From positions 48,227 to 112,226 of the forward strand of contig CAZEDG010000001.1 of NCBI GenBank assembly GCA_964510805.1: a stretch of 64,000 bases of DNA, read 5' to 3'. The position numbers and the translations under genes are program-made. This DNA is from an uncultured Candidatus Saccharibacteria bacterium (GTDB lineage Bacteria; Patescibacteriota; Minisyncoccia; Phycocordibacterales; UBA5272). A model generated the notes under the pieces. That model was not told the DNA's origin. It saw only the letters and a list, made by a program, of their open reading frames with translations, and made no database searches. How positions within the stretch are numbered: position 1 is the first letter of the stretch; each line of letters begins with the position of its first letter. Shown piece after piece: positions 1 to 64,000 of the stretch.

Positions 1-1
1 A

Positions 2-607
2 AACGAAGAATATCTCCTTGCTGTTTTTTATAAAGAGCTTTCCAGAGGGAGACTTCCGCACTACGAAGAGCTTAAGTTGCGTGGCCGAGGAGAGAAGATT
101 GTAAAGAAGCTTCTTGAAGAAATTCCCCATCATTATACCGGAGAACTTAAGGTTGAAGTTGATATGAAGGATGAAGGGGTTATGGTAGGTGATGCGCATC
201 TTATCGGGAAGATCGATCTTCTTGAGCAAAGAGACGGAATGTATACAGTGGTTGATTTTAAGACAGGTAAAGCTTTTTCTTCATGGGATTCTGCAGTGAC
301 TGATCTTGATAAGATTAAGTTACATAAGTACCGACAGCAACTCATCGTGTACAAACTACTTCTTGAGAATTCGATTCATTACAAAGGTACTCCTGTTGGT
401 AAGCTTGCGCTTAACTTTGTAGAAGAGGATGTGTTTACTGAACTTGTCCTTGATAGTGATGAAGTGGAAATAGAGAGAACGAAGAAGCTTATCGAAGCGG
501 TATATCACAAAATTGTCACACTACAGATTACGCCTGATCTCAGTAAGTATGAACCAACCTATAAAGGTATGAGGCAGTTTGAGGATGATTTGATTGATGG
601 TATGTAG
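2..607 (+). CDS. PD-(D/E)xK (RecB-like) nuclease domain, 5'-truncated at window edge; probably the C-terminus of a larger helicase-nuclease
   Basis: Frame open to position 2. RecB nuclease motifs GKIDLL, VVDFKTGK (D-x-K) and QQLIVY (QxxxY). Confidence 0.55.
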   Translation, partial: NEEYLLAVFYKELSRGRLPHYEELKLRGRGEKIVKKLLEEIPHHYTGELKVEVDMKDEGVMVGDAHLIGKIDLLEQRDGMYTVVDFKTGKAFSSWDSAVTDLDKIKLHKYRQQLIVYKLLLENSIHYKGTPVGKLALNFVEEDVFTELVLDSDEVEIERTKKLIEAVYHKIVTLQITPDLSKYEPTYKGMRQFEDDLIDGM

Positions 608-735
608 AATGAAGACTAGATGTTGGACGTTAGACTTTAGATATTAGAAAATACAGAAAACACAAAGAACGAAGCCCTCAGCTTTGCTCTAACTAATAAC
701 CAATTACGAATTACGAGTGGTATACTATCTTTACT

Positions 736-1611
736 ATGCCTGATAAATATTCTGCAGTGTGGGTATCTCATTCTTCGATGGGGGATTTTCTTAAATGTCC
801 ACGACTTTATTATCTTCATAACGTGTACAAGGATCCTAAAACTTTTCGTAAGATGACCATAGTAACGCCATACATGTCACTAGGTATCGCAGTACATAAT
901 GTACTCGAAGGACTTGGACAGTTCCCGTCTAACGAGCGCATGGATCGTGATCTTATTGCTTGGTTCAATGAAGAGTGGAAAAAAGTTTCTGGTCGGAAAG
1001 GCGGATTTCTTACAGAAGCACAAGACGAAGAGTTCAGGCTTCGTGGTGAGACAATGATACAGACCGCGATTGATAATCCACGTTTTCTTACCAATAAGCG
1101 AATCAAGCTTCCTCAAGGGAATATGCCTTGCAACTTCTATCTTTCTGAAGAAGATAATATTATTTTGAATGGTCTTGTTGATTGGATAGAATATCTTCCT
1201 GATGACACACTCCATGTGATTGACTTTAAGACAGGAAAGAATGAAGAGAGCGAATCATCAATGCAACTCCCTATTTATCTTCTTCTTTGTAATGCGCTTC
1301 AGAAGAGAAAAGTTGCCAAGGCGAGTTATTGGTATCTAGATGGTGACAAGATGGTAGAAAAGACTCTTCCTGACGAAAAGATTGCATACGAAGAAGTGCT
1401 CCGCACGGCAAAGAAAGTAAAAGAAGCAAGAGATAAAAAAGAATTTATATGTCCACAAGGAGATGGTGGATGTATGCACTGTAAGCCTTATGAAGCAATT
1501 CTCCGCCATAAAGAAGGCGAACACAATGAGGTTGAATATATAGGAGTTGGAGGGTTCAATCAGGATGTGTATATTATTGATAAAGAAAAAGGGATAGACA
1601 TACCATTTTAA
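736..1611 (+). CDS. Cas4/AddB-like PD-(D/E)xK nuclease with putative 4Fe-4S cysteine cluster
   Basis: N-terminal Cys (CPRLYY), GLVDWIE, VIDFKTGK, QLPIY (QxxxY), C-terminal CPQGDGGCMHC. Confidence 0.6.
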   Translation: MPDKYSAVWVSHSSMGDFLKCPRLYYLHNVYKDPKTFRKMTIVTPYMSLGIAVHNVLEGLGQFPSNERMDRDLIAWFNEEWKKVSGRKGGFLTEAQDEEFRLRGETMIQTAIDNPRFLTNKRIKLPQGNMPCNFYLSEEDNIILNGLVDWIEYLPDDTLHVIDFKTGKNEESESSMQLPIYLLLCNALQKRKVAKASYWYLDGDKMVEKTLPDEKIAYEEVLRTAKKVKEARDKKEFICPQGDGGCMHCKPYEAILRHKEGEHNEVEYIGVGGFNQDVYIIDKEKGIDIPF

Positions 1612-2315
1612 TGTACGATATACTTAGTATATTTAATAAGAAAATCTGTATGACACTACTTGGAAAATTTGTAATCGGGTCCTTTGCAATTCTTGTTGCT
1701 TCGGGTATCTTCTACGGTGTGATGTCGTATGTAGAACAAGATAATATTGCTTCACTTACAAAAAAAGAACAAAAGAAAGAAGAGGTTGTTGCAACATCAT
1801 CAACACCTACCGATGCGTCATCATCGGAACTTCTTGGGTTCGAGGCTACAGGTAATGGAACTTCTACCTTTCCTGTAGATCTTTCGGTTGATGCTTCTTC
1901 TACAAAACAAGCAACGTCATCAAAAAAATCCCCATCTAACAAAATTTCTTTTGTTGATTTTGTAAAGAAAGGAGGAGATTATAAGTGTGCGGTGACTCAG
2001 ACAGTTGCTAATATGACAAGCAACGGCACAGTGTATGTTTCGAATGATCTTGTAAGAGCAGAGTTCTCTACTTCCCTTGCAGGACAGACAATCAATACAA
2101 CAATGATTGCTCGCGATGGGTATACGTATACATGGACTTCAATGTCACAAGGTAAGGGGTACAAAGCAAAGATCACACAAGGTGCTTCTACTAATACAAC
2201 AAAAGCAACCTATACATGGAACGGGAGTCAGGTCGGAGAGTATTCATGTGATCCGTGGAAATTTGATAAGACGAAGTTTGACCTTCCAAAGGGTGTGACG
2301 TTTACGGAGATGTAA
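1611..2315 (+). CDS. membrane-anchored protein with S/T-rich linker, unknown function
   Basis: N-terminal TM helix, low-complexity S/T stretch; start overlaps upstream stop (ATGTAA). Confidence 0.4.
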   Translation: MYDILSIFNKKICMTLLGKFVIGSFAILVASGIFYGVMSYVEQDNIASLTKKEQKKEEVVATSSTPTDASSSELLGFEATGNGTSTFPVDLSVDASSTKQATSSKKSPSNKISFVDFVKKGGDYKCAVTQTVANMTSNGTVYVSNDLVRAEFSTSLAGQTINTTMIARDGYTYTWTSMSQGKGYKAKITQGASTNTTKATYTWNGSQVGEYSCDPWKFDKTKFDLPKGVTFTEM

Positions 2316-2362
2316 GGAATCGTTATTCGTAATTAGTTATTCGTAATTCGTGTAAAACAAGG

Positions 2363-2405
2363 AATCGCTACAAGGCGAATTCCTTGTAGCGATTTATTTT
2401 TGTTT
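2363..2405 (+). terminator. rho-independent terminator between convergent genes
   Basis: 13-bp stem aatcgctacaagg/ccttgtagcgatt, loop cgaatt, then a T-run. Confidence 0.6.
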
Positions 2406-2690
2406 AATGGGTCCGTATGGGATTTTCCCATCAAGATAGTCTTTTGGGTTCACGGTGATATTACCGTCACTAACTATTTGAGTAGTTTTTCTACGGTAAA
2501 CCCCGTTAGTATTTTGGTTCTTACAGACAAGAAGAACACTTTGTGGAACTTTTTCTCTACTAAGAGTATTATTGTATTCAACGGCAATAATTGAATTACC
2601 GTAGCCACAATTTTCTGGGTCTCTATCTTCGAAGATGCAAGCGCTTAGTGCGGTAGAAGTAATCAAAAGAACAACAAATGCTGTGTGCAT
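2394..2690 (-). CDS. small lipoprotein, unknown function
   Basis: Signal peptide with lipobox LSAC. Confidence 0.4.
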   Translation of the reverse strand: MHTAFVVLLITSTALSACIFEDRDPENCGYGNSIIAVEYNNTLSREKVPQSVLLVCKNQNTNGVYRRKTTQIVSDGNITVNPKDYLDGKIPYGPIKQK

Positions 2691-2813
2691 ATTGGGTCTC
2701 CAAGTGGAAAAACAGCTTTTATGATACTACAATATCTAGCAAAGTAAGTCAATTTTTGGTTATGTATTTCTCTAACCTCTAACGTCTAATATCTAAAATC
2801 TAGATATGCTATA

Positions 2814-3563
2814 ATGTCCAGTATGTTATATTGTTACGGAAAAAATCCTCTTCATGAAGCACTTAAGAAGCATGTCAAGACTCCATGCATTGAGAAGCTT
2901 TTTATTACAAAGCAAGCACTTCTCGAAAAAGATATTGCAAGTGCAATTGATCGTTACAAGCTTCCTTATACTGTTGTTACCCGTGAAGAGATTGAACATC
3001 AGGTGGGTAAGTCATCAGTACATCAAGGGGTGATGTTTACAGTGCATGAGAAATCCCTTTTTGTTCCACTTGATACGCTTCTTGTTGCATTAGAAAAGAA
3101 AGAGCGACCCCTCCTTGTACTTCTTGATGCATTAGAAGACCCGCACAACATCGGTGCAATTATTCGTTCTGCTCTTGCTTTTGGTGCAGATGGTATTATT
3201 CTCTCCCATCGTCACACAGGATCGCTTACAGGAACTTCTGTAAAAGCTTCTGCTGGCGCGCTTTTCCATATTCCTCTTGCGGAAGTAGTGAATACTAATG
3301 CTACACTTATTGCTCTTAAGAAGCGTCGTTTTTGGATATATGCGCTTGTAGGAGGAGGTGATACTTCGCTTACAAAGGTAGCTTTTGACAGTCCTTCTGT
3401 TCTTGTGGTTGGTAATGAAGGAGAAGGAATAGGGAAGAAGACGCTTGAGCACTCTGATTTTAGACTTTCTATTCCTATTACAAAAGAATGCGAATCGCTT
3501 AATGCATCAAATGCAACAGCTGTTGCGCTCTATGAATGGAGGAGGCAAAATAATGCAATATAA
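2814..3563 (+). CDS. rlmB: SpoU/TrmH-family RNA 2'-O-methyltransferase (RlmB-like)
   Basis: Motifs NIGAIIRSA, VVGNEGEGI, SLNASNATAVALYE. Confidence 0.75.
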   Translation: MSSMLYCYGKNPLHEALKKHVKTPCIEKLFITKQALLEKDIASAIDRYKLPYTVVTREEIEHQVGKSSVHQGVMFTVHEKSLFVPLDTLLVALEKKERPLLVLLDALEDPHNIGAIIRSALAFGADGIILSHRHTGSLTGTSVKASAGALFHIPLAEVVNTNATLIALKKRRFWIYALVGGGDTSLTKVAFDSPSVLVVGNEGEGIGKKTLEHSDFRLSIPITKECESLNASNATAVALYEWRRQNNAI

Positions 3564-3607
3564 TTATATTGTGTAAATCATGCATATTGCTAAATAAATG
3601 CTAAAAT

Positions 3608-4663
3608 GTGCCTATGATTAAGCGACTTACGAAGCATCTCTCGAATGATATTGGAATTGATCTTGGAACTGCTAATACACTCGTGTATCTTCGTGGAAGA
3701 GGAATTGTGATTAATGAGCCTTCTGTGGTTGCGGTGAATGCTAAGACTAATCGTGTTGTTGCTGTTGGTATCGAAGCGAAGAACATGATGGGAAGAACTC
3801 CGTCGCATATTCGTATTGTACGACCTCTTGTTGATGGTGTGATTTCTGATTATGAAGTAACGGAAGAGATGCTTAGTTATCTTATCAATAAAGCCAATGA
3901 GATTGATCGTAAGCCATTTCGTCCTCGTGTTGTCATCGGTGTACCGGTCGGAATCACCAATGTAGAGATGCGTGCTGTCTATGACGCTGCTAAGTCAGCA
4001 GGAGCAAGTAGTATCTTTATTGTAGAAGAACCGATGTCTGCAGCGATCGGTGTACACATGCCAATTCATGAACCAGTTGGAAGTATGATTGTTGATATCG
4101 GAGGAGGGACTACTGATATTGCTGTGATTGCGCTCTCAGGTATTGTACGAGCGAAAAGTCTTAAGGTTGCAGGAGATAAGCTTACAGAAGACATCATCTC
4201 GTATATGCGTGACGAGTTCAAGATGCTTATCGGAGAAAAAACAGGTGAGCATATCAAAATGACAATAGGGTCTGCACTTCCTGACGAAAACACTCAAGAG
4301 TTAAGCGTAAAAGGCCGTGATCTTGTAACAGGACTTCCACGAGAAGCAATTATTACTGACGTCGATGTACGAGAAGCGATGTATTCTTCTGTTGCGTCAC
4401 TTGTGGATGCGATTCGTGAAGTACTTGAGACTACTCCACCTGAAGTACTCTCTGATATTATGCATAAAGGTATCACTCTTGCAGGAGGAGGTGCGCTTAT
4501 TAGGAATTTACCTAACCTGCTCGAGATGCAACTCAAAGTTCCAGTTACTGTCGCTGATGATCCTCTCACTGCAGTTGCTCGTGGTACAGGAATTATTCTC
4601 GAACATCTTGATCGCTACAAGGATGTACTTATAGAAAACACCGATGACATATCATTTAGGTAA
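3608..4663 (+). CDS. mreB: rod shape-determining protein MreB
   Basis: IGIDLGTANT, DIGGGTTD; actin-like ATPase. ATG at 3614 is an alternative start. Confidence 0.9.
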   Translation: MPMIKRLTKHLSNDIGIDLGTANTLVYLRGRGIVINEPSVVAVNAKTNRVVAVGIEAKNMMGRTPSHIRIVRPLVDGVISDYEVTEEMLSYLINKANEIDRKPFRPRVVIGVPVGITNVEMRAVYDAAKSAGASSIFIVEEPMSAAIGVHMPIHEPVGSMIVDIGGGTTDIAVIALSGIVRAKSLKVAGDKLTEDIISYMRDEFKMLIGEKTGEHIKMTIGSALPDENTQELSVKGRDLVTGLPREAIITDVDVREAMYSSVASLVDAIREVLETTPPEVLSDIMHKGITLAGGGALIRNLPNLLEMQLKVPVTVADDPLTAVARGTGIILEHLDRYKDVLIENTDDISFR

Positions 4664-5438
4664 AAAAAGAAGATCACCATTAATCAAGTATGGGATAGCG
4701 AGCATGCTTATCATACTCTATGCTTTTTTTTGGCCTACCATAAAAAAAACACTCTACCCTCTATTTGAGCCTCTTGTAGTAAGCTATGCTGACTCTAAGG
4801 GGGCGCTTGGATTTTTCCCTACATTTATACAGACCTATGTTATTTCTCATAAAACTTTAGAAAATGAGAACACAGCACTTAAAGCTGTAATCGAAACACT
4901 TGAGAATCAGGTTGCCAAGCAAGACGCAGAACTTCGCGAGTATGGTCTTATTCATGACGAGAATGCAAGCAGTTCTTTTCCTGTAGAGGACAAACCTATT
5001 GTTATGTATCCACTTTCTCAAGATATTACGAAGTTGTACTCAAGCATTGTACTCTCTAAAGGTTTCAAAGACGGTGTTGCTGTTAATATGCTTGTTTCTG
5101 TAAAAGGAAGAAATGTTGTCTGTCGTATCAAGGAAGTATATCGATCTACCTCGCTCTGTGAACTACTCTCTTCGTACGGAGTGACTACAGAAGGGGTTAC
5201 TTCATCATCTTCGGTAACACTTACTCTCTCTGGTCGTGGAGGACATTACTTGGGAGACGTTGCAAGAGATACACCTATTACAGAAGGAGAAAAAGTATAC
5301 CTCCGTAGCAATCCAAGCCTTGTTCTTGGAACAGTAAGGCAGGTGCTCACTAATAATCAGGCAACGTCGTGGTATGTTTTTGTGGAGACTGTCTATAACC
5401 CGGTTTCCTCTTCCGTTTTTTATGCAGAACAGGAGTGA
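4644..5438 (+). CDS. mreC: rod shape-determining protein MreC
   Basis: Position after mreB; TM, coiled coil, beta-rich C-terminus. Confidence 0.65.
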   Translation: MTYHLGKKRRSPLIKYGIASMLIILYAFFWPTIKKTLYPLFEPLVVSYADSKGALGFFPTFIQTYVISHKTLENENTALKAVIETLENQVAKQDAELREYGLIHDENASSSFPVEDKPIVMYPLSQDITKLYSSIVLSKGFKDGVAVNMLVSVKGRNVVCRIKEVYRSTSLCELLSSYGVTTEGVTSSSSVTLTLSGRGGHYLGDVARDTPITEGEKVYLRSNPSLVLGTVRQVLTNNQATSWYVFVETVYNPVSSSVFYAEQE

Positions 5439-5601
5439 TGTTTCTAAAAAAAAGTATAGCTTTATCTCTATAGGTCTTTTCCTTGCATTTCTTTTTGATC
5501 TTTTTTTGGGGACAGAGAGACTCCCTATAGCCTCACTTCTTGTCTGTGGTATAGTAGGGGTATATGCGTTTATTTCGCCGTATATTTACAGACCGCGCTA
5601 G
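5422..5601 (+). CDS. small 2-TM membrane protein, possible truncated MreD
   Basis: Synteny only (mreB-mreC-X-mrdA); two hydrophobic helices. Confidence 0.2.
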   Translation: MQNRSDVSKKKYSFISIGLFLAFLFDLFLGTERLPIASLLVCGIVGVYAFISPYIYRPR

Positions 5602-7303
5602 GCGTGCTGCTTCTCATGAGATTAGTCCTGAGGATGTGTTCATTGATTCACAGAACCTCTCCTCGCTTAATCTTGACCAGATGGAAGGGCAACTTGAGAG
5701 ACCTCTTGGAAAACATGTTTTTTATATTGCGCTTTTTTTGATCATCCTTCTTGTTGGAGGTTTTTCGTATCGACTATTTGCTATGCAGATACTTGGAAGA
5801 GAGGAATATCAAGAGCTTGCAGATAATAATCATCTGAAGAAGATACCACTCTTTCCTCTTCGTGGTACGATTTCTGATCGTAATGGAAAGTTGCTTGCAT
5901 GGAATTCAGAGTACGAAGTAGGAAGCTCAACAGAAAAACAAAAAATTACCGATGATATTCCTCGTCGTGAGTATACAAGCGAAGGAGGCTTTTCTCATCT
6001 TCTTGGTTATGTAAGTTATCCTAAACGTGATCAGTCAGGTGTCTTTTGGCAAGATGAATACTTCGGTAAAGACGGCGTTGAAAAAGAGTATCAAAATGAG
6101 CTCGCTGGAGTAAAAGGTGAACGTATCATTGAGGTGACTGCAACACAATCAGTTGAGGCGCAGAATGTGGTGGTATATCCTTCGCACGGGGAGAATCTCA
6201 TGCTTACTATTGATAAAGATGTTCAGGCAAAACTCTACGAGGAGATGATTGCACTTTCTCATAAGGCAGGATTTACAGGAGGTTCTGGGGTGATTATGGA
6301 TGTACGAAATGGAGAAATTCTTGCGCTTACAAGTTTTCCTGAGTATGATAACAATCTCATTACGAATGCTAAGACAAAAGAAGACAAAACACGTGTAGCT
6401 GATGATCTTCTTGATAAACGTGGCAAGTTCATCAATCGCCCTGTACAAGGGCTCTTTACTCCAGGATCAACGGTGAAGCCTTTTTTTGCGTACGCTGCTC
6501 TTGCTGAAAATATCATTACTCCAGAAAAAAATATTTACAGTTCTGGAAAGCTTGTGATTAAGAACAGATATGATGGACCTGATACTGTTTTTCGTGACTG
6601 GAAAGCACATGGGTATGTGGATATGCGTAACGCAATTGCTGAGTCATCCGATGAATACTTCTATCAAGTAGGAGGTGGGTATCAAGACCAGCCTGGACTT
6701 GGTATTGCAAGACTTCATGAATATGCGACTAAGTTTGGCTTTGCAACAACAACGGGAATAGATTTACCTGGAGAGAATTATGGGCTAGTTCCTTCCCCAG
6801 AATGGAAGAAAAAAGTGTTTAACGAAGATTGGCTTTTGGGGAATACCTACCATTCATCAATCGGACAGTATGGATTCCAAGTTACTCCGCTTGAGCTTGT
6901 GAGAGCGGTTGCTTCGATCGCTAATGGTGGATACCTCGTAACTCCTCATGTGCTTAGACGGCTGGATACTGCAAGTACTTCGCTCTCACTTAATCAGTCT
7001 AAGCTTAGTGTGATTCAGGAAGGGATGCGTCTTGCAGTTACAAGTGATGGAGGTACCGCTAAGGCGTTACGAATTGATGATGTGCATGTTGCTGGTAAAT
7101 CAGGTACCGCAGAACTTGGCGTGAGTAAGCAGTTAGTGAACTCTTGGATTAGTGGATATTTTCCATATGAAAACCCAAGGTATGCCTTTGTAGTAATCAT
7201 GGAAAAAGGCGATAGACATAATCCATTCGGTGCAGTCGGTGCAATGAGAGAGGTATTACTTTGGATGAGAGATAACACTTCGTATACGAAGGCGGGGGAG
7301 TAG
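5564..7303 (+). CDS. mrdA: penicillin-binding protein 2 (elongasome transpeptidase)
   Basis: STVK (SxxK), SSD, KSGTA (KTG) motifs. Alternative start ATG at 5681 (MEGQLERP...). Confidence 0.85.
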   Translation: MRLFRRIFTDRARRAASHEISPEDVFIDSQNLSSLNLDQMEGQLERPLGKHVFYIALFLIILLVGGFSYRLFAMQILGREEYQELADNNHLKKIPLFPLRGTISDRNGKLLAWNSEYEVGSSTEKQKITDDIPRREYTSEGGFSHLLGYVSYPKRDQSGVFWQDEYFGKDGVEKEYQNELAGVKGERIIEVTATQSVEAQNVVVYPSHGENLMLTIDKDVQAKLYEEMIALSHKAGFTGGSGVIMDVRNGEILALTSFPEYDNNLITNAKTKEDKTRVADDLLDKRGKFINRPVQGLFTPGSTVKPFFAYAALAENIITPEKNIYSSGKLVIKNRYDGPDTVFRDWKAHGYVDMRNAIAESSDEYFYQVGGGYQDQPGLGIARLHEYATKFGFATTTGIDLPGENYGLVPSPEWKKKVFNEDWLLGNTYHSSIGQYGFQVTPLELVRAVASIANGGYLVTPHVLRRLDTASTSLSLNQSKLSVIQEGMRLAVTSDGGTAKALRIDDVHVAGKSGTAELGVSKQLVNSWISGYFPYENPRYAFVVIMEKGDRHNPFGAVGAMREVLLWMRDNTSYTKAGE

Positions 7304-7348
7304 AAGACGGCGTACATACATTTTTTAATGAAAAGAAAAATGAAAAGT

Positions 7349-7372
7349 GCGCGAAGCCAAGAGGCTTCGCGC
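7349..7372 (-). terminator. rho-independent terminator for the minus-strand gene 7415..7783
   Basis: gcgcgaagcc-aaga-ggcttcgcgc followed by a T-run on the minus strand. Confidence 0.55.
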
Positions 7373-7414
7373 ATGGTGTTCTTACTTGCCCGTTAGATAA
7401 CTAGGGCAGCCTCC

Positions 7415-7783
7415 TTAAACACTTCTTTGCTTGGTTGAGATTTGGATGAATGGTCCGGTAAGAGGTTCCTCAAAAACGCTATCGCAATTATTTTTGTAAA
7501 GTCTCGGCACTTCTTTACTCACTTGCTGGCCATCGCTTAAGCGTGGGTAAGAATACAAGAAAGGAGTACCTGTTCTGCCTGTACAACTAATACGTGCAAG
7601 TCCATTTCTGGATTCGTATTCGGGTACTACGATATTGTCCAACCCAACACTCAGAATGGTCTTTTGTGTTGGAAACGGTTCCTCTTTTCCTTCTCTTGAA
7701 AGGAAGAAGATACTAACAGTACCTCCGCACCTGACTGATTGTTGCATTTTTGAGTCTCTTTCTTTATGATAAGATCCACTCAT
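7415..7783 (-). CDS. hypothetical protein, possibly leaderless
   Basis: TTGACA-N17-GATAAT promoter with the -10 box overlapping the ATG; no homolog recognised. Confidence 0.3.
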   Translation of the reverse strand: MSGSYHKERDSKMQQSVRCGGTVSIFFLSREGKEEPFPTQKTILSVGLDNIVVPEYESRNGLARISCTGRTGTPFLYSYPRLSDGQQVSKEVPRLYKNNCDSVFEEPLTGPFIQISTKQRSV

Positions 7784-7862
7784 TATCCTGCACTAATTAA
7801 GTATATTTGTCAATATTTAACAACAATGAAGAGTGTGGTACAATGGTGAGCACACTTTATTT

Positions 7863-8318
7863 ATGGAATATCTAACCTTAGAAAAGAAACAATTATTAGA
7901 AGATGAGCTTAAGAATCTCAAGACGGTTCGCCGTAAGGAGATAGCTGACGCTCTTGAATATGCTAAAAGTCTCGGCGATCTCTCAGAAAACGCTGAGTAT
8001 CATCAAGCACGTGAAGATCAAGCCAACTGTGAGGATCGTATTAGTCATATTGAGCAAATTCTCAAGAATGCAGTGATTATGGAGTCATCTCTTTCAGGGG
8101 TGATACATGTTGGTTCTACTGTTACTGTGCTTAAGAAAGGAGAGAAGCAAGAGCGAACCTATGCTCTTGTTGGAAGTGAGGAAGCAGATTCAATTTCTGG
8201 AAAGATTTCTAATGAATCACCACTTGGACAAGCGCTTCTTGGAAAGAAGAAAGGCGACAAGGTAACAGTACATGCTCCAAAAGGAGAGATGGAATATTCT
8301 ATTGTTGGAATAGAATAA
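7863..8318 (+). CDS. greA: transcription elongation factor GreA
   Basis: N-terminal coiled coil plus C-terminal FKBP-like domain, typical GreA length. Confidence 0.85.
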   Translation: MEYLTLEKKQLLEDELKNLKTVRRKEIADALEYAKSLGDLSENAEYHQAREDQANCEDRISHIEQILKNAVIMESSLSGVIHVGSTVTVLKKGEKQERTYALVGSEEADSISGKISNESPLGQALLGKKKGDKVTVHAPKGEMEYSIVGIE

Positions 8319-8379
8319 GAAAGACGACAGAATACTGACTAGATTTTAGAGATTAGACTTTAGGTATTAGTTGGGCACA

Positions 8380-8420
8380 GAATACAAAGAGCGACGCCGT
8401 AGGCGTCGCTCTTTGTATTC
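8380..8420 (+). terminator. rho-independent terminator, conserved hairpin family
   Basis: 19-bp perfect stem gaatacaaagagcgacgcc / ggcgtcgctctttgtattc, loop gta, T-rich tail. Confidence 0.7.
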
Positions 8421-8601
8421 TTAGTTATGTTTTTGCTTTTTGTTTTCATTCTTCATTCCTCCCTCTTTTCCTAATATCTAAAGTCTAATATCTACTATCT
8501 AGTCTTGTGTCGACTAACTCCCCACAATTTGTTATGATGGCTGTATGAATGTATTATAGTGGTGACTAATTACGAATAACTAATAACGAATAACTATCCC
8601 T

Positions 8602-10059
8602 ATGGCATCCCTCGAAGAACTTAAGCAATCTCGCATAAAAAAATTAGAAGCGCTTAAAGAGCGTGGGTATGTACCGTATCCAAGCAAGGCCAAGACAACT
8701 CACACCCTCAAAGAGCTTACTCATTCTTTTGCTTCACTTGAAAGTTCTCACGAAGTTGTTACTGTAGCAGGTCGTGTCATGTCATCACGTGGGCAAGGCG
8801 CTCTTGTTTTCTTTGATCTCTACGATGGTACCGCAAGACTTCAGTCAGTAATTAAGCTTCCAGAGTCAGGGGAAGTTGCTCACGCTTTTTATAATGAATT
8901 TGTTGATATCGGTGATTTTGTTTCTGTGACAGGGACAGCTTTTGTCACCCGTTCAGGTCAACCAAGTATTCTTGTGTCAGAGGTTTCTATGCTTTCTAAG
9001 TCACTTCTTCCTCTTCCTGATAAGTATCACGGGATTCAAGATGAAGAGCTTCGTATGCGTGAGAGATATCTTGATATCCTTACTAACGGAGAGCTTCGTG
9101 ATCTTTTTGAAAAGAAGGCTAAGTTTTGGAATGTGGTGAGAACTTTTCTTGGTGAACGAGGATTTCTTGAAGTTGAGACGCCAACTATCGAAATTACAAC
9201 AGGAGGCGCAGAAGCAAGACCTTTCAAAACATATCACAATGATTTTGATCTTAACGTGTTTATGCGTATTTCGATTGGTGAACTTTGGCAAAAACGCCTC
9301 ATGTCTGCAGGATTTCCAAGAACATTTGAGATAGGGCGAGCATACCGTAATGAAGGTTCTTCACCGGAACATGTACAAGAATTTACTAACTGTGAATTCT
9401 ATATGGCGTATGCTAATTATGAGGATGGTATGAAACTTGTTGAGGAGTTGTATCGAAGAATTGCACAAGAGGTGTTCGGTACTACCATCTTTACGACACG
9501 TGGGCATACTTTTGACCTGTCAGAGGAATGGAGACGTGTTGACTATAGGGAAGAGATTCTTAAGCAGACAGGTATCGATATCATGAAAGCAACAGATGAA
9601 GAGATTGTTACTAAACTTCAATCACTGCATGTAAAGTATGACGGCACGAATCGCGAGAGACTTACGGATACACTTTGGAAATATTGCCGTAAGCATATTG
9701 CTGGACCTGCTTTTCTTATTAACCATCCGCTTCTTGTTGCTCCGCTTGCAAAAGCAAATGAAGACGGTGTTACTGCACAAATATTCCAGCCAATCTTAGC
9801 AGGAAGCGAAATTGGAAAGGGGTATAGTGAGTTAAATGATCCAATTGATCAACGTGAGCGCTTCGATAAACAGCAAGAACTACTTGCCTCCGGTGATGAA
9901 GAAGCTATGATGGCGGATGATTCTTTTGTTGAAATGCTCGAGCATGGTATGCCTCCTACATGTGGATTTGGTTTTGGTGAACGATTATTTGCTTTTCTTG
10001 TAGATAAACCAATTCGTGAAGTGCATATGTTCCCACTTGTAAAACCGAAAGGAGAATGA
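8602..10059 (+). CDS. lysS: lysyl-tRNA synthetase, class II
   Basis: Class II aaRS motifs; N-terminal OB anticodon-binding domain. Confidence 0.9.
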   Translation: MASLEELKQSRIKKLEALKERGYVPYPSKAKTTHTLKELTHSFASLESSHEVVTVAGRVMSSRGQGALVFFDLYDGTARLQSVIKLPESGEVAHAFYNEFVDIGDFVSVTGTAFVTRSGQPSILVSEVSMLSKSLLPLPDKYHGIQDEELRMRERYLDILTNGELRDLFEKKAKFWNVVRTFLGERGFLEVETPTIEITTGGAEARPFKTYHNDFDLNVFMRISIGELWQKRLMSAGFPRTFEIGRAYRNEGSSPEHVQEFTNCEFYMAYANYEDGMKLVEELYRRIAQEVFGTTIFTTRGHTFDLSEEWRRVDYREEILKQTGIDIMKATDEEIVTKLQSLHVKYDGTNRERLTDTLWKYCRKHIAGPAFLINHPLLVAPLAKANEDGVTAQIFQPILAGSEIGKGYSELNDPIDQRERFDKQQELLASGDEEAMMADDSFVEMLEHGMPPTCGFGFGERLFAFLVDKPIREVHMFPLVKPKGE

Positions 10060-10126
10060 AGAGTGAAGAGTGAAGTTAATACATAAATCCTAAATTAAAG
10101 ATAACAGATTACAGATAGAAGTACAT

Positions 10127-10155
10127 AAAGAGCGACACCGTAGGTGTCGCTCTTT
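10127..10155 (+). terminator. rho-independent terminator, same hairpin family with a compensatory base-pair change
   Basis: aaagagcgacacc-gta-ggtgtcgctcttt. Confidence 0.6.
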
Positions 10156-10294
10156 GTATTTACAACCTCACTCCTCATGCTTCTTGCCTCATTCTCTCCA
10201 CTATCCACACTTTTCTTTCTCTTTTTACTACAAAGTGGGGTATAATGGGTTCAAGTGGGGGGAAGTGGGAGATTTTCCACCACTTACGACCGTT

Positions 10295-10729
10295 ATGCTT
10301 ATCGGAAAGTACACACACGACCTAGATCCAAAGAAACGCCTCACTCTACCTTCAAAGTGGCGAAATGATCTTGGTAAAAAAGTTGTAGTGACAAGCGGTC
10401 TTGACGCATCGCTGTTTATTTTTCCGATACAAGAATGGGAAGTTGTTGCACAAAAACTTGCTTCATCTTCCTTTGGTAATCAAGATACTCGTAGCTTCAA
10501 TCGTTTTATCCTTGGTAATGCCTTCGAAACTGACGTAGATGCTTCTGGACGTATCGTGATACCTGATTCACTTAAATCATTCGCTCACCTTAGCGAAAAA
10601 GTTGTTCTCGCAGGAATGTATTCCCGTGTAGAACTCTGGGATGAAAAAGCTTGGGAAGCAAATATTTCTAAGGTTAACGGTGAAGCCGATATCTTAGCTT
10701 CTCGTTTAAGTGAGTTAGGAATCTTATAA
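10295..10729 (+). CDS. mraZ: transcriptional regulator MraZ
   Basis: Duplicated MraZ fold; first gene of the dcw cluster. Confidence 0.8.
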   Translation: MLIGKYTHDLDPKKRLTLPSKWRNDLGKKVVVTSGLDASLFIFPIQEWEVVAQKLASSSFGNQDTRSFNRFILGNAFETDVDASGRIVIPDSLKSFAHLSEKVVLAGMYSRVELWDEKAWEANISKVNGEADILASRLSELGIL

Positions 10730-10740
10730 TCCACTCTTGT

Positions 10741-11631
10741 ATGCATATCCCTGTACTTTTACATGAATCAATAGAGGGTCTTTCTATTAAGGGGGATGGT
10801 ATCTATGTTGATTGCACCACTAATCGTGGAGGCCACAGCGTAGAGATCGCTCGACTCCTTAACGAGAATGGCACGCTTATCTGTATCGATCTTGATCAGA
10901 AAGCCCTAGAGGAAGCGCGAGAAAAGATAGAAGCATGTAAACCAAAAGCAAAGCTACACTTCATCAACTCGAACTTCAGATTCTTAGAATCAATTCTTAA
11001 AGATCTAAAGATTTCCCATGTAAATGGAATTCTTGCAGACCTCGGAATTTCTTCACAGGAGCTTGATGATTCAGGAAGAGGGTTCACTTTTCGTTTTGAT
11101 GAACCGCTTCTTATGACATTCAATGATAAGCCTGCCGAAGATGAGACGACCGCGTATGACATTGTTAACTGTTGGAGTGAATCAACAATAGCTGATGTAC
11201 TCTTCGGATTCGCAGATGAGCGTTATTCGAGACGTATTGCAGAAGCAATTGTTAAGCAAAGAGAAGTTACTCCAATTAAGACAACATTTCAGCTTGTAGA
11301 AATTATCAAAAACGCAGTCCCTGCACTCTATCGTCATCGAAAGACCCACTTCGCAACAAAAACATTCCAAGCGCTTCGTATGGCAACGAATGACGAGATA
11401 GGGAGTATCAATGATTTGATCGACCAATTCCCAAAAATTCTCGCATCCTCAGGCCGTGCCTGTGTCATTACTTTTCATAGCACTGAAGACAGGATTGTTA
11501 AACATAAACTCCGTTTTCATGGAGATACGCTTAGGATGATTAGCAAAAAAGCAATTATTCCAAGCGACGAAGAAATCAAAGAAAACGCAAGAGCGCGTAG
11601 TGCACAACTAAGAATCGTAGAAAGAATTTAA
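10741..11631 (+). CDS. rsmH: 16S rRNA m4C1402 methyltransferase RsmH (MraW)
   Basis: MHIPVLLHE N-terminus; SAM-dependent methyltransferase motifs. Confidence 0.9.
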   Translation: MHIPVLLHESIEGLSIKGDGIYVDCTTNRGGHSVEIARLLNENGTLICIDLDQKALEEAREKIEACKPKAKLHFINSNFRFLESILKDLKISHVNGILADLGISSQELDDSGRGFTFRFDEPLLMTFNDKPAEDETTAYDIVNCWSESTIADVLFGFADERYSRRIAEAIVKQREVTPIKTTFQLVEIIKNAVPALYRHRKTHFATKTFQALRMATNDEIGSINDLIDQFPKILASSGRACVITFHSTEDRIVKHKLRFHGDTLRMISKKAIIPSDEEIKENARARSAQLRIVERI

Positions 11632-11656
11632 CAACCATAGACCAAAAAAGCACATT

Positions 11657-11974
11657 ATGAACACAACATACAACGTAAAACACTTGCAGGAAAAAGGGGC
11701 ACATCTTATGCTTGCTTCTCTTGTTGTGTTGGCGCTTGTATATTGTGGAATTATTCTTTCGCTAGTGTTTTCTGTAATTGAACGTAAACAAAACACCATT
11801 GCATCTCGTGAACTTTCTTCAGAATTAAGTGCGCTTGAAGCAAAGTATGCAAATACTGTAGCGTCGATTTCTGATGCTGATCTTACTGCTCACGGATTTA
11901 AGCATGTAGATAACGCAACATTTGCTGTTCGCAAAGACGATATCGCAAGTTATACTGTGCTTTATGCACGCTAA
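11657..11974 (+). CDS. FtsL-like small bitopic division protein
   Basis: Single TM plus coiled coil; position between rsmH and ftsI. Confidence 0.4.
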   Translation: MNTTYNVKHLQEKGAHLMLASLVVLALVYCGIILSLVFSVIERKQNTIASRELSSELSALEAKYANTVASISDADLTAHGFKHVDNATFAVRKDDIASYTVLYAR

Positions 11975-13715
11975 CGTTTCTCCTTCTCCTCTTACAAAAG
12001 ATCAAGAATTAAGATCTAAGGATCGAATTGATCTTATTCTTTTCTTTTGGATACTTTTTGCTCTTGTTATTCTCGGTAGAGCTTTTTATATTCAAGTACT
12101 TAAACATGAGTACTATACTGATCTGGCAAGCAAGCAGTACGTATCTAAGATACCGATTAACTTCGATCGTGGGAATATTTATTTTGGCGAACGAAAAGGT
12201 GCGCCTGTTCCTGTGGCTCAACTTACTACACGATATCGTATTGCCATTGACCCAACTCAGATTAAAGATAAAGAGGCTTTGTATCGGGAATTAAGTAAGG
12301 TACTTACACTTAACCATGATGAGTTTATCCAAAAAGCAAGTAAGATAAATGATCCCTATGAAGAAATAGCAAAAGATGTCTCACAAGAAGACACTGTACT
12401 TCTTAAGGCAAAACGACTTAAGGGTGTGACGTATGCTAAAGATAACAAAAGAACATATCCTCAGGACAGTATTGGAGCAAAACTTGTTGGATTTGTTGGG
12501 AGTAATGGAGTCACGACACGAGGGCAGTATGGCCTTGAGCGATATTATGACGATGTTCTTTCTCGTAAGAGTAATGACATGACGGTTAATTTTTTTGCAG
12601 AGTTGTTTACCGACATTAATTCTGCAATTGTTTCTAATGCGGACAAGCAAGAAGGGGATATTATTCTTACGATAGATGCAGAAGCAGAGAGAGCGCTCCA
12701 TCAAACACTTCTTGAGACAAGAGAAACATGGAAATCAGATACAATCGGTGGAATTATTATGGATCCTAAGACAGGAAGAGTGGTTGCAATGGACGCACTC
12801 CCTACATATGATCCAAATATGTTCACTGAAGTAAAAGATGCCTCTCTATTCGTAAACCAAAATGTTTCCGGTGTGTACGAGATGGGAAGTATTATTAAGC
12901 CTATCACTGTAGCCTCCGCACTTGATTCACAGGCAGTTAATGAAGCGACAACATATAACGATACAGGGTTTAGAGATCTTGATGGCTACAAGGTACGTAA
13001 CTTTGATGGTAAACCTCGTGGACCAGGAACAACAATTCAAACCATTCTTGATAAGTCACTTAATGTCGGTATTGTGTTTTTGGTAGAAAGATTAGGCATA
13101 AAACAATTTCAAACATATTTTAAAAAATTTGGTATCGGTAGTGAGACTGGAATTGATCTTCCAAGCGAAGCAAGTGGACTTACAGATAACTTAGAGAGTA
13201 AGGTTTTTGTTGATAACGCAACTGCGGGATTTGGGCAAGGAATTGCTATTACTCCTATACAGACGATACGAGCTCTTGCCGTGCTTGGTAATGGAGGCAA
13301 GCTTGTCTCTCCTCATGTTGTTGATAGTATTGTCTATCAAAATGGCGATGTGAAGAAACCTGATTTTGGTGAGGATGAGCAAGTTATTGATCCAAAAACA
13401 AGTGAGACTATTTCTCGCATGCTTGTCCATGTGGTTGATCATGCACTTAAGAATGGTACTTACAAAATGGACCACTATACAATCGCAGCTAAGACAGGTA
13501 CTGCACAGATGGCAAAACCAGGAGGCGGATATTACGAAGACAGGTACCTCCACTCATTTTTCGGATATTTTCCAGCGTACGATCCTAAGTTTATCGTTTT
13601 CTTATTCCATACGTATCCAAAAGGTGCCGAGTATGCGTCCGCGACGCTCACTGATCCTTTCTTTTCTCTTGTAAAATTCCTGATTAGTTATTACGAGGTC
13701 CCACCGGATAGGTAG
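11964..13715 (+). CDS. ftsI: penicillin-binding protein 3 / FtsI-type transpeptidase
   Basis: SIIK (SxxK), KTGTA motifs; dcw synteny. Confidence 0.8.
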   Translation: MHANVSPSPLTKDQELRSKDRIDLILFFWILFALVILGRAFYIQVLKHEYYTDLASKQYVSKIPINFDRGNIYFGERKGAPVPVAQLTTRYRIAIDPTQIKDKEALYRELSKVLTLNHDEFIQKASKINDPYEEIAKDVSQEDTVLLKAKRLKGVTYAKDNKRTYPQDSIGAKLVGFVGSNGVTTRGQYGLERYYDDVLSRKSNDMTVNFFAELFTDINSAIVSNADKQEGDIILTIDAEAERALHQTLLETRETWKSDTIGGIIMDPKTGRVVAMDALPTYDPNMFTEVKDASLFVNQNVSGVYEMGSIIKPITVASALDSQAVNEATTYNDTGFRDLDGYKVRNFDGKPRGPGTTIQTILDKSLNVGIVFLVERLGIKQFQTYFKKFGIGSETGIDLPSEASGLTDNLESKVFVDNATAGFGQGIAITPIQTIRALAVLGNGGKLVSPHVVDSIVYQNGDVKKPDFGEDEQVIDPKTSETISRMLVHVVDHALKNGTYKMDHYTIAAKTGTAQMAKPGGGYYEDRYLHSFFGYFPAYDPKFIVFLFHTYPKGAEYASATLTDPFFSLVKFLISYYEVPPDR

Positions 13716-13746
13716 CATTTCATTTTTTCTGATATAGTAAGGCAAT

Positions 13747-15201
13747 ATGCCCATCAATCCTTCACGTGTTCGCACGCTTTCATCATCTTCTTATAAAGAA
13801 GGTGTTGTGGTGTATCAGATGGGGAGAGATTTGCGTGCACATGATAACGATGCGCTACTTTTTGCGCAAGAGCTTGCACATAAAGGCAAAGCACAACTGA
13901 TTGTTACCTATGTGATCTGGAATTATATGTGGGAAGGTGCAACACGAAGGTTCTATGATTGGGTCATTCTTTCACTTCAGGAAATAGAAAAAACGTTGCG
14001 CGCGCATAACATCCCGCTTATGATTGTCTTTGAAGAAAAGAAACTTTTTGAAGACTCGAAGAGGATTCCTGTACCGCCTTCTGTTGGTGCGGTCGTGATT
14101 GATCAGATGCCTCTTCGCTACATGAGACGATGGAAGTCGTTATTCTTAGAAAATAATCCCCATGTTCCTCTTTATGAGGTTGATGCGCATAACTGTGTGC
14201 CGACCTGGGAGGCCTCTTCTAAGGAGGAATTTTCTGCAAGAACAATACGACCCAAGCTTCACAAGAAGCTTCCTGATTTTTTGGAAGAGTTTGACACGCT
14301 TCTTGTACACGAGTATGGTTCACTTGATACTTTTCCTCCTATTGATTGGAAAGAAGTCAAAGAAAAGATTGTGTGTAATGAAAAGATACACGGCGTTGGA
14401 GGCTTTTCTCCTGGTGAACAAGAAGCAAAGAAAATGCTCGAGTATTTTCTAGAACATAAATGTAAAGGATATGAACATGATCGTAATGATTTTACAAAAG
14501 ACGGACAGAGTAATCTCTCACCATATATTTCTCATGGTAATCTTTCACGAAGAAGAATTCTTCTTGAGCTTTGTAAAAAAGAAAAATGCACACCGGAAGA
14601 ACTTTTTTCACCGCGTGCTAATGGTTCAAATGGAGCTATGGGGTCAGTTGCATCATTTGTTGAAGAGTGTTTTGTAAGAGCTGAGCTTGCTGAAAATTTT
14701 TGTTATTATAATGAGAACTATGATAGGGTAGAAGGTTTTAAACCGTGGGCACAAGAGACTCTGCGTGCAAGAAGACAAGATACGCGCGCGTATTGCTATG
14801 CAAGAGAAGTATTTGAAGAAGCTCGTACCCATGACTTGCTGTGGAACTCCGCACAAAGAGAGCTTATTCTTACAGGTAAAATGCATGGTTATCTGCGCAT
14901 GTATTGGGCGAAGAAAATTCTCGAGTGGTCAAAGGATGAGCATGAAGCGCTTAGGGTTGCGAATTATCTTAATGACACTTACGAATTAGACGGGAGAGAT
15001 CCTAACGGGTATGTTGGCTGTGCTTGGAGTATAGGCGGAGTCCATGATAGACCGTGGTTCCCTAGGCCAATATTTGGCACTATCCGCTACATGGCAGAGA
15101 GTGGCGTAAAGAAAAGAGGGGATATACAGCTCTATTGTGATACATATCGTGATAGCGACATTGATAAGCAACAAAGCTTATTGTATACCATTCCCAATTA
15201 A
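13747..15201 (+). CDS. phr: class II CPD deoxyribodipyrimidine photolyase
   Basis: C-terminal FAD-binding region with YLRMYWAKKILEW, similar to class II photolyases. Confidence 0.7.
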   Translation: MPINPSRVRTLSSSSYKEGVVVYQMGRDLRAHDNDALLFAQELAHKGKAQLIVTYVIWNYMWEGATRRFYDWVILSLQEIEKTLRAHNIPLMIVFEEKKLFEDSKRIPVPPSVGAVVIDQMPLRYMRRWKSLFLENNPHVPLYEVDAHNCVPTWEASSKEEFSARTIRPKLHKKLPDFLEEFDTLLVHEYGSLDTFPPIDWKEVKEKIVCNEKIHGVGGFSPGEQEAKKMLEYFLEHKCKGYEHDRNDFTKDGQSNLSPYISHGNLSRRRILLELCKKEKCTPEELFSPRANGSNGAMGSVASFVEECFVRAELAENFCYYNENYDRVEGFKPWAQETLRARRQDTRAYCYAREVFEEARTHDLLWNSAQRELILTGKMHGYLRMYWAKKILEWSKDEHEALRVANYLNDTYELDGRDPNGYVGCAWSIGGVHDRPWFPRPIFGTIRYMAESGVKKRGDIQLYCDTYRDSDIDKQQSLLYTIPN

Positions 15202-15295
15202 CGGTATTAAAAGTGGTCCAAAAATCTACAAAAGGCAATGCTGTACTTTTTTATAAAATATGGTATAATTATTATCTCAGTACTCTCCATTACTT

Positions 15296-16570
15296 ATGAA
15301 AAATACATCTCCAAAAAAAACATTCTCAGGTTCCGCTAAAGGTCATACTCGCAAGAGCGCTAGTTCAAAGTATGGCAAAAGTTACACTACTTCAGAAAGA
15401 AAAGAACGGCCTGCACAGCGTCCTTATGTTCGTGATACTAAGTATGGCGCTAACGCTAAGTCTTCTTCATACCGTGGAAAAGATTTTCGTGAAGAACTAG
15501 AAAGAAAGAGAGACGAAGGGCCTGTCTATGCAAAAAAGTTTACACCACGAATTTATTCGTCGTCAGCATCATCTTCATCAAAGTCTGCGTATAAAAGTGA
15601 TAATCGTACCGCGTATAAAGAAAAGAACGAGCGCCTTTCTACTGCAGATCAATTCAGGTCACGAACACCTTCTCGTTTGATGAAGAAACCAGACTATAAG
15701 GATAAAGGTGTAAGTACAAAAAGATCAAAATTTACCCATGACTCAAAGAGTGTGGACAGTAAAACTTTGCATACTACTAATAACTCTCTACCTTCCAAAC
15801 ATGATACTTCTTGGGGAGGTGTTGCGACATGGTATGACGACCATCTTGAGAAGAGTAAGGATACATACCATGAGAAGGTGATCTACCCAGGCCTTCTCCG
15901 TATTCTTGGTGATGTAGAGAAGGTAACGCTTCTTGATCTTGCGTGCGGGCAAGGGCAGTTCTCTCGCAGGGTGGCAGAGAAAGGGGCTACAGTGACAGGT
16001 GTTGATCTTGGTAAAGAGCTCATCACTCTTGCAGAAGAAGCAAATGTAAGTCTTTCCAAAAAGGCAACAAAGGTTACGTATTATAACGGTAGCGCAGATG
16101 ATTTGTACATGCTTAAAGATAATTCTTTTGATGCTGTTGTCTGCGTGCTTGCACTTCAGAATATCGAACAGCTACAGAAGACTGTAGGAGAAGTATCTCG
16201 AGTCCTTAGAGATGGAGGAACATTTACTTTTGTACTCAATCACCCTTCTTTTAGAAATCCAAGAAACACAAGATGGTCATATGATGAGGATGAACATGTG
16301 CAGTATCGACGAGTTGATGAGTATATGAGAGAGTCGTCAGTTAAGATTGATATGACACCAGGAAATGCTAAGAATAAAAAATACACTGTTTCTTTCCATA
16401 GACCACTCCAAGTATATGTGAAGGCTCTTAGTAAATGTGGGCTCATGATTACCTCGCTTGAAGAGTGGGTAAGTCATAAAGAAAGCGAAGAAGGACCACG
16501 ACAACTTGCTGAGAACAGGTCAAGAAAAGAAATACCTCTCTTTATGTGTATTTCCACGAGGAAGGTATAA
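15296..16570 (+). CDS. class I SAM-dependent methyltransferase fused to a ~170-aa K/R/S-rich disordered N-terminus
   Basis: LLDLACGQGQFS (motif I), DAVVCVLAL, GGTFTFVLNHP; highly basic low-complexity N-terminus. Confidence 0.6.
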   Translation: MKNTSPKKTFSGSAKGHTRKSASSKYGKSYTTSERKERPAQRPYVRDTKYGANAKSSSYRGKDFREELERKRDEGPVYAKKFTPRIYSSSASSSSKSAYKSDNRTAYKEKNERLSTADQFRSRTPSRLMKKPDYKDKGVSTKRSKFTHDSKSVDSKTLHTTNNSLPSKHDTSWGGVATWYDDHLEKSKDTYHEKVIYPGLLRILGDVEKVTLLDLACGQGQFSRRVAEKGATVTGVDLGKELITLAEEANVSLSKKATKVTYYNGSADDLYMLKDNSFDAVVCVLALQNIEQLQKTVGEVSRVLRDGGTFTFVLNHPSFRNPRNTRWSYDEDEHVQYRRVDEYMRESSVKIDMTPGNAKNKKYTVSFHRPLQVYVKALSKCGLMITSLEEWVSHKESEEGPRQLAENRSRKEIPLFMCISTRKV

Positions 16571-16695
16571 AAAATTCCTTTTTGTAAGAGGTGAAAGAAC
16601 TTAAGTATTACATCCCTATTTTCTTTATTGTCAAGGATTTGAAAAAAATAACATGATTCCCTCTATGTCTATCTCATGGTATAATTTCAAGTACT

Positions 16696-17367
16696 ATGAA
16701 AAAAATGTCACAATTCTTTAGAACCCCACAAGGGAAGTTCTTGGGTGGTATTGCTATAATTATTATTGCATTGTTTGGGTATTATTTTGCTTCTGATGGA
16801 TCAAAGAGTGCTCCTGTAGATGTGCCAGTTGTGAGTGTTGAAGATCATCTTCGTGGCGCTAAGGATGCGCCTCTTACACTTGTTGAATTCGGTGACTTCC
16901 AGTGTCCTGCATGTGGTGCGTATGAGTCTATTGTGCGTCAAGTTCTTGCTGATAATACAGGAAAGGTAAAGATTGTCTTCAAACATTTTCCTCTTACTTC
17001 GATTCACCGTAATGCACTTCTTAGCGCTAAGGCATCAGAAGCTGCATCGCTTCAGGGTAAGTTCTGGGAAATGCATGACATGCTCTATGATAAGCAAAGT
17101 GAATGGGGAGAGTCTCTCATGGCTCGTGATCTTATTCTTAATTATGCAACAACACTTCGTCTTGATCTTACTAAGTTCAAAGCTGATCTTGAGAATAAAG
17201 CAATAGAAGAAAAGATTCTTGCACAGCTACGAGAAGGAACACGTCTTGGTGTACAAGGAACTCCTACTTTTTATTTAAATGGAGTCAAGCTTGATCCTAG
17301 TGATACTGCGGGTGTAGAAACCTTCAATAAGACAATTAAGTCCGCACTCGCTAAACCAATCGAGTAA
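16696..17367 (+). CDS. DsbA-family thiol:disulfide oxidoreductase, membrane-anchored
   Basis: CPAC active site, N-terminal TM, thioredoxin fold. Confidence 0.7.
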   Translation: MKKMSQFFRTPQGKFLGGIAIIIIALFGYYFASDGSKSAPVDVPVVSVEDHLRGAKDAPLTLVEFGDFQCPACGAYESIVRQVLADNTGKVKIVFKHFPLTSIHRNALLSAKASEAASLQGKFWEMHDMLYDKQSEWGESLMARDLILNYATTLRLDLTKFKADLENKAIEEKILAQLREGTRLGVQGTPTFYLNGVKLDPSDTAGVETFNKTIKSALAKPIE

Positions 17368-17372
17368 TACGT

Positions 17373-17606
17373 ATGATAAAAGAATTTCTCCTCAAACAGG
17401 CGGTAAAGCATGGTGCCAAAAATCTCCCAAAGGATCAAGCGGAGATGCTCCAGTCTGCTGTAGAAAAGAACCCAGAACTTTTTGAAAAGATTGCAAAGGA
17501 TATTGAAGCACTCAAAAAATCAGGCAAACCAGAGATGTATGCAGCGATCGATGTAATGAAAAAATATCAAAAAGAGTTACAAGAACTTTTTGCAAAACCT
17601 TCTTAA
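17373..17606 (+). CDS. small helical hypothetical protein
   Basis: ORF only. Confidence 0.25.
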   Translation: MIKEFLLKQAVKHGAKNLPKDQAEMLQSAVEKNPELFEKIAKDIEALKKSGKPEMYAAIDVMKKYQKELQELFAKPS

Positions 17607-17627
17607 GATAGATTTCGTCTTAATACA

Positions 17628-17660
17628 AAAAATGCACATTAATGTGCATTTTTTGTTTGC
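17628..17660 (+). terminator. rho-independent terminator
   Basis: atgcacatt/aatgtgcat palindrome followed by TTTTT. Confidence 0.55.
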
Positions 17661-17693
17661 TTGGAGTTATCCACACTTCGTTCTATTGAATTA

Positions 17694-17705
17694 GAACAAT
17701 CGTTC
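17694..17705 (+). promoter_or_regulatory. Cheo-type LexA (SOS) box GAAC-N4-GTTC
   Basis: GAACAATCGTTC 16 nt upstream of lexA; overlapping second half-site GTTCTATTGAATTAGAAC. Confidence 0.5.
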
Positions 17706-17720
17706 TAGTATGCTCAAGAT

Positions 17721-18284
17721 ATGAGAGACGAAGAAAAACTTACACATTTTTATAACGAACACAGACGCATGCCGTCGTACGAAGAGATGAAAGAGCTCTT
17801 CGATGTCGCTTCCAAGAATACCGTATCCTACCGAGTAAACAAGCTTATCGAAGAAGGGTTTCTGGTTAAGGAAGACGGCAAGCTCTTCTTAGCGGAGATT
17901 GGCACAGTGCTTCGATTGGGGACTGTACAAGCTGGATTTCCTACTCAAGCAGACGAAGATGTTGCGACAGAACTTCTCTCGCTTGATGACTTCCTGGTTG
18001 ATCGAAAAGGTTCAACATACATGCTCGAAGTTGTCGGAGAGTCTATGATAGAAGCAGGTATCTTAGAAGGGGATCTCGTTCTTGTAGAAAAAGGCAGAAC
18101 TGCAAGAAAGGGAGATATCGTGCTTGCCCTTGTCGATCATGAGTATACGCTTAAGTATCTCGATCAAGAAAAAGGTAAACCAGTACTTATTCCCGCCAAT
18201 AAAAAGTTCAAAAAAATCTACCCCAATCCAAACACACTCAAGATAGAAGCAGTACTCAAAGCAGTTATTAGAAAGTATCGTTAA
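17721..18284 (+). CDS. lexA: LexA repressor (S24 peptidase)
   Basis: AG cleavage site in VQAGFP; GESM catalytic Ser; Lys dyad region. Confidence 0.8.
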   Translation: MRDEEKLTHFYNEHRRMPSYEEMKELFDVASKNTVSYRVNKLIEEGFLVKEDGKLFLAEIGTVLRLGTVQAGFPTQADEDVATELLSLDDFLVDRKGSTYMLEVVGESMIEAGILEGDLVLVEKGRTARKGDIVLALVDHEYTLKYLDQEKGKPVLIPANKKFKKIYPNPNTLKIEAVLKAVIRKYR

Positions 18285-18495
18285 CAAGAGCTATCTCTCT
18301 AAAAACACTATGAAATTTTTTAACTACACTATTGAAGTCAAGCAAGCAGATCAAGTGATTAAACAAAGCGAACTCATCCATATCAGTAGAATTGGAGACT
18401 TCGCAAAAAGAATCGCCTAAAAAAGTATTAACCATCAACCGCTTCCTTGTATTTACCAATTACTAATAACGAATTACTAATAACCATTAACTAAC

Positions 18496-18939
18496 ATGTC
18501 CTCCCGCGCAATCATTCGCCTCACTCTTCTTAATAGAGAAACCTTCACCCTTAACTATAGTCGTCGTATGTACGCAATCATAAGGAGGTACACTCCTTCT
18601 GCTCAAGAAGGTGGTAAGAATGAGTGCTTTGCAGAGCTTACCGGTCTTAGAACATTTTTCAAGATGACGTACCAAGAAATTGCTAAGAAGATAGCAGGTG
18701 ATATTAAGCGAGAGATCGGCCATGAATGCACGCTAACGGTTACTTCTCCTACACGATACGATTCGCTACAAAGGAAAGACACCAAGAAAAGGAGTATTAG
18801 CACCTACTCAGAAATTAATACTCTTTTTGCTGGCAAAAAAGTATCTAGTATACAAAAGCGAGCACTTGCAGAAGTAACGACAGCACTTAAGAAGCGTCGG
18901 GTAAGGCTTACTGTTCCTTTTATCGGTAAGGTTAAGTAA
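18496..18939 (+). CDS. hypothetical basic protein; start uncertain
   Basis: ORF only; internal Met at 18568 and 18666 are alternative starts. Confidence 0.25.
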   Translation: MSSRAIIRLTLLNRETFTLNYSRRMYAIIRRYTPSAQEGGKNECFAELTGLRTFFKMTYQEIAKKIAGDIKREIGHECTLTVTSPTRYDSLQRKDTKKRSISTYSEINTLFAGKKVSSIQKRALAEVTTALKKRRVRLTVPFIGKVK

Positions 18940-19075
18940 TTCTACACGTTATGTCGCGTACACTTGTCATGAAATGTCTTCTCGTATGGTTAGCTACTCT
19001 TGTATAATGTTGATGATTGTTTGGAAACCTAAAGTTTATAAACATTAATTACTATGATAGTGTCCTAACAAAAAA

Positions 19076-19108
19076 GCGCTAAGAAGAGAAGTTCTTTCTT
19101 AACGCTTG
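19076..19108 (-). terminator. rho-independent terminator for gene 19126..19554
   Basis: agcgctaagaa/ttcttaacgct hairpin with a T-run on the minus strand. Confidence 0.45.
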
Positions 19109-19125
19109 TGTCCGCTTTCTTTTTT

Positions 19126-19554
19126 TTACGCAACCGATTCGAAACAAGAAAGCTTGTGAAGCCTCTCCTTTACATTGAGAGCTATTCTTTCAGGGGTTTC
19201 CTCTTCCTTTGTATTAAGGAAGATAATTTGTTTTTCGGTTAATCCTAGGAAACTAAGTGGTTGTTTCATCAAGTCTTGTCTAACTTGTGGTGCTGTCGAT
19301 TTTTTTGAAGCTCTCGGTATCGATCCTCCAAATAGCCAAGACAATCTGCCGATCACAACAATGACATTGTTTGATTCCTGATGAGATATGACCAACTCCA
19401 GTGTTCCAAGGTTAGTGGAAGTATAGAGTATTTCTTCGACACCAAGATCACCTTTTTGTCTCTCAAGAGCAGAATATTTCGCTGTTCTCTGTGAGCGTGA
19501 TATGTCATCTGCACAGATGACAAGAGTAGGACGGTTCGTGTTGGGGTGACGCAT
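19126..19554 (-). CDS. hypothetical protein
   Basis: ORF only; Rossmann-like pattern LVICADD...VIVVIG. Confidence 0.3.
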   Translation of the reverse strand: MRHPNTNRPTLVICADDISRSQRTAKYSALERQKGDLGVEEILYTSTNLGTLELVISHQESNNVIVVIGRLSWLFGGSIPRASKKSTAPQVRQDLMKQPLSFLGLTEKQIIFLNTKEEETPERIALNVKERLHKLSCFESVA

Positions 19555-19744
19555 GGATAACCTCCTTATGGTTGGTAATTACATTGAAGAACAAAAGCAG
19601 TCTCCACTATATACGATAGAAGAAATTATTGCAAACAGAAGGTTGATGATTAGTGGTTTTATCTATGCTAGAATACTCGCACTAAGATACAATGACCGTC
19701 ATTGCGGACCCATTGCAATGACGGTCATTGTGTCTCATCTATCT

Positions 19745-20785
19745 ATGCTCAAGCAGTATCAGTACACAATACAAGAGAAGTCCATTCGGAAAGAACCGCT
19801 TAATGAGCGGGATACTTCGAGGATTTTTGTCTATGATACTGCGACTGATACGATCACTTTTGATTATTTTTACAACCTTGCGAAATATACTCCTGAGCAC
19901 ACCCTTCTTGTGCTTAATGACACAGGCGTGATTCCTGCACGTGTTACATTCAAAAAACAAACAGGGGGCAAAGTGAAAGGCCTCATTCTCCTAAACGAAG
20001 GACTTACAGAAGAAGGCGAGGTTGGAGCTATTGTTGATCGTAAGATTACTCCTGGTCAAGATCTGTATATTGATTCTCATCATTTCAAGGTGACAAGACA
20101 AGAAGAATCTAAGTTTTTTCTTAAGCCAATGTTTGCTGAGACTATAAGCGAAGTCCTCTTACATCACGGTACTACACCAACACCCCCATATCTTGGTAAG
20201 CAATCACTTGACGAAGAATCGCTTCGCACTAGGTATCAGACGATTTTTTCAAAAGAAAAGAAATCAGTCGCAGCGCCTACTGCGTCACTTCATTTTACTG
20301 AAAGAGTTTTTGCAAGATTAAAAGAAAAAGATGTTACAAGTGCATATATAACGCTTGATGTTGGTCTTGGGACTTTTGCAGAAGTAAAAGAAGAGCAAGT
20401 GCAGTCAAGAACGCTTCATAAAGAGCATGTCTTCATCTCAAGTGAAACTTGTAAGCAAATACAAGAACAAAAAAAGAATCGGAGGCCTGTGCTTGCAGTT
20501 GGAACAACTGCAGTAAGAACGCTTGAGTCACAAAAAGATCATATTCTTCAAGGTGTTGGATCGTATCAAGGTGATACATCGTTGTTCATTCTTCCTCCTT
20601 ATGATTTTAAAATTGTCGATCATATGATTACTAATTTTCATGTACCAGGATCAAGTCTTATGGCGCTTGTTGATGCTTTTCTTTTGCACAAAAAAGCAAA
20701 AAGAAGAATTCTCGAGCTTTACGAAGTCGCACAACAAGAAGGATTCACTTTCTACTCCTTTGGTGATTCGATGGTGATTATCTAA
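19745..20785 (+). CDS. queA: S-adenosylmethionine:tRNA ribosyltransferase-isomerase QueA
   Basis: Full-length similarity to QueA. The longer ORF from 19553 overlaps a divergent gene start, so Met at 19745 is preferred. Confidence 0.8.
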   Translation: MLKQYQYTIQEKSIRKEPLNERDTSRIFVYDTATDTITFDYFYNLAKYTPEHTLLVLNDTGVIPARVTFKKQTGGKVKGLILLNEGLTEEGEVGAIVDRKITPGQDLYIDSHHFKVTRQEESKFFLKPMFAETISEVLLHHGTTPTPPYLGKQSLDEESLRTRYQTIFSKEKKSVAAPTASLHFTERVFARLKEKDVTSAYITLDVGLGTFAEVKEEQVQSRTLHKEHVFISSETCKQIQEQKKNRRPVLAVGTTAVRTLESQKDHILQGVGSYQGDTSLFILPPYDFKIVDHMITNFHVPGSSLMALVDAFLLHKKAKRRILELYEVAQQEGFTFYSFGDSMVII

Positions 20786-20880
20786 ATATTTTACCCGAAC
20801 CGTAAGTATGGACATAAACATAATTATATGTTATATTATACCCCCTACACATGGTGTGTAGTTTTTTGCGGAGTAAAACC

Positions 20881-21123
20881 ATGAGCGCAAGTTCTAACGA
20901 TCAAGGCAAGACGGTAGATGTAACGCTTCGTCTTTCTGTGGAATTACATCAAAGGTTGCTTGCTTTGCAAGCAACGGTGCAATCAAAAGATCTCGGAGAA
21001 GTTTCTCAAAATGCTTATCGCCTTTACGAGGCAATGGTTAACGAAGCAGAAGCAGGGGCTGAATTTTTTATCAAACGAAAAGGAGATGATGCTCCTGTTC
21101 CGCATGAAGTTTTTCAGAAATAA
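20881..21123 (+). CDS. small ribbon-helix-helix-like protein (orphan antitoxin/regulator-like)
   Basis: TVDVTLRLSVELHQRLLALQA beta-strand/helix pattern; GGAG 7 nt upstream. Confidence 0.3.
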   Translation: MSASSNDQGKTVDVTLRLSVELHQRLLALQATVQSKDLGEVSQNAYRLYEAMVNEAEAGAEFFIKRKGDDAPVPHEVFQK

Positions 21124-21261
21124 TCGAGGTATGAGCACGGGAAAGGCATTAACATCTCTCCCGTGTTTTATTTTTTTATACTCAAATTACTTTTTATGGT
21201 ATGATGTCTCGTACCTGTATCTCTATCTATTAACCATTAACTATAAACTATTAACCACAGT

Positions 21262-22383
21262 ATGTCTCTCTCCATCGGAATTGTCGGTCTACCAAACGTT
21301 GGTAAATCAACACTTTTTAACGCCATCACTAAGAAGTCTGTCCCTGCGGATAACTATCCTTTTTGTACTATTGACCCATCAGTTGGTCTTGTTGCTGTGC
21401 CTGATGAACGACTTGAAGTGCTTTCTCGAATGAGCGGATCGAAGAAACTTATCCCTGCAGTTGTTGAGTTCGTAGATATCGCAGGTCTTGTAAAAGGTGC
21501 AAGTGAAGGGCAAGGGCTTGGTAATCAGTTCCTCTCTCATATTCGCGAGACAGATGCTATCGCACAAGTGGTGCGTATCTACGAGAATGGTGACCTTATC
21601 CATGTGGAAGGTACTGTTGATCCTGTACGCGATATCGAAATCATTAACATGGAACTTATTCTTGCGGATCTCCAGACTACAGAAAAAAGACTACAGACAA
21701 TAGAAAAAGATGTTAAACGTGGAGATAAAGATGCTCTTAAGTTTAAAGAACTTTTACTTACAATAAAAACAACACTTGAAGGTGAGAAGCTTGCTCATAG
21801 TATTTCTTTTGATGAAGAAGAGAAGAAGATTGTGCGCGAGCTTCACCTCATCACCATGAAGCCTTTTCTTTATGTGCTTAATAAGCAGTCAGGCGGTAAG
21901 AATCTTGATGAGATGAACTCTAATCCTACGGGCGGGGAACCTGATGATCGTTTCAAGAAGTTGCTTACTTATTTTAGAGATAATCATGCCAAGTATGTGA
22001 TTGTTGACGCGAAGATAGAAGATGAGCTTAAGGAATTTGAAGGAGAAGAAAAAGAGATGATGCGTCATGAGCTCGGTGCGCATGATAATGGTGTGGATGG
22101 TCTTATTAGTGCTGGCTATCAACTTCTTGGTCTTGAAACATACTTAACAACAGGGGAGATGGAGACAAGAGCATGGACTATCAAGAAGGGGTCTTCTGCG
22201 CCAAAGGCGGCATCTGCGATACATAGTGATTTTGAGCAGAAGTTCATTCGAGCAGAAGTTGTTGCGTATACAGATCTTGTGAGTGCGGGGAGTTTTGCAG
22301 AAGCAAAGTCACGAGGACTTCTTCGTACCGAGGGTAAGGAGTATATTGTGAAGGATGGTGATGTGATTGAGTTTAAAATTTGA
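21262..22383 (+). CDS. ychF: ribosome-binding ATPase YchF (Obg-family GTPase)
   Basis: GIVGLPNVGKST; TGS domain at the C-terminus. Confidence 0.9.
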   Translation: MSLSIGIVGLPNVGKSTLFNAITKKSVPADNYPFCTIDPSVGLVAVPDERLEVLSRMSGSKKLIPAVVEFVDIAGLVKGASEGQGLGNQFLSHIRETDAIAQVVRIYENGDLIHVEGTVDPVRDIEIINMELILADLQTTEKRLQTIEKDVKRGDKDALKFKELLLTIKTTLEGEKLAHSISFDEEEKKIVRELHLITMKPFLYVLNKQSGGKNLDEMNSNPTGGEPDDRFKKLLTYFRDNHAKYVIVDAKIEDELKEFEGEEKEMMRHELGAHDNGVDGLISAGYQLLGLETYLTTGEMETRAWTIKKGSSAPKAASAIHSDFEQKFIRAEVVAYTDLVSAGSFAEAKSRGLLRTEGKEYIVKDGDVIEFKI

Positions 22384-22480
22384 TTTGAAGGTCTTGATGT
22401 AAGTGTGCTACACTCTATGGTGGCTGGTCCTCGTATATGAAAAGAAGAGGATTAGCGTAAGGAAGCGCAGTGAAAGCCTC

Positions 22481-22530
22481 AAGCAGGTACCAGACCTCTC
22501 GGTCGGTGCCTGCTTTTTTCTTTTGTTTTG
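22481..22530 (+). terminator. rho-independent terminator after ychF
   Basis: 11-bp stem aagcaggtacc/ggtgcctgctt (one G-U pair) followed by TTTTTTCTTTTG. Confidence 0.5.
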
Positions 22531-22683
22531 TGTGAGTGTTTTATAAGTAACTGTGGATAACTCTTGAGGAAAATTTGCGTAAAGATGTATAGACATGCTA
22601 GTATTTCTGTTAGACGTTCTTTTGCAAGCGATTGCAGTTTTTCGTAAGCGATTGACGTCTGCGGTAGACAACAGGAGTAAAGC

Positions 22684-22797
22684 ATGAACAACTTCGGCCA
22701 CTCCATGATCGGCAACGCCGGCTACATCGACACCGGCCAAAGTGGCTTCGCCACCACGACCGACATCAACGCGACGATCAACGGCGCCAACAACTGA
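22684..22797 (+). CDS. GC-rich 37-aa ORF with strong C3 codon bias (MNNFGHSMIGNAGYIDTGQSGFATTTDINATINGANN)
   Basis: AGGAG SD 8 nt upstream, its own terminator at 22865-22900, about 60% GC against about 38% surroundings. Confidence 0.3.
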   Translation: MNNFGHSMIGNAGYIDTGQSGFATTTDINATINGANN

Positions 22798-22864
22798 AGG
22801 GCGAACATGCCCATCAAGATCTTGTTCCTTAGAACCATAAGCTGTGTATCAGCCTAAGGAACTC

Positions 22865-22900
22865 AACCCACCCCTCAAAAGGTGGGTTCGACTTTTTATA
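22865..22900 (+). terminator. rho-independent terminator
   Basis: acccaccc-ctcaaaa-gggtgggt followed by a T-run. Confidence 0.55.
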
Positions 22901-22973
22901 TAGACCTTACATAAGGAGTGTGAAATAAAATCCGTGCTAGGATGGTAGTAAGGAATAAGCCTCATATTGTCAT

Positions 22974-23537
22974 ATGCAATCACTCTCTATAGCACATACT
23001 GACGAAGCCTTGGTAGAAGAAATATACCAAGGTGACAAGGAGCTCTTCGGGGAGCTTATTGATAGGTATGAGGCAAAACTTACAAGATACGTAAGAAGGT
23101 TCACACAAGAAAAAGATGATATCGACGATATTGTACAAACCATTTTTGTAAAAGCGTATACCCATCTTAACAGTTTCGATACTTCTCGTTCATTTAATAG
23201 TTGGATTTATCGTATTGCTCATAATGAGAGTGTGACGTATCTTAAGAGAAAAGGGGAAGAGAAGGTTTCTTTTATTGACTTTGATACCTTCTTCCCTCAT
23301 CCTTTTGCAAAAGAAGAATCAGATGCCCTTGCACTCTCCAATGAGCAGAAGAAACTTCTCGAAAGTTCACTAAGTAAACTTCCTCCTAAGTATCGCGAAG
23401 TGCTTGTACTTTATTTCTTCGAAGAGATGTCGTACGAAGAGATACGTGAAGTGCTCCATATACCTACCTCAACGGTAGGAGTTCGTTTAAGAAGAGCGAA
23501 GCAAGCGCTCGAGGCATTATTACAACAATACGTATGA
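22974..23537 (+). CDS. ECF-family RNA polymerase sigma factor (sigma-24 type)
   Basis: Sigma-70 region 2 and region 4 (SYEEIREVLHIPTSTVGVRLRRA) patterns. Confidence 0.8.
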   Translation: MQSLSIAHTDEALVEEIYQGDKELFGELIDRYEAKLTRYVRRFTQEKDDIDDIVQTIFVKAYTHLNSFDTSRSFNSWIYRIAHNESVTYLKRKGEEKVSFIDFDTFFPHPFAKEESDALALSNEQKKLLESSLSKLPPKYREVLVLYFFEEMSYEEIREVLHIPTSTVGVRLRRAKQALEALLQQYV

Positions 23538-24292
23538 AAAAACAAATTTCTCATCTCAAAGAAACTATTTTACATAAGGTAACTCATGATTCTATCTCTA
23601 TGATACCGAGATGGAAGTTCGTGATGTACTCACTTTTGTTTATTTTTGCTGGCCTCTTTGTAGCTGGGGTTGTTATTTTTTGTCTTAGTCTCTTTTTGTT
23701 CGTGCTTTCTTCTCATGGAATGCTCCATCTTTCTTTCTTTGATTTTGTTGCGATGCTTATGACGATCAAAGTACTTCCAGCTCTTCTTCTTATATTCACA
23801 TTGATTCTTGTTGGTGTGCTCCACATGATTGCAAGAAGATACACCGTAGCTTTCAGATGGCCTCTCCTTAGTGTATTTCTCCTCATTTCTATGGTGGCTG
23901 TTGCGCTTAGTTATTTTGTGAGTGAGACACCTCTTCATACTCATGTTAGAAATTTTGCACGAGGTCATCATGTGGGGATGATGGAGCATATGTATGACAG
24001 ACCTCATGATATTCTGCCAGGAAGACCTGATGTAATTCGCGGAGAAGTGCTGAGTGTGGCAAGTTCTTCTTTTCGAATAAGGGCTTTTGATGGAAAAGAA
24101 TTTCTTGTAAATGCTTCTCGTACGGAAGAGTATTCACCTTCTTTGCTTTCCCAACTGCAAGCAGGTGATGATGTAACAGTATTTGGCTCGTTTACACAAG
24201 ATGGAGATACTTTTGATATGCTTCTACTACGTGCTCATACTGTACAGTCATCAATGATGATGCGACAAGAATTTGCTCCTCCTGTGAAATAA
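23534..24292 (+). CDS. putative membrane anti-sigma factor
   Basis: Translationally coupled to the sigma factor (ATGA overlap); four TM helices. Confidence 0.4.
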   Translation: MKKQISHLKETILHKVTHDSISMIPRWKFVMYSLLFIFAGLFVAGVVIFCLSLFLFVLSSHGMLHLSFFDFVAMLMTIKVLPALLLIFTLILVGVLHMIARRYTVAFRWPLLSVFLLISMVAVALSYFVSETPLHTHVRNFARGHHVGMMEHMYDRPHDILPGRPDVIRGEVLSVASSSFRIRAFDGKEFLVNASRTEEYSPSLLSQLQAGDDVTVFGSFTQDGDTFDMLLLRAHTVQSSMMMRQEFAPPVK

Positions 24293-24480
24293 AAGAAGTG
24301 TCAAAAGGTATTAGTAAGTGTAGGAAGGAATTGCTCCTATGCGCAGAGTTGCATACTCTTCCTGCTTAGTTTTTGTAAAAGTTGTAGTATCTCTATATCG
24401 GTACAACAGACACAGAGTTTTTTCCTTGGAGATTTACGACACAAAGACTTATTTATTCTTAACACTGAACTTATATATTT

Positions 24481-24942
24481 ATGAAAAAATCATTACAAAA
24501 AATTGGCATGGTAAGTGCACTATCACTCGCATCTTTTTCTGTACTTTCTGCTTCTGCTATGGGAATGCCTTACATGATGAACAATGCTACACCTGATGAA
24601 ATCGCAACAAGGCAGACACAGATGTTCACGAGTCAGGCTTCACTTATTGGTGCGACTGTGGATGAAGTAAAGAATGCTTGGGCAAGTGGGAAGGATTTTA
24701 AAACGCTTGCACAAGAAAAAGGAATCACAGAAGAACAGCTTCGTACAAAAATGGAAACCAAGAGAACCGACGAGATGAAAACCACACTCGCAACTCTTGT
24801 AAGTAAAGGAGTTATTACTCAGGCGCAAGCAGATAAGAGGCTTGCAACCATGAGTGCAAAGGCAAGTAACGAAAAAGGCGCAGGCAAGCGCGGAAGGGGA
24901 CATATGTCCGGCTTCACAGGAATGATGGGAGGAGGGTTCTAG
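24481..24942 (+). CDS. secreted helical hypothetical protein
   Basis: Signal peptide; K/E-rich helical repeats. Confidence 0.35.
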   Translation: MKKSLQKIGMVSALSLASFSVLSASAMGMPYMMNNATPDEIATRQTQMFTSQASLIGATVDEVKNAWASGKDFKTLAQEKGITEEQLRTKMETKRTDEMKTTLATLVSKGVITQAQADKRLATMSAKASNEKGAGKRGRGHMSGFTGMMGGGF

Positions 24943-24988
24943 TTATTGCTTGTGTAAAAAATTCTACACATATTGATCTATCTTTTAC

Positions 24989-25030
24989 AAAACCATCACA
25001 CACAGAAGTGTGATGGTTTTGTTTTTTTTG
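24989..25030 (+). terminator. rho-independent terminator
   Basis: aaaaccatcacac...gtgtgatggtttt followed by a T-run. Confidence 0.6.
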
Positions 25031-25132
25031 CAAAAAAAGAGGAGATGGTGTACTATCGATGAGTATCTTTGTCGAAGTATGGCTAAACCAGAACTATTTG
25101 TTTTGGTCGCTCTATAGTAAGGAGAAAGAATC

Positions 25133-25522
25133 GTGATTGATCAAGGCATTCGTATTTATCTTCAAGATGTTTCGCTTTCAGTCAAAGAAGAAGTCGTTAG
25201 TTCTGCAAAAAGAGCAATTCAAGGCGTAGAAAACGCGGTGAGAGCTTCTCAGGAGTCTGATGAACTATATTTTTCTTTCGAAGAGATTCGTATTAACTCT
25301 TACCCTCTTGATAAAAGGGAAGTTAATACTGTTGAAGTTAGTGTCTCTTTTCATTCTTCGCTTTCTTCTGACAGGAAGAGTTCAAAAACTGTTGCCTATG
25401 TTTACAGAAGAAACAGGGCTTGTACGGAAACTTCTATGGCGAAGCAAGTTTTTGACGCAACAGCACAACTTGCTCTTGCTCTTGCAGATGAAGTTCTTTT
25501 GAAGGATCTGAAGGCTATATAG
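25133..25522 (+). CDS. hypothetical protein
   Basis: ORF only. Confidence 0.3.
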   Translation: MIDQGIRIYLQDVSLSVKEEVVSSAKRAIQGVENAVRASQESDELYFSFEEIRINSYPLDKREVNTVEVSVSFHSSLSSDRKSSKTVAYVYRRNRACTETSMAKQVFDATAQLALALADEVLLKDLKAI

Positions 25523-25624
25523 AACAAAATACAAAGAAGCGCCACCGGGTAATCCGTGAGCGCTTTTGTTTTATTTCTCCAAAATCTGTATAATGAGAGG
25601 TATACTATCTTAATCTTTTTTTGT

Positions 25625-27544
25625 ATGACTGTTAATGAAATTAGACATAAGTTTCTTCGCTATATGGAGAGCAAGGGGCATGTAGTTGTTCCTTCTGCTT
25701 CCCTTGTTCCGGAGAATGATCCAACGACACTCTTCACAGGAAGTGGCATGCAACCGATGCTTCCGTATCTACTAGGGCAACCTCATCCACTTGGCACTCG
25801 TATTGCTGATTCTCAGAAGTCTTTTCGTTCACAAGATATTGAGGAGGTGGGTGATAATCGTCATACAACATTCTTCGAGATGCTCGGTAATTGGTCTTTT
25901 GGTGATTATTTTAAAGAAGAAGAGATTAGATGGATGTTTCATTTTCTTACGGAAGAATTGAAGCTTAACCCTGAGAATCTTTATATTACTTGTTTTTCGG
26001 GGAATGATGCGCTTAATGTGCCAAGAGATACTTTTTCGGCTGAGTTGTGGCAGAGGCTTTTTTCTGCAAAAGATATTGACGCGCTCATAAGTGATACACC
26101 AGAACTTGGAATGAAGTCAGGTGAGAGAATCTTTTATTATGGAGAGAAGAAAAATTGGTGGAGTAGATCAGGTGTGCCACAGAATATGCCAGAAGGAGAG
26201 CCTGGTGGTCCTGATTCTGAGATGTTCTATGATTTTGATCCTGATGCAAAGAAAGGAATGCATGCGAGCTCTCAGTGGGCACATGAGCCATGTCATGTGA
26301 ACTGTGACTGCGGAAGATTCCTTGAGGTTGGTAACAATGTCTTTATGCAGTACAAGAAAGCTGAAGGAGGTTTTAAAGAGCTTCCTCAAATGAATGTTGA
26401 TCATGGTTCTGGTCTTGAGCGCTACGTGTCTGCGGTTCGTAATGATCCGGATATTTTTAATATTGATGTTTTTGATATTCCAAAAGAAGTGATTAAACGT
26501 CTCTCAAATCATCCATACGAAGAGAGTGCACAGGTTATGTACGCGTATCGCGTAATTCTTGATCATATTAGGTCAGCCACATTTCTTATTGGGGATGGTG
26601 TTATGCCTGGCAATAAAGATCAGATGTACTTCGTACGTCGTCTGGTAAGACGCGCAGTTCGGTTTGCGCGCAATCTTGGAATTGAAGTTAATTTTACTCG
26701 AGAAATTGCTAAGGCTTTTATTTCTGTGTACAAGGATGCGTATAGCAATCTTGGAGAAGGAGAAGAACAGATTCTTTCTGCTCTTGATAAGGAGGAATCC
26801 AAGTTCCGTGTGACCCTAGAAAAGGGTATGAGAGAGTTCGAGAAGATTGCAAAGGATCATATCTCCGGTAAGGACGCCTTTGACCTCCTTCAGTCATATG
26901 GTTTTCCTATTGAGCTTACAGAAGAACTTGCATACGAACGAGGGCTTCAGGTAGATAGGGTTGGTTTTGAAGAAGAAAAGAAAAAGCACGCAGAGGAGTC
27001 TCGTACTGCGTCTTCTGGTAAGTTCAAAGGTGGCCTTGGAGGGGACGGTGATATGGAAGTGAAGTATCATACTGCGACACATCTCCTTCACGAAGCGCTT
27101 CGTCAGGTGCTCGGTGAATCAGTTGCTCAGAAGGGGTCGAATATTACACCCGAGCGACTTCGTTTTGATTTTTCTTTTGATCGTAAGATGACAGATGAAG
27201 AGAAGAAGCAGGTAGAGGATATTGTTAATAGTCGTATTCGTGATGCGCTTCCTGTTACTCGCGAAGAGGTGAGTATTGATGAGGCAAGAGCTCTTGGAGC
27301 AATCGGATTATTTGGAGATAAGTATGGTGATACAGTAAGTGTGTATCGCGTAGGGTCAGGTAAGAGACGAGGAGAGGGAAGTCTTTTCTCGATTGAGTTC
27401 TGTGGTGGGCCTCATGTAGAGAACACGCGAGAGCTTGCCGTGTCACTCCTTCCTAACGGAACGATGCTTGAAGATGTCTTTAAGATCGCAAAAGAAGAAG
27501 CAGTATCTCAAGGTGTAAGAAGAATCAAGGCGGTGCTTCAATAG
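25625..27544 (+). CDS. alaS: alanyl-tRNA synthetase, short form lacking the C-Ala domain
   Basis: N-terminal catalytic similarity (FFEMLGNWSFGDYFK); editing HxxxH (HTATHLLHEAL) and CGGPH. Confidence 0.85.
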   Translation: MTVNEIRHKFLRYMESKGHVVVPSASLVPENDPTTLFTGSGMQPMLPYLLGQPHPLGTRIADSQKSFRSQDIEEVGDNRHTTFFEMLGNWSFGDYFKEEEIRWMFHFLTEELKLNPENLYITCFSGNDALNVPRDTFSAELWQRLFSAKDIDALISDTPELGMKSGERIFYYGEKKNWWSRSGVPQNMPEGEPGGPDSEMFYDFDPDAKKGMHASSQWAHEPCHVNCDCGRFLEVGNNVFMQYKKAEGGFKELPQMNVDHGSGLERYVSAVRNDPDIFNIDVFDIPKEVIKRLSNHPYEESAQVMYAYRVILDHIRSATFLIGDGVMPGNKDQMYFVRRLVRRAVRFARNLGIEVNFTREIAKAFISVYKDAYSNLGEGEEQILSALDKEESKFRVTLEKGMREFEKIAKDHISGKDAFDLLQSYGFPIELTEELAYERGLQVDRVGFEEEKKKHAEESRTASSGKFKGGLGGDGDMEVKYHTATHLLHEALRQVLGESVAQKGSNITPERLRFDFSFDRKMTDEEKKQVEDIVNSRIRDALPVTREEVSIDEARALGAIGLFGDKYGDTVSVYRVGSGKRRGEGSLFSIEFCGGPHVENTRELAVSLLPNGTMLEDVFKIAKEEAVSQGVRRIKAVLQ

Positions 27545-27590
27545 ATAGATGAGATAGATGGTAGATTTTAGACGTTAGATATTAGAAAAG
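27541..27590 (+). repeat. seven tandem TAGNNNN heptads (TTAG-type stop repeat)
   Basis: atagata gatgaga tagatgg tagattt tagacgt tagatat tagaaaa, immediately after the alaS stop. Confidence 0.7.
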
Positions 27591-27594
27591 AAAA

Positions 27595-27623
27595 AAGGCG
27601 CGACCGCAGGTCGCGCCTTTTTT
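27595..27623 (+). terminator. bidirectional rho-independent terminator
   Basis: aggcgcgacc-gca-ggtcgcgcct, A-run upstream and T-run downstream. Confidence 0.7.
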
Positions 27624-27628
27624 GAAAC

Positions 27629-28186
27629 TCAGTCACCCCATGTAAGGTAAAACTTCGGCTTGTTGTGTTCAGGACATGCGTTGTTTGTACAACCGAAGAC
27701 ACCGAATTGGGTATAGTGAACGGCTGTAGTTCTCATATTTTGCATGTAGTAATCTTCTCGAGCTTTGTTTTCTTTTTCCCACGCTTTTCTCATTAGCGTT
27801 GGACAGTCTTCTCGTTCCTTACCTGGGAAATGCCAGAGAGTGAGAGGGTTATTACACCAAAGACAAAGTGCTGGAGTTTTTTCAACAGTTTCTTCTCTGA
27901 AGCACTTTTTACAGATTCTGCTGATATCAAAGACGCCGGTGGCGTATTTCCTATTACCGTCGCGGTCTCGGTAGAAGAGTTGTGTCCATGCGTGGTCACA
28001 ATCTGCTCTCATAGCTTCAACGGTTTCTTCTAGTCCCTGTATCTGTTCAAGGTGCTCCTGTATCTTTTTGAATGTATTTCGTATGTTTCGATCTGTTGGT
28101 CTCTTTGATGGCTTAGAAAGAGCGTAGCCACGGAAACTTACATACCTTGAATAGCGTTGTCTTCGGTTAGACATTCGGTTAGACAT
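27629..28186 (-). CDS. Cys-rich zinc-ribbon protein with basic N-terminus, unknown function
   Basis: CKKC-x11-CLWC ribbon plus CDH and C-x4-C-x2-H; N-terminus MSNRMSNRRQRYSRY. Confidence 0.4.
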   Translation of the reverse strand: MSNRMSNRRQRYSRYVSFRGYALSKPSKRPTDRNIRNTFKKIQEHLEQIQGLEETVEAMRADCDHAWTQLFYRDRDGNRKYATGVFDISRICKKCFREETVEKTPALCLWCNNPLTLWHFPGKEREDCPTLMRKAWEKENKAREDYYMQNMRTTAVHYTQFGVFGCTNNACPEHNKPKFYLTWGD

Positions 28187-28297
28187 GGTGTATCCTTTCC
28201 GTATTTACACATCGGCTATTGATCCACTGCAATACTATCACAATTAGGTTTATTTTCCACTACCAACTATCACTACTTAGTTATATACTCAAAGTAT

Positions 28298-28693
28298 ATG
28301 GACCGACCATCTGCTTCTTTTCTTTCTATCGCTGTAAGTGATACATCAACGCTTGTTAATTATGTCGTTGATGGGCATGTGCTTGTTTCTCATGTGCATC
28401 CTGTTGGGTATAAGCATATAGAAGCAGAGGGGATGGGGGTGATCGCTTCTTCTAAACTCGTCGACGGAGTGCTTTATGTGCTTGAGTTTATTTCTCTATA
28501 CGATCGTATTCCTACAGATTTTAGATTAGTGGCATCTCGATATGCTCCGTGGGTCGGTGAAGTAATAGAAAAAGCATCTTATTCACAGTTCTTCACAAAC
28601 GGTGCTCCAATAAGTGTTACACTAGAAGGTGTAAAAGACGTTCCTCTCTCATATGCAAGACATTCGCAAACCATACACTCGTTCAAGGTCTAA
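28298..28693 (+). CDS. hypothetical protein
   Basis: ORF only. Confidence 0.3.
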   Translation: MDRPSASFLSIAVSDTSTLVNYVVDGHVLVSHVHPVGYKHIEAEGMGVIASSKLVDGVLYVLEFISLYDRIPTDFRLVASRYAPWVGEVIEKASYSQFFTNGAPISVTLEGVKDVPLSYARHSQTIHSFKV

Positions 28694-30062
28694 CGATGAT
28701 CTTCATTCTCGTATAGAACGCTTCGACTTATCACACAAAAATCGTGATGAGTATGATGATTCGTACGAAGATGATCCTGTACGTATCCCTGTTAAGCGAC
28801 AGCGTCGTGATATTCATGGTATGGATATGTATCCAAGCAGACGTATGGATAAAGATGAAGAGCTTTACGAGGACGAAGGGCTATATGACGACAGAAGATC
28901 TTCACATGGACGCGTTCCTTCTCGAAGAAGAAGGATTTCTCTTGGAACGGCAGGTTCTCTTCTTGGGGTTATTTTGTTTGTTGCTGGTATTGTGCTATAT
29001 ACCTATGTTTTTGATAGTGCGACTATCACACTTACACCTAAGTATAAAGATATTCAAGATGTTGGAAAAACATTTGTTTTCTCAAAAGAAGGCGTCGACG
29101 CGTCAGGGATTCCTTTTGTTGTAGAAACAACCTCTCTTTCAAAAACAAAAACCTTACCACTCTCCGAATCTCGAAAAGTCGAGTCCAAGGCTACAGGAAA
29201 GGCAATCATTTATAATAATTATGATGGAAATACTCAGAAGTTAATTAAAAATACCCGTTTCGAGTCGTCTAAAGGTAAGATTTATCGTATTAATCAGTCT
29301 ATCGAAGTTCCAGGCAAGAAAGGGGATACTCCCGGCAGTGTTGAGGTTACGTTATATGCAGATAGTGCTGGCGCTGAGTACAATATTGACTCGACGACAT
29401 TTAGTATCCCTGGATTCAAAGGAACTTCACGCGAGAGTGCTTTTTATGCTAAGACTAAGTCGGCTATTTCTGGAGGTTCTTCAGGCACCATGTCACTTCC
29501 TTCTATTTCTGATCTTAATTCTGCAAAAGATTCTCTTGCGCTTGAACTTAAGCAAAGCATCCAAGATGATCTTCATAAGATCAAAAAAGACGGCTACATT
29601 CCTCTCTATTCTTCTGCTGAGATCGCTTATTCAGATAATGAAGAAGATATACGTAAAGGGGTTACTGATAGCTATAAAGTAACAGCTACTGCATACGTCA
29701 TGTTGGCAGATGCTTCAAAGCTCGCAGAGGCGCTTGCAAAAACATTTGGTGATTATGATGGAGGTGCTGTGCGACTTCTTTCTTCAGATGGCCTCTCTTT
29801 TACAAGAAAACAAACTGATGCAATTAATGGAGCAAACACCATTTCTCTTTTAGTTGACGGTAAAGCGAGAGTTGTCTGGGTAACTGATAGCGACGCAGTA
29901 AAAAGTCTTGTGCAGGGCAAAGAAAGGGATATGTTTAAAGGACTTATGAAGACAGTAAGCTCTGTCGATAGTGCCGAAATAAGCTTCTCACCAATGTGGC
30001 TTACACACTTCCCAGATACACGTTCTAAGCTAACCGTGACAGAATCTCTTCCAAAGCGTTGA
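28653..30062 (+). CDS. bitopic membrane protein: highly charged disordered N-terminus, one TM, large extracytoplasmic domain
   Basis: Overlaps the upstream ORF by 40 nt, so the start may be an internal Met. Confidence 0.4.
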   Translation: MQDIRKPYTRSRSNDDLHSRIERFDLSHKNRDEYDDSYEDDPVRIPVKRQRRDIHGMDMYPSRRMDKDEELYEDEGLYDDRRSSHGRVPSRRRRISLGTAGSLLGVILFVAGIVLYTYVFDSATITLTPKYKDIQDVGKTFVFSKEGVDASGIPFVVETTSLSKTKTLPLSESRKVESKATGKAIIYNNYDGNTQKLIKNTRFESSKGKIYRINQSIEVPGKKGDTPGSVEVTLYADSAGAEYNIDSTTFSIPGFKGTSRESAFYAKTKSAISGGSSGTMSLPSISDLNSAKDSLALELKQSIQDDLHKIKKDGYIPLYSSAEIAYSDNEEDIRKGVTDSYKVTATAYVMLADASKLAEALAKTFGDYDGGAVRLLSSDGLSFTRKQTDAINGANTISLLVDGKARVVWVTDSDAVKSLVQGKERDMFKGLMKTVSSVDSAEISFSPMWLTHFPDTRSKLTVTESLPKR

Positions 30063-30115
30063 TAATCCTTTTATTTTCTGGTACACTTAAGACCTCTTAT
30101 CTAAAACAGTAGAGT

Positions 30116-30334
30116 ATGGATGATCATAACGACGATATAGAAACTATAGAAGGACGTGTCATTGAAGCGCTCCCAAGCACTCTCTTTCGTATTGAGCTTG
30201 CAGGAGGTAAGACACTTATCTCTTATCTTGGTGGTCGTATGAGAGTACACAAGATCAAGGTGCTTGTTGGAGATAAAGTTATGGTCCAAATAGATCCATA
30301 CGGAGGCAAAGGAAGAATAGTAAAGCGTCTCTAG
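30116..30334 (+). CDS. infA: translation initiation factor IF-1
   Basis: 72 aa with an S1-like OB fold; 72/72-aa match in pattern to IF-1. Confidence 0.9.
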   Translation: MDDHNDDIETIEGRVIEALPSTLFRIELAGGKTLISYLGGRMRVHKIKVLVGDKVMVQIDPYGGKGRIVKRL

Positions 30335-30452
30335 ATAAAAATAGACCCTAGAAATTATGGTATTTTTTAATACCTAAGATCTAACATCTATTGTCTAGTC
30401 CCGCAGATTTGCATTATTTATTAAGGTGTAGTATAATTTAACCCACATTTCT

Positions 30453-30566
30453 CATGAAAGTACGATCATCAGTAAAGACAATTTGTTCAAAGTGTCAGAT
30501 GCTTAAGCGAGGCGGAGTTCTTCGTGTTATTTGTGAGAACCCTAAACACAAGCAGGCACAAGGATA
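30453..30566 (+). CDS. rpmJ: 50S ribosomal protein L36
   Basis: [37 protein letters not shown]; below the ORF-track length cutoff. Confidence 0.8.
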
Positions 30567-30610
30567 ACCTTATAACCACCTACAAGTATTTAGTAAAAAA
30601 TTATTAGCAT

Positions 30611-30991
30611 ATGCGTATATCAGGTATTACACTCCCAGAAAATAAAAGACTCGAAATCGCTCTTACTGCGGTTTACGGTGTTGGACGCCCACGAGCCAAG
30701 ATGATCATTGAGAAACTTGGTCTTGATATGGGTATGAAGACAACCGAGCTTACTCCTGAACAGGAGAACCTCATCCGTCGCGAGATCGAGCAGTTCAAGA
30801 CAGAGGGTGATCTTAAGCGTGAAGTTCAACAGAACATTAAGCGTCTTAAGGACATCAAGGCATACAGAGGTGTCAGACACGTACGTCACCTCCCTGCACG
30901 CGGTCAAAGAACTAAGACTAATAGCCGTACAGTTCGTGGTAACGTTCGTCGTACGATGGGAAGCGGACGTCGTAAGACTGAGAAGACCTAA
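30611..30991 (+). CDS. rpsM: 30S ribosomal protein S13
   Basis: Full-length similarity. Confidence 0.95.
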   Translation: MRISGITLPENKRLEIALTAVYGVGRPRAKMIIEKLGLDMGMKTTELTPEQENLIRREIEQFKTEGDLKREVQQNIKRLKDIKAYRGVRHVRHLPARGQRTKTNSRTVRGNVRRTMGSGRRKTEKT

Positions 30992-31020
30992 AAACTAATC
31001 GCACTAACACAACTACTATT

Positions 31021-31455
31021 ATGGGAAAGAAACGTATCGTAAAAAAGAATAGTTCAGGAGTAGATAGCGCGCTTAAAGCACGTTCACTTGCTAAAGCTGT
31101 TAAGAAGAAAGTTGTTGAAGGAACTCTTTTTGTTGAGTCAACCTACAACAACACTCGCCTTTCACTTGCTGATAGAAGTGGTAATGTACTTGCTTGGTCT
31201 TCATCAGGAGCTCTTGGTTTCAAGGGTGCGAAGAAGGGCACACCTTTCGCTGCGTCAAAGATCGGAGAACTTATTGGAGAAAAAGCACAACAGATCGGCA
31301 TTAAGGAAGTTGATGTTGTCGTCAAAGGTGTAGGATCTGGTCGTGAATCTGCAATTAGAGGTTTCTCATCTTTTGGTGTAGAAATTGTTTCTATTACTGA
31401 CAAAACCCCAGTTCCTCACAACGGACCTAAGCCTCCTAAGCCACGTCACGTCTAA
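31021..31455 (+). CDS. rpsK: 30S ribosomal protein S11
   Basis: Full-length similarity. Confidence 0.95.
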   Translation: MGKKRIVKKNSSGVDSALKARSLAKAVKKKVVEGTLFVESTYNNTRLSLADRSGNVLAWSSSGALGFKGAKKGTPFAASKIGELIGEKAQQIGIKEVDVVVKGVGSGRESAIRGFSSFGVEIVSITDKTPVPHNGPKPPKPRHV

Positions 31456-31474
31456 ATTATTTTTATAAAAGTAT

Positions 31475-32095
31475 ATGAGTAGAATCACATGTAAAACTTG
31501 TCGCCGTCTCGGAGAGTCACTTTGTGGCCGTGAGAAGTGTGCTTACAAGAAGCGTTCATACGCTCCAGGAAAGCTTGATAGTGAAAGAAAGCATCGTTCA
31601 GGTGTTTCTGAATACGGTGAACAACTTCGCGCTAAGCAAAAAATGCGTATCACTTACGGTCTTATGGAGAAGCAGTTCTCTATGTACGTTAAGCGTGCAA
31701 CTCTTAAGCATGAGGTAGGTGAGGGTGCAGTAGCTCCTTCTCTTAAGCTTATGCGTCAGCTCGAGTCACGTCTTGATAACATGGTCTTCCGTGCAGGTTT
31801 TGCTTCTAATCGAGCACTTGCAAGACAGCTTGTTTCTCATGGTCATATTACTATCAATGGTCGTCGTAACACAATTGCTTCTCATCAGGTAAAAGTTGGT
31901 GACGTGCTCGCTATCCGTGAGGGTAGTAAGTCATCTAAACTCTTTACCGGTTTAGAGGAGAAGTTGGTTGCGTTTGCGCCTAGCTACGTGCTTACTGTTG
32001 ACCCTAAGACTTTTAAGGCTACAGTTAAGGCAGAAGTTCGTGAGGTTGAACAAATGTTCGACATCCAAAAAGTGTTCGAGTTCTACTCTAGATAG
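31475..32095 (+). CDS. rpsD: 30S ribosomal protein S4
   Basis: Full-length similarity; S4 domain. Confidence 0.95.
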   Translation: MSRITCKTCRRLGESLCGREKCAYKKRSYAPGKLDSERKHRSGVSEYGEQLRAKQKMRITYGLMEKQFSMYVKRATLKHEVGEGAVAPSLKLMRQLESRLDNMVFRAGFASNRALARQLVSHGHITINGRRNTIASHQVKVGDVLAIREGSKSSKLFTGLEEKLVAFAPSYVLTVDPKTFKATVKAEVREVEQMFDIQKVFEFYSR

Positions 32096-32242
32096 TGGTT
32101 TTTGTAGGGGTATTTCTTACAAATACTTGATATTCAATTAACACAGACTTGCATTTTTTGCAATTTTGGGTTAGAATAAAGCAACTTTACTTATAAAGTG
32201 CATAATTGGTGCGTCACTATTAGTACTAAGGTTTCTTAATCA

Positions 32243-33220
32243 TTGCAAACATATATGTCTTCACATTCTATTATTTTGCCATCAAAACCAAAAATTGTTA
32301 AGGAAGATTCAGTATCAGGTGTGTATGAAATCGACGGACTTTACCCAGGGTATGGACATACTCTTGGTAACTCGCTTCGTCGTATCATTCTTTCATCTAT
32401 TCCTGGAGCTTCGATTACAGCTTTGTCAATTGACGGGGTTAAACATGAGTTCTCGACAATCGATGGAATTAAAGAAGATGTGATTTCTATTATTCTTAAT
32501 CTCAAGAAGACACGTTTTAAGCTTCATGGTGATGATGCTCAGAAGGCTACTCTTCATATCAAGGGAGCTAAGACTGTTACTGCTACAATGATTACAACCC
32601 CAAGTCAGCTTGAGGTTATGAACCCTGATCAGTACATTTGTGAATCAACTGCAAAGGATATCGATATTGCTATCGAGATTACTGTAGAGAAAGGACTTGG
32701 ATATGTTCCTAAGGAGGTACTTCAGAAAGAGAAGGCTGATATCGGAACTATTTTCCTTGACGCATCATTTACTCCTATTCGTCGAGCTAGTTACGAAGTA
32801 GAAAACATGCGTGTTGGTGATCGTACTGACCACAACCGTCTTCGTGTTGCTATTGAGACTGACGGAACTATCTCTCCTCGTGAGGCTCTCGAAGGCTCTA
32901 TTCATACCATGATTACTCAACTTCAGTCTATTGTTGGTTTCCGTGAGCAACATATCGAGATCGTTAAGGATCAGGTTGTATCTCCAGAAGACTTTGCAGG
33001 TGATGATGTTGAAGTGACTGACGCAGGAAAGGTGAAGATAGAAGACCTTGGTCTTTCTACTCGCACAGAGAACGCTCTTGTTACTGCTTCTATAAGAACA
33101 GCAGGAGGTCTTGCTCGTAAGTCTGAAGAAGATCTACTCTCAGTAGATGGTCTTGGAGAAAAGGGTATTGGAGAGATTAAGAAGGCACTTGCAGGGCTTG
33201 GGCTTACACTTAAGGCATAA
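32243..33220 (+). CDS. rpoA: DNA-directed RNA polymerase subunit alpha
   Basis: Full-length similarity. Confidence 0.95.
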   Translation: MQTYMSSHSIILPSKPKIVKEDSVSGVYEIDGLYPGYGHTLGNSLRRIILSSIPGASITALSIDGVKHEFSTIDGIKEDVISIILNLKKTRFKLHGDDAQKATLHIKGAKTVTATMITTPSQLEVMNPDQYICESTAKDIDIAIEITVEKGLGYVPKEVLQKEKADIGTIFLDASFTPIRRASYEVENMRVGDRTDHNRLRVAIETDGTISPREALEGSIHTMITQLQSIVGFREQHIEIVKDQVVSPEDFAGDDVEVTDAGKVKIEDLGLSTRTENALVTASIRTAGGLARKSEEDLLSVDGLGEKGIGEIKKALAGLGLTLKA

Positions 33221-33262
33221 ACGTTTTTACAGAAAGAATTCCTTAATTATCGATATACGAGT

Positions 33263-33616
33263 ATGAAACATCATAAAGCATTCAGAAAATTCGGAAGAGA
33301 GAAGAATGAACGTAAAGCGTTCGTTCGAAGTCTCATTATTAACCTTGTTCGTCATGGTAAGATCGAGACAACACTTGCTCGCGCAAAAGAGATTCGTCCT
33401 ATGGTAGAGCGTCTTGTTACCCTTGCTAAGGATGACACTGTGGCACGTCGTCGCCTCATTATGGCTCGTCTTCTTAATCAAGAGATCGAGGTAACTAAGC
33501 TTTTCAAAGAATACGCTCCTAAGTTCAAAGAGGTTCCTGGTGGCTATACTCGTATTATCAAGCTTCCTACACGTCTTTCTGATGGAGCAGAAAAGGCTGT
33601 AATCGAATTTGTATAA
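33263..33616 (+). CDS. rplQ: 50S ribosomal protein L17
   Basis: Full-length similarity. Confidence 0.9.
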   Translation: MKHHKAFRKFGREKNERKAFVRSLIINLVRHGKIETTLARAKEIRPMVERLVTLAKDDTVARRRLIMARLLNQEIEVTKLFKEYAPKFKEVPGGYTRIIKLPTRLSDGAEKAVIEFV

Positions 33617-33632
33617 TTTTTATTTAACTACT

Positions 33633-33977
33633 ATGAATCACACAATTGACGCATCAGGAAAAGCTCTCGGAAGACTCGCATCAGAAGTTGCGGCACTTCT
33701 TAATGCAAAGGACAGTGTTAACTTCGTGAAAAATCGTGTGGCAGATATTACTGTTACCGTTACTAACGCAAGTAAACTAAAAGTTACCGGTAATAAGATG
33801 AACGAAAGCGTTCATAAGTCATACTCAGGATACCCAGGAGGTTTGAAAGAGATGCCTCTTAAGTATGTTGTAGAAAAGAAAGGCTATAAAGAGCTTATTA
33901 CTCATGCGGTTATGGGTATGCTCCCAAAGAACCGTCTTCAGAGTATCCGCATTAAGAATCTTATTATCAAAGACTAG
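33633..33977 (+). CDS. rplM: 50S ribosomal protein L13
   Basis: Full-length similarity. Confidence 0.9.
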   Translation: MNHTIDASGKALGRLASEVAALLNAKDSVNFVKNRVADITVTVTNASKLKVTGNKMNESVHKSYSGYPGGLKEMPLKYVVEKKGYKELITHAVMGMLPKNRLQSIRIKNLIIKD

Positions 33978-34000
33978 CTTATTTTTTATAACTTACCCCT

Positions 34001-34408
34001 ATGTCAGTAGAAACAAAAAATCGTTATATTGAAGCAGTTGGTCGTCGTAAGACTGCGGTTGCTCGTGTACGTATCACACCTTCAACAAAAGCTTCTTTTC
34101 TTATCAATGAAAAAGATGTAAAGGATTATTTCCCTACACATGAGCTTCAGACTATCTCACAAGAAGCTATCTCTAAGTCAGAGATTGGTGAGAAGTTCAC
34201 TGTTACTGTTCATGTAAATGGTGGAGGTATCCATGCGCAAGCAGAAGCGATTCGTCACGGTCTTGCAAGAACTCTTGTTCTTCGTGATGAACAAGTGAAG
34301 AACGCTCTTAAGAAGCTTGGCTTCCTTAAGCGTGACCCTCGTCAGGTTGAACGTAAGAAGTTCGGTCTCAAGAAGGCTCGTAAGTCTCCAACCTGGTCAA
34401 AACGATAG
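34001..34408 (+). CDS. rpsI: 30S ribosomal protein S9
   Basis: Ends with the conserved ...KKARKSPTWSKR. Confidence 0.9.
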   Translation: MSVETKNRYIEAVGRRKTAVARVRITPSTKASFLINEKDVKDYFPTHELQTISQEAISKSEIGEKFTVTVHVNGGGIHAQAEAIRHGLARTLVLRDEQVKNALKKLGFLKRDPRQVERKKFGLKKARKSPTWSKR

Positions 34409-34530
34409 CAAAACTATCCCATCTACTTTGTCGAAACCCCGATTTTGTCGGTCGTCGTACTACCAAGTACGACTTCCTCCAAAATCGGGGTTTCTTCGCG
34501 TATACGGGCAGTTTTGTATCGTTTTGTGTA
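34397..34530 (+). mobile_element. ~130-nt MITE-like element overlapping the last rpsI codons
   Basis: Terminal inverted repeats caaaacgatagcaaaac / gttttgtatcgttttg around a long nested hairpin (gaaaccccgattttg...caaaatcggggtttc). Absent from the downstream duplicate copy. Confidence 0.35.
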
Positions 34531-34613
34531 AGCGTTAAGAGTTTCGCTTTACTTATATTTTCAAAAACACTTATCATTTTACGGTTAAGTGGTTTTGTTA
34601 TATATTTAAATAT

Positions 34614-36074
34614 ATGAAAAAATCTTTTTCTGTTTCATTAATCTTGTTTGTAATGTTATTTGCTTTAGTGACTATTGTTTATATTGTAAATAAAAATAAC
34701 ATTAGAGAACTCTGGGCTGATACCACGAAAGGATTGGTAGGGGCTAAAAAAATACAAGCATCAAGTTCTGCTGAAAGTAGTTCTATTTCTACTGCTGTAG
34801 AAATAGAAAACCCTGAATTGAGGACTGATTTAGTGCTAATGAACCAAATAACAGTTAATGCTAAAATAGAAAACCTTGAAGAAGCAAGTGATGCCGCAAA
34901 AGCATATTTAGGTACAATTTTATTGCTGTCTTCTGGGGATATTGCTTATATAGTTAAAGCTAATCATAAAAGCTCATTATTTTTAAATAATGAAAAGCTG
35001 AAAGAAGAAGGCGTTTCTTTTGTGAAAGAAATAGCAAAAAATTTAGTATATCTCGTTACTGATTTTAAAAATGATCAGGAGTTTTTATTTTTTGGAAGAA
35101 ATTGGGTAGTAGTGGCACCAACAGGACTTTTCACTATCTCTGACGTGCAAGAAATAGATGGTGATATTTCCTATGTTTTTAATAGTAAAAATTTTCAACA
35201 AAAAATCCTTTTTTATAAAGGAAAGAAAATTATAGAAGCCCCATATATAAAAAATGTTAAAAAAACAAGTGGCGGTTTCTCATATATAACTTCTGAAAGC
35301 AGAAAAATCGGAGATACCTTGTTTTATAATGATCAAAAGGTTCTCTCTGCTCATGAAATTCTAAGTTATTTAGAAGTTGGAGATAAACTTGCTTATGTTA
35401 CTTTTGGTTATCTCGACAAGGAACATACTCCAAGTGAAGGGTTTTTTGCTAGTGATTACACAACGAAAGAAACTCTTTTTTATGATGGTAAAAAAATTAT
35501 TACAGATGATTCTATAGAGATATATAACATCTCTAACAAGTTGGCTTATGTGGTAAGTACTAAATATGGTAAAAAAAATCTTTTTTATAATAATAAAAAA
35601 ATAGTAACTGCAGATAATATTACTGATATTAAACCAGTCGGAAATAAGATATCTTATGTTATAAGTGATTATAACGCTGACAAGAAGAAGCTTTTTGTTG
35701 GAGATGATCTTATTGTTACAAAAAATAATATAAATTATATAGATTATATTAATGTTAAAGAAATTAATGGTAAAATCCTTTATAGTGTTCGAGATAATTT
35801 GACAGAAGATATTGTAACTTTTTATGACTCAGAAATGATTGGATCAAATATTGATTTCATGAAAATAATTTCAAGTAATATTGATAACGGACTTTGTTAT
35901 ATTATTTTTGATAAAACCACTCTGAAAAATAGCCTTATGTGTAATAAAAAAATAATAACAGAAAATGTAAGTGATTTTAGGGTGAGTGATATCTCTTCTT
36001 CTACATTTTTTATTTTAAAAACAGAAGAAACAGCAAGCTCTACAATTTTATCAGTTTATAGATTAACTTTATAA
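34614..36074 (+). CDS. membrane-anchored tandem-repeat (beta-propeller-like) protein, very AT-rich
   Basis: N-terminal TM; about 8 repeats of roughly 40-45 aa with core K.LFY.GKKI.T...I....KL.YV; GC much lower than flanks. Confidence 0.5.
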   Translation: MKKSFSVSLILFVMLFALVTIVYIVNKNNIRELWADTTKGLVGAKKIQASSSAESSSISTAVEIENPELRTDLVLMNQITVNAKIENLEEASDAAKAYLGTILLLSSGDIAYIVKANHKSSLFLNNEKLKEEGVSFVKEIAKNLVYLVTDFKNDQEFLFFGRNWVVVAPTGLFTISDVQEIDGDISYVFNSKNFQQKILFYKGKKIIEAPYIKNVKKTSGGFSYITSESRKIGDTLFYNDQKVLSAHEILSYLEVGDKLAYVTFGYLDKEHTPSEGFFASDYTTKETLFYDGKKIITDDSIEIYNISNKLAYVVSTKYGKKNLFYNNKKIVTADNITDIKPVGNKISYVISDYNADKKKLFVGDDLIVTKNNINYIDYINVKEINGKILYSVRDNLTEDIVTFYDSEMIGSNIDFMKIISSNIDNGLCYIIFDKTTLKNSLMCNKKIITENVSDFRVSDISSSTFFILKTEETASSTILSVYRLTL

Positions 36075-36078
36075 AAAT

Positions 36079-36176
36079 CAGGCTCGTAAGTCTCCTACAT
36101 GGAGCAAGCGTTAAGATATCGCTTTACTTATATTTTCAAAAACACCTTGTACATGTAAGGTGTTTTTGGTTTTAAA
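36079..36176 (+). repeat. direct-repeat copy of the rpsI 3' end (ARKSPTWSKR-stop) plus the intact rpsI-type terminator
   Basis: Matches 34374-34396 plus 34531-34600, including coding remnant ggctcgtaagtctcctacatggagcaagcgttaa and terminator aaacacctt-gtacatgt-aaggtgttt. Confidence 0.6.
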
Positions 36177-36265
36177 TTTGACGAACTTACTTAAAAAGTG
36201 TAGTGTATTTACTACATCCTAGTACCTGGATGGGTTAATTGAGCGGATGCTCATAAGGAGTGGAA

Positions 36266-36790
36266 ATGTTTGCTTTCTTCAAGAAACCTTTTGAACCACA
36301 GAAGAGTCAGAATCAAGGAGATTATGTAGGAGATTTTGATAAATGGATTCAACGTAAGAATGCTGTTATAAAACGACTGCTAGAAGATTTTCCTTGGCTT
36401 TGGGCGGTTAATAACCATTATAACAGAGATGATGGTGACCGTATCAAGGTGAATCAGGACATGTCGGACCTTAAGTTGGTTCTTTCCCAAAATTCAGACA
36501 AGACAGGTTTTTTGCTTTGGTCTGTAGCAAGTCATTTTTGTGACAGTTTTAACGTCCTTGTCAAATGTCATGAACGTCAAGAAGGAAAGATCTGGTCTGA
36601 AGCGATCACTCAACAAAGTTACGGCCATAGAAATATTCTTTATTTGGTTTCTGTTGATTGGGGATCTTCTGGTCATGGAATAACTATTTTTCGGCATCCT
36701 GAAAAACAATGTTTGGATGAAGTTATCCAACAGGTTTGTGATCTTCATGGTGTCAACGCTAGACGATTGATATCTTCTGACTTTGTTTGA
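36266..36790 (+). CDS. hypothetical protein
   Basis: Strong AAGGAG SD 5 nt upstream, which is unusual in this window; terminator follows at 36803-36838. Confidence 0.35.
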   Translation: MFAFFKKPFEPQKSQNQGDYVGDFDKWIQRKNAVIKRLLEDFPWLWAVNNHYNRDDGDRIKVNQDMSDLKLVLSQNSDKTGFLLWSVASHFCDSFNVLVKCHERQEGKIWSEAITQQSYGHRNILYLVSVDWGSSGHGITIFRHPEKQCLDEVIQQVCDLHGVNARRLISSDFV

Positions 36791-36802
36791 TTTTTAAGAA
36801 TC

Positions 36803-36838
36803 AACCGCACGGAACCTTCCGTGCGGTTTGCTTTTTTA
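36803..36838 (+). terminator. rho-independent terminator
   Basis: aaccgcacgg-aaccttc-cgtgcggtt followed by TGCTTTTTT. Confidence 0.6.
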
Positions 36839-36975
36839 GAGGTTCTTGACATTTTTTTCTAAATACATTATACACATAGAGTACCCGAATAACTGACAGA
36901 AAGACACGATTGACAGACTGATTGCCGTAAAGTATTTTGATTATTAATTTTTACAATTGAAAATTTAGAATTGAT

Positions 36976-37572
36976 ATGAATGATGACCACAATGAAAAAA
37001 TTCTAGATGTTTCAGAAGAGGGGAATCCTACAGAGGACGATGTTTCTTTTGAAGAAGTGAATGAAGATGGTGAGCAAGATGTTCGAGCTAAACTTAAGAA
37101 GTTACAGGACAAGATCAAGCTACTTGAGCAAGAAAAGCAAGACTACCTAGATCAGAGTGTTCGCGCTCGTGCAGATTATGCTAATTATAAAAAAGAAGTA
37201 GAAGCACTTCGTATAAGTGATCGCAAGTTTGCAACGAAGCGATTTATAGAAGAATTACTTCCTGTTCTTGATGCCTATGATATGGCTCAAGCTAATAAAG
37301 AAGCTTGGGAAAAAGTTGATCAAGGGTGGCGTATTGGTATTGAGTATATTTTCTCACAATTTCGTTCCATTCTAGAAAAAGAAGGAGTGCAACAATTTGG
37401 AAAAATTGGCGACATGTTTGACCCAATGCTTCATGAGACGATGCAGTCTGTTTCTGTTGAGAATGAGAGTGATAACGATAAAGTAGTTAAAATTCTCCAG
37501 AATGGCTACAAGATGCATGATACTATTTTGCGTCCAGCTCGTGTCCATATTGGTCACTACACTAAGCAGTAG
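36976..37572 (+). CDS. grpE: nucleotide exchange factor GrpE
   Basis: Coiled coil followed by a C-terminal beta domain (ILRPARVHIG). Confidence 0.85.
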   Translation: MNDDHNEKILDVSEEGNPTEDDVSFEEVNEDGEQDVRAKLKKLQDKIKLLEQEKQDYLDQSVRARADYANYKKEVEALRISDRKFATKRFIEELLPVLDAYDMAQANKEAWEKVDQGWRIGIEYIFSQFRSILEKEGVQQFGKIGDMFDPMLHETMQSVSVENESDNDKVVKILQNGYKMHDTILRPARVHIGHYTKQ

Positions 37573-37620
37573 ATTTTTTCTATTAACTATCAACCATTAA
37601 CTATTAACTGAATTTATATT

Positions 37621-39501
37621 ATGTCAAAAATTATCGGAATCGATCTTGGAACAACTAACTCAGCAGTTGCGATTATCGAAGGCGGACAGCCAAAAATTAT
37701 TGAGAACCTAGAAGGTAACCGTACAACCCCTTCTGTTGTTTCTGTTAACAAGAACAATGAACGTTCTGTAGGGCAGATTGCGAAGCGTCAGGCTGTGACT
37801 AACCCTAAGGATACCGTATACGGTGTTAAGCGCTTTATGGGGCATTCATATTCTGACAAAGAGGTACAGTCTGATATTCCTCGTGTGCCGTATGCAATCA
37901 AAAAAGGTGACAACGATGGAGTGCTTATTACTCTTGGTGGTAAAGATCTTCGTCCTGAGGAAGTTTCTGCGATGATTCTTCAGAAGATTAAGGCTGATGT
38001 TGAGGCTAAGCTTGGGGAGAAGGTGACAGAAGCGGTAATCACGGTTCCTGCGTACTTCAATGATACCCAGCGTCAAGCTACTATTGATGCAGGTAAGATA
38101 GCTGGTCTTGATGTTAAGCGTATTATTCCTGAACCAACAGCTGCAGCGCTTGCGTACGGCTTCAACTCACAGAAGAATGAGAAGCTTGCAGTGTATGACT
38201 TCGGAGGAGGAACTTTTGATATTTCTATTTTGGAAGTAGGTGATGGTGTTGTTGAGGTTAAGTCTGTCGACGGAGATTCTCATCTTGGTGGTCGTGACAT
38301 TGATCAGAAGTTTGTGCAGTATATTGCAAGTGAGTTCAAGAAGGATCAGGGTATTGATATTACCGGAGACCCTCTTGCGCTACAGCGTCTTGATGAAGCT
38401 GCGGAGAAGGCAAAGCATGAACTTTCTACACAGATGGAAGTGGAGATTAATATTCCATTTATTACCTCAGGAGCAGATGGACCTAAGCACCTTCTTATGA
38501 AGATGACACGTGCAAAGCTTGAGGAACTTGCGAAGGAATTCGTAGATCGTTCTATTGAGATTACACGACGAGCACTCGAAGCTTCTCCATTTAAGAAAGA
38601 AGAGATCAATCAGATCGTGATGGTTGGAGGCCAGACAAGAATGCCGATGATCGTAGAAGCGGTTAAGGCGCTCTTCGGCAAGGAACCTAATCGTTCTATT
38701 AATCCAGATGAAGTAGTTGCTCTTGGCGCAGCAGTACAAGCAGGAGTACTTCAAGGGGATGTAAAGGATGTACTCCTTCTTGACGTGATTCCACTTTCTC
38801 TTGGTATTGAGACTATGGGTGGTGTTGCAACTAAGCTTGTAGAAAAGAACACAACTATTCCAACTGCTAAGTCACAAGTGTTCTCAACTGCATCAGATAA
38901 CCAGACTTCTGTTGAGATTCATATTACACAAGGTGAACGTCCACTCGCTTCTGATAATAAGTCACTCGGACGGTTTATTCTCGATGGTATTCCACCTGCA
39001 CCACGCGGTATCCCTCAAGTAGAAGTAACCTTTGATATTGATGCAAACGGTATCCTAAATGTTAAAGCAAAGGACAAGACTTCAGGTAAGGAACAGTCTA
39101 TACGTATCGAGGCTTCATCTGGTCTTTCTGATGATGACATTAAGCGTATGCAACAAGATGCTGACGCTCACGCCGAAGAAGATAAGAAGAAGATGGAACT
39201 TATTGAGACTAAGAACATGGCTGATGCTATGGTCCATACCGCTGAGAAAGCGCTTCGTGACGCAGAAGGTAAGATTCCTGATACGCTTAAGACCGAAGTA
39301 GAGAAGTCTATTGCTGATCTTAAGAGCTCAAAAGATTCTACTGATATCGAAGTAATCAAGAAAGCAACCCAATCTCTTTCAGATACCATGATGAAGATCG
39401 GTGAAGCAATGAAGACTTCGAATGATAATGCTACACAGACTGAATCACAGGCAGAGGGTTCTACCGAAGAACCAAAAACTGACGGAGAAAAGCAAAGCTA
39501 A
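37621..39501 (+). CDS. dnaK: molecular chaperone DnaK (Hsp70)
   Basis: [18 protein letters not shown]; full length. Confidence 0.95.
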
Positions 39502-39517
39502 TTCTATTTTTTGAAAC

Positions 39518-39550
39518 AAAAAACCAATCTCAATGTAGGTTGGTTTTTTG
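39518..39550 (+). terminator. bidirectional terminator shared by dnaK and the reverse-strand cassette
   Basis: aaaaaaccaatct-caatgt-aggttggtttttt. Confidence 0.65.
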
Positions 39551-39593
39551 TTATGTACATAAAAAGAAAAAGCAGTGTAGAGGGTGTTAATCT

Positions 39594-39821
39594 CTACACT
39601 GCTTCACATTCAATGCCAAGTGCGTGAAGATCTTCTATGGTGAAAAATGAATCTTCGCGTGCTAGGCTTGTTACAATGTTAATTATGTTGATAAGTGACC
39701 TGCCGTTCCTAAGAGGGGCCGTGAACTCCGCTTGACACCTCCTCACACCATAGAAGGTTTGCTCGTCATCATCTTTTCTTGAAATGACGGGTATCCTATG
39801 TCTCATAGCATACCCAGACAT
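39594..39821 (-). CDS. hypothetical 75-aa protein (cassette gene C)
   Basis: ORF only; no SD. Confidence 0.25.
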   Translation of the reverse strand: MSGYAMRHRIPVISRKDDDEQTFYGVRRCQAEFTAPLRNGRSLINIINIVTSLAREDSFFTIEDLHALGIECEAV

Positions 39822-39849
39822 TACATAGTTAAAGAGTTGAGTTGTCGCG

Positions 39850-40326
39850 TCAGCAATAGCAGATCCAGAAGAAGTATTCCAAGAAGCTTTTTTCCTTGCT
39901 CGGTATCTCCCCCCGCAGAGCCTCGTTTTCTTCCAAGACAGTTTCGATGAATACCTTCATAGGGTTAAAGAAATCAAGCTCTTGAAACTCTTCATGACAA
40001 AACTGTCCACGAAGAATTACTTCCGATAGGAAAATTCTCCCTCGTGTTCTGCTGTTCCCATTTTTGAAAAGAGAGACACAGAGCGCGAGTTTTAGTTCTT
40101 TATCAGAGAAACCGTAACTTGAGCGTATTCTTGTTGGGATAAAACTCGAAGCTTTCTCACCTTCTACATTAGATAAGAATGCTTCCCGTGGAACACGAAG
40201 TTTCTCAGGAGGCAAGACACAAGCGATGACAAGATGTGCCTTCGTATTTTGTGCTTGGAAAAGAAAAGCATCTTCTCGTACAGTGGTCCCTTTAGGATCC
40301 ACCGCATCACACATAAGTGTTTGCAT
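39850..40326 (-). CDS. hypothetical 159-aa protein with a C-terminal R-x4-H motif (cassette gene B)
   Basis: TTGACT-N17-TAGTAT promoter and AGGAA RBS upstream of ATG at 40326. The ORF-track extension to 40620 would run through a terminator and overlap gene A, so it is rejected. Confidence 0.35.
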   Translation of the reverse strand: MQTLMCDAVDPKGTTVREDAFLFQAQNTKAHLVIACVLPPEKLRVPREAFLSNVEGEKASSFIPTRIRSSYGFSDKELKLALCVSLFKNGNSRTRGRIFLSEVILRGQFCHEEFQELDFFNPMKVFIETVLEENEALRGEIPSKEKSFLEYFFWICYC

Positions 40327-40400
40327 GGCAGTATTCCTAAAATGAGCTATTATTTGCATACTAACTATTTTTTTGTAGTTAGTCAAGTTTTTAGAGGGGT

Positions 40401-40432
40401 AAAAAAACATGCACGGAGTTGTTCCGTGCATG
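40401..40432 (-). terminator. rho-independent terminator after gene A
   Basis: catgcacgg-agttgtt-ccgtgcatg with a T-run on the minus strand. Confidence 0.5.
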
Positions 40433-40444
40433 TGGTGATTGGCT

Positions 40445-41242
40445 TCAGATAACCCCAAGATTCCTGAGGAACCTTTCATCAAAAGCAAGGCCTTCACCAA
40501 GAAGAATGGAATAAAGGTTTGCATTGTTGATAAATGAAGCAGGGAATCTGAGTCCGGTGAATTGAGGTGATCTTGCCCCACTTTTGTCGAAAGCAATAAA
40601 GAGCTTGCTTTCCTCCCCAAATATCGTGTCCCTATGAATTTTTATGGTAGGTATACCTATTCTTATAGCATGCTCTTTGCATGATAGATCGAATAGCCTT
40701 CGAAATAATCGCACAAGATATTCAAACCTTCTTCTTGTTCTTTCCGTAGGGTTAGAAGATGGTTTTGTTGTGGGTTGTATTACTACCCCTTCTCTTGTGA
40801 GACGAGATATAAACGTGTTTTCCCACATCATAACAAGTTCTGTGAGTTGTTCCTGCAGTTCCTCTTCTTCAAGTTTTTCAAAATGAGTAAGAAGAAGTGA
40901 GTCAGTGTTGATTTCATGTCTTGTTGCAAAAATCTCTACTGTAGAACTTGCTCCTTCTTTGTAAGGAAACTCTTTCAACACAACAAGGCAGTCATTTACC
41001 GCATCTTTTTCAAAAAAGCAATCCTGGAAAAACCTTCCAGTAAAACGAGGAGTGCCTGCTTTTGTTTTTAACTTACCTCGTTGTATTGCCGAAAGAAATT
41101 CCTCACCACGAATTACCGGACGATAAGGAGCTTTATTAACGAGAAAGAGTCGCACACTTTCTTCTGTGTATTCAACCGCAAAAGCAAAATCAGTGTTTAT
41201 TCCATTGCTAAAGCCAAGCAAAGAGGGGAGAATTGTGTTCAT
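40445..41242 (-). CDS. hypothetical 265-aa protein (cassette gene A)
   Basis: ORF only; host-like composition; contains IHRD and FD motifs about 16 residues apart. Confidence 0.4.
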   Translation of the reverse strand: MNTILPSLLGFSNGINTDFAFAVEYTEESVRLFLVNKAPYRPVIRGEEFLSAIQRGKLKTKAGTPRFTGRFFQDCFFEKDAVNDCLVVLKEFPYKEGASSTVEIFATRHEINTDSLLLTHFEKLEEEELQEQLTELVMMWENTFISRLTREGVVIQPTTKPSSNPTERTRRRFEYLVRLFRRLFDLSCKEHAIRIGIPTIKIHRDTIFGEESKLFIAFDKSGARSPQFTGLRFPASFINNANLYSILLGEGLAFDERFLRNLGVI

Positions 41243-41390
41243 GTTGCCATCTCTATTTGAAGTTTCAAGGGGGTTTTCTTTCTATTCTGTAGAAAATAGA
41301 AAGAATCTGAGATAACACTACAACAAAATACGTTACAGGTCAATTATTTTCTTGCCTCTTTTTGTAAACATGCTAGTATAGATACTATCT

Positions 41391-42482
41391 ATGTCAAAGA
41401 ATTATTATGATGTTTTGGGAGTTGGTAAAAGCGCTTCAAAAGAAGAAATTAAGAAGGCGTTTTATAAATTAGCAGCGAAATATCATCCAGACAAAAAAGG
41501 TGGAGATGAAGCTAAGTTCAAAGAGGTTAATGAAGCATATCAGACACTCTCTGATGATAAGAAGCGTAAGGAATACGATACCTACGGACAGACCTTTAAC
41601 GGAGCAGGAGGAAACGGAAACGGCTTCGGAGGGTTTGGGGGCTTCGGTGGATTTAATCAAGGAGACTTCAGCGATATGCAGTTCGATTTCGGTGATCTTG
41701 GCGATATCTTTGGTGATATGTTCGGAGGTGGTTTTAGCGGTGGATCTCGTCAGAAGAGAGGGAGAGATATCTCTCTTGAGATTGATGTGCCTTTTACTGA
41801 AGCAGTGTTTGGTACTGAGCGTACGGTAATGATTACAAAAGTTTCTACATGTGAAGTATGTGATGGTACAGGAGCAAAACATGGAAGCAAGAAAAAAACT
41901 TGTGCTACTTGTAACGGTCAAGGAAAGATGCACGATGTAAAGAAAACATTCATGGGTAATTTCCAGACAGTAAGGACTTGTACTACTTGTAACGGTGTCG
42001 GGCAAGTTCCTGAAGAGCGTTGTTCTACTTGTAAAGGTAACGGTGTCTACAACAAGCGTGAAGATGTGGTTATCTCAGTTCCTGCAGGTATTTCAAATGG
42101 TGAAATGATTAGAATGACAGGAATGGGAGAGGCTATTGCTCAAGGTGTCTCAGGAGATCTGTATGTAAAGGTAAACGTGATTTCTCATAAGCTTTGGAAA
42201 AGAGAAGGACATGATCTTGTTATCAATCACGAGATCAAGCTCACTGATGCGCTTCTTGGTGTAAGTCATACTATTGATGGACTTGATGGTCCTATTACTA
42301 TCGACGTGGCACCAGGTGCTCAGCCAGGTGAGACATTACGTGTAAAAGGTCGAGGTGTCCCTCATGTTCATGAAAAAGGAAGAAGAGGGGATGCGCTTGT
42401 GAAGCTTCATATTGCGATGCCTAAGAAACTTTCCAGAAAAGCAGAGAGCTACATCCAAGGTCTTCGTGAAGAAGGACTATAG
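41391..42482 (+). CDS. dnaJ: molecular chaperone DnaJ
   Basis: J-domain with HPD, G/F-rich region, four CxxCxGxG repeats. Confidence 0.9.
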
Positions 42483-42572
42483 TATCTGTGGGTAATTCTA
42501 CAAGAAAACACAAAGTGCATTGCTTTGTGTTTTCTTTTTGTTAGACTATTTTATATATCAACAAATAATTAA

Positions 42573-43985
42573 TTGCTTATGATTCTTGCAATATCAGTGC
42601 TTGTGTATGCGCTTGTAATGATTTTGATCGGTGTCTACGCTGCGCGAAAGGTGAAGAACTCAGAGGATTATGTGCTTGCTGGGAGATCGCTTCCTTTTTA
42701 TATGGCACTTTCAACAGTGTTTGCAACGTGGTTTGGAAGTGAGAGTATCTTGGGTGCTGGAAGTAAGTTCGCAGAAGGAGGGTTCTCTAATGTGCTTGAA
42801 GATCCTTTTGGGGCAGGGCTTTGTCTTATTATTTCTGGTATCTTTTTTAATAGGAAGTTGTATCGCCTTAATTTTCTTACTATCGGTGACTATTTCAAGG
42901 ATCGTTACAATACAATCATTGCACTCTTCCTATCATCTGTGATTATTGTGAGCTACTTCGGATGGGTTGCTGCGCAGTTCCTTGCACTTGGAGTTGTACT
43001 CCATACGATTATTCCTATACTCTCTATCACTTCATGGGTGATAGTTTCTGCTGTTGTTGTCTCATGTTACACCGTACTTGGAGGCATGGTCTCAGTTGCG
43101 CTTCATGATACGGTACAGTCTGCGATTATTCTTATTGGTCTTCTTGCTATTCTTGTGTCAGTTCTTCCTCTTGTAGGCGGTGTCTCAGGATTCTTCGAGA
43201 TTGTTCCTCCAGGACACCTTGATATTTTTCCTAAGACTGATTCCATGCTCGCGTGGGTTGTGTTCTTTACTGCGCTTATGACGCAAGGCTTCGGAAGCAT
43301 TCCACAACAAGATATTTATCAACGTGCTATGAGTGCTAAGAATGAAAAGGAAAGTATGCTTGCTTCTGTCTTCGGGGGGTTGCTTTATTTTACAGTAGTA
43401 ATGATTCCTATCATGATTGCAACGATTGCAGGGCATCTTTATCCAGAGATACTTAAGAATGATTCGCAACTTCTTATCCCGACACTGATTCGTGAGCATA
43501 CAAGTGCGCTTCTCCAGATACTTTTCTTTGGCGCACTCATCTCAGCGATTTTGTCTACCGCATCCGGTGCACTTCTTGCACCAGCAACACTTCTCTCCGA
43601 AAATATTATCAAACCTTTCTTCAAGGAGATGAGTGACAAGCTTCGTATGTATATTATTCAGATCGGTGTGATTGTGGTTGCTATCGGTGGAGTTTTTCTT
43701 GCATATAACCCTGACGCACATATTTATGAACTTGTTGGAAGCGCATATTCTATTACTCTTGTTGCTGGATTTGCACCACTTGCTTTTGGCCTCTATTCTT
43801 CTCGAGTTAATAGTTTTGGAGCTTTTGTTTCTATCGTGTTCGGAGTATCTACATGGCTTCTTGCTGACAAAGCCGGAACCGCAGTACCTAGTACTTTTAT
43901 AGGTTTTATGTTTTCTATTATAGGTATTATTGTTGGATCCTACGCGGGAAGATTTATTGAAAAGGAAGAGAAGCTAATTAAATAA
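42573..43985 (+). CDS. sodium:solute symporter family transporter
   Basis: About 13 TM helices; similar to the SSF family (PutP/PanF-like N-terminus). Confidence 0.7.
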   Translation: MLMILAISVLVYALVMILIGVYAARKVKNSEDYVLAGRSLPFYMALSTVFATWFGSESILGAGSKFAEGGFSNVLEDPFGAGLCLIISGIFFNRKLYRLNFLTIGDYFKDRYNTIIALFLSSVIIVSYFGWVAAQFLALGVVLHTIIPILSITSWVIVSAVVVSCYTVLGGMVSVALHDTVQSAIILIGLLAILVSVLPLVGGVSGFFEIVPPGHLDIFPKTDSMLAWVVFFTALMTQGFGSIPQQDIYQRAMSAKNEKESMLASVFGGLLYFTVVMIPIMIATIAGHLYPEILKNDSQLLIPTLIREHTSALLQILFFGALISAILSTASGALLAPATLLSENIIKPFFKEMSDKLRMYIIQIGVIVVAIGGVFLAYNPDAHIYELVGSAYSITLVAGFAPLAFGLYSSRVNSFGAFVSIVFGVSTWLLADKAGTAVPSTFIGFMFSIIGIIVGSYAGRFIEKEEKLIK

Positions 43986-44006
43986 TCTAAAAAACGTGAC
44001 CAAATA

Positions 44007-45008
44007 TTGTGTGGTATACTTTTGACTATGGAAAAGAAAAAAACTCTTGTATCAGGCATTCAATCAAGTGGTACCCTCCATCTTGGAAATTATTTTGGTG
44101 CAATGCGTCAGAATATTACTCTTTCAAATAGTGGAGAATTCGATGCCTATATTTTTATTGCAGACTATCATTCGATGACGAGTCTGACTGATAGAGAAGC
44201 TCGCCGTACGAGCACATTTCAACTTGCGTGTGCCTACCTTGCATGCGGTCTTGATGTTTCAAAAGTAACACTCTTTAGACAGTCTGATGTGCCACTTCAT
44301 ACTGAACTTGCTTGGATGCTCTCGACAGTGACGCCAATGGCGATGCTTGAGTTGGCTCATTCATATAAAGATAAGCAAGCAAAAGGTCTCGAGACAAATG
44401 TAGGACTCTTCACGTATCCTGTGCTTATGGCGTCAGATATTCTTATGTATAACGCAGATGTAGTGCCTGTTGGTAAAGACCAGATTCAACATATCGAGAT
44501 GACTCGTGAGATTGCGGGTAAGTTTAATCGTGCGTATAATATTGAACTTTTCAAAGCACCAAAAGAATACGTAATTGGAGATGTTGCGGTTGTGCCAGGA
44601 ACAGATGGGCAGAAGATGAGTAAGAGCTATGGTAATGTGATTCCACTCTTTGGAACTGATGAAGAAATTAAGAAGGCTGTGATGGGTATTGTAACTGATA
44701 GTGCCCGCCCAGAAGACAAGAAGAATCCAGATGAGAATAGTGTTTATAAGATTCATACACTTTTCTTAAATGAAGAAGAGGGTAGAGTATTACGTGCACG
44801 CTACGAAGAAGGTGGGCTATCGTACAAGGAAGCAAAAGAATCTTTGCTTGCAGATCTTCTTCGCTATATTGGTCCAATGAGAGAAAAGTATGACTACTAT
44901 CAAACGCACCAAGAAGAGGTCTATGCAATTTTAGAAGAAGGCAAGAGAAAGGCAAATGAGAAGGCAGAGAGGATGATGAGGGAGGTGAGGGGCGTGGTGG
45001 GGTTATAG
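44007..45008 (+). CDS. trpS: tryptophanyl-tRNA synthetase
   Basis: TLHLGNY (HIGH-like) and KMSKS. Confidence 0.9.
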   Translation: MCGILLTMEKKKTLVSGIQSSGTLHLGNYFGAMRQNITLSNSGEFDAYIFIADYHSMTSLTDREARRTSTFQLACAYLACGLDVSKVTLFRQSDVPLHTELAWMLSTVTPMAMLELAHSYKDKQAKGLETNVGLFTYPVLMASDILMYNADVVPVGKDQIQHIEMTREIAGKFNRAYNIELFKAPKEYVIGDVAVVPGTDGQKMSKSYGNVIPLFGTDEEIKKAVMGIVTDSARPEDKKNPDENSVYKIHTLFLNEEEGRVLRARYEEGGLSYKEAKESLLADLLRYIGPMREKYDYYQTHQEEVYAILEEGKRKANEKAERMMREVRGVVGL

Positions 45009-45065
45009 TAGTATCATCATATTTTTTTAAAAGAAAGAATAAAAAAATACAGTAAGTTTTTAAAT

Positions 45066-45287
45066 ATGAAAAAATATCAAAAGGTTAAAATTATTACGCT
45101 GTTCATAATCTGTTTTAGTGCTTTACTGCTTGTCTCCGCACTTTATTTTTCTGGAGAAAATTGGGCGACTGCTAACTTGAGTTGGGATTTTCCTGTGACA
45201 CAGTCTAAACTAACTTTTGCTGATAAAATTTTTTTCCCGATTTTAACGTTGCTGTACAAGATTGCTATTTTCTTACACATCCCATAA
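45066..45287 (+). CDS. small membrane protein
   Basis: ORF only; one or two TM helices. Confidence 0.25.
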   Translation: MKKYQKVKIITLFIICFSALLLVSALYFSGENWATANLSWDFPVTQSKLTFADKIFFPILTLLYKIAIFLHIP

Positions 45288-45299
45288 ATTCATTTTCTC

Positions 45300-45512
45300 T
45301 TTTTTGAGATTGAGTTAACTTGTTTACTTTATGCAAAGTGTGTTAGTATGATCTAAGCGTTGATGGAACTGACAAATCCGGAGCCTTATTTAATAAAAAC
45401 AAGAGTGGTCACACTAAGTGGCAAGGTACGGTGGCACCGCGGTTCCCGTAATCGTCCGTACATAGAATACTTCGTAGTTTTGTGAAGTGCTCTATGTACG
45501 GACTTTTACTTT
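45300..45512 (+). promoter_or_regulatory. T-box riboswitch leader for aspS
   Basis: Conserved T-box sequence AGGTACGGTGGCACCGCGG (45424-45442); terminator ccgtacatag/ctatgtacgg (45456-45501); candidate GAC specifier in aactGACaaat. Confidence 0.6.
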
Positions 45513-46925
45513 ATGACTAGAATATATTGCAAGGACCTTTCTTCACATGTTGAACAAGAGGTGACTGTACAGGGTTGGATCGATGTGCGTCGTGATCAGG
45601 GGAAGATGATCTTCCTTGATCTTCGTGATGTAACAGGGAAGGTGCAAGCAGTTGCTCTACCTTTTCACACAGAAGCAAAAGAAGTTGCTGAGAAGGTTCG
45701 CCCTGAGTGGGTTGTTGAGGTTAAGGCTAAGGTTAATAAGCGTCCAGAGAAGAATGTCAAAGCAGATACCCTTAATGGTGACATTGAGCTTGAAATTCTT
45801 ACTATCACAATTCTTAATGAGGCAACCACCCCAGCATTTGATATCTCAACTAGTGGTTATGAGGTAAACGAAGAAGTAAGACTTGAGAAAAAGTATCTTG
45901 ATCTTCGTCGAAAGAGACTTCAAGATAATGTGATTATGCGACATAAGGTAATTAAGATGATTCGCGATGAGCTTGATAAGCAGAACTTTTTTGAAATAGA
46001 GACACCACTTCTTACTAACCCGACACCCGAAGGATCACGGTCATATCTTGTGCCTTCGCGTATTTGGCAGGGGAATTTTTATGCACTTCCACAATCACCA
46101 CAACAGTATAAGCAACTTCTCATGTCTTCTGGATTTGAACGATACTTCCAGATTGCAAAATGTATGCGTGATGAGGATACTCGTGGTGATCGTCAACCAG
46201 AGTTCACTCAGATGGACCTTGAGATGAGTTTTGTGAAGCGCGAAGATGTAATGAGGGTGAATGAAGAATTGCTTATTACAATCGTACAAAAACTTTTCCC
46301 TAAGAAGCGTATTCAACAAGTGCCGTTCCCTGTGTTTACCTATAAAGAGGTGATGGAGAAGTATGGATCTGATAAGCCTGATATTCGTAATGATAAGAAT
46401 GATCCTGATCTTCTTGCATTCTGTTGGGTTGTTGATTTTCCGGCATTCGAAAAGACAGGAGAAGATAACGTGGACGGGACAGGAGAGTGGACCTTTACTC
46501 ATAACCCATTCACTGGTGTCAAAGATGAATGGAAGCAGTCGCTTCTTGAAAAAAAGAATATTGCTGATATCGTATCAACACAGTATGATGTTGCACTCAA
46601 TGGGTATGAGATTGGTGGCGGTGGAATACGTCTTCATGATCCTGCAATGCTTCGCAAAGTGTTCGAGATTATGGGGTATGATGATGAACGCATCGAAAGA
46701 AACTTCGGGCACATGCTAACCGCGCTTGGCTCAGGCACTCCTCCACACGGAGGTATTGCGTGGGGGCTTGATCGCTTCCTTATGATACTTCTTAATGAGC
46801 CTAATATTCGCGAAGTAATGGCATTTCCGAAGACAGGTGAGGGTAAGGACCTCCTCATGCAGGCTCCGGCCCCTGCAAGCCAAAAAACCATGCGTGAGCT
46901 TGGTATAGAAGTGAAGGGGAAGTAG
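45513..46925 (+). CDS. aspS: aspartyl-tRNA synthetase
   Basis: Class II motifs (FFEIETP, RDED, GGGIRLHD); short bacterial/archaeal-like form. Confidence 0.9.
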   Translation: MTRIYCKDLSSHVEQEVTVQGWIDVRRDQGKMIFLDLRDVTGKVQAVALPFHTEAKEVAEKVRPEWVVEVKAKVNKRPEKNVKADTLNGDIELEILTITILNEATTPAFDISTSGYEVNEEVRLEKKYLDLRRKRLQDNVIMRHKVIKMIRDELDKQNFFEIETPLLTNPTPEGSRSYLVPSRIWQGNFYALPQSPQQYKQLLMSSGFERYFQIAKCMRDEDTRGDRQPEFTQMDLEMSFVKREDVMRVNEELLITIVQKLFPKKRIQQVPFPVFTYKEVMEKYGSDKPDIRNDKNDPDLLAFCWVVDFPAFEKTGEDNVDGTGEWTFTHNPFTGVKDEWKQSLLEKKNIADIVSTQYDVALNGYEIGGGGIRLHDPAMLRKVFEIMGYDDERIERNFGHMLTALGSGTPPHGGIAWGLDRFLMILLNEPNIREVMAFPKTGEGKDLLMQAPAPASQKTMRELGIEVKGK

Positions 46926-46929
46926 GTTT

Positions 46930-46959
46930 AGGGAGTGAGGAATGAAGAATGAGGAATGA
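46930..46959 (+). repeat. (GAATGAG)n heptad repeat (TGA-type stop repeat)
   Basis: gagtgag gaatgaa gaatgag gaatgag directly after the aspS stop. Confidence 0.7.
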
Positions 46960-46968
46960 GGTTGCAAG

Positions 46969-46997
46969 AGAAGAGCGACGCCGTAGGCGTCGCTCTT
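46969..46997 (+). terminator. rho-independent terminator, conserved hairpin family
   Basis: gaagagcgacgcc-gta-ggcgtcgctcttc. Confidence 0.65.
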
Positions 46998-47077
46998 CTT
47001 AACTTTGATTGACAAAAAGTATTATATTATGTAGTATAATTATTAGTTTTGGGAATCAAAAAATGGAAGGAACCAAA

Positions 47078-47392
47078 ATGTTCAAGATTTTTGCTATGCT
47101 TTTTGCAACCCTGCTTTCTTTTTCTTCTTCTGCACAGATTTTTCCAGAAGACAAGAAAAAGGAAGGGTCACTTGTGATTCTTGAGTACATTGTTTCTCAA
47201 GAGAACATAACATGTAAACGAGTAATCAAAAAAATCAAAAAAGCCCCAGAGCTTACGGAAGAGCAGTGCAACTCATTGATTGCTTCTTTCCGAAAGAAAG
47301 CAAAAAAGTTTTTGCGAGGAGATAGGTTGGCTTATGTCTTCTCTGGAGAGACTAACGGTTGGGTTTTTGAATCCGCCGAGACACAAGGATGA
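47078..47392 (+). CDS. small secreted protein
   Basis: Signal peptide MFKIFAMLFATLLSFSSSAQ. Confidence 0.35.
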   Translation: MFKIFAMLFATLLSFSSSAQIFPEDKKKEGSLVILEYIVSQENITCKRVIKKIKKAPELTEEQCNSLIASFRKKAKKFLRGDRLAYVFSGETNGWVFESAETQG

Positions 47393-47409
47393 TATCACCA
47401 TCGAAGAAG

Positions 47410-47444
47410 TAGGCCCGCTACGCAAAGCGGGCCTTTGTTTTTTG
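47410..47444 (+). terminator. rho-independent terminator
   Basis: aggcccgct-acgcaa-agcgggcct followed by TTGTTTTTTG. Confidence 0.65.
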
Positions 47445-47459
47445 TGGTAGTATAGAAAT

Positions 47460-48602
47460 ATGTCCATACGTAAGCATAGTAGTATTTTTGTGCTCATTTT
47501 TCTTTCACTAAGCACTTTTTCTTATGGTGCCTCTTTTGAAAAAGGTGCGTGGATTCCTTATTGGAAAAAGACTGAAGGTGCGAGTACAACGCTTCCTAAT
47601 CTTGATGTGCTTACACAAATAAGCCCCTTTGCATATGAATTACAAAACGATGGCACAATTAAGAACGCTCTTAAGATAGAAGAAGAGCCTTGGACTTCTC
47701 TCATCGCTGAAGCAAAGAAAAAGAAAGTAAAAGTCTATCCAAGCATTCTTTCATACCCAAACTCTTCTTCCGAGAAAAAAGCGGTATATACACTTCTCTC
47801 TAATAAAAAGAAACGACAAGCCCACGTAAAAGCAATTGTTGCACTTGTGAAGAAAAATAAATTTGATGGCATTGATATTGATTACGAAGCTAAGATTGCT
47901 GAAAGTAAGCCTTATTTTTCGGCGTTTCTTACAGAGCTTTCGACAGCGCTTCATAAAGAAAAGAAGCAACTTATTTGTACTATTGAGCCACGCACCCCGC
48001 CAGATAGTAGGTATGCCACCACTTCCAAAGAAGTGCTTTCAAAGGTTGAATATGCAAATGATTACAAAGTAATTGGTAAGGCATGTGACCAGGTGAGACT
48101 TATGGCGTATGATCAGATGACTGATGATGCGAAGCTTACTAATCAGTATAAAGATACAGGTACTCTCTATGCGCCGGTTGCTGATATCGAATGGGTAAAA
48201 AAAATTATTACGGTAGCGCTTTGGGATATCCCTGCAAAAAAAATTATCATTGGTGTACCAACCTACGGATACAAGTATGAGATCAAGACTTCCACGTCAA
48301 CAGGAGGGTATCTCTATAAAAAGATTGGTTCCATGAATTATAATTACTCAGTTGAGCTTGCTAAGAGTACAGGACAATCTCCTACACGTAATCAAGCAGG
48401 CGAACTTCATTTTGTCTATTCAACATCAACCGGAGTAAATGGTGAAGCGCTTGGTTCATATAAGCAATATCTTGTCTGGTATTCTGATGCGCAAGCAATT
48501 CTTGATAAGATAAAACTCGCAAAACTGTATAAGTTAGGCGGTGTTGTTGTTTTTAAGATAGATGGAGGAAATGACCCAAGAGTGTTCGAAGTTTTGAGAT
48601 AG
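47460..48602 (+). CDS. secreted glycoside hydrolase family 18 (chitinase-like) protein
   Basis: Signal peptide; DGIDIDYE catalytic motif (DxxDxDxE). Confidence 0.7.
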   Translation: MSIRKHSSIFVLIFLSLSTFSYGASFEKGAWIPYWKKTEGASTTLPNLDVLTQISPFAYELQNDGTIKNALKIEEEPWTSLIAEAKKKKVKVYPSILSYPNSSSEKKAVYTLLSNKKKRQAHVKAIVALVKKNKFDGIDIDYEAKIAESKPYFSAFLTELSTALHKEKKQLICTIEPRTPPDSRYATTSKEVLSKVEYANDYKVIGKACDQVRLMAYDQMTDDAKLTNQYKDTGTLYAPVADIEWVKKIITVALWDIPAKKIIIGVPTYGYKYEIKTSTSTGGYLYKKIGSMNYNYSVELAKSTGQSPTRNQAGELHFVYSTSTGVNGEALGSYKQYLVWYSDAQAILDKIKLAKLYKLGGVVVFKIDGGNDPRVFEVLR

Positions 48603-48665
48603 TATTAGTTTTGGTTTTGCCCTATCAACAAAGTAAGTGTATCTACATGAGGTATACTAGAGGTA

Positions 48666-49607
48666 ATGGAATTTACTATAAAATTAGACCGTTTTGAGGG
48701 GCCTTATACTAAACTTCTTGAACTTATTGAGGGGAAGAAGCTTTCTATCACCGAATTTTCTCTTGCACAGGTTGCTGATGAGTACATTCTGTATATTAAG
48801 AGTCTTCCAAAAAAAGATACGGTAGATATTTCTCAGTTTATTGTTGTTGCTTCCACGCTTATGCTGATGAAGGCAAAGTCTCTTTTGCCTGGTGTTGAGT
48901 ATACAGAAGAAGAAGAGAAGCAGATACACGATCTTGAATTTAAACTTGAGCTCTACAAATTACTTTCACAAGGTGTCGCTTTAATCAATAAAGAATATAA
49001 TAAAATGCCTTTGTATACGAGGTCATATGTGTTTCCTAAAGATGTGCATGTTTTTGTTCCAGATGAGAGAGTTACTCCTGTGTTTCTTCAGTCGATTATG
49101 TCGCTTACACTTCAGTCGTTTGTTGTCCCTAAAAGTCTAGTAAAAGTAGATGTTGAACAAGCGCTCCGTATTGAAAATGTGATCGAAAACCTTCTTGAAC
49201 GTATCCAGAAGGTTGATGTTGTAAAACTTTCCACGCTCGCAGGTGACGGCAAGACAAAAGAAGAACAGAAAAAAATTCTCATTGTCTCTTTTATTGCACT
49301 TCTCGAACTTGTGAAGTCAGGAAGGGTTGATGCTCATCAAGATGCATCCGGTGATGTTACGATTACCTCTTCTTCTCAAGAAAATGTTTCTCCTAATAAA
49401 GAAGAAGACGCACAACACGAAGAAGAGAATATAAAAGAAAGCGCTCCTTCTTTGGTGGTTTCTACACCAGAAGCAAGTCCTTTACCTGCCCCTCCAAGCT
49501 CTACACAAGGAGAAGAAAAAGAGAAGGTGACAAAAGAAGAATCACAAGAATTGCAAGGAGTAGAGACTGCCCCTCTTTCTACCCAAGGTCTATCAACTAC
49601 CTCATGA
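48666..49607 (+). CDS. scpA: segregation and condensation protein A
   Basis: N-terminal ScpA similarity; low-complexity acidic/S/T C-terminal tail. Confidence 0.7.
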   Translation: MEFTIKLDRFEGPYTKLLELIEGKKLSITEFSLAQVADEYILYIKSLPKKDTVDISQFIVVASTLMLMKAKSLLPGVEYTEEEEKQIHDLEFKLELYKLLSQGVALINKEYNKMPLYTRSYVFPKDVHVFVPDERVTPVFLQSIMSLTLQSFVVPKSLVKVDVEQALRIENVIENLLERIQKVDVVKLSTLAGDGKTKEEQKKILIVSFIALLELVKSGRVDAHQDASGDVTITSSSQENVSPNKEEDAQHEEENIKESAPSLVVSTPEASPLPAPPSSTQGEEKEKVTKEESQELQGVETAPLSTQGLSTTS

Positions 49608-49629
49608 TACACTAAGAACATATATATAT

Positions 49630-50136
49630 ATGCTCGAAAAAGTTATTACACTACTATTTCTTTCAGGAGATCCTGTTCCTCTCAAGAAGTTGGCGGATTT
49701 TCTTGGTATTCAAAAAGAAGAAATTGTTCAGAACCTTCCCTTTGTTACTTCTGAGTTAGAAAAGATAGGGCTTACCCTCATGGTGAGCAATGACGGTGTT
49801 GCAATCACAACTAAACAAGAACAGGCAAGTTTAGTTTCTTCATGGACTAAGCTTGATTTAGAGGGGGAGCTTACACCTGCTTCTCTTCAAGTGCTTGCAC
49901 TTGTTGCATATCTTGGCTACCCTACAAGAGAACAAATTTCGTATATACGTGGCGTACAGTCTTCTCAGTCAATACGCACCCTTGCTGTCAGAGGGCTTAT
50001 CACGCGAGTAGGAGAAGTGTGTTCGCTTACAAGTGAAGCACTCAAGCATCTTGGTGTTACAAAAATTGAAGAATTACCAGAATATCAGAAGATGCACACA
50101 GAACTTCTTGCTAAGTTACAAGAGAGGACGCTCTAG
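49630..50136 (+). CDS. scpB: segregation and condensation protein B
   Basis: Tandem winged-helix domains; follows scpA. Confidence 0.8.
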   Translation: MLEKVITLLFLSGDPVPLKKLADFLGIQKEEIVQNLPFVTSELEKIGLTLMVSNDGVAITTKQEQASLVSSWTKLDLEGELTPASLQVLALVAYLGYPTREQISYIRGVQSSQSIRTLAVRGLITRVGEVCSLTSEALKHLGVTKIEELPEYQKMHTELLAKLQERTL

Positions 50137-51086
50137 TGTCTATTATTTTTTTGTGTATGAACCACTATCATCCAAAACATGAGCGCGTGACCTATATTGC
50201 CTTATTCGGTTCACTTATTTTTTCTTCGGTGGTGATTGTTCTGTGCTCGGTCCTTCTTACAATCCTTTACGGTTATCCTGTTATCTCTCAAAAACCTTCA
50301 CAACATCAAAAAGATTCTTCTCTTACGTTTACCACAACTGCTTTTGAACAAGTGCCTGTCTCTGCAAAGGCTTATGTGGTATATGATCTTCTTACCGGAA
50401 CAGTAATTGCTTCTTCTCATGCAACAGACACTCTCCCTCTTGCAAGTATTACTAAGGTGATGACAGCAGTGACCGCAGTAAGACATAAAGATGCCTTTCC
50501 ATCTGTAGTTATTACTCCAGATGCAATTGAAGGCGGGTATGATCTTGGTTTAAAAAAAGGACAAGTATGGAACCTTGATGAACTTCTTAAATATACACTT
50601 GTTTTTTCTTCCAATGATGGAGCTCATGCTGTTGCAAAAAATTATAAAGGGAGTTCTTTTGTTGACGTTATGAACACCGAAGCAAAGAATCTTAAGCTTG
50701 GGCTTACTTTTACAGACCCTGCAGGTCTTGATGAACATGGAAAGATTGGAGGACTTGGTTCGGCACTTGATGTTGCTAAGCTTTTTGGGGTTGCGCTTCA
50801 AGAAATTCCTGACATATTAGATGCCACAACAAAGAAACGCCAAAACTTTACTGTTAATAAGACAAGGATTGTGGGTATTCCAAATACTAATCAAGAGATA
50901 GAATTATATCCAGGTGCTGAAGGCTCGAAGACAGGGTTTACTGATCTTGCAGGAGGAAATCTCGGTGTTGTGGTAGATGTAACACTTGGAAGACCTGTGG
51001 TAATAGTGGTCCTTGGTTCTACAAGGGAAGGGAGGTTTAGGGATGTACAGGCACTTTACACAGCCCTTATTAAAAGTGTCCAGTAA
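50136..51086 (+). CDS. dacA: D-alanyl-D-alanine carboxypeptidase (S11, PBP5/6-like)
   Basis: SITK (SxxK), SSND (SxN), KTGFT (KTG). Confidence 0.75.
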   Translation: MSIIFLCMNHYHPKHERVTYIALFGSLIFSSVVIVLCSVLLTILYGYPVISQKPSQHQKDSSLTFTTTAFEQVPVSAKAYVVYDLLTGTVIASSHATDTLPLASITKVMTAVTAVRHKDAFPSVVITPDAIEGGYDLGLKKGQVWNLDELLKYTLVFSSNDGAHAVAKNYKGSSFVDVMNTEAKNLKLGLTFTDPAGLDEHGKIGGLGSALDVAKLFGVALQEIPDILDATTKKRQNFTVNKTRIVGIPNTNQEIELYPGAEGSKTGFTDLAGGNLGVVVDVTLGRPVVIVVLGSTREGRFRDVQALYTALIKSVQ

Positions 51087-51116
51087 GCCATTCTTTTATG
51101 CTATAATAGCGATTGT

Positions 51117-52190
51117 ATGTCTATGCTTTCTCTTGACCCAATTAAAGTACTTTTTCCTGCAATTATTTCGTTTCTTTTTGGTATTCTTGTGGCACCAACA
51201 GTGATACGTGTGCTTGAGCATTTTAAGGTTTGGAAAAAGAAAAGTGTCAGTAAGACAATCGATGGTAAGGAAGCGTCTATTACTGCAACGCTTCATAATG
51301 ATGAGGAGCGACATCTTCTCCGTATGGGGGGTATTGTTGTATGGCTTTCTGTTTTTGTAACAGCAATTGTCGTGTGGCTTCTCTCTAAGTTACATCCGAC
51401 GCTTCTTACTGAGAAACTTGATTTTATTTCTCGTAAGCAGACATGGCTACCACTTATGGGTATGCTAGTAGGAGCATGTGTTGGTGGTCTTGATGATCTT
51501 CTTGTGTCTCGTGTATTCAAACAAGTAGGGAGTTACGTAGGAGGAGGTCTTTCCTTTCCTGTGCGACTCTTCGCGGTTTCTTCTATGGGGCTTTTTGCAG
51601 GGCTTTGGTTTTATACTAAGCTAGGAGTATCCTCGGTGTATGTTCCTTTTTATGGAGACTTACATTTAAGCGGGCTTATTTTTATCCTCTTTTTTGTTAT
51701 TGTTACTGTTGCGCTTTTTTCAACAAGTGTTATTGACGGTATTGACGGTCTTTCTGGTGGTATTTTTTCTGCTATCTTTTCTGCATATGGTGCGATCGCG
51801 TTTACACAACATCAGATTGATATTTCAGCGCTGTGTTTTGTCATCGCGGGAGCAATTATGGCATTCTTGTGGTTTAATATTCCACCAGCTTCTTTTATGA
51901 TGGGTGAGACAGGGATTATGGCAATACTGCTTGCACTTTCTGTCATTGTGTTTCTCACTAATGCGGTACTGTACTTACTTGTTATCGCTTTTCCTCTCAT
52001 TGTTACAACGTCCTCAGTAATACTTCAACTCTTTTGGAAGAAATTTTTTAAGAAGAAACTATTTTTGGTTGCACCACTTCATCACCACTTTGAGGCTAAG
52101 GGTTGGCCTAGATATCGCATTGTAATGAGATATTGGGTTGTGTCATATATGTGTGCTATTCTTGGTGTCGTCTTAACGCTTATAAGCTAA
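51117..52190 (+). CDS. mraY: phospho-N-acetylmuramoyl-pentapeptide transferase MraY
   Basis: GGLDDLL, IDGIDGLSGG, PLHHHFE motifs. Confidence 0.8.
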   Translation: MSMLSLDPIKVLFPAIISFLFGILVAPTVIRVLEHFKVWKKKSVSKTIDGKEASITATLHNDEERHLLRMGGIVVWLSVFVTAIVVWLLSKLHPTLLTEKLDFISRKQTWLPLMGMLVGACVGGLDDLLVSRVFKQVGSYVGGGLSFPVRLFAVSSMGLFAGLWFYTKLGVSSVYVPFYGDLHLSGLIFILFFVIVTVALFSTSVIDGIDGLSGGIFSAIFSAYGAIAFTQHQIDISALCFVIAGAIMAFLWFNIPPASFMMGETGIMAILLALSVIVFLTNAVLYLLVIAFPLIVTTSSVILQLFWKKFFKKKLFLVAPLHHHFEAKGWPRYRIVMRYWVVSYMCAILGVVLTLIS

Positions 52191-52195
52191 CGAAT

Positions 52196-53299
52196 ATGCT
52201 AGGCAAGGTCGACAAACCTCTTCTTTTTACGATACTTATTTTGTTATTAAGCGGTCTTGTACTCTTCGGGTCTGCTGCACTTGGAGTGCTTGCAAGTAAT
52301 GAAATCAAGTTCTTTTCAGTGATTAAGAACCAGCTCGTATTTGCTCTTTTTGGAGGAAGCATTGCTCTTTATGTGGGAATGAGTATCCCTTATCGTCTCT
52401 ATGAGAGGTTTGCATACGTGCTTTTTTTCTTTGGATTACTTGTTACCGCGCTTGTGTTTGTACCTGGTCTTTCTCGATACCATGGAGGTGCACACAGGTG
52501 GATTGATATAGGGCCACTCTCTGCACAACCAAGTGAACTTCTTAAATTTGCTCTCATTGCAATCGTTGCATACTGGTGTACAAAGTATCGAAGCGCTTTT
52601 AAAGATTGGAGGTACGGATTTCTTCCATACCTTATTGGTATTGCGTTGGTAAGTGCACTTCTTCTTGCTCAGCCAGATTTTGGAACATACCTTGTCATGA
52701 TTGCTTCTTCTTTTATTACGTATTTTGTCGGTGGTGCAAGAAAAAAACATATACAGTGGCTTTTTTTCTGTGGACTTTTTGGATTTATGTTATTGCTCGT
52801 TGTGAGACCGTACATGCTCGAGCGAGTTAAAACATTTTTTAATAATAGTCACGACCCGAGAGGTTCTTCTTGGCAACTTAATCAGTCCCTTATTGCTCTT
52901 GGAGGAGGAGGGTTAACTGGAAGAGGTCTTGGGCAGAGTGTGCAGAAGTTCAACTATCTTCCTGAACCGATCGGGGACTCTATTTTTGCAGTTCTTGGAG
53001 AGGAGATTGGGTTCATGGGAAGTGTGTATCTTATTATGCTTTATGCTATAGTAAGTATGCGGGGGTATGGGATTGCTAAGCGTTCTTCTACTCAATTTGG
53101 GCGTCTGCTTGCCACTGGATTAACTTCTATTATTCTTGTGCAAGCAACACTTAATATCGGTTCAATGCTTGGACTTTTGCCACTTACCGGGGTACCGCTT
53201 CCTCTTGTTTCTCATGGTGGAACGGCGCTTATGGTAGCACTCTTTGAGCTTGGGGTACTTCTTAATATTTCAAAATCAAATCACGAACAGTATCTATGA
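52196..53299 (+). CDS. ftsW: SEDS-family peptidoglycan glycosyltransferase FtsW/RodA
   Basis: Ten-TM SEDS topology; synteny mraY-ftsW-murG. Confidence 0.8.
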   Translation: MLGKVDKPLLFTILILLLSGLVLFGSAALGVLASNEIKFFSVIKNQLVFALFGGSIALYVGMSIPYRLYERFAYVLFFFGLLVTALVFVPGLSRYHGGAHRWIDIGPLSAQPSELLKFALIAIVAYWCTKYRSAFKDWRYGFLPYLIGIALVSALLLAQPDFGTYLVMIASSFITYFVGGARKKHIQWLFFCGLFGFMLLLVVRPYMLERVKTFFNNSHDPRGSSWQLNQSLIALGGGGLTGRGLGQSVQKFNYLPEPIGDSIFAVLGEEIGFMGSVYLIMLYAIVSMRGYGIAKRSSTQFGRLLATGLTSIILVQATLNIGSMLGLLPLTGVPLPLVSHGGTALMVALFELGVLLNISKSNHEQYL

Positions 53300-54402
53300 A
53301 AATTGCACTTACAGGAGCAGGGGGAGGACATTTTTATCCGCTTATTGCGGTGGCTGAACGTGTTCAAAAAGAAGCATTTGCTCAGAACCTAGAACAGCCG
53401 GAAATTTTCTTTTTTTCTGACAAGCCATACGATGAGCAAGCGCTCTATTCAATATCTTGTAAGTTTATCGAAATACCAGCAGGAAAGCTCCGTGTTTATT
53501 TTTCTCTTCAGAATATAGCAGATCTTTTTAAGACAGCGTATGGGTGTCTTGTGGCACTTGTTAAGATGTATTCTATTTATCCTGATGTTCTTTTTGCAAA
53601 AGGTGGTTATGCGAGTTTCCCTGTGCTTGTCTCTGCGCGCATTCTCTCGATTCCTGTTGTAGTCCACGAAAGTGACACTGTTCCGGGAAGGACAACTAAG
53701 TGGGCAGGAGGATTCGCTACCCGTGTCGCTGTTTCGTATCAAGAAGCTTCTCGTTTTTATCCAAAAGAAATTGTTGCTTTAACAGGGCAACCTATTCGTG
53801 ATGTTGTGCTACCTCCTCATGATTTTACTAAGACGTATACAAAAAAAGACCGCCCTACTATCTTAGTCCTCGGGGGTTCACAAGGGAGTCAGACAATTAA
53901 CAATGCCTTTCTCAAAATTCTCCCGGCACTTCTTTCTACTTATGATATTGTGCATCAAGCAGGTAAAGATAATCTTGATGAGGTAAAAAAAGTAACAGAA
54001 GAGCTTCTCAAGGATCATCCATATAAAGATCATTACTATGTAGAAGGATTTATTGATGTCGCACTTCTCTATCCAAAAATCGATATTGTGATTACACGCG
54101 CAGGGTCTTCCATGTTCGAGATGATTCTTTGGAGAATTCCTATAATTGCTATCCCTATTCCCGAAACAATCAGTAGAGATCAGCGAACAAATGCATATAC
54201 AATAGCATCTCGTGGTCTTGCAACGGTGATTGAAGAAAATAATTTAACCCCAAACATCTTAACTCAGGCGATTACACGTATCTTGGAAAATCCTGATATT
54301 TATAATAGTATGATAAAAAAGGCTGAAGAATTCGAATATGTAAGAAACTCCGCTACTGTAATAGCTCGCGAACTCATCAAGATTTCCTTAAGTCATAAGT
54401 AA
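53296..54402 (+). CDS. murG: undecaprenyldiphospho-muramoylpentapeptide beta-N-acetylglucosaminyltransferase MurG
   Basis: TGAGGGHFYP and GGSQGS motifs. Confidence 0.85.
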   Translation: MKIALTGAGGGHFYPLIAVAERVQKEAFAQNLEQPEIFFFSDKPYDEQALYSISCKFIEIPAGKLRVYFSLQNIADLFKTAYGCLVALVKMYSIYPDVLFAKGGYASFPVLVSARILSIPVVVHESDTVPGRTTKWAGGFATRVAVSYQEASRFYPKEIVALTGQPIRDVVLPPHDFTKTYTKKDRPTILVLGGSQGSQTINNAFLKILPALLSTYDIVHQAGKDNLDEVKKVTEELLKDHPYKDHYYVEGFIDVALLYPKIDIVITRAGSSMFEMILWRIPIIAIPIPETISRDQRTNAYTIASRGLATVIEENNLTPNILTQAITRILENPDIYNSMIKKAEEFEYVRNSATVIARELIKISLSHK

Positions 54403-54412
54403 TACACATATC

Positions 54413-55855
54413 ATGTCATCAGATTTTTCAAAAAAAGTAGTTACACGTTTTGCCCCTTCACCAACAGGGTTTATGCATGTAGGTGGTGCACGAACTGCTA
54501 TTTACGCTTGGGCGTATGCTAAGAAGCATGGAGGTACGTTTATTCTCCGCATTGAAGATACCGATAAAGAAAGACAAGTAGACGGCTCAATTGAGCATAT
54601 TGTCGAGACACTGAAGTGGCTTGGTATTACTTGGGATGAAGGTGTAGAGAAAGGTGGTCCTCATGCTCCTTATCTTCAATCAGAGCGTTTAGATACTTAC
54701 AGAGAGTATGCACTTAAACTTATAGAAAAAGGATACGCGTACCCTGATCCATATTCTCTCCAAGAAATTGATGCTCTTAGAAAAAAAGCAGAAGAAGAGA
54801 AAAGAGTTTTTTTGTATCGTGATCATCGACCAGAAAAAGTAGGGGAGTGGGACGACAAGACAACACTTCGTTTTAAGGTTCCAACAGTAAAAAGTTTTAC
54901 TTGGGAAGACGCAGTGCGAGGAACACTTTCTGCAGGAGAAGAAGCGCTTGATGATTTTATCCTTATCAAAAGTGACGGATATCCTACCTATAACTTTGCA
55001 CACATCATTGACGACCTTCTTATGGGGGTTACTCATATTATGAGAGCTGACGAGTTTATTGCGTCTACTCCTAAGTTTTTGTCTTTATATGAAGCTCTTG
55101 AAATTACTCCACCGGTATTTGTAACACTTCCTCCTATTCTTGGTCCTGATGGTCACAAAAAATTAAGTAAGCGTGATGGTGCAAAAGATATCCTTGAATA
55201 CAAAAAAGAAGGATATCTTCCTGATGCTATTGTTAACTTCCTTGCGTTTCTTGGATGGAACCCAGGAGGGGAGAAGGAGGTCATGACAAAAGAAGAACTT
55301 ATTAACGCCTTTAGTATCGAACGTATTCACACAGGTGGCGCAAAGTTAAATGATGAGAAGCTTACCTGGTTTAACAAAGAACATATTAAGCTTCTTTCGC
55401 AAGAAACGCAATTAGCGTATGTTAAGGAATACCTTCCTCTCTATGAAGAGTCTTTTCTTAAGAAGCTTCTTCCTACTATTGTCGACCGAATTGCTTATTT
55501 TGGAGAGCTTGTAGAGATAGAAAAAACAGAACTCCACTTCTTCCTACAAGCGCCGATATTTAATGTAGAATCTACACAAAAAGTGATATGGAAAAATGGC
55601 ACAAAAGAAGAAACAGTAAAGCACCTCACATACCTCAAAGAAATTGTCTTGTCTAAGGAATTTTCTACGGTAGAAGAAGTAAAAGAATTACTTATGCCAT
55701 ATGCAGAATTACATGGTAAAGGTAATGTCTTGTGGCCACTTCGTATGACACTTTCAGGGCAAGAAAAATCTATTGATCCTTTTACTATTCTTTTTGTGTT
55801 AGGTGGTAATGAAACAGCAAAGAGAATTGATCACGTGCTTCAATTTTTGGTATAA
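54413..55855 (+). CDS. gltX: glutamyl-tRNA synthetase
   Basis: PSPTGFMHVGG (HIGH) and KLSKR (KMSKS). Confidence 0.9.
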   Translation: MSSDFSKKVVTRFAPSPTGFMHVGGARTAIYAWAYAKKHGGTFILRIEDTDKERQVDGSIEHIVETLKWLGITWDEGVEKGGPHAPYLQSERLDTYREYALKLIEKGYAYPDPYSLQEIDALRKKAEEEKRVFLYRDHRPEKVGEWDDKTTLRFKVPTVKSFTWEDAVRGTLSAGEEALDDFILIKSDGYPTYNFAHIIDDLLMGVTHIMRADEFIASTPKFLSLYEALEITPPVFVTLPPILGPDGHKKLSKRDGAKDILEYKKEGYLPDAIVNFLAFLGWNPGGEKEVMTKEELINAFSIERIHTGGAKLNDEKLTWFNKEHIKLLSQETQLAYVKEYLPLYEESFLKKLLPTIVDRIAYFGELVEIEKTELHFFLQAPIFNVESTQKVIWKNGTKEETVKHLTYLKEIVLSKEFSTVEEVKELLMPYAELHGKGNVLWPLRMTLSGQEKSIDPFTILFVLGGNETAKRIDHVLQFLV

Positions 55856-55875
55856 CCACATACGTACTATATTCC

Positions 55876-57183
55876 ATGAACCGCTCTTTGTATATTCTTA
55901 TCATATGTCTTGTCTACACCATCTACCATGGTCCATTAGAGCGTGTTGTTGCACAAGAGGCAACACAGAACATGGAGCAGACCGCTGATCAATTAAAAGG
56001 TAATCTTGATCAGCTTTCTAAACAGATCAAAGATCTTGATGCTGAGATTAAGGCCTATACTACAAAGATCAGTAAGACTCAAGGAGAAGCTAAGACTCTC
56101 AAGCAAGCACTTGCAAAGCTAGAAGAAAGGAGAAAAGGTCTTGCAAAAGATATTGCGTATACAAAACTTCGAATTACAAAAGCAGAAGAAAATATTTCTT
56201 TCACAAAAACAAAAATTAAGAATACAGAAGATATTCTTGAGAGAACAAGAGCATCTCTTTCTGAATCCCTTCGTGTTCTTGTTCGTAACGAAAGCACACT
56301 TCCGCGCTTCATTGATGCGCTTGGAAATGGAGCTCACATCTCTGATTCTTTAGATACCGCAAAGAGAACTACTGATATTACTCAAGCAATTAACGAACGA
56401 GCGAGAGCTCTTGTTGATGTAAAGACATCACTCGCTATCCAAAAAGCATCGTATGAGCAGAATAAAAATACACTCCTTGATCTTAACGAAACACTTACCG
56501 AGCAAAAACATTTGGTAGAAGAAACTTCTAAGGATAAGAGCAGTCTCTTACAACAAACTCAAAGCAAAGAATCTGCATATCAGAAATTAGTTGCCGAACG
56601 TAAGAAGAAGAAAGGTGATCTTGAAGCTGAAATGTCTGACATCGAAGCAAAACTAAAAACAATTGTTGATGTGAGCAAGCTTCCTAAATATGGATCAGGG
56701 GTTCTTAAGTATCCGCTTACGAATCCAATCATTACGCAGTATTTTGGTAATACTCCTTTTGCTAGTCAAAATCCACAAGTGTATAACGGTTCTGGACATA
56801 ACGGTATTGATTTTGGTACTCGTGTAGGAACGCCGATTCTCTCAGCGCTAGAAGGAACGGTTCTTGGAACAGGTAATACCGATGCTTCATGTTCTGGAGT
56901 TTCTTATGGTAAATGGGTGCTTATAAAACACCCAAATGGTCTCACATCTCTTTATGCGCACCTTTCTTCTATTCTTGTCAAAGAAGGAGATAGAGTTGCC
57001 ACATCACAAAAGATTGGTCTCTCAGGTAATACAGGGTACAGTACCGGCCCTCATCTTCATTTTACAGTGTATGCATCGGACGTTGTTCAGATTACAAGTT
57101 ATCGAAGTAAGGTATGCGGTACTAATATGACTATGCCAGTTGCTCCTCGTGCAGGATATCTTAACCCGCTTACCTACTTGTAG
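55876..57183 (+). CDS. M23 (LytM) peptidase with N-terminal coiled coil, EnvC-like
   Basis: Signal/TM, long coiled coil, GHNGIDFG...HLHFTV M23 motifs. Confidence 0.8.
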   Translation: MNRSLYILIICLVYTIYHGPLERVVAQEATQNMEQTADQLKGNLDQLSKQIKDLDAEIKAYTTKISKTQGEAKTLKQALAKLEERRKGLAKDIAYTKLRITKAEENISFTKTKIKNTEDILERTRASLSESLRVLVRNESTLPRFIDALGNGAHISDSLDTAKRTTDITQAINERARALVDVKTSLAIQKASYEQNKNTLLDLNETLTEQKHLVEETSKDKSSLLQQTQSKESAYQKLVAERKKKKGDLEAEMSDIEAKLKTIVDVSKLPKYGSGVLKYPLTNPIITQYFGNTPFASQNPQVYNGSGHNGIDFGTRVGTPILSALEGTVLGTGNTDASCSGVSYGKWVLIKHPNGLTSLYAHLSSILVKEGDRVATSQKIGLSGNTGYSTGPHLHFTVYASDVVQITSYRSKVCGTNMTMPVAPRAGYLNPLTYL

Positions 57184-57213
57184 AACTCTCTAGAACTTTT
57201 TATACTAAGTAGT

Positions 57214-57321
57214 ATGATTACCTTAACAACACCAGCAACAATTCTCTGCTTTCTTATCGCGTTTATAATAGGGGGCTTAGTAGGGGGTATAGGGGCTTGG
57301 AAGCTTGTTGAAGCTAAATAA
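57214..57321 (+). CDS. 35-aa single-TM hydrophobic peptide
   Basis: MITLTTPATILCFLIAFIIGGLVGGIGAWKLVEAK; TATACT -10 upstream; paralogous to the next ORF. Confidence 0.3.
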   Translation: MITLTTPATILCFLIAFIIGGLVGGIGAWKLVEAK

Positions 57322-57327
57322 ATCGCC

Positions 57328-57429
57328 ATGCTTACTTTTACCATACCCGCATTCATACTTTTCTTAGTAACTTTTTTTTGTGGAGGTATTATTTTTGGTG
57401 TATGGATACTTCTCTATAAAATTAAATAA
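57328..57429 (+). CDS. 33-aa single-TM hydrophobic peptide, tandem paralog
   Basis: MLTFTIPAFILFLVTFFCGGIIFGVWILLYKIK; begins 6 nt after the previous stop. Confidence 0.3.
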   Translation: MLTFTIPAFILFLVTFFCGGIIFGVWILLYKIK

Positions 57430-58229
57430 AGTAGTTAGGATTTTTTGAATTAAAAAGAATCAGAAGAGATAGAATAATACTCAGTACTTAAGTTGTTGTG
57501 GGCATAGAGCGGAAAAGCTAGGTAAAGGCTTCTTTTGTGGATATAATGTCGTAAAAGATATATTGTGCGACATTAGCTATATATAAAACCCCTGCCAAAA
57601 ATATAAGAAAAACCATACAAAATAAAGGAGTTATGTTTTGTCTCTTACCTTAACATTTTGTTATTTTTTCACACCAGCACACTACCCTGCTGTTCATTAC
57701 TTTTTTAGCATACTTCTTTTTAGTATTGTTTAAATGAATTTGGATTACCTACTACCAGATCCTTCAAGCTGTTCATCGTGGCCCGCCCTTGATTCTGTGA
57801 CCCTAAGGATGCTACATATTCAAGAATAGAGTCATAGGATACTATACCCTTAGTGGCGTATGAGGCTTTTTAGGTTAGATTAAGTATATATAGGCTTCTC
57901 TACTTGATACATTCTATGAACACCAAAGATCCTTATAAGGCTTCATTGTATATAGTTTACCCTCCGTTAACTTCCTCATTCTTTATTAGAAAATTTTATT
58001 CGTGTATGTTTTTTTGTTTAAAGGTTTATAGAATATTATTTTCATTGTATGAACCTTCAGCTCACTTTCTGGGTGTTGGACAATTAAGACCTTTTACCTC
58101 TAAGTTATGTATAAGACAAAACCTACTACAAACTATTAGATAAAACACAATAGTTTATTTTATATTATAAAATAAAGAAAATAGTTGAGATTGCTCTAGA
58201 TCTTGATTTTTATTGCTTAAGGTTCTTGC

Positions 58230-58832
58230 TTGTGCTATAGTTCCGAGATAAAGTTCTTTTTAGCAACCTACATGAATGGAGGTTTTGCGATGGATCACAA
58301 GTTTCTAGAACTACGGGGTAGAATTCTTACACCTTACAACAAGACTCCTGAAGAGATGTTGGAGTTCCCCTTCCTTGTCTCTATTGTTGGCTCGTACCGA
58401 AGAGGAGTTTTTTTTCAGACATCACTGCTAGCTTCTCTCCTTTTTGAACTTTCAGATGTTGGCTACCGAGGATATTTTTTCTTCACAAGAGACCCATTTG
58501 TTGAAGGTGATCAAACACTTCCGCAAGGATGGTCTACTGACGCCGTGCGAACGGTACTGGAAAAATCTATTCCTTTGATCTGGAATGAATATAGTCTTGA
58601 TATCAGTGATTTCGGGTATCAGACATTTCTTTGGATGCTAAATCATAACTCTTTCTCCGCCGGAGATCCTCAAAACCCTGTCACTGACACAAGAGAAGTA
58701 TCTGAGATGGGTGAGAAGATGAGGAGTCTCCTCGAACAAGAAGGAGTCATCAGAACAGAGGACGTGCAGACCAGTCATGCAGATCTTCTGATTAAAAGAA
58801 TTCAACGTGACACCTATCGGGTACGTCACTAA
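58230..58832 (+). CDS. hypothetical protein; start uncertain
   Basis: ORF only; internal Met candidates are MNGGFAMDHK and MDHKFLEL. Confidence 0.3.
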   Translation: MCYSSEIKFFLATYMNGGFAMDHKFLELRGRILTPYNKTPEEMLEFPFLVSIVGSYRRGVFFQTSLLASLLFELSDVGYRGYFFFTRDPFVEGDQTLPQGWSTDAVRTVLEKSIPLIWNEYSLDISDFGYQTFLWMLNHNSFSAGDPQNPVTDTREVSEMGEKMRSLLEQEGVIRTEDVQTSHADLLIKRIQRDTYRVRH

Positions 58833-58834
58833 AA

Positions 58835-58870
58835 AACAACCAAACGGGGGCGCTTGGTTGTTTTTCTTTT
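58835..58870 (+). terminator. bidirectional rho-independent terminator
   Basis: aacaaccaa-acgggggcgc-ttggttgtt flanked by A- and T-runs. Confidence 0.6.
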
Positions 58871-58876
58871 ATAAAT

Positions 58877-60142
58877 TTATTCACAATTCCCTTTGAATGT
58901 CGCAAGAAGTTCTTCTGTTGTGATGATAGAGCTTTCTCCTCCTTTTCTTTCTTTGAGCTCAACTCCCCCTTGTGCAAGTGATTTTTCTGATACAACTACA
59001 CGCATAGGGATACCAATGAGATCACTATCAGCAAATTTTTCACCAGCACTTAAGTCTCGATCATCAAAGAGGACTTCAACACCCCTCTTGGTCAAAGTAC
59101 TGTAGAGTTCCTCTGCTTGCTTGTATGCATCAGTATCTTTATTTTTTGCAAGTGTAAGAAGATGAAGCGAGAATGGAGCAACTGCTTCTGGCCAAACAAG
59201 ACCTTTATCGTCAGCCAGAACTTCAGCAATGACTCCCATGACACGTGCAGGACCGATTCCGTAAGAACCCATCCAGACAGATTGTTTCTGACCTTGCTCA
59301 TCTTGGTAGTAGAGATCAAGCGCACCAGAAAATCTTGTTCCGAGGTTAAAGATATTTCCTACTTCAGAAGCTTTTGCAACTCTAAGGTCAGACATCGCTA
59401 CACCGAGATCAGCAAGAACTTCATCCACTAGAACTTCTTTGTTGATTGCAATTTTTTTACCATCATGAATATAAATTTCATCTTCGCCTGCGTCACAGAT
59501 GGTTTGGAATTCATGAGAATATTTAGAAAAGATACCACCAGAAGCAAAGGTAACATAGGTCATATTTCCGATGCCTAGTCGATTAAATATCTGCACATAA
59601 GCATTCTTTACTTTTTCGTAGTAAGTTTCTTGCGCTTCTTGTGAGGTACAAAAAGAGTACAGATCTTTCATGATGAATTCCCTTGTTCTCATGATTCCAG
59701 ACTTTGCACGTGTCTCATTTCTAAATTTTGTTTGGAATTGATATACGTATCGAGGAAGCTCCTTGTAGCTACGAACAAAGTTCTTCATCATTGCCGTAAT
59801 TGGTTCTTCGTGGGTAACGCCAAGACCAAGAACTGTTTCATTTTTGAGTTTTGTTTTGAACCATACATCAACGACATCGTCACTCCATCTTTCGGTTTGT
59901 TCCCATACTGCCTTATCTTGCAGTGCAGTCATACTTATCTCTTGACCGCCTATAGCATTCATCTCTTCTCTTATGATTGAAATTATATTGTTAAGTGTTC
60001 TAAGACCAAGAGGAAGAAAGGCATACACCCCTGCCATTTCTTTATGAATAAAACCGGCACGGATAAGAAGCTCGGCGTTCTTGGATGTTTCGTCAGAAGG
60101 AGCTTCTTTTCTTGTTTTTGTAAATAAATGTGATTGTCTCAT
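58877..60142 (-). CDS. proS: prolyl-tRNA synthetase, short form without editing insertion
   Basis: Class II aaRS core with C-terminal anticodon-binding domain; full-length ProRS similarity. Confidence 0.9.
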   Translation of the reverse strand: MRQSHLFTKTRKEAPSDETSKNAELLIRAGFIHKEMAGVYAFLPLGLRTLNNIISIIREEMNAIGGQEISMTALQDKAVWEQTERWSDDVVDVWFKTKLKNETVLGLGVTHEEPITAMMKNFVRSYKELPRYVYQFQTKFRNETRAKSGIMRTREFIMKDLYSFCTSQEAQETYYEKVKNAYVQIFNRLGIGNMTYVTFASGGIFSKYSHEFQTICDAGEDEIYIHDGKKIAINKEVLVDEVLADLGVAMSDLRVAKASEVGNIFNLGTRFSGALDLYYQDEQGQKQSVWMGSYGIGPARVMGVIAEVLADDKGLVWPEAVAPFSLHLLTLAKNKDTDAYKQAEELYSTLTKRGVEVLFDDRDLSAGEKFADSDLIGIPMRVVVSEKSLAQGGVELKERKGGESSIITTEELLATFKGNCE

Positions 60143-60175
60143 ATGTGTAGTAGATTAAGTGTAGCAAAAAGATTG

Positions 60176-61285
60176 CTAACCTTTAAGGTCATGTATTGTT
60201 ACGATGATAAGGAGAAGGAGAAGAAGTGAAAAACCGACCACATTGACCCAGGAGTAATACTTGAAAGGAACTTTCTTACGAATGATACTTTCGATAAGTA
60301 CTACCACAATTCTTCCTCCATCAAGTGCAGGAAGCGGTAACGCGTTGAAGATAGCAAGGTTAATAGAAAGAACTGCAACAAGCGTAAGTACCGCAACATA
60401 TCCATATTCACTTGTCTCACCAACAATCTTTGCGATACCGACAGGACCAGAGAGTGAGTCAATAACGTTCTTACCAGAAAAAGCAGAAGTGAGCACATCC
60501 TTAAGTCCTGTAAACGTCATAGAAGTCATTGTGACTGTCTTCGTGTACCCAAGCTCTACCGCTTCAAGGAAAGTTGTCTTTACTTCTCCAACTTGTTCTA
60601 CGGCAATGCCAAGCGCTTTCTTGTTTTCTAGGATTCCATATACCGCTGCGACCGTTGTCTTCTTGTCTTCTCCGTTTGGAGTTCTGTAGGTAATAGCAAA
60701 TGCATTATTTTGGTTTTTACTAATGAAAGTAATGAGTGATGTTGCTGTCGTAAGTTTTGCATCCTCACCATTACTTTTCATTGAAAGAATAATTGACCCA
60801 GGAACAATACCCGCCTTAAAAGCAGGACTTTCTTTGGAGACCTCCGTTACCATGATGTATGACTTGGTAACTCTTGCTCCAAACACAGGATCATCAACAC
60901 TTACTTGTACAGTGCCATAAGAAATACCAATGAAGAGACATAACGCCAAAAGCATGTTCATGGTGACACCTGCAATAAGCACAATGAACTGAGCCCAAGA
61001 AGGACGATTACCAAAAGCTCGAGGGTTATTGTGTGCACCATGAGCTTTCTTGTCATCTTCGGTTCCGTTTTCTCCAAAGATGGAAACATAGCCACCAAGA
61101 GGGATAGCATTAATCGCATACAGTGTCTCACCTTTTTTTATTCCAAAAAGCCGTGGAGGAAAACCAAAAGCAAATTCATCAACTCTCATACCAACAAGCT
61201 TAGCGGCGATGAAGTGACCGAATTCGTGCACAATAACAAGTACAAGTAAAATACCAATAAAAAGGAGCATTGCAGTGAGTGACAT
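60176..61285 (-). CDS. rseP: RseP-like site-2 protease (M50 zinc metalloprotease with PDZ)
   Basis: HEFGHFIAAK (HExxH) in TM1; PDZ domain; LDGG motif. Confidence 0.85.
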   Translation of the reverse strand: MSLTAMLLFIGILLVLVIVHEFGHFIAAKLVGMRVDEFAFGFPPRLFGIKKGETLYAINAIPLGGYVSIFGENGTEDDKKAHGAHNNPRAFGNRPSWAQFIVLIAGVTMNMLLALCLFIGISYGTVQVSVDDPVFGARVTKSYIMVTEVSKESPAFKAGIVPGSIILSMKSNGEDAKLTTATSLITFISKNQNNAFAITYRTPNGEDKKTTVAAVYGILENKKALGIAVEQVGEVKTTFLEAVELGYTKTVTMTSMTFTGLKDVLTSAFSGKNVIDSLSGPVGIAKIVGETSEYGYVAVLTLVAVLSINLAIFNALPLPALDGGRIVVVLIESIIRKKVPFKYYSWVNVVGFSLLLLLLIIVTIHDLKG

Positions 61286-61397
61286 AATGGTTACTATTCT
61301 ATCATATTTTAAAAAATATTTCTAACAAAAACTTGACATAAATAAAAAATAGTTTAGTATTGACGATCGGATTGTTCAACTTTTTAGGAGTGTCCCC

Positions 61398-61949
61398 ATG
61401 AAAGTTTTTGTTTGCCGGTATTTCCTGAAACTTCTATGCCTTTTCCCTTTGCTCTTTATTTTTGAAGTCCAAGGAAAAGAAGGTAATAGACTCCCTGCTC
61501 CTGTGATGCCTCAGCAGATGCAAGGTGTTCCACAGATACAGGTTTCTGGTTACGCTGTTGAAGTTTCTGTTAAACATCTTGTTTGTCAGATCAATAAGGA
61601 AGAAGGTTACCCTCCGTATAACATTGTTAGGTCCAATCGACCTGATAGGATTCTTGAGGATCTTGCTTTAGTTCGTGACTGTGTTCGTAAAGTACAACAG
61701 AAATTTAGTGTGTATAAAGGTGGTAATATACCAAGAGTTCTTACTCCTATCGCACTAGCTTTTCAAGGGCAGTTTAATTTACTGATTTGTCGAAAATGGC
61801 AGACAGGAGAAACAGACACACTGCTTGAGTTTTCTTTACCTTGGATTGCTCAAGATGAAATATTTGGATATTTTAATCTGTATAGTATTACAAAATGTCT
61901 TGACAGTGTAAAACTATTGGATGAAACATTCGAGAACAAGAAATTTTAA
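61398..61949 (+). CDS. secreted hypothetical protein
   Basis: Signal peptide; no recognised domain. Confidence 0.35.
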   Translation: MKVFVCRYFLKLLCLFPLLFIFEVQGKEGNRLPAPVMPQQMQGVPQIQVSGYAVEVSVKHLVCQINKEEGYPPYNIVRSNRPDRILEDLALVRDCVRKVQQKFSVYKGGNIPRVLTPIALAFQGQFNLLICRKWQTGETDTLLEFSLPWIAQDEIFGYFNLYSITKCLDSVKLLDETFENKKF

Positions 61950-61998
61950 AACAAAACAAATTTAAAAAAGAGCTTCCTGTGAAGACTCTTTTTTTCTT

Positions 61999-62553
61999 TT
62001 ACTCCCCCATGATCTCAGTTTCTTTTTTTGAAAAGAGATTTTCGAGTTCTTGATTTGTTGCGTCAACAATTTTTTGCATCTCGTCTCTGTGAGCTCGCTT
62101 ATCATCCTCACCGTAGAGACCTTCCTTTGCTTCTTGATCAATTTTTTTGTTTGTTTCTTCTCGTACTGATCGTATACGTACACGAGCTTCTTCTAATCTT
62201 TCTTTGAGAAGTTTTACAAGCTTAGCTCTTGTTTCTCCAGTGAGTGCCGGAAAATGTACACGAAGTCCTTCTGCGTCAGATGAGACAGAGAGACCAAGAT
62301 CAGCTTCATTAATGGCTCGCTCCATTGAGCTAACAAGTGTTTTGTCCCAAGGAGAGACACGTATAGTACGAGGATCTTCTATTGTGATACTTCCTGCGTG
62401 AGCAAGTGGTGTGCGTGCGCCATACATATCAATGTGTACCATGTCGAGCACTTGAGGCGTTGCTCGCCCTGTCTGTATCGTTTTGTACTCATTTTTGAGC
62501 CAGTCGATAATCTTTGCTTTTTCTTCTTCTACCTGAGTAAAGTTGTATGTCAT
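61999..62553 (-). CDS. frr: ribosome recycling factor
   Basis: Full-length Frr similarity from Met at 62553; the longer ORF to 62706 is not supported. Confidence 0.9.
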   Translation of the reverse strand: MTYNFTQVEEEKAKIIDWLKNEYKTIQTGRATPQVLDMVHIDMYGARTPLAHAGSITIEDPRTIRVSPWDKTLVSSMERAINEADLGLSVSSDAEGLRVHFPALTGETRAKLVKLLKERLEEARVRIRSVREETNKKIDQEAKEGLYGEDDKRAHRDEMQKIVDATNQELENLFSKKETEIMGE

Positions 62554-62587
62554 AAGTATAGGGTTATTTTGTAGGTTTGATTGTACC

Positions 62588-63289
62588 TTAGCTTGTGTAT
62601 TTAGGCAATACAAGCGAGGTGTATTCAAGGAGAGTCTTAAGTGAGGAAGAAGGGTCTTTTGCATAAGAAGCAAAAGAAAGGACCAGAAGTTGATGATGTG
62701 TGTCAAACGTATTTCTTACCATGTACTCAAAGAGCATCAAGAAAAATTTCTTCCCTTCTTCTCTATCTTTACGCCCCTCCTCATCTTCTTTTGTAAGAAG
62801 TTTTTTTATATATGGTAAGTCCATACGATCAAGTGGTTCTGTTGCTAGAAATGTTGCTATGTTTTTTTCTTCTAAAAAATTTTCGTCAATTACATGTTCT
62901 TCGAGACGAGAAAGAAGTGTTGGAAGTAGTGATTCTTTATTGGAGGTGATGAGTATAAAAGAGACGTTTTGTGGAGGTTCTTCTAATGTCTTTAGGAGTG
63001 CGTTCTGTGCTTGTTCTGTGATTGTGTGAAAAGAAATAATTGCACGCTTGTGTCCGCTATGAGGAGTTATTGCCCAAGCGCTTAAGCTTCGTGCGCTCTC
63101 TATATCGAGAACTGTTTTTTCGAGAAAAAGATTTGAGAGTGATTCTTTGGTATCATTTTTAAAAAGAGAAGAAGCATATTCCTTACGACAAGGATGAAGA
63201 ATAAGTGTCGCGTGATGAGTAATCTCTAACATTATGGTATCTAGTATATCAAGATGCTTTTGTGTTGGCGAAGAATAGAAAGCGTGCAC
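62588..63289 (-). CDS. holB: DNA polymerase III delta'-like clamp-loader subunit, short with degenerate P-loop
   Basis: ALLKTLEEPP and LLPTLLSR (sensor) motifs. Confidence 0.55.
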   Translation of the reverse strand: MHAFYSSPTQKHLDILDTIMLEITHHATLILHPCRKEYASSLFKNDTKESLSNLFLEKTVLDIESARSLSAWAITPHSGHKRAIISFHTITEQAQNALLKTLEEPPQNVSFILITSNKESLLPTLLSRLEEHVIDENFLEEKNIATFLATEPLDRMDLPYIKKLLTKEDEEGRKDREEGKKFFLMLFEYMVRNTFDTHHQLLVLSFASYAKDPSSSLKTLLEYTSLVLPKYTS

Positions 63290-63306
63290 ACACTTCCTAT
63301 CTCTTT

Positions 63307-64000
63307 TTATCTCTTAGCGAAAATCCTACGCTTATAGGTGTCGAGGTGCTCGAGGGCAATACCTGTTCCTTTTGCAACACAATAGAAGGCGTCGTCTGCA
63401 AGTACTGCTTTTACTCCGGTACGTCTTTCAACAAGATCAGGAAAATGTCTAAGCATCGAAGATCCTCCTGACATAATAATACCGTTGTCGATAATATCTG
63501 ACGCAAGTTCAGGTGGAGTCTCTTGAAGCACATCGCGAATTGCTTTGATCATCATCTTAAGCTCTTTGTCGATCGCTTTCACAATCTCGTTAGTTCTAAT
63601 CTCAACAGTACGAGGAAGTCCAGCGATGAAGTCACGACCTTTTACTTTGAGGACAAGTTCATCTTCGATTGGAAGAGCAGAGCCAATCTTAATCTTAATA
63701 TCTTCCGCTGTCTGGTCGCCGATTGCGAGGTTGTATGTCTTCTTTACATAGTCGATAATTGCTTGGTCTACTTTTGTACCTGCACACTTAACAGAAGTAC
63801 TACATACGATACCTCCAAGAGAAATTACAGCAACGTCGGTTGTTCCTCCTCCAATATCTACAATCATTCTTCCTTTTGCTTCATGAATAGGGATACCGGC
63901 ACCGATCGCTGCTAAGATTGGTTCTTTTACTACGTAGGCATTTCTTGCGCCAGCCTTAAGCGCAGCTTCGATTACAGCACGTCTCTCTGTAGAAGTAACT
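63307..64000 (-). CDS. mreB: second MreB-family actin homolog; N-terminus beyond the window edge
   Basis: MIVDIGGGTTD and C-terminal MreB similarity. The minus-strand frame stays open to position 64000 with MreB N-terminal motifs. Confidence 0.8.
   Translation of the reverse strand, partial: VTSTERRAVIEAALKAGARNAYVVKEPILAAIGAGIPIHEAKGRMIVDIGGGTTDVAVISLGGIVCSTSVKCAGTKVDQAIIDYVKKTYNLAIGDQTAEDIKIKIGSALPIEDELVLKVKGRDFIAGLPRTVEIRTNEIVKAIDKELKMMIKAIRDVLQETPPELASDIIDNGIIMSGGSSMLRHFPDLVERRTGVKAVLADDAFYCVAKGTGIALEHLDTYKRRIFAKR

Follow-up and report, generated by a model that had tools for sequence, protein, structure and literature searches.

Heptanucleotide repeats carrying TGA around terminator-like hairpins in a Patescibacteria genome

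Overview

The GARTGAR arrays form a family of short, degenerate heptad repeats which lie in intergenic spacers and are organised around bidirectional-looking Rho-independent terminator hairpins. A purine-rich, C-free array stands 5' of the hairpin against the end of a gene and its complement, where present, stands 3', with the consequence that either strand reads as array, hairpin and inverted array. The arrays are a new member of the heptanucleotide intergenic repeats, in a new phylum. The explanation favored here, tentatively and with somewhat less than even confidence, is that they are terminator-flanking heptanucleotide repeats whose stop codons are incidental or merely permissive. The window referred to below is the whole stretch of 64,000 nucleotides that was analysed.

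Heptad arrays in the window

Three heptad families, built on TAG, TAA and TGA, are found in this Paceibacterota window, GARTGAR being one of them. Its four intergenic loci comprise two at or just past the stop codons of lysS and aspS and two reverse-complement copies (Table 1). Three consecutive GARTGAR units with up to 3 mismatches gave 7 overlapping matches, compared to a chance expectation of 0.11, and none of 100 shuffles reached the observed count. The bare pattern TGA-N4-TGA-N4-TGA is a much weaker signal, with 4 instances found in the window scan and 1.07 expected; the signal is the whole GARTGAR heptad and not TGA alone. Self-similarity at a lag of 7 nt marks 11 regions of the window, all of them intergenic, whereas other lags (4-12) give 0-3; likewise, 346 kb contain 30 such regions at lag 7 and 0-10 at other lags. 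With an exact 7-nt unit, at least 3 copies and above-chance occurrence, the arrays belong to the intergenic heptanucleotide tandem repeats, and their intergenic placement, their position at gene ends and the inverted pair of the lysS-mraZ spacer are as in the known heptameric repeat class. Identity among the four TGA arrays is 0.76-0.90 and among the six TAG arrays 0.71-0.89, both being dispersed copies with a family consensus as in elements of the REP/BIME/MITE type. Rfam and ARAGORN revealed no known RNA family and no tRNA or tmRNA in the whole window, and a literature search with the array sequences returned unrelated primers only.

Table 1. Positions of heptad arrays, adjoining stop codons and hairpins in the window
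Feature	Position	Strand	Remarks
TGA-heptad array GAATGAA GAGTGAA GAGTGAA G	10054..10075	+	C-free
lysS stop codon TGA	10057..10059	+	furnished by the first unit of the array; lysS CDS 8602-10059
TGA-heptad array GAGTGAG GAATGAA GAATGAG GAATGAG G	46933..46961	+	predicted unpaired
aspS stop codon TAG	46923..46925	+	the gene's own, position kept in relatives; aspS CDS 45513-46925
Reverse-complement TGA array, GAGGGAG GAATGAA GAATGAA AA	8443..8466	-	greA-lysS spacer
Reverse-complement TGA array, GAATGAG GCAAGAA GCATGAG GAGTGAG G	10167..10200	-	
TAG(A)-heptad array after greA	8337..8370	+	5' arm of inverted pair around hairpin
Inverted TAG(A)-heptad array	8471..8504	-	3' arm of greA-lysS pair
Terminator-like hairpin, 13-bp stem	10127..10155		copy of the conserved core with a compensatory G:C to A:T change
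Terminator-like hairpin, 14-bp stem	46969..46999		exact copy of core AGAGCGACGCCGTAGGCGTCGCTCT
Terminator-like hairpin, 20-bp stem	8379..8421		exact core copy; called by terminator scan

At lysS, a degenerate unit, GAAAGGA, prolongs the array back to 10047 and hence into the final codons of the gene, and the TGA triplets at 10057-59, 10064-66 and 10071-73 lie in three different frames. The TGA at the end of lysS is read as a stop, since the LysS proteins of relatives have the same length and end with TAG or TAA. The aspS array begins 7 nt past the stop codon and ends 12 nt short of the hairpin core. In the greA-lysS spacer, the two arms of an inverted TAG pair (34 nt, 88% complementary) enclose the hairpin, and a promoter-like site of lysS, TCGACT-17-TATGAT, follows just downstream of the 3' arm at 8510-8538. 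The TGA array of the same spacer is on the far side of the hairpin, at a distance of 32 nt; it has no partner arm and falls within a predicted internal loop. The minus-strand array after lysS is likewise on the far side of its hairpin, 16 nt away, and shows 71-83% complementarity to the array at 10047-10077.

The sequence-only reading from which the analysis started had described a distinct repeat family of 7-nt period with TGA in every frame, copies of it abutting the stops of two aminoacyl-tRNA synthetase genes and a reverse-complement copy in the greA-lysS spacer. All of this was confirmed by the sequence of the lysS and aspS arrays and of the spacer, the stop being supplied by the array at lysS and standing 7 nt away at aspS; only the coordinates given for the aspS array were about 3 nt off. 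Conversely, the supposed short version of the repeat at 605-616 turned out to be a single GAATGAA unit at the head of a TAG-type array, with about 45 such units expected by chance in the window; it does not count as evidence, and no copy of the conserved hairpin is present there. The fourth TGA array, on the minus strand after lysS, had been overlooked.

Association with the hairpin

The conserved hairpin occurs in three copies in the window, with stems of 13-20 bp and flanks of the form ACAAAGAGC...GCTCTTTGT, and has the sequence characteristics of a putative Rho-independent (bidirectional) terminator, with a G+C-rich stem-loop at the 3' end of a gene, an A-rich tract before it and a T-rich one after it. 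The TGA and TAG arrays are flanks of this hairpin and not its stem, and on its own strand each of the four TGA arrays precedes a hairpin copy by 12-55 nt. The earlier expectation of a hairpin within about 30 nt after each array is correct as to the link, which exists at all four, and as to the distance it applies to aspS (12 nt) but not to lysS (55 nt). For the TGA array of the greA-lysS spacer, the hairpin is on the other side when the plus strand is read and follows, after the 32 nt mentioned above, on the array's own strand. In the predicted fold of the lysS-mraZ spacer (-47.1 kcal/mol, z = -5.96), the TGA arms are paired around the hairpin, and the greA-lysS spacer is predicted to fold with -80.1 kcal/mol (z = -10.45). 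Co-evolution of the two arms within one spacer was considered and rejected: the arms are no more alike than arrays of different spacers (identity 0.79-0.89) and thus give no sign of selection for pairing. The inverted arrays are C-rich and G-poor, for which a role in Rho loading (rut) would be attractive.

The same polarity is found beyond the window. At 34 copies of the hairpin from Patescibacteria, the flanking heptads point toward it in a ratio of 15:1 for TAG and 3:0 for TGA, compared to 0-2 for control triplets. The upstream flank of these copies is A/G-rich (G exceeding C in 24, C exceeding G in 8) and the downstream flank T/C-rich (C exceeding G in 25, G exceeding C in 7). A hairpin core of 25 nt is identical in about 20 different MAGs. 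Hairpins at dnaK, rpsI and other genes are devoid of arrays, which accordingly accompany only some terminators.

Relatives and metagenomes

The arrays turn over rapidly between relatives, which fits dispensable DNA as well as function. Relatives whose LysS is 81-84% identical have no such array after lysS, and in the nearest other relatives (81-86% protein identity) the spacers are unalignable and contain other heptads or none; owing to this divergence, alignment of orthologous spacers defined no insertion boundaries. Heptads follow aspS at the same position in three of four genomes, with unrelated sequences. In one of them, L159, the series TAAcgag TAAagtg TAAaatg TAGatat runs from the stop codon onward. 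The heptad consensus is likewise genome-specific across Patescibacteria, with TAGA in the window and in L032, TAGGTT in L003 and L010, TAGCTT in L005, L027 and L028, and TAGGG in L009 and L025. Among four contigs, which are 100% identical but all represent one strain, no copy-number polymorphism was detected.

Unrelated metagenomes, too, commonly contain GARTGAR arrays, on host contigs of 35-69% GC that include Prevotella. For 108 such arrays, a partner of -20 kcal/mol or lower was found within 150 nt downstream in 28 and upstream in none. The left neighbour of the metagenome arrays is a sense-oriented ORF in 38 versus 9 cases, and 29 of these 38 arrays lie within -20 to +26 nt of the stop of the upstream ORF, with 12 supplying the stop themselves; the lack of enrichment near stop codons that would have refuted the sequence-only reading is thus not observed. 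Other inverted heptad pairs have more G than C in the 5' arm in 14 cases versus 4, while their stop polarity is flat (11:12). In Prevotella, the complementary (TTCACTC)n stands in frame inside pyrG and genes for a C13 peptidase, a GH2 beta-galactosidase and a T9SS-tail protein, and homologues free of the insert exist.

Stop codons in three frames and adjoining genes

The stops in all three frames look like an arithmetic by-product and not like a purpose-built translation barrier, as any stop triplet in a 7-nt unit automatically visits every frame (7 = 1 mod 3). By 27 nt after lysS and by 20 nt after aspS, each of the three frames has met a stop. Genes bearing arrays close them within 20-31 nt and are the only ones to do so quickly. 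There is no such tendency in general: of 40 3' regions, 16 closed faster than their shuffles (median 61 nt vs 66 nt), and many never closed within the downstream sequence considered (120 nt or, where this was less, the length of the spacer). Half of the TGA arrays are reverse complements beyond the hairpin and carry their stops antisense.

An association with aminoacyl-tRNA synthetase genes was also checked. A heptad array is found at three of the six such genes, and three of the five sense-oriented arrays follow one of them, with a hypergeometric P of about 0.004 relative to all genes. The link is nevertheless treated as weak because P is only about 0.04 among genes adjoining terminator spacers and because the lysS array is absent in relatives. 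No tie to highly expressed genes was found, the ribosomal-protein operon (rpsM-rpsI) and dnaK being without arrays.

Proposed role

Judged by their anatomy, the arrays would act in cis as flanks of the terminator. The array on the 5' side may provide a single-stranded, C-free 3'-UTR spacer before the hairpin and, where an inverted copy is present, the arms might extend the terminator palindrome to a long imperfect stem. Such an extension would not be the whole story, given that the aspS array is partnerless and that the one at 8443-8466 is an orphan in a loop. The polarity of purines 5' and pyrimidines 3' would parallel the asymmetry of A-tract and U-tract in bidirectional terminators, and array polarity of this kind may have a thermodynamic rationale. 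The 7-nt period could stem from replication slippage or templated copying, which would favor heptanucleotides in bacteria. The stops are likely permissive only, in that they may allow an array to occupy or replace the last nucleotides of a gene; it would be tolerated there because translation terminates within 17 nt, before the hairpin is reached.

Alternative explanations

It is possible, if rather doubtful, that the arrays, and perhaps the hairpin as well, represent selfish or insertional repeat DNA without cis function, spread by slippage, gene conversion or mobility and persisting where it is harmless. The stop-bearing strand would then be tolerated as sense only at the very 3' terminus of a gene, and this is why arrays would be placed on stop codons. 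Such an origin is consistent with the consensus common to arrays of different loci, which are as close to each other as the arms of one spacer (0.76-0.90), with the genome-specific consensus across Patescibacteria, the absence of the array after lysS and the different heptads after aspS in relatives, the identical 25-nt core in about 20 MAGs and the Prevotella inserts with their insert-free homologues. It is harder to reconcile with the 64-kb window, where no transposase, RAYT or target-site duplication was found, and the inward polarity of 15:1 and 28:0 would need a fixed unit of array, hairpin and array, whereas many arrays are single. Moreover, unrelated heptads at the same position after aspS in three of four genomes look more like a local constraint or hotspot than the spread of copies, and the identity of the four same-strain samples suggests that the arrays are not hypervariable. 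Variant units, which decay without keeping their stops, suit selfish DNA and at the same time speak against the unlikely alternative that the heptads are a selected three-frame stop barrier, halting read-through or frameshifted ribosomes before the hairpin or the mRNA 3' end. Among GARTGAR variants, T4 (12) and A6 (11) are affected as often as A2 (13), and in TAG arrays the stop-destroying changes to CAG and TGG number 12 compared to 3 stop-preserving ones to TAA. A barrier would indeed account for stops that face the hairpin from both sides, for arrays that start at or within a few nt of stop codons in the window and in metagenomes, for the fact that the window's three families are built on TAG, TAA and TGA, for the relatives whose heptads after aspS differ and yet contain stops (L159), and for the rapid closure of frames at array-bearing genes. 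Still, automatic coverage of the frames by any stop-bearing heptad, the missing general tendency among the 40 3' regions, the antisense stops of inverted copies in co-directional spacers and the other inverted pairs, polar in G over C (14:4) but not in stops (11:12), all count against it, as do the stop-free GGGAATC repeats of Xanthomonas with the same layout (PMC4692102).

Both elements, stop arrays and terminator, are combined in a further, very unlikely interpretation as an 'insulator cassette' extending from Patescibacteria to Bacteroidota, in which all-frame stop arrays face a bidirectional terminator from both sides. If this were true, ribosomes and RNA polymerase would both be halted at the boundaries of transcription units, the ratios of 15:1 and 28:0 would be a signature of selection and the hairpin of Patescibacteria would be a dedicated core. 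Mini-ORFs were also considered, each unit having an ATG or GTG overlapping TGA (an 'RTGA start-stop conveyor') and a Shine-Dalgarno-like GGAG or GAGG; the idea was dropped because the spacing between this motif and ATG at lysS is only about 1 nt and because the TAG family is without the feature. Highly improbable, finally, is a function as periodic binding sites on RNA or DNA for an oligomeric protein that, like HutP or TRAP, reads a triplet at regular intervals and would control termination or the fate of the mRNA. HutP binds UAG-N4-UAG-N4-UAG beside a terminator, and the strict period, a core with other positions variable in the TAG family across genomes, the position immediately 5' of the hairpin and a genome-specific consensus, as would suit co-evolution with a factor, are in line with it. 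Sites of the HutP type (UAG) or TRAP type (GAG/UAG), with regularly placed triplets and variable spacers, were nevertheless rejected for GARTGAR, which shares the 7-nt period of HutP but has the triplet UGA instead of UAG in a purine heptad with all seven positions conserved up to R. Additionally, the proteins of the 64-kb window include no candidate gene, a lineage-specific factor would not explain GARTGAR on contigs of 35-69% GC including Prevotella, and inverted as well as in-frame genic copies are hard to square with RNA binding.

Significance

Intergenic heptanucleotide repeats are poorly understood, though in many bacteria no other long simple repeats are over-represented as strongly. 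To these, the present case adds the genome-reduced Patescibacteria as a new phylum, a tight physical linkage to a conserved terminator hairpin and a quantified polarity rule, according to which the purine- or stop-rich arm is always 5'. Furthermore, the GARTGAR unit recurs in very different bacteria, even in frame within Prevotella genes. Should the arrays modulate termination or the stability of 3' ends, bacterial terminators would have a common component that goes unannotated. As selfish DNA, the arrays would illustrate how repeats with stops come to be filtered onto the ends of genes, a filtering that can mislead readers of sequence toward purpose.

Comparison with known systems

REP/BIME sequences and Rickettsia palindromic elements (RPEs) are dispersed in intergenic DNA with a species-specific consensus, form inverted hairpin pairs after genes and influence termination or mRNA stability; RPEs are found within genes as well, in frame, and REPs are palindromic and mobilised by RAYT transposases. 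The related Prevotella arrays resemble RPEs in standing in frame within genes. The window arrays, unlike REPs, consist of heptads in direct tandem order that lack an internal palindrome, and among the hallmarks of REPs and MITEs, no target-site duplication was seen at the arrays and no Y1/RAYT or other transposase domain among the proteins of the 64-kb window. Fail-safe tandem stops are in frame and statistically enriched across genes. The arrays share with them the extra stops shortly past the primary one, but differ by being a periodic repeat which covers all frames at few genes, with no genome-wide enrichment in the 40 3' regions.

Among simple sequence repeats (SSRs), STRR heptanucleotides were reportedly described in cyanobacteria by Mazel in 1990. 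Classical SSRs are perfect and variable in copy number, whereas the GARTGAR arrays have 3-4 units, are degenerate at R and are identical in four same-strain samples. According to Mrazek (2007), as cited in PMC4679880 and PMC4692102, heptanucleotides are the most over-represented class of long SSRs in many bacteria, the long ones being intergenic and polymerase slippage being proposed as their origin. TAACTGA direct repeats of marine Beggiatoaceae, Cyanobacteria and Bacteroidetes (MacGregor, 2015, PMC4679880) are likewise tandem heptamers of patchy phylogenetic distribution; they have stops in all forward frames and are open in reverse, which restricts them to the ends of genes or the DNA between them. 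Nevertheless, a single fixed unit is repeated perfectly in them, no association with terminators is described, and they sit mostly a few nt upstream of starts, as do the TAA/AAC heptads of the window and not the TGA family.

The heptameric repeats of Xanthomonas (GGGAATC) and Nostoc (GGGGAYT) are 89-93% intergenic and are placed on the coding strand within 0-50 bp past the stop, frequently in convergent inverted pairs (Rehm et al., 2015, PMC4692102). Their length and sequence differ between close relatives (PMC4692102), and slippage was proposed for the preference for 7 nt (PMC4692102; PMC4679880). Like these, the GARTGAR arrays have a 7-nt unit in short, often degenerate tandem arrays with convergent pairs able to form stem-loops. 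The Xanthomonas and Nostoc units are G-rich and stop-free, a G-quadruplex role having been proposed for them, while GARTGAR has no G-runs and one TGA per unit; unlike them, it flanks a separate conserved terminator hairpin, and its host belongs to the Paceibacterota.

Heptad arrays and spacer organization

The stretch derives from a Paceibacterota/Parcubacteria genome, judging by the names of matching sequences. Self-similarity at lag 7 is unique among lags 4-12 in the window, with 11 regions, all 11 intergenic, versus 0-3 at the other lags. These heptads form three families, i.e., TAG(A), TAA/AAC and TGA, and the spacers follow a recurrent order of stop codon, C-poor array, hairpin, G-poor inverted array, promoter-like TGnTATAAT, TAA-type array and ATG. 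The TAA/AAC heptads (AATTACG, AATAACT, TTAACCA), situated mostly directly upstream of start codons, are G-free, adjoin these codons without a Shine-Dalgarno sequence and may serve as unstructured translation leaders. CAGA-type heptads (ACAGATT ACAGATA; TAACAGA TAACAGA CGACAGA), some without a stop codon, lie between stop codon and hairpin in the window and in 3' regions of two contigs of other genomes (L014, L158).

The sequence-only reading had placed TGA heptads at the ends of lysS and aspS and a reverse-complement copy in the greA-lysS spacer. All three are present, and a fourth array missing from its list was found, while the "short version" named at 605-616 consists of just one unit and carries no weight. 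Three GARTGAR units with up to three mismatches gave seven overlapping matches at four loci of the window versus 0.11 expected, i.e., far above chance level. As the bare TGA-N4-TGA-N4-TGA pattern is weakly enriched there (4 vs. 1.07 expected) and the full consensus strongly, the whole purine heptad is the repeated object. The lysS product, a lysyl-tRNA synthetase of 485 aa, equals in length relatives ending in TAG or TAA; thus, TGA is a genuine stop in this genome. The aspS gene ends in TAG, with the array starting 7 nt past it.

Positions of heptad arrays, hairpin copies and further features in the window
Feature	Position	Strand	Remarks
TAG(A)nnT array	605-653	+	after first gene
TAG(A)nnT array	8337-8376	+	after greA
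TAG(A)nnT array	27542-27590	+	after alaS
TAG(A)nnT array	2768-2805	inverted	upstream of promoter
TAG(A)nnT array	8471-8505	inverted	upstream of promoter
TAG(A)nnT array	about 30380-30410	inverted	upstream of promoter
TAA/AAC heptads	688-719
TAA/AAC heptads	2320-2352	inverted
TAA/AAC heptads	8563-8597		lysS
TAA/AAC heptads	18453-18481
TAA/AAC heptads	21223-21258
TAA/AAC heptads	37579-37610		dnaK
TGA array	10054-10075	+	3' end of lysS; GAATGAA GAGTGAA GAGTGAA G; sequence read
lysS stop codon	10057-59	+	first TGA of array
TGA array	46933-46961	+	after aspS; GAGTGAG GAATGAA GAATGAG GAATGAG G; sequence read
TGA array	8443-8466	-	inverted, past hairpin; sequence read
TGA array	10167-10200	-	inverted, past hairpin; sequence read
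Hairpin core	8388-8412
Hairpin core	10130-10152
Hairpin core	46972-46996
CAGA-type heptads	10104-10122
AAGTGGG(G/A) repeats	10233-10275		three direct repeats
mraZ	10295-10729
T-box-like leader	45351-45462	+	upstream of aspS
Region without ORF >=80 aa	57184-58229		1 kb

The conserved hairpin and array polarity

All four TGA arrays sit 12-55 nt 5' of a copy of the terminator-like AGAGCGACGCCGTAGGCGTCGCTCT hairpin on their own strand, three copies of which occur in the window. The 25-nt core AGAGCGACGCCGTAGGCGTCGCTCT recurs exactly at 31 loci in about 20 Patescibacteria MAGs (L001-L031), with flanks that vary from copy to copy and remain palindromic. The window copy at 10130 keeps the CCGTAGG loop with a compensatory G:C to A:T stem change. 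Likewise, a second variant, GGGGCACCGTAGGTGCCCC, in L014 (minus strand, about 1620-1660) combines this loop with compensatory stem changes, and a GARTGAR-like array in L014 directly precedes a covarying hairpin with the same loop. The core is conserved far beyond what is expected of an ordinary terminator.

In the predicted fold of the lysS-mraZ spacer (-47.1 kcal/mol, z = -5.96), both TGA arms, which are 71-83% complementary, pair around the hairpin. The greA-lysS spacer is predicted to fold at -80.1 kcal/mol (z = -10.45), with TAG arms 88% complementary over 34 nt and the TGA copy as an unpaired orphan; the aspS array has no partner arm, and the prediction leaves it single-stranded. Around the Patescibacteria core copies, heptads face the hairpin at 15:1 for TAG and 3:0 for TGA, compared with 0-2 for control triplets, and the flanks are A/G-rich 5' and T/C-rich 3'.

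Turnover in relatives

The strain was found in three other samples with 100% identity, representing one strain only. Three genomes with 81-84% LysS identity keep the greA-lysS-mraZ synteny and have no TGA heptads after lysS; one of the three (L032) keeps the TAG(A) array after greA, and two (L032, L033) the TAA/AAC heptads that precede the ATG of lysS. After aspS, compared in relatives of 84-86% identity, L159 features other stop-bearing heptads from the stop codon on (TAAcgag TAAagtg TAAaatg TAGatat), L158 features TAACAGA units and L160 no heptads. These differences after lysS and aspS indicate a fast turnover of arrays, although heptads tend to recur at the position after aspS. The TAG-heptad consensus is specific to each Patescibacteria genome (TAGA, TAGGTT, TAGCTT or TAGGG), and the remaining 300 kb of Patescibacteria DNA contains few GARTGAR-like arrays (two matches).

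Further features were observed in the window. The T-box-like leader of aspS (41 bits, E = 1e-7, under the Rfam gathering score of 93) comprises a very short stem I region and a GGTGGCACCGCGG motif conserved upstream of aspS in L158 and L160, and precedes a terminator-like hairpin. Upstream of mraZ, the AAGTGGG(G/A) repeats flank the -10 box of a promoter-like site, TGGGGTATAAT; they are shared with both L032 and L033 and resemble a MraZ operator. No tRNA or tmRNA gene or Rfam family above gathering score was found in the whole 64 kb, despite the presence of six genes for aminoacyl-tRNA synthetases and of an operon for ribosomal proteins. In the region devoid of longer ORFs, two short hydrophobic ones, MITLTTPATILCFLIAFIIGGLVGGIGAWKLVEAK and MLTFTIPAFILFLVTFFCGGIIFGVWILLYKIK, precede AT-rich non-coding DNA.

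GARTGAR arrays in metagenomes

A metagenome scan for three GARTGAR units returned at least 120 loci with 35-69% GC. Among the matches listed, a strong complementary partner lies within 150 nt downstream in 28 of 108 arrays and upstream in none of the 108. The left neighbour, where callable, is a sense-oriented ORF in 38 versus 9 cases; the array lies -20 to +26 nt from the ORF stop in 29 of these 38, with 12 arrays providing the stop. These matches also include a sub-family of (GAGTGAA)n followed by GAATTTGC, which occurs in frame within conserved genes (CTP synthase, C13 peptidase, GH2 beta-galactosidase, T9SS-tail protein) on the strand open in all frames. In Prevotella genes (contigs L127, L123, L153, L077; proteins P0241-P0360), this in-frame element reads (TTCACTC)n-GAATTTGCNGCCGC and is reminiscent of Rickettsia palindromic elements. 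The array-bearing CTP synthase belongs to Prevotella; the element encodes 'AAANSSLFTLHSSL', variants of which are carried by many CTP synthase homologues, and 530-aa homologues lack the insert. The sub-family thus behaves as insertional DNA, at least there.

Possible roles of the arrays

The arrays had been regarded as a three-frame-stop family, and the 7-nt period indeed covers every frame. As 7 = 1 (mod 3), however, any stop-containing heptad closes all frames within 17 nt, so that this coverage requires no selection, and tests for selection were negative. In the window, only 16 of 40 3' regions achieve closure of all frames sooner than shuffled versions of themselves, and the fast ones are precisely the array-bearing genes. 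Stop positions vary as often as another position among 147 single-mismatch GARTGAR units (T4 12, A6 11, A2 13), and stop-destroying CAG and TGG (12) outnumber TAA (3) in TAG arrays. In other heptad inverted pairs, stop polarity is flat (11:12), whereas G>C polarity holds (14:4). The GGGAATC repeats of Xanthomonas are stop-free and lie 0-50 bp past stop codons on the coding strand, in convergent inverted pairs (PMC4692102). A selected three-frame stop barrier is thus quite improbable: the observation stands, while its functional interpretation is supported in part. The suggested association with aminoacyl-tRNA synthetases is a weak link (arrays at three of six genes), and none with highly expressed genes emerged in the window. 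The stops do account for placement, as a stop-bearing array is able to adjoin or overwrite a gene end. The degenerate first unit of the lysS array overlaps the final lysS codons, and the two last residues are unlike those of relatives. Within genes, the reverse orientation is able to persist in frame.

The most plausible reading, a tentative one, is that of terminator-flanking heptanucleotide repeats with incidental or permissive stops. The heptads would arise by slippage or templated copying. A purine-rich, C-free arm lies on the 5' side of the hairpin and the complementary arm on the 3' side, and the arms might provide a bidirectional terminator with a spacer and a longer stem. The polarity rule provides the strongest indication of a function and may reflect terminator asymmetry: on the 5' side of the hairpin the RNA has an A-tract or is rich in purines, and on the 3' side it has a U-tract or is rich in pyrimidines and forms weak RNA:DNA hybrids. 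Functionless selfish or insertional DNA, to which the Prevotella inserts and the fast turnover would be suited, is less likely. Least probable are protein-binding sites at regular intervals, of the HutP or TRAP kind.

Comparison with known repeats

Searches of the literature yielded no account of heptad repeats from Patescibacteria or of the GARTGAR array sequences themselves. Among the closest known systems are the heptameric intergenic repeats of Xanthomonas and Nostoc, cyanobacterial STRR and the TAACTGA repeats of Beggiatoaceae, Cyanobacteria and Bacteroidetes (PMC4679880). In Beggiatoaceae, the TAACTGA repeats precede start codons and resemble the TAA/AAC heptads of the window; a looser likeness links the arrays to REP/BIME and Rickettsia RPE elements.

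Follow-up and report, generated by a model that had tools for sequence, protein, structure and literature searches.

The ychF-sigma interval and its occupants

The window analysed here is the whole stretch of 64 kb (64,000 nucleotides), which has a GC content of 0.398; its genome of origin is a patescibacterial one of Paceibacteria/Nomurabacteria type. Around the feature of interest, the genes are arranged in the order queA (19553-20785), a 90-aa ORF, ychF (21262-22383), a 590-nt intergenic gap, an ECF-type sigma factor gene (22974-23537), a presumed anti-sigma gene, p153, a 129-aa ORF and alaS. The gap contains a mini-ORF of 37 codons (22684-22797, + strand), which lies about 1.9 kb downstream of queA and is listed by the JGI gene calling as a hypothetical protein. 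Pfam assignment covered the ORFs in 10741-18939, queA and the ORFs in 20851-30062. It returned RsmH, PBP, photolyase, methyltransferase, DsbA-like, S24 peptidase, IMS fragment, QueA and sigma, with seven ORFs having no family, and ychF and alaS were identified via precomputed Pfam hits and tblastn. The earlier note had described the genes following the mini-ORF as an ECF sigma/anti-sigma pair. The sigma factor is borne out by its Pfam domains (Sigma70_r2 and r4_2), while the anti-sigma factor is presumed to be a 252-aa membrane protein that has no Pfam family and whose gene overlaps the sigma gene. The next gene, p153, encodes a secreted-looking protein of 153 aa.

Across the 590-nt gap, contigs from three separate JGI samples show 100% identity. 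Because these are independent assemblies, we do not regard the region as an assembly artefact or a chimera. Two features outside the mini-ORF unit mark its boundaries: on the left a terminator hairpin with a T-run after ychF (22481-22521, + strand), and on the right a candidate promoter of the sigma operon (22921-22950, + strand). One perfect DnaA box occurs in the gap at 22552-22560 on the minus strand. A replication origin was rejected, as this box is single and belongs to no cluster.

Relatives of the locus were collected by genome and metagenome scans with YchF and sigma, and sigma was also used in a protein search. The YchF proteins of 80 related MAGs reach at most 82% identity to the one encoded here, and the closest sigma relative among 5.8 billion proteins is 73% identical. 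The arrangement ychF-[gap]-sigma-antisigma-p153-alaS is kept in about 14 related genomes, where the gap between ychF and sigma ranges from 121 to 2433 nt and has unrelated contents. It is empty in four relatives, holds membrane-protein genes in two others and a small RNA-like unit in another, and a conserved sRNA of about 70 nt is found there in eight genomes. These small RNA genes are on the same strand as the mini-ORF and have similar extended -10 boxes. No DNA or peptide similarity to the mini-ORF element was detected in the gaps of the roughly 14 related genomes. Since the element is absent from relatives that keep its flanks, it is a lineage-specific occupant of a variable slot. We also considered a diverged or interrupted copy of the relatives' sRNA. 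The MAFFT similarity was weak, a covariance model and an nhmmer profile of that sRNA found nothing in the element, and this candidate was rejected.

Composition, reading frames and peptide

The reading frame and translation given in the earlier note match ours: the mini-ORF ends with a TGA stop and its product is MNNFGHSMIGNAGYIDTGQSGFATTTDINATINGANN. Its composition is foreign-like. The GC content is 0.588 and the GC content at third codon positions (GC3) is 0.95 (30 C, 5 G, 1 A and 1 T), so that 35 of the 37 codons end in G or C, in agreement with the roughly 60% GC and the C/G-ending codons claimed against an AT-rich host. The GC3 of the 63 long ORFs in the window is 0.31 +/- 0.086, and the maximum over 15,862 windows of 37 codons taken from these ORFs is 0.62. 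The comparison with host codon usage that had been suggested marks the mini-ORF as a strong outlier, with a synonymous-usage score 5.4 sd under the host-gene mean. Within about 1 Mb, comprising the window and the related loci, no other ORF of at least 25 codons matches its GC3 or its C3. The GC-richest 100-nt stretch of the 64 kb falls at 22711-22810 (0.62, about 4 sd) and is T-poor (9% T). Another T-poor, GC-rich spot, at 24821-24920, is the purine-rich 3' end of p153. It has no NNC periodicity, and a link between it and the mini-ORF was rejected on that ground.

The GC3-periodic tract is longer than the ORF. Its full extent is 22672-22827 (+ strand), or 52 codons in the frame of the ORF, 47 of which end in G or C. 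It begins 4 codons 5' of the ATG and continues in the same frame beyond the TGA, where each of the next 10 codons has G or C in third position; by our own estimate, the chance of this is about 1e-4 at 40% GC. That the compositional tract outruns the ORF at both ends suggests a truncated piece of a longer foreign coding sequence, and from the in-frame periodicity beyond the TGA, the present ORF may be a truncated relic, not a selected gene. The core of about 155 nt is built from the codon types GGC, GCC, ACC, AAC, ATC, GAC, TTC, TAC and CAC, and retains a codon signature like that of high-GC coding sequences. As it has not drifted toward host codon usage, it should be of recent origin or else maintained by selection. 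Host-like composition is found in the parts described below, namely the promoter, leader, hairpin B and terminator, and because the GC-richness is limited to the core, the unit is a compositional mosaic. A second possible ORF in the mini-ORF frame, which we regard as speculative, would run from ATG to TAA at 22807-22857 (+ strand), with AGGG before its ATG and a 16-aa product MPIKILFLRTISCVSA. This ORF, or the frame produced by readthrough of the TGA, stops at 22855-22857, 5 nt short of the terminator stem.

Two antisense frames are also open over the tract: one is rich in Val, Gly, Ala and Asp, and the other (22838-22722, - strand) would encode a hydrophobic 38-aa peptide, MVLRNKILMGMFALQLLAPLIVALMSVVVAKPLWPVSM. 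All three open frames, sense and antisense, are codon-usage outliers for the host. The high-GC type of pattern (GC3 far above GC1 and GC2) and the start signals are found in the sense frame only. It is very improbable in our judgement that the minus strand is the functional one, either as a long G-U-rich hairpin RNA (22700-22790) or as a type I toxin ORF (22838-22722) with the plus-strand transcript as its antitoxin. The antisense ORF does resemble a single-pass membrane peptide. Nevertheless, an RNY-periodic sense frame automatically yields open antisense frames, and the same periodicity puts T or C at the second codon position of one of them, which would be why it is hydrophobic. The bounds of this ORF do not match those of the compositional tract, it matches no family, and neither a promoter nor a terminator is present on the minus strand. 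The minus strand of the ORF body folds at -46 kcal/mol against -39.9 +/- 3.5 for codon shuffles (z -1.7, p 0.057), an excess that points toward a minus-strand RNA and is marginal. The plus strand is ordinary, with -25.2 kcal/mol against -25.0 +/- 3.0 (z -0.05). The shuffles used here, of codon order and position-wise, keep the three-base periodicity, and by this comparison an unusual structure in the GC-rich body was rejected.

Diversity-generating retroelements (DGRs) are common in this phylum. The placement of adenines in the mini-ORF recalls them: 31 of its 32 adenines occupy codon positions 1-2, and seven codons are AAC. With its length of about 115-150 nt and its A-rich, T-poor make-up, the tract is similar to DGR repeats, where the adenines of the template repeat (TR) are mutagenised during transfer to the variable repeat (VR) (PMC3240598). 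The adenine concentration is undiagnostic, since it would be expected of any coding sequence with a high GC3. Translating the 64 kb in all six frames gave no ORF above 200 aa with YxDD that could be a reverse transcriptase, and the best adenine-tolerant ungapped match in the whole window reached 0.47, leaving the tract with no partner repeat. Moreover, the tract is not the 3' end of a larger target gene, and the copies from the different samples are invariant. A template or variable repeat was therefore rejected in the window, and we consider it extremely improbable that the tract is a remnant or a remote part of a DGR.

The peptide, if expressed, would be a polar product of 37 aa, rich in Asn, Gly and Thr and probably disordered; the AlphaFold2 model (pLDDT 59, pTM 0.20) has low confidence and is uninformative. 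The homology check proposed in the earlier note gave self-matches only: MNNFGHSMIGNAGYIDTGQSGFATTTDINATINGANN has no relative but itself in a word-indexed search of 5.8 billion proteins, nor in a full HMMER scan of 1.84 billion representatives. A 57-aa readthrough query had no relative in the 5.8-billion-protein index either. The peptide matches no family in Pfam, NCBIfam or PHROGs, and tblastn against 165 loci gave chance matches only. The search for a donor, in plasmids, in phages and by two pattern scans of viral contigs, returned chance matches to high-GC organisms, or none. The suggestion of a RiPP- or microcin-like precursor did not hold. The peptide lacks homologues, a signal peptide and partner enzymes. 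Within about 10 kb there is no precursor family, no maturation enzyme (MccB/ThiF-like, YcaO, LanM/LanBC, radical SAM and so on) and no ABC or C39 gene, exporter or immunity gene. The observation that no modification enzyme is adjacent agrees with the Pfam assignments over the same distance.

Expression signals, RNA structure and the sigma operon

The mini-ORF is preceded by the Shine-Dalgarno (SD) sequence AGGAG at 22673-22677 (+ strand), 6 nt 5' of the ATG. Such a signal had been called rare in this DNA, and it is: AGGAG(G) lies within 20 nt upstream of 3 of the 63 long ORFs, and 52 of the 63 have no SD-like core. Further upstream, a candidate promoter (22575-22604, + strand) consists of a weak -35 TTGCGT (22575-22580), an 18-nt spacer and the extended -10 TGCTAGTAT (22596-22604). 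It went unreported in a consensus scan because its -35 matches at 3 of 6 positions. The 9-mer TGCTAGTAT recurs 12 nt upstream of the gene starting at 41391, and boxes of the form TGnTAnnWT are found 5' of several genes in the window. Judged from the letters, this extended -10 with its weak -35 appears to be the likeliest promoter of the mini-ORF, with a predicted transcription start near 22611.

The 5' leader (22620-22657, + strand) contains the two direct repeats described previously, gcaagcgattgcag at 22624-22637 and gtaagcgattgacg at 22644-22657. They have in common the exact 9-mer AAGCGATTG, at a distance of 20 nt and with no further exact copy in the window; taken by itself, the pair is weakly significant. 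Each repeat could form a small hairpin with a GCGA loop, and the folding stability of the leader is unremarkable (z -0.62). Downstream of the codons, the structured 3' region (22795-22862, + strand) comprises hairpin A (22795-22816), which includes the stop codon, and hairpin B (22824-22862), whose outer stem has 9 bp (GTTCCTTAG/CTAAGGAAC). The clean terminator reported 3' of the ORF was located at 22863-22897 (+ strand), where a bulged 10-bp stem (22863-22891) is followed by C and by TTTTT (22893-22897).

These signals bear on whether the mini-ORF is a gene at all. It may be a non-functional relic, namely a recently integrated foreign high-GC fragment, brought in for example by DNA uptake, with a frame open by chance and an SD, promoter and terminator context that is fortuitous or pre-existing. 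A relic fits a tract that is not bounded by the ORF, as expected of a truncated longer gene. It also fits a peptide without homologue, a codon usage that is the worst host fit in the window, and a ychF-sigma slot that gathers unrelated insertions in relatives. Nevertheless, an optimally spaced AGGAG before the ATG is unlikely by chance where SDs are rare, the tract has a strong terminator on one side and a plausible extended -10 on the other, both on its own strand, and an unselected tract of 95% GC3 should decay under the AT bias of the host. Overall, we consider a relic somewhat unlikely.

The stability of the 3' end raised the alternative of a small regulatory RNA. The 106-nt 3' region, made up of the two hairpins and the terminator, is very stable (z -5.5, none of 200 shuffles folding as well), and a 261-nt region gives z -4.0 by dinucleotide shuffle, owing to the 3' hairpins and not to the GC-rich ORF body. 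A plus-strand transcript of about 290 nt would then act as RNA, possibly with a dual function, and the ORF would be incidental or secondary. The stand-alone arrangement with its own terminator is consistent with this, as are the small RNA genes in the same slot of relatives, with the same strand and similar extended -10 boxes. In addition, an 18-nt stretch at 22821-22838 is 83% complementary to 22942-22959, just 5' of sigma, although this target would lie mostly upstream of the likely sigma transcription start. The relatives' sRNA has no detectable homology to the unit, the GC-rich body folds on the plus strand like codon-shuffled sequence, and a three-base periodicity that keeps phase with an SD-led ATG is typical of coding sequence. 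The earlier note had raised the case of an Rfam family covering the region. At the gathering threshold, Rfam 15 has no hit in the whole window, and with permissive filters over 22300-23000 (E<10) the only matches were RAGATH-28 (18.3 against 45.3 bits) and ASpks (15.6 against 52), both far under their thresholds with E values of 0.9-3.8. ARAGORN found no tRNA or tmRNA gene. A known structured RNA was thus rejected, and we rate a small regulatory RNA, with or without a dual function, as quite unlikely.

It had also been asked whether the mini-ORF is under the control of the ECF sigma factor. In all relatives, the region just 5' of sigma carries a common two-block motif, TTGAAATAAA followed after about 15 nt by GTAsTA. 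In the window this motif is TGAAATAAA-N15-GTAsTA at 22921-22950, with GTAGTA as the second block, and it sits downstream of the mini-ORF terminator. For this reason, we regard it as the sigma operon's own candidate promoter. The pattern GAAATAAA-N12-18-TASTA has three matches in the window where 0.05 would be expected, at 22922-22950, at 24286-24316 (upstream of p153) and at 5552-5576 on the minus strand, so the sigma operon is probably autoregulated. A pattern scan of the window found no match to the two-block motif upstream of the mini-ORF. Expression of the mini-ORF driven by the ECF sigma factor was therefore rejected: the motif shared by sigma and p153 is missing there, and the mini-ORF is independent of it.

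The converse arrangement, in which the unit controls the sigma operon in cis as a leader or attenuator, is distinctly improbable. Transcripts would end at 22863-22897 unless translating ribosomes reach the terminator. A single strand carries the promoter, the small ORF and then the terminator, which separates the leader ORF from the sigma gene; the ATG of sigma (22974) lies on it too, 77 nt past the T-run. The leader ORF or ORFs are rich in NNC codons that are rare in the host, and the second ORF or readthrough frame ends beside the terminator stem. Codons of the type NAC, which are read by queuosine-modified tRNAs, make up 11 of the 37, and queA lies nearby; the link to queuosine is circumstantial. 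On the other hand, no antiterminator pairing was seen in the MFE and centroid folds, and inspection by eye showed nothing of the GGUGGG type that could pair with the 5' arm of the stem. The operon has a candidate promoter of its own in the conserved motif past the terminator. Nor does the leader co-occur with the operon, which relatives keep without it, some with gaps of 121-252 nt. At very long odds, the unit would be a translation-speed sensor, with an SD-led leader of NNC codons setting readthrough into the sigma operon, or else the founder of a small-protein family. In such a sensor, ribosome transit or TGA readthrough to the terminator stem would set transcription into the ECF sigma/anti-sigma operon. 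If so, envelope-stress signalling would be coupled to tRNA modification or charging in a reduced-genome symbiont.

Interpretation and comparison with known systems

We favour, with a probability of roughly 40%, a lineage-specific insert of foreign composition that is now a stand-alone small transcription unit between ychF and the ECF sigma operon. A short segment whose codons look like those of a high-GC coding sequence would have been inserted into the variable ychF-sigma slot. The resulting unit would consist of the extended -10 (about 22596-22604), a leader of about 70 nt, AGGAG, the 37-codon ORF, two 3' hairpins and the terminator (22863-22897). If the promoter is used and the transcript translated, as we infer from these signals, its product would be the polar 37-aa peptide. 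The unit would neither depend on nor gate the ECF sigma operon, whose own conserved candidate promoter lies past the terminator. The insert reading is supported by a GC3 of 0.95 against 0.31 in the host, by the SD at ideal spacing, by the terminator and by the absence of the element from about 14 relatives. Several results count against it: no donor or homologue was found in the searches of 5.8 billion and 1.84 billion proteins or among plasmids, phages and viral contigs. Mobility signatures are absent, the composition is mosaic, the periodicity continues past the TGA, and the AlphaFold2 model reaches a pLDDT of 59. In particular, inverted and direct repeats flanking the element are at chance level, with no significant terminal repeats, and mobile-element ends were rejected. 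Of the earlier proposal of a horizontally acquired or regulatory small gene, the acquired half fits the foreign-like composition and the absence from relatives, albeit with no donor found. A link to sigma is not supported.

If the unit is expressed, a Patescibacteria genome would have acquired a very small fragment of foreign coding DNA and fitted it with expression signals, among them an SD in a mostly SD-less genome, which would bear on gene gain in ultra-small DNA-uptaking symbionts. If it is a relic, it marks an insertion hot spot between ychF and a conserved ECF sigma operon. Either way the evidence comes from a single lineage, and at present the unit is a flagged curiosity and not a new system.

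The unit can be compared with several known systems. Like RiPP and microcin precursors, the mini-ORF is a stand-alone small gene whose product is short, Cys-free and rich in Gly, Asn and Thr. Its Asn-Asn end recalls McC-type microcin peptides, which end in Asn. By contrast with RiPP and microcin loci, there is no adenylating, cyclodehydratase, lanthionine or radical-SAM enzyme, peptidase or exporter within about 10 kb, and the peptide matches none of the precursor families. With the TR and VR of DGRs (PMC3240598), the tract has in common a similar length, the richness in AAC and the adenines at codon positions 1-2, but within the 64-kb window it is accompanied by no reverse transcriptase, partner repeat, target-gene scaffold or variability.

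Leader-peptide attenuators share parts of the layout: here too an intrinsic terminator stands between a short ORF and a regulated-looking operon on the same strand, and an in-frame reading likewise ends beside the terminator stem. The pyrBI leader of E. coli, a leader-peptide transcription attenuator, has 44 codons. The unit differs in that no antiterminator was seen in the MFE and centroid folds, the operon has its own candidate promoter and the leader is unconserved.

Compared with acquired islets, the core of the unit is very small (about 155 nt) and has no integrase, tRNA or att site, flanking repeats or other mobility signature. Its regulatory flanks are host-like in composition, and no donor homologue was found. 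With ORFan genes and acquired islets it shares an atypical composition, absence from relatives that keep the flanks, the lack of homologues and compact signals of its own. Overall, the unit fits best among lineage-specific orphan mini-genes or acquired fragments, a category that is already known.

A recurrent motif at the ECF sigma gene

Upstream of the ECF sigma gene (22974-23537) lies a two-block motif, (T)TGAAATAAA-N15-GTAsTA, at 22921-22950, which is kept in all syntenic relatives: it stands just 5' of the sigma genes in the related loci L012, L013, L028, L032, L086, L166 and L168. Within the window it occurs three times, against 0.05 matches expected. The second copy, at 24286-24316, precedes p153, the conserved gene for a secreted-looking protein of 153 aa in the same sigma locus. 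The third, at 5552-5576 on the minus strand, is probably a mere overlap with a plus-strand -10 box. The two-block motif is a candidate autoregulatory ECF promoter with a mini-regulon.

Small RNA genes and candidates beside ychF

The slot between ychF and the sigma gene, or between ychF and alaS, holds a conserved small RNA gene in eight relatives (L013 1790-1860, L017 5633-5720, L019 5725-5826, L027 6013-6088, L028 5374-5445, L029 5599-5671, L033 5591-5697 and L037 6524-6606). After its near-perfect promoter, TTGACA-N17-TGCTATAAT, come first the hairpin UCCAAC...CAGUUGCC...GUUGGUU, whose loop bases are invariant, and then an intrinsic terminator. Rfam gave no match for the gene in these eight relatives, and the gene was not found in the window. 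The same slot of L166 (2141-2465) carries an sRNA-like unit of about 290 nt with a perfect TTGACA-N17-TATAAT promoter, a terminator and a long-range closing helix formed by GGACGGAGGUG ... CUCCACCUCCGUCC; for this unit Rfam returned no family at the gathering score, and the single match at E<1 was a chance one.

In the window, a stable structured segment (22384-22540; z -4.0) directly follows ychF and is closed by a terminator at 22481-22521. A possible promoter, TTGAAG-N18-TACACT, with the extended -10 box TGCTACACT, overlaps the ychF stop codon. Rfam gave no match for this segment either; beyond serving as the ychF terminator, it may represent a small RNA in its own right, about 100 nt long.

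Repeats and GC-rich tracts

The heptamer TAAGGAA occurs four times in the 500 nt around the GC-rich mini-ORF (22458, 22825 on the minus strand, 22855 and 22949, within 22458-22955), where about 0.2 copies are expected locally; over the whole window there are 25 copies against 13.5 expected. Two of the copies make hairpin B (22824-22862) in the structured region 3' of the mini-ORF, and one more falls within the promoter region of the sigma gene. In connection with these copies, 22821-22838 and 22942-22959 are 83% complementary. Upstream of the mini-ORF, a perfect DnaA-box 9-mer, TTATCCACA, is found in the intergenic sequence at 22552-22560 on the minus strand; this box stands alone, and the sequence nearby holds no cluster.

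Local GC-rich tracts are also present in AT-rich relatives, at L010 5245-5590 (0.62 GC over 60 nt), L055 1405-1683 (a GC3-rich frame of 92 codons in a genome of 35% GC) and L018 5247-5342. Unrelated in sequence to the GC-rich element of the window, these tracts may represent either structured RNAs or inserts of another kind.

Gene content and gene starts across the window

At 17721-18939, an ORF of 147 aa comes after a gene for a LexA-like S24 peptidase. Its match to the Y-family polymerase (IMS) domain is partial, and it may be a truncated dinB-like gene. Across the window, 52 of the 63 long ORFs have no SD at all, and in several genes an extended -10 box (TGnTAnnWT) ends only 1-30 nt 5' of the start codon. 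Taken together, the rarity of SDs and the closeness of these boxes to the starts suggest that leaderless or very-short-leader mRNAs are widespread in this genome.

Follow-up and report, generated by a model that had tools for sequence, protein, structure and literature searches.

In Neisseria, minimal mobile elements are cassettes that are swapped between conserved flanking genes via transformation and homologous recombination; to our knowledge, they have not been described as leaving duplicated gene tails. Foreign DNA can also be taken up by homology-facilitated illegitimate recombination or Campbell-type integration, i.e., with one homologous anchor and a non-homologous join, or through a single crossover of a circle. 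In streptococci, the 3′ end of rpsI is a documented target of three families of tyrosine integrases, and the elements at this site have direct repeats that may be short or long, accrete in tandem and decay (PMC5357655). Here we describe a Saccharibacteria locus, lying in a 64,000-nt stretch of DNA (the window), in which a gene of foreign composition (gene X) sits between two copies of the rpsI tail. We put the probability at roughly one in two that X is a horizontally acquired surface-protein gene, captured at the rpsI-grpE hotspot of a Patescibacteria genome of Paceibacteria/Nomurabacteria-like type by host recombination or repair anchored on the rpsI tail.

The features of the locus are as follows:

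34001..34408, + strand: rpsI (ribosomal protein S9), the intact target gene (Pfam Ribosomal_S9 PF00380, E 3.9e-39)
34374..34396, + strand: direct repeat copy 1, part a, rpsI codons (K)ARKSPTW
34397..34526, + strand: palindromic MITE-like element of 130 nt, a near-perfect hairpin whose 5′ arm gives S9 its working codons Ser-Lys-Arg-stop
34527..34538, + strand: putative relic of an older S9 end, tgt aag cgt taa, read from the sequence and aligning with agc aag cgt taa of copy 2
34530..34605, + strand: direct repeat copy 1, part b, the post-stop segment with a small AAGCG/CGCTT hairpin and a weakened terminator
34614..36074, + strand: cassette gene X, 486 aa, with a predicted N-terminal membrane anchor, disordered linker and ~10-bladed β-propeller
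36080..36114, + strand: direct repeat copy 2, coding part, an untranslated, 5′-truncated rpsI tail
36115..36180, + strand: direct repeat copy 2, post-stop part with a clean intrinsic terminator (stem 36136-36169) that gene X now uses
36260..36790, + strand: ORF176, a second hotspot gene (probable start ATG 36266; host-like GC3 of 0.30; lineage-unique)
36976..37572, + strand: grpE, the conserved right border of the hotspot (Pfam GrpE, E 2.5e-37; synteny)

Anatomy of the cassette

The duplicated unit comprises the last 11 codons of rpsI and about 65 nt after the stop, i.e., 34374-34396 plus 34530-34605 in copy 1 and 36080-36180 in copy 2. A pattern search for AGGCTCGTAAGTCTCCNACNTGG returned two sites only, 34374-34396 and 36080-36102, which are identical at 21/23 positions, and TCGCTTTACTTATATTTTCAAAAACAC was likewise found at two sites only, 34544-34570 and 36119-36145, as an exact 27-nt stretch; neither pattern occurred in any of the shuffled controls (0/100). 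The post-stop segments 34530-34570 and 36106-36145 are 95% identical, and copy 2 translates in its own frame as ARKSPTWSKR-stop. An early count of eight synonymous differences between the copies was discarded: six of these lie in the S-K-R-stop codons contributed by the palindromic element, and within the repeat proper the copies differ at 2 of 23 nt. By folding, the terminator of copy 2 has a 14-bp stem with an energy of −15.8 kcal/mol (z −4.4), and that of copy 1 is weaker (−8.3 kcal/mol, with a 12-nt loop) and was not called by the terminator scan. The first-pass annotation had reported the rpsI tail and its terminator as present twice, the second time with a clean terminator, and the alignment of both copies, the shuffles and the folding bear this out; where it gave about 8 codons, the duplicated unit has 11, and the start that it gave for part b, 34531, is corrected to 34530. 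It had further described copy 1 as split, with a degenerate terminator; a separate palindromic element, and not decay, accounts for this form of the copy.

The functional stop codon of S9 (34406-34408) lies within the 5′ arm of this palindromic element. The RNA of the element has a minimum free energy of −64.3 kcal/mol (z −9.5), and covariance model R1 scores the window element at 121 bits (E 1.5e-24). Across 21 element copies, 92.4% of cells are paired, compared with 72.3% after shuffling, and both-sided change is seen in 20/30 pairs. Homologous elements lie in relatives 3′ of rpsI, grpE, rpsD, a gene ending in EGL-stop and others, where they overlap the stop codon; the element belongs to a family dispersed on the stop codons of several genes of the clade. 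Behind the rpsI copies of the element stands a direct relic of S-K-R-stop of 9-12 nt, of which no clear counterpart was seen at other genes; the form (agt)aagcgttaa also occurs 3′ of the element in seven relatives (L010, L011, L016, L017, L025, L033 and L043). Rfam returned nothing relevant for the window and 11 loci at the gathering score or for 34300-36300 at E<=10, and no tRNA or tmRNA was found in the window. A metagenome scan with a 24-mer common to both repeat copies gave 0 hits; a second scan, with a gapped hairpin motif, gave 95 stretches, of which 80 were fetched and 0/80 confirmed by the covariance model, and these were set aside as chance matches. The elements lying across the stop codons of S9, GrpE and S4 constitute an unannotated repeat family in the phylum, and they can mislead both the calling of gene ends and the assembly of contigs.

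Gene X alone is a compositional outlier. It has a GC content of 0.274 and a GC3 of 0.17, against a GC3 of 0.27-0.38 in 19 host genes, and no 1-kb bin of the window is lower in GC than 35001-36000, in agreement with the earlier description of a very AT-rich gene between the copies with GC far below that of its flanks. No family match for X was found in Pfam, PHROG or NCBIfam, and no Pfam repeat family matches its blades. The AlphaFold2 model (pLDDT 77.7, pTM 0.69) has a helix at residues 5-28 and is all-β from 74 to 485, and Foldseek searches with this model led to β-propellers, with a top TM of 0.49 for the sortilin Vps10p domain. By this prediction, repeated four-stranded blades close into a ring and an anchor signal is present, as in a β-propeller surface protein; the modelled fold class is a membrane-anchored, roughly 10-bladed β-propeller, so that the membrane anchor previously proposed is retained and the ~8 tandem repeats give way to ~10 blades. 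The family is very rare: only 6 relatives were found at E<=1e-30 among 1.84 billion representatives, and no relatives of X were found on viral contigs.

Could the locus be a chimeric contig, in which a short repeat has fused the ribosomal operon to a foreign fragment rich in AT? Some conspecific contigs do end at 34348 or 34357 and others begin at 36057, near the repeat edges, and one (L001) diverges from the window within X, at 35233. However, both junctions are backed by six independent contigs, and identical junctions were obtained from separate samples with separate assemblers: L001 (JGI) and L002 (ENA) agree in the left junction (rpsI-hairpin-copy 1-X), and L087 (JGI) and L089 (Logan) in the right one (X-copy 2-ORF176-grpE). 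An assembly artefact is thus already largely refuted, and we give it next to no weight. X is present in 6/6 informative conspecific contigs, and no same-species empty-site allele was found among these six. The species occurs in samples JGI 3300045345 and 3300045388, ERZ4216102, SRR12487046, SRR23702466, DRR623196 and DRR623200. An apparent pair of copies of ORF174 in L087 proved to be a gene-calling artefact.

The rpsI-grpE interval across the clade

The synteny rplQ-rplM-rpsI-(variable region)-grpE-dnaK is kept in 80 related loci, across which the gap between rpsI and grpE ranges from 26 bp to 4.4 kb. This interval is a clade-wide insertion hotspot. In 43 close relatives its cargo amounts to 79 ORFs, 49 of them singletons, with pyruvate kinase, enolase, OMP decarboxylase and surface proteins among the examples, and ORF176, which is called as 174 aa in conspecific contigs, has no homologue in the 80 related loci. 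The first-pass annotation had proposed a comparison of rpsI-downstream regions in relatives, and short intervals resembling empty sites are indeed present there. With conserved flanks, cargo that is unrelated from lineage to lineage and no mobility genes among the ORFs tested (recombinases in 0/10 large cargo ORFs of relatives), the interval has the character of a hotspot of the minimal-mobile-element type.

Truncated second rpsI tails were found 3′ of rpsI, flanking insertions, in five other genomes (L047, L018, L033, L073 and L079). In L047, 1.7 kb of cargo lies between the tails. In L047, L018 and L073, the repeat stops at the stop codon and each copy carries its own, unrelated terminator; on this reading of the sequences, the stop codon appears to be the limit of conservation between alleles. 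The left terminator type of L047 also occurs in four other lineages, and its right flank resembles that of its closest relative, L041. The duplicated tail starts before the stop by 15 nt in L033, 21 nt in L073 and L079, 36 nt in the window, 27-42 nt in L047 and 54 nt in L018, and no common crossover position was found across the six genomes, the coding repeat measuring 15 to 54 nt. The two copies of L018 differ at 7 codons, 6 of them synonymously, which suggests that both were once working gene ends. A derived Ser codon, TCT, is common to both window copies and AAAGCT to both L047 copies, and therefore each pair are mutual closest relatives. Such mutually closest copies would be expected from duplication in situ or from gene conversion at a later time, and no less from the union of two alleles. 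A mosaic test of the window genes against 17 relatives found none close enough (74-88% nucleotide identity) to place a crossover. Two further candidates were rejected: an 80-nt repeat in L003 is a pair of small paralogous ORFs rather than a duplicated gene tail, and an SRP-RNA-like motif in L073 is without Rfam support. If X was captured in this way, duplicated gene tails would mark capture events, and they could help to find such events in other metagenome-assembled genomes.

Possible routes of capture

We propose that X was captured by the cell's own recombination or repair machinery acting on the conserved rpsI tail, with no recombinase borne by the cassette. This may have taken place by a Campbell-type single crossover of a circular piece bearing an rpsI-tail homologue, or by a homologous crossover in rpsI combined with an illegitimate join on the other side. 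Either event would put a second version of the rpsI tail and terminator 3′ of X, so that copy 1 completes the S9 frame and the strong copy 2 terminator ends X. Probably, X is transcribed from the rplM-rpsI operon, by reading through the weakened copy 1 terminator, or from a weak promoter-like site inside that terminator. Under repeat-mediated excision, an empty site of one type (A) would read ...GGTCTCAAGAAGGCTCGTAAGTCTCCTACATGGAGCAAGCGTTAAGATATCGC and one of the other type (B) hairpin-tgtAAGCGTTAAGAGTTTCGC...AAAAACACCTTGTACATGTAAGGTG, and a circle or tandem junction would read ...CTTTATAAAAATCAGGCTCGTAAGTCTCC(A/T)AC(C/A)TGGTCAAAACGATAG.

X might instead be a minimal or decayed integrative element, comparable to the cis-mobilisable elements (CIMEs) that IMEs or ICEs leave behind, moved by a tyrosine or serine recombinase that acted in trans or was later lost, with the repeats as attL and attR at an attB in the rpsI tail. 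The direct repeats are att-like in that they duplicate the 3′ end of the target and restore the gene, a layout that matches elements targeting gene 3′ ends and rebuilding the gene; the 3′ end of rpsI is a known target in streptococci (PMC5357655), and duplicated tails recur at this gene in six genomes. However, no integrase or other recombinase was found in the cassette, in the 30 other ORFs of the window or in ten large cargo ORFs of relatives, which extends the earlier remark that no integrase is present. The left edges of the repeats also differ between genomes, the window repeat takes in 65 nt of non-coding terminator at 95% identity, and the left terminator of L047 looks ancestral rather than element-borne. 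In addition, a homologue of X (P0002, in L005) has the same T-X-T-Y layout at an unrelated doc/Fic locus, where it is flanked by 450-bp repeats with 87% identity; as these are far beyond the length of an att core, homologous or illegitimate recombination is indicated. Site-specific integration is thus, in our view, unlikely: of the integration footprint read by the first-pass annotation, the foreign insertion at the 3′ end of rpsI, the duplicated tail and the intact S9 stand, and no sign of a site-specific recombinase was found among the ORFs tested.

A one-step insertion would need a single event only: the palindrome-rich rpsI tail, as a fragile site, suffers a break, staggered or processed, at which foreign DNA is captured, and fill-in or template-switch repair leaves ~100 nt of resident sequence duplicated on both sides. 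Long palindromes are abundant exactly at the rpsI tail (the 130-nt hairpin, and terminators in which the final codons are paired), and the lineage-specific states TCT and AAAGCT shared within each pair of copies favor this reading. It is nevertheless doubtful: the palindromic element, present at this position in copy 1 and in several relatives, is missing from copy 2 of the window, the differences in L018 are mostly synonymous, and two alleles account better for repeats that end at the stop codon with unrelated terminators behind them (L047, L018 and L073). Moreover, we know of no established mechanism in bacteria for target duplications of 100-450 bp. Quite improbable is an undescribed mode of gene capture at the stop codons of essential genes in this clade, in which palindromes whose outer arms copy the last codons (the 130-nt element and "extended" terminators) would serve as attachment or break sites, and cassettes would bring a replacement tail via a trans-acting enzyme or via palindrome-induced breakage and template switching.

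If correct, capture by host recombination or repair would show how ultra-small, host-dependent Patescibacteria gain surface proteins, which are likely their interface with hosts and phages, and that a defined hotspot downstream of an essential ribosomal gene can admit genes without dedicated mobile-element machinery.

Comparison with known systems

The palindromic element is MITE-like in its size (100-200 bp), its long stem-loop and its several dispersed copies, as are ERIC (127 bp), Correia/NEMIS, RPE and YPAL (PMC2229807); like these, it has the same orientation as the ORFs to whose ends it is fused and is probably co-transcribed. Unlike these, it has no sequence or Rfam match, its outermost stem, in which the host gene's final codons are paired, is specific to each locus, its copy number is low as far as seen (1 in 64 kb), and it has no known partner transposase. 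The locus also resembles an integron cassette in having a single promoterless ORF beside an imperfect palindrome of attC-like size (130 nt). However, no IntI was found among the ORFs tested, cassettes do not form an array in which each has a palindrome of its own, the palindrome ends read TCAAAACGATAG ... TATCGTTTTG and are without RYYYAAC/GTTRRRY cores, and the palindrome family also lies 3′ of ordinary genes (grpE, rpsD). An integron cassette was rejected, as the locus has only one palindrome, ordinary terminators form the other borders of the cassette, and no integrase is found among the ORFs tested.

The locus shares with the streptococcal IMEs, ICEs and CIMEs (PMC5357655) the same gene and the same end, direct repeats that duplicate the tail, an intact gene, and a site at which tandem or decayed insertions build up. 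The streptococcal elements encode tyrosine integrases with a fixed site per family (PMC5357655), whereas no recombinase gene was found here, and the locus further differs in its single-gene cargo, in repeat edges that vary between genomes and in its Patescibacteria host. As with the minimal mobile elements of Neisseria, a conserved pair of genes, here rpsI and grpE, brackets varied whole-gene cargo without mobility genes; unlike there, duplicated gene tails recur in five other genomes. Homology-facilitated illegitimate recombination and Campbell-type integration are routes that would here be read from the end product only, and this end product is the one observed in the window: foreign DNA beside or between diverged copies of an anchor, which here is rpsI.

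The duplicated rpsI tail

Within the conserved gene row rpsD-rpoA-rplQ-rplM-rpsI ... grpE-dnaK, the window carries the end of rpsI twice, once on each side of gene X (34614-36074), which is the only ORF between the two copies. The sequence AGGCTCGTAAGTCTCCnACnTGG lies at 34374-34396 and again at 36080-36102 (identity 21/23), and the post-stop segment at 34530-34570 is 95% identical to 36106-36145, including a 27-nt exact run. Neither repeat pattern occurs elsewhere in the 64 kb, and neither turned up in 100 shuffles. The features concerned are as follows.

34001-34408, + strand: rpsI (Pfam Ribosomal_S9)
34397-34526: palindromic element, a 130-nt near-perfect hairpin (-64 kcal/mol, z -9.5)
36136-36169: copy 2 terminator, clean (-15.8 kcal/mol)

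The downstream copy (copy 2) reads ARKSPTWSKR-stop and is joined to no gene body, and it lacks the palindromic element, which copy 1 has in common with relatives. The first-pass annotation's pairing of a degenerate copy 1 terminator with a clean one in copy 2 holds, as the counterpart hairpin in copy 1 is weaker (-8.3 kcal/mol, 12-nt loop) and is not called by the terminator scan. Both copies share the Ser codon TCT, a derived state (Ala in relatives).

The left junction is identical in L001 and L002 and the right junction in L087 and L089, all conspecific contigs from other samples and assemblers, which rules out an assembly artefact. The proposed duplication of rpsI tail and terminator around an AT-rich gene is confirmed by the repeat matches, the shuffles and these independent contigs. 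All six informative conspecific contigs are filled (6/6), and no same-species empty site was found; the nearest relatives do not exceed about 88% nucleotide identity over any segment, and two metagenome scans returned nothing usable. L001 (JGI) is identical to the window as far as 35233, inside X, and then continues into unrelated AT-rich DNA (L001 2304-2593), where an ORF that is zinc-ribbon-like by eye begins at the junction (MLNRDKEFKDRIKNLV...CNNHEYYVKPSNFLNGNRCPDKKC) and has no Pfam match; this divergence reflects either variation in the population or a chimeric contig. Several samples also yielded short conspecific contigs whose edges lie about 20 nt outside the repeat copies (L091 ends at 34348, L092 and L093 end at 34357, L088 and L090 begin at 36057), which could reflect heterogeneity in cassette presence or low coverage of AT-rich X.

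The att-like repeat is absent from the rest of the 64 kb. Five other genomes (L047, L018, L073, L079 and L033) have a second, 5′-truncated rpsI tail 3′ of the genuine gene end. In L047 the second tail (42 nt) lies 1.7 kb downstream, behind two cargo ORFs, one of them an AT-rich gene for a membrane protein, whose end falls just short of the pseudo-tail. Each L047 tail has its own, unrelated terminator, the left one of a type found in four other lineages; the right flank resembles that of the closest relative, L041, and AAAGCT is common to both tails. The second tail of L018 (54 nt) is followed by a palindromic element, and its two tails show seven codon differences, six of them synonymous. The second tails are 21 nt long in L073 and L079 and 15 nt in L033. 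The left edges of the duplicated tails are all different, and in L047, L018 and L073 the similarity ends at the stop codon. Between the 21-nt repeats of L073/L079 lies a GC-rich segment of about 90 nt with GAAGGAAGGCAGGG (6430-6520); it was considered by eye as an SRP RNA and rejected, with no Rfam match at gathering score.

Palindromes at gene ends

Copy 1 is indeed split, as first described, and the interruption is a separate palindromic element that occurs in relatives too. Its 5′ arm, tca aaa cga tag, forms the working Ser-Lys-Arg-stop of S9, and directly past its 3′ arm stands tgt aag cgt taa, a relic aligned with agc aag cgt taa of copy 2; the same relic stands behind most rpsI hairpins of relatives. 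Behind rpsI, and in the same register, L017, L021, L026, L050 and L010 carry homologous hairpins 125-131 nt long, and a second hairpin sequence type stands behind rpsI in L010, L011, L016, L019, L025, L043 and L033. Tandem elements directly behind rpsI number three in L050 (6388-6752) and two in L010 (3038-3294).

A covariance model built from 11 copies, used over about 1 Mb of related sequence, located copies at the 3′ ends of grpE (L018 8579-8705, L030 7173-7299), of a gene ending EGL-stop (L030 10438, L032 10214, L033 11279, L048 11454) and of rpsD (L045 4032), with further copies elsewhere; the window holds one. The element lies on the upstream gene's strand in nearly all copies (sole exception L029), and most copies overlap that gene's stop codon. 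In 21 copies, paired cells make up 92.4%, versus 72.3% when shuffled and at most 52% in slid controls, and 20 of 30 pairs have changed on both sides. The core CATCTACTTTGTCG ... TTCGCGTATC is common across loci, and the outermost stem is locus-specific, pairing with the gene's last codons; Rfam gave no match to the element. Overlapping elements supply the last 1-5 codons of grpE, the EGL-stop gene and rpsD, and among the four orthologous copies at the EGL-stop gene, synonymous changes in the final Leu codon are accompanied by matching changes in the outer stem.

Other palindromes were also seen. Otherwise ordinary rpsI terminators are extended to long perfect palindromes in L009, L015, L033 (6397-6450), L016, L043, L051 and L073/L079 (6360-6430), with a 3′ arm reverse-complementary to the final 12-21 nucleotides of the rpsI coding sequence; such pairing (12 nt, at most one mismatch) was found at 4/78 loci versus none in four internal controls. 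A terminator-like palindrome, AAAGAGCGAC(G/A)CCGTAGG(C/T)GTCGCTCTTT, occurs three times in the window (8386-8414, 10127-10155, 46970-46998), downstream of greA, a class-II aminoacyl-tRNA synthetase gene and a gene ending at 46925; between copies one pair switches from G-C to A-T, a compensatory change, and 100 shuffles gave no such match.

Gene X and the rpsI-grpE gap

The GC scan sets X (GC 0.274) apart, with a GC3 of 0.17 versus 0.27-0.38 in 19 other window genes. The next ORF, ORF176 (36260-36790), is host-like (GC3 0.30); its start is most likely ATG 36266, behind AAGGAG at 36253-36258, rather than GTG 36260, and gene callers put its product at 174 aa in conspecific contigs. X has no match in Pfam, PHROG or NCBIfam. 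A word-indexed search found two homologues (42% and 38% identity), and a HMMER profile search of 1.84 billion representatives gave 71 matches at E<=1e-3, six of them at E<=1e-30, with no viral relative found. The AlphaFold2 model (pLDDT 77.7, pTM 0.69) places an N-terminal helix at 5-28, then a disordered linker, followed by about 40 strands over 74-485, and Foldseek matched it to beta-propellers (top TM 0.49, the ten-bladed Vps10p domain of sortilin). From this model and these matches, X is best described as a predicted membrane-anchored extracytoplasmic propeller. It could be transcribed by read-through past the weakened copy 1 terminator or from a promoter-like site at 34578-34606 (TTTACG-17-TATATT); sites of this type show no enrichment versus shuffles.

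The X homologues occupy unrelated genomic contexts. In L005, the homologue is flanked by two 450-bp repeats, 87% identical. They hold the 3′ two-thirds of a doc/Fic gene and run on through the intergenic region into a signal sequence, of which they take in the first ~20 codons; the next, unrelated secreted protein has this signal sequence too. Thus the T-X-T-Y layout also exists at a non-ribosomal locus. This region (L005 7258-10519) is an antitoxin (MazE-like) and doc/Fic locus, with one doc full-length but frameshifted and one 5′-truncated within the repeats, and both downstream secreted proteins start with MNKIV.WLV.

The rpsI-grpE site is a hotspot. Scanning one genome per species gave 80 loci, all from Patescibacteria MAGs (labelled Paceibacterota, Nomurabacteria or Parcubacteria; S9 identity <=87%), and the order rplQ-rplM-rpsI-...-grpE-dnaK was present in 80/80. 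The gap between the rpsI stop and grpE measures 26-250 bp in the more distant half of the set, as it does in a number of close relatives (L027, L029, L030, L032, L039, L042 and L046), and reaches 4.4 kb in others. The gaps of 43 close relatives hold 79 ORFs of at least 70 aa, 49 of them without a relative in any other gap; neither X nor ORF176 was found in any of these gaps. Ten of the largest cargo ORFs include pyruvate kinase, a dehydrogenase-phosphatase fusion, enolase, OMP decarboxylase and peptidase S11, the others being LamG/Gly-rich and PG-binding proteins, DUF4419 and two unknowns; none of the ten is a recombinase. Housekeeping-type enzymes are among the cargo: the OMP decarboxylase gene (L025 6650-7543) has a GC of 0.59 versus 0.40 in the background, and pyruvate kinase, dehydrogenase-phosphatase and enolase form a block in the L012/L021 gaps.

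Proposed routes of capture and known systems

We favor, at a probability of roughly one half, capture of X through host recombination with the conserved rpsI tail as its anchor, because of the varying left edges, the ends at the coding limit, the mostly synonymous differences in L018 and the L005 repeats, which far exceed any att core in length, taken together. Such capture would proceed either through a single crossover of a circular piece carrying an rpsI-tail homologue or through one homologous and one illegitimate join, and would leave two versions of tail plus terminator, one on each side of the cargo. However, this reading is not clean, given the codons common to both copies, the L047 flanks and the absence of the element from copy 2. 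The shared TCT in the window and AAAGCT in L047 suggest that the copies could have arisen in situ or been homogenised afterwards.

These three blemishes leave two rivals. The first-pass annotation had read the duplication as a footprint of site-specific integration; the duplication stands, and site-specific integration, which would require a recombinase supplied in trans or lost afterwards, now appears rather unlikely relative to host capture. It has a direct precedent in streptococci, where elements integrate at the rpsI 3′ end, including decayed and tandem ones (PMC5357655), but neither X nor 30 other window ORFs yielded an integrase or transposase domain, in agreement with the initial reading. 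The other rival is insertion in one step at a break induced by a palindrome, with duplication of a long target stretch, and we hold it similarly improbable.

Three components are already known: integration at the 3′ end of rpsI accompanied by tail duplication, conserved genes that flank hotspots of gene cassettes, and MITE-like palindromes joined to the ends of genes. The element resembles bacterial MITEs in size and shape, such as the 127-bp ERIC, and MITEs of this kind have also been seen fused to ORF ends and co-transcribed (PMC2229807). In contrast to the known systems, the present case lies in another host phylum, the ORFs tested at the site include no recombinase gene, tail duplications of variable length recur in six genomes, and the palindromes belong to a family in which the outer stem follows the final codons of essential genes.
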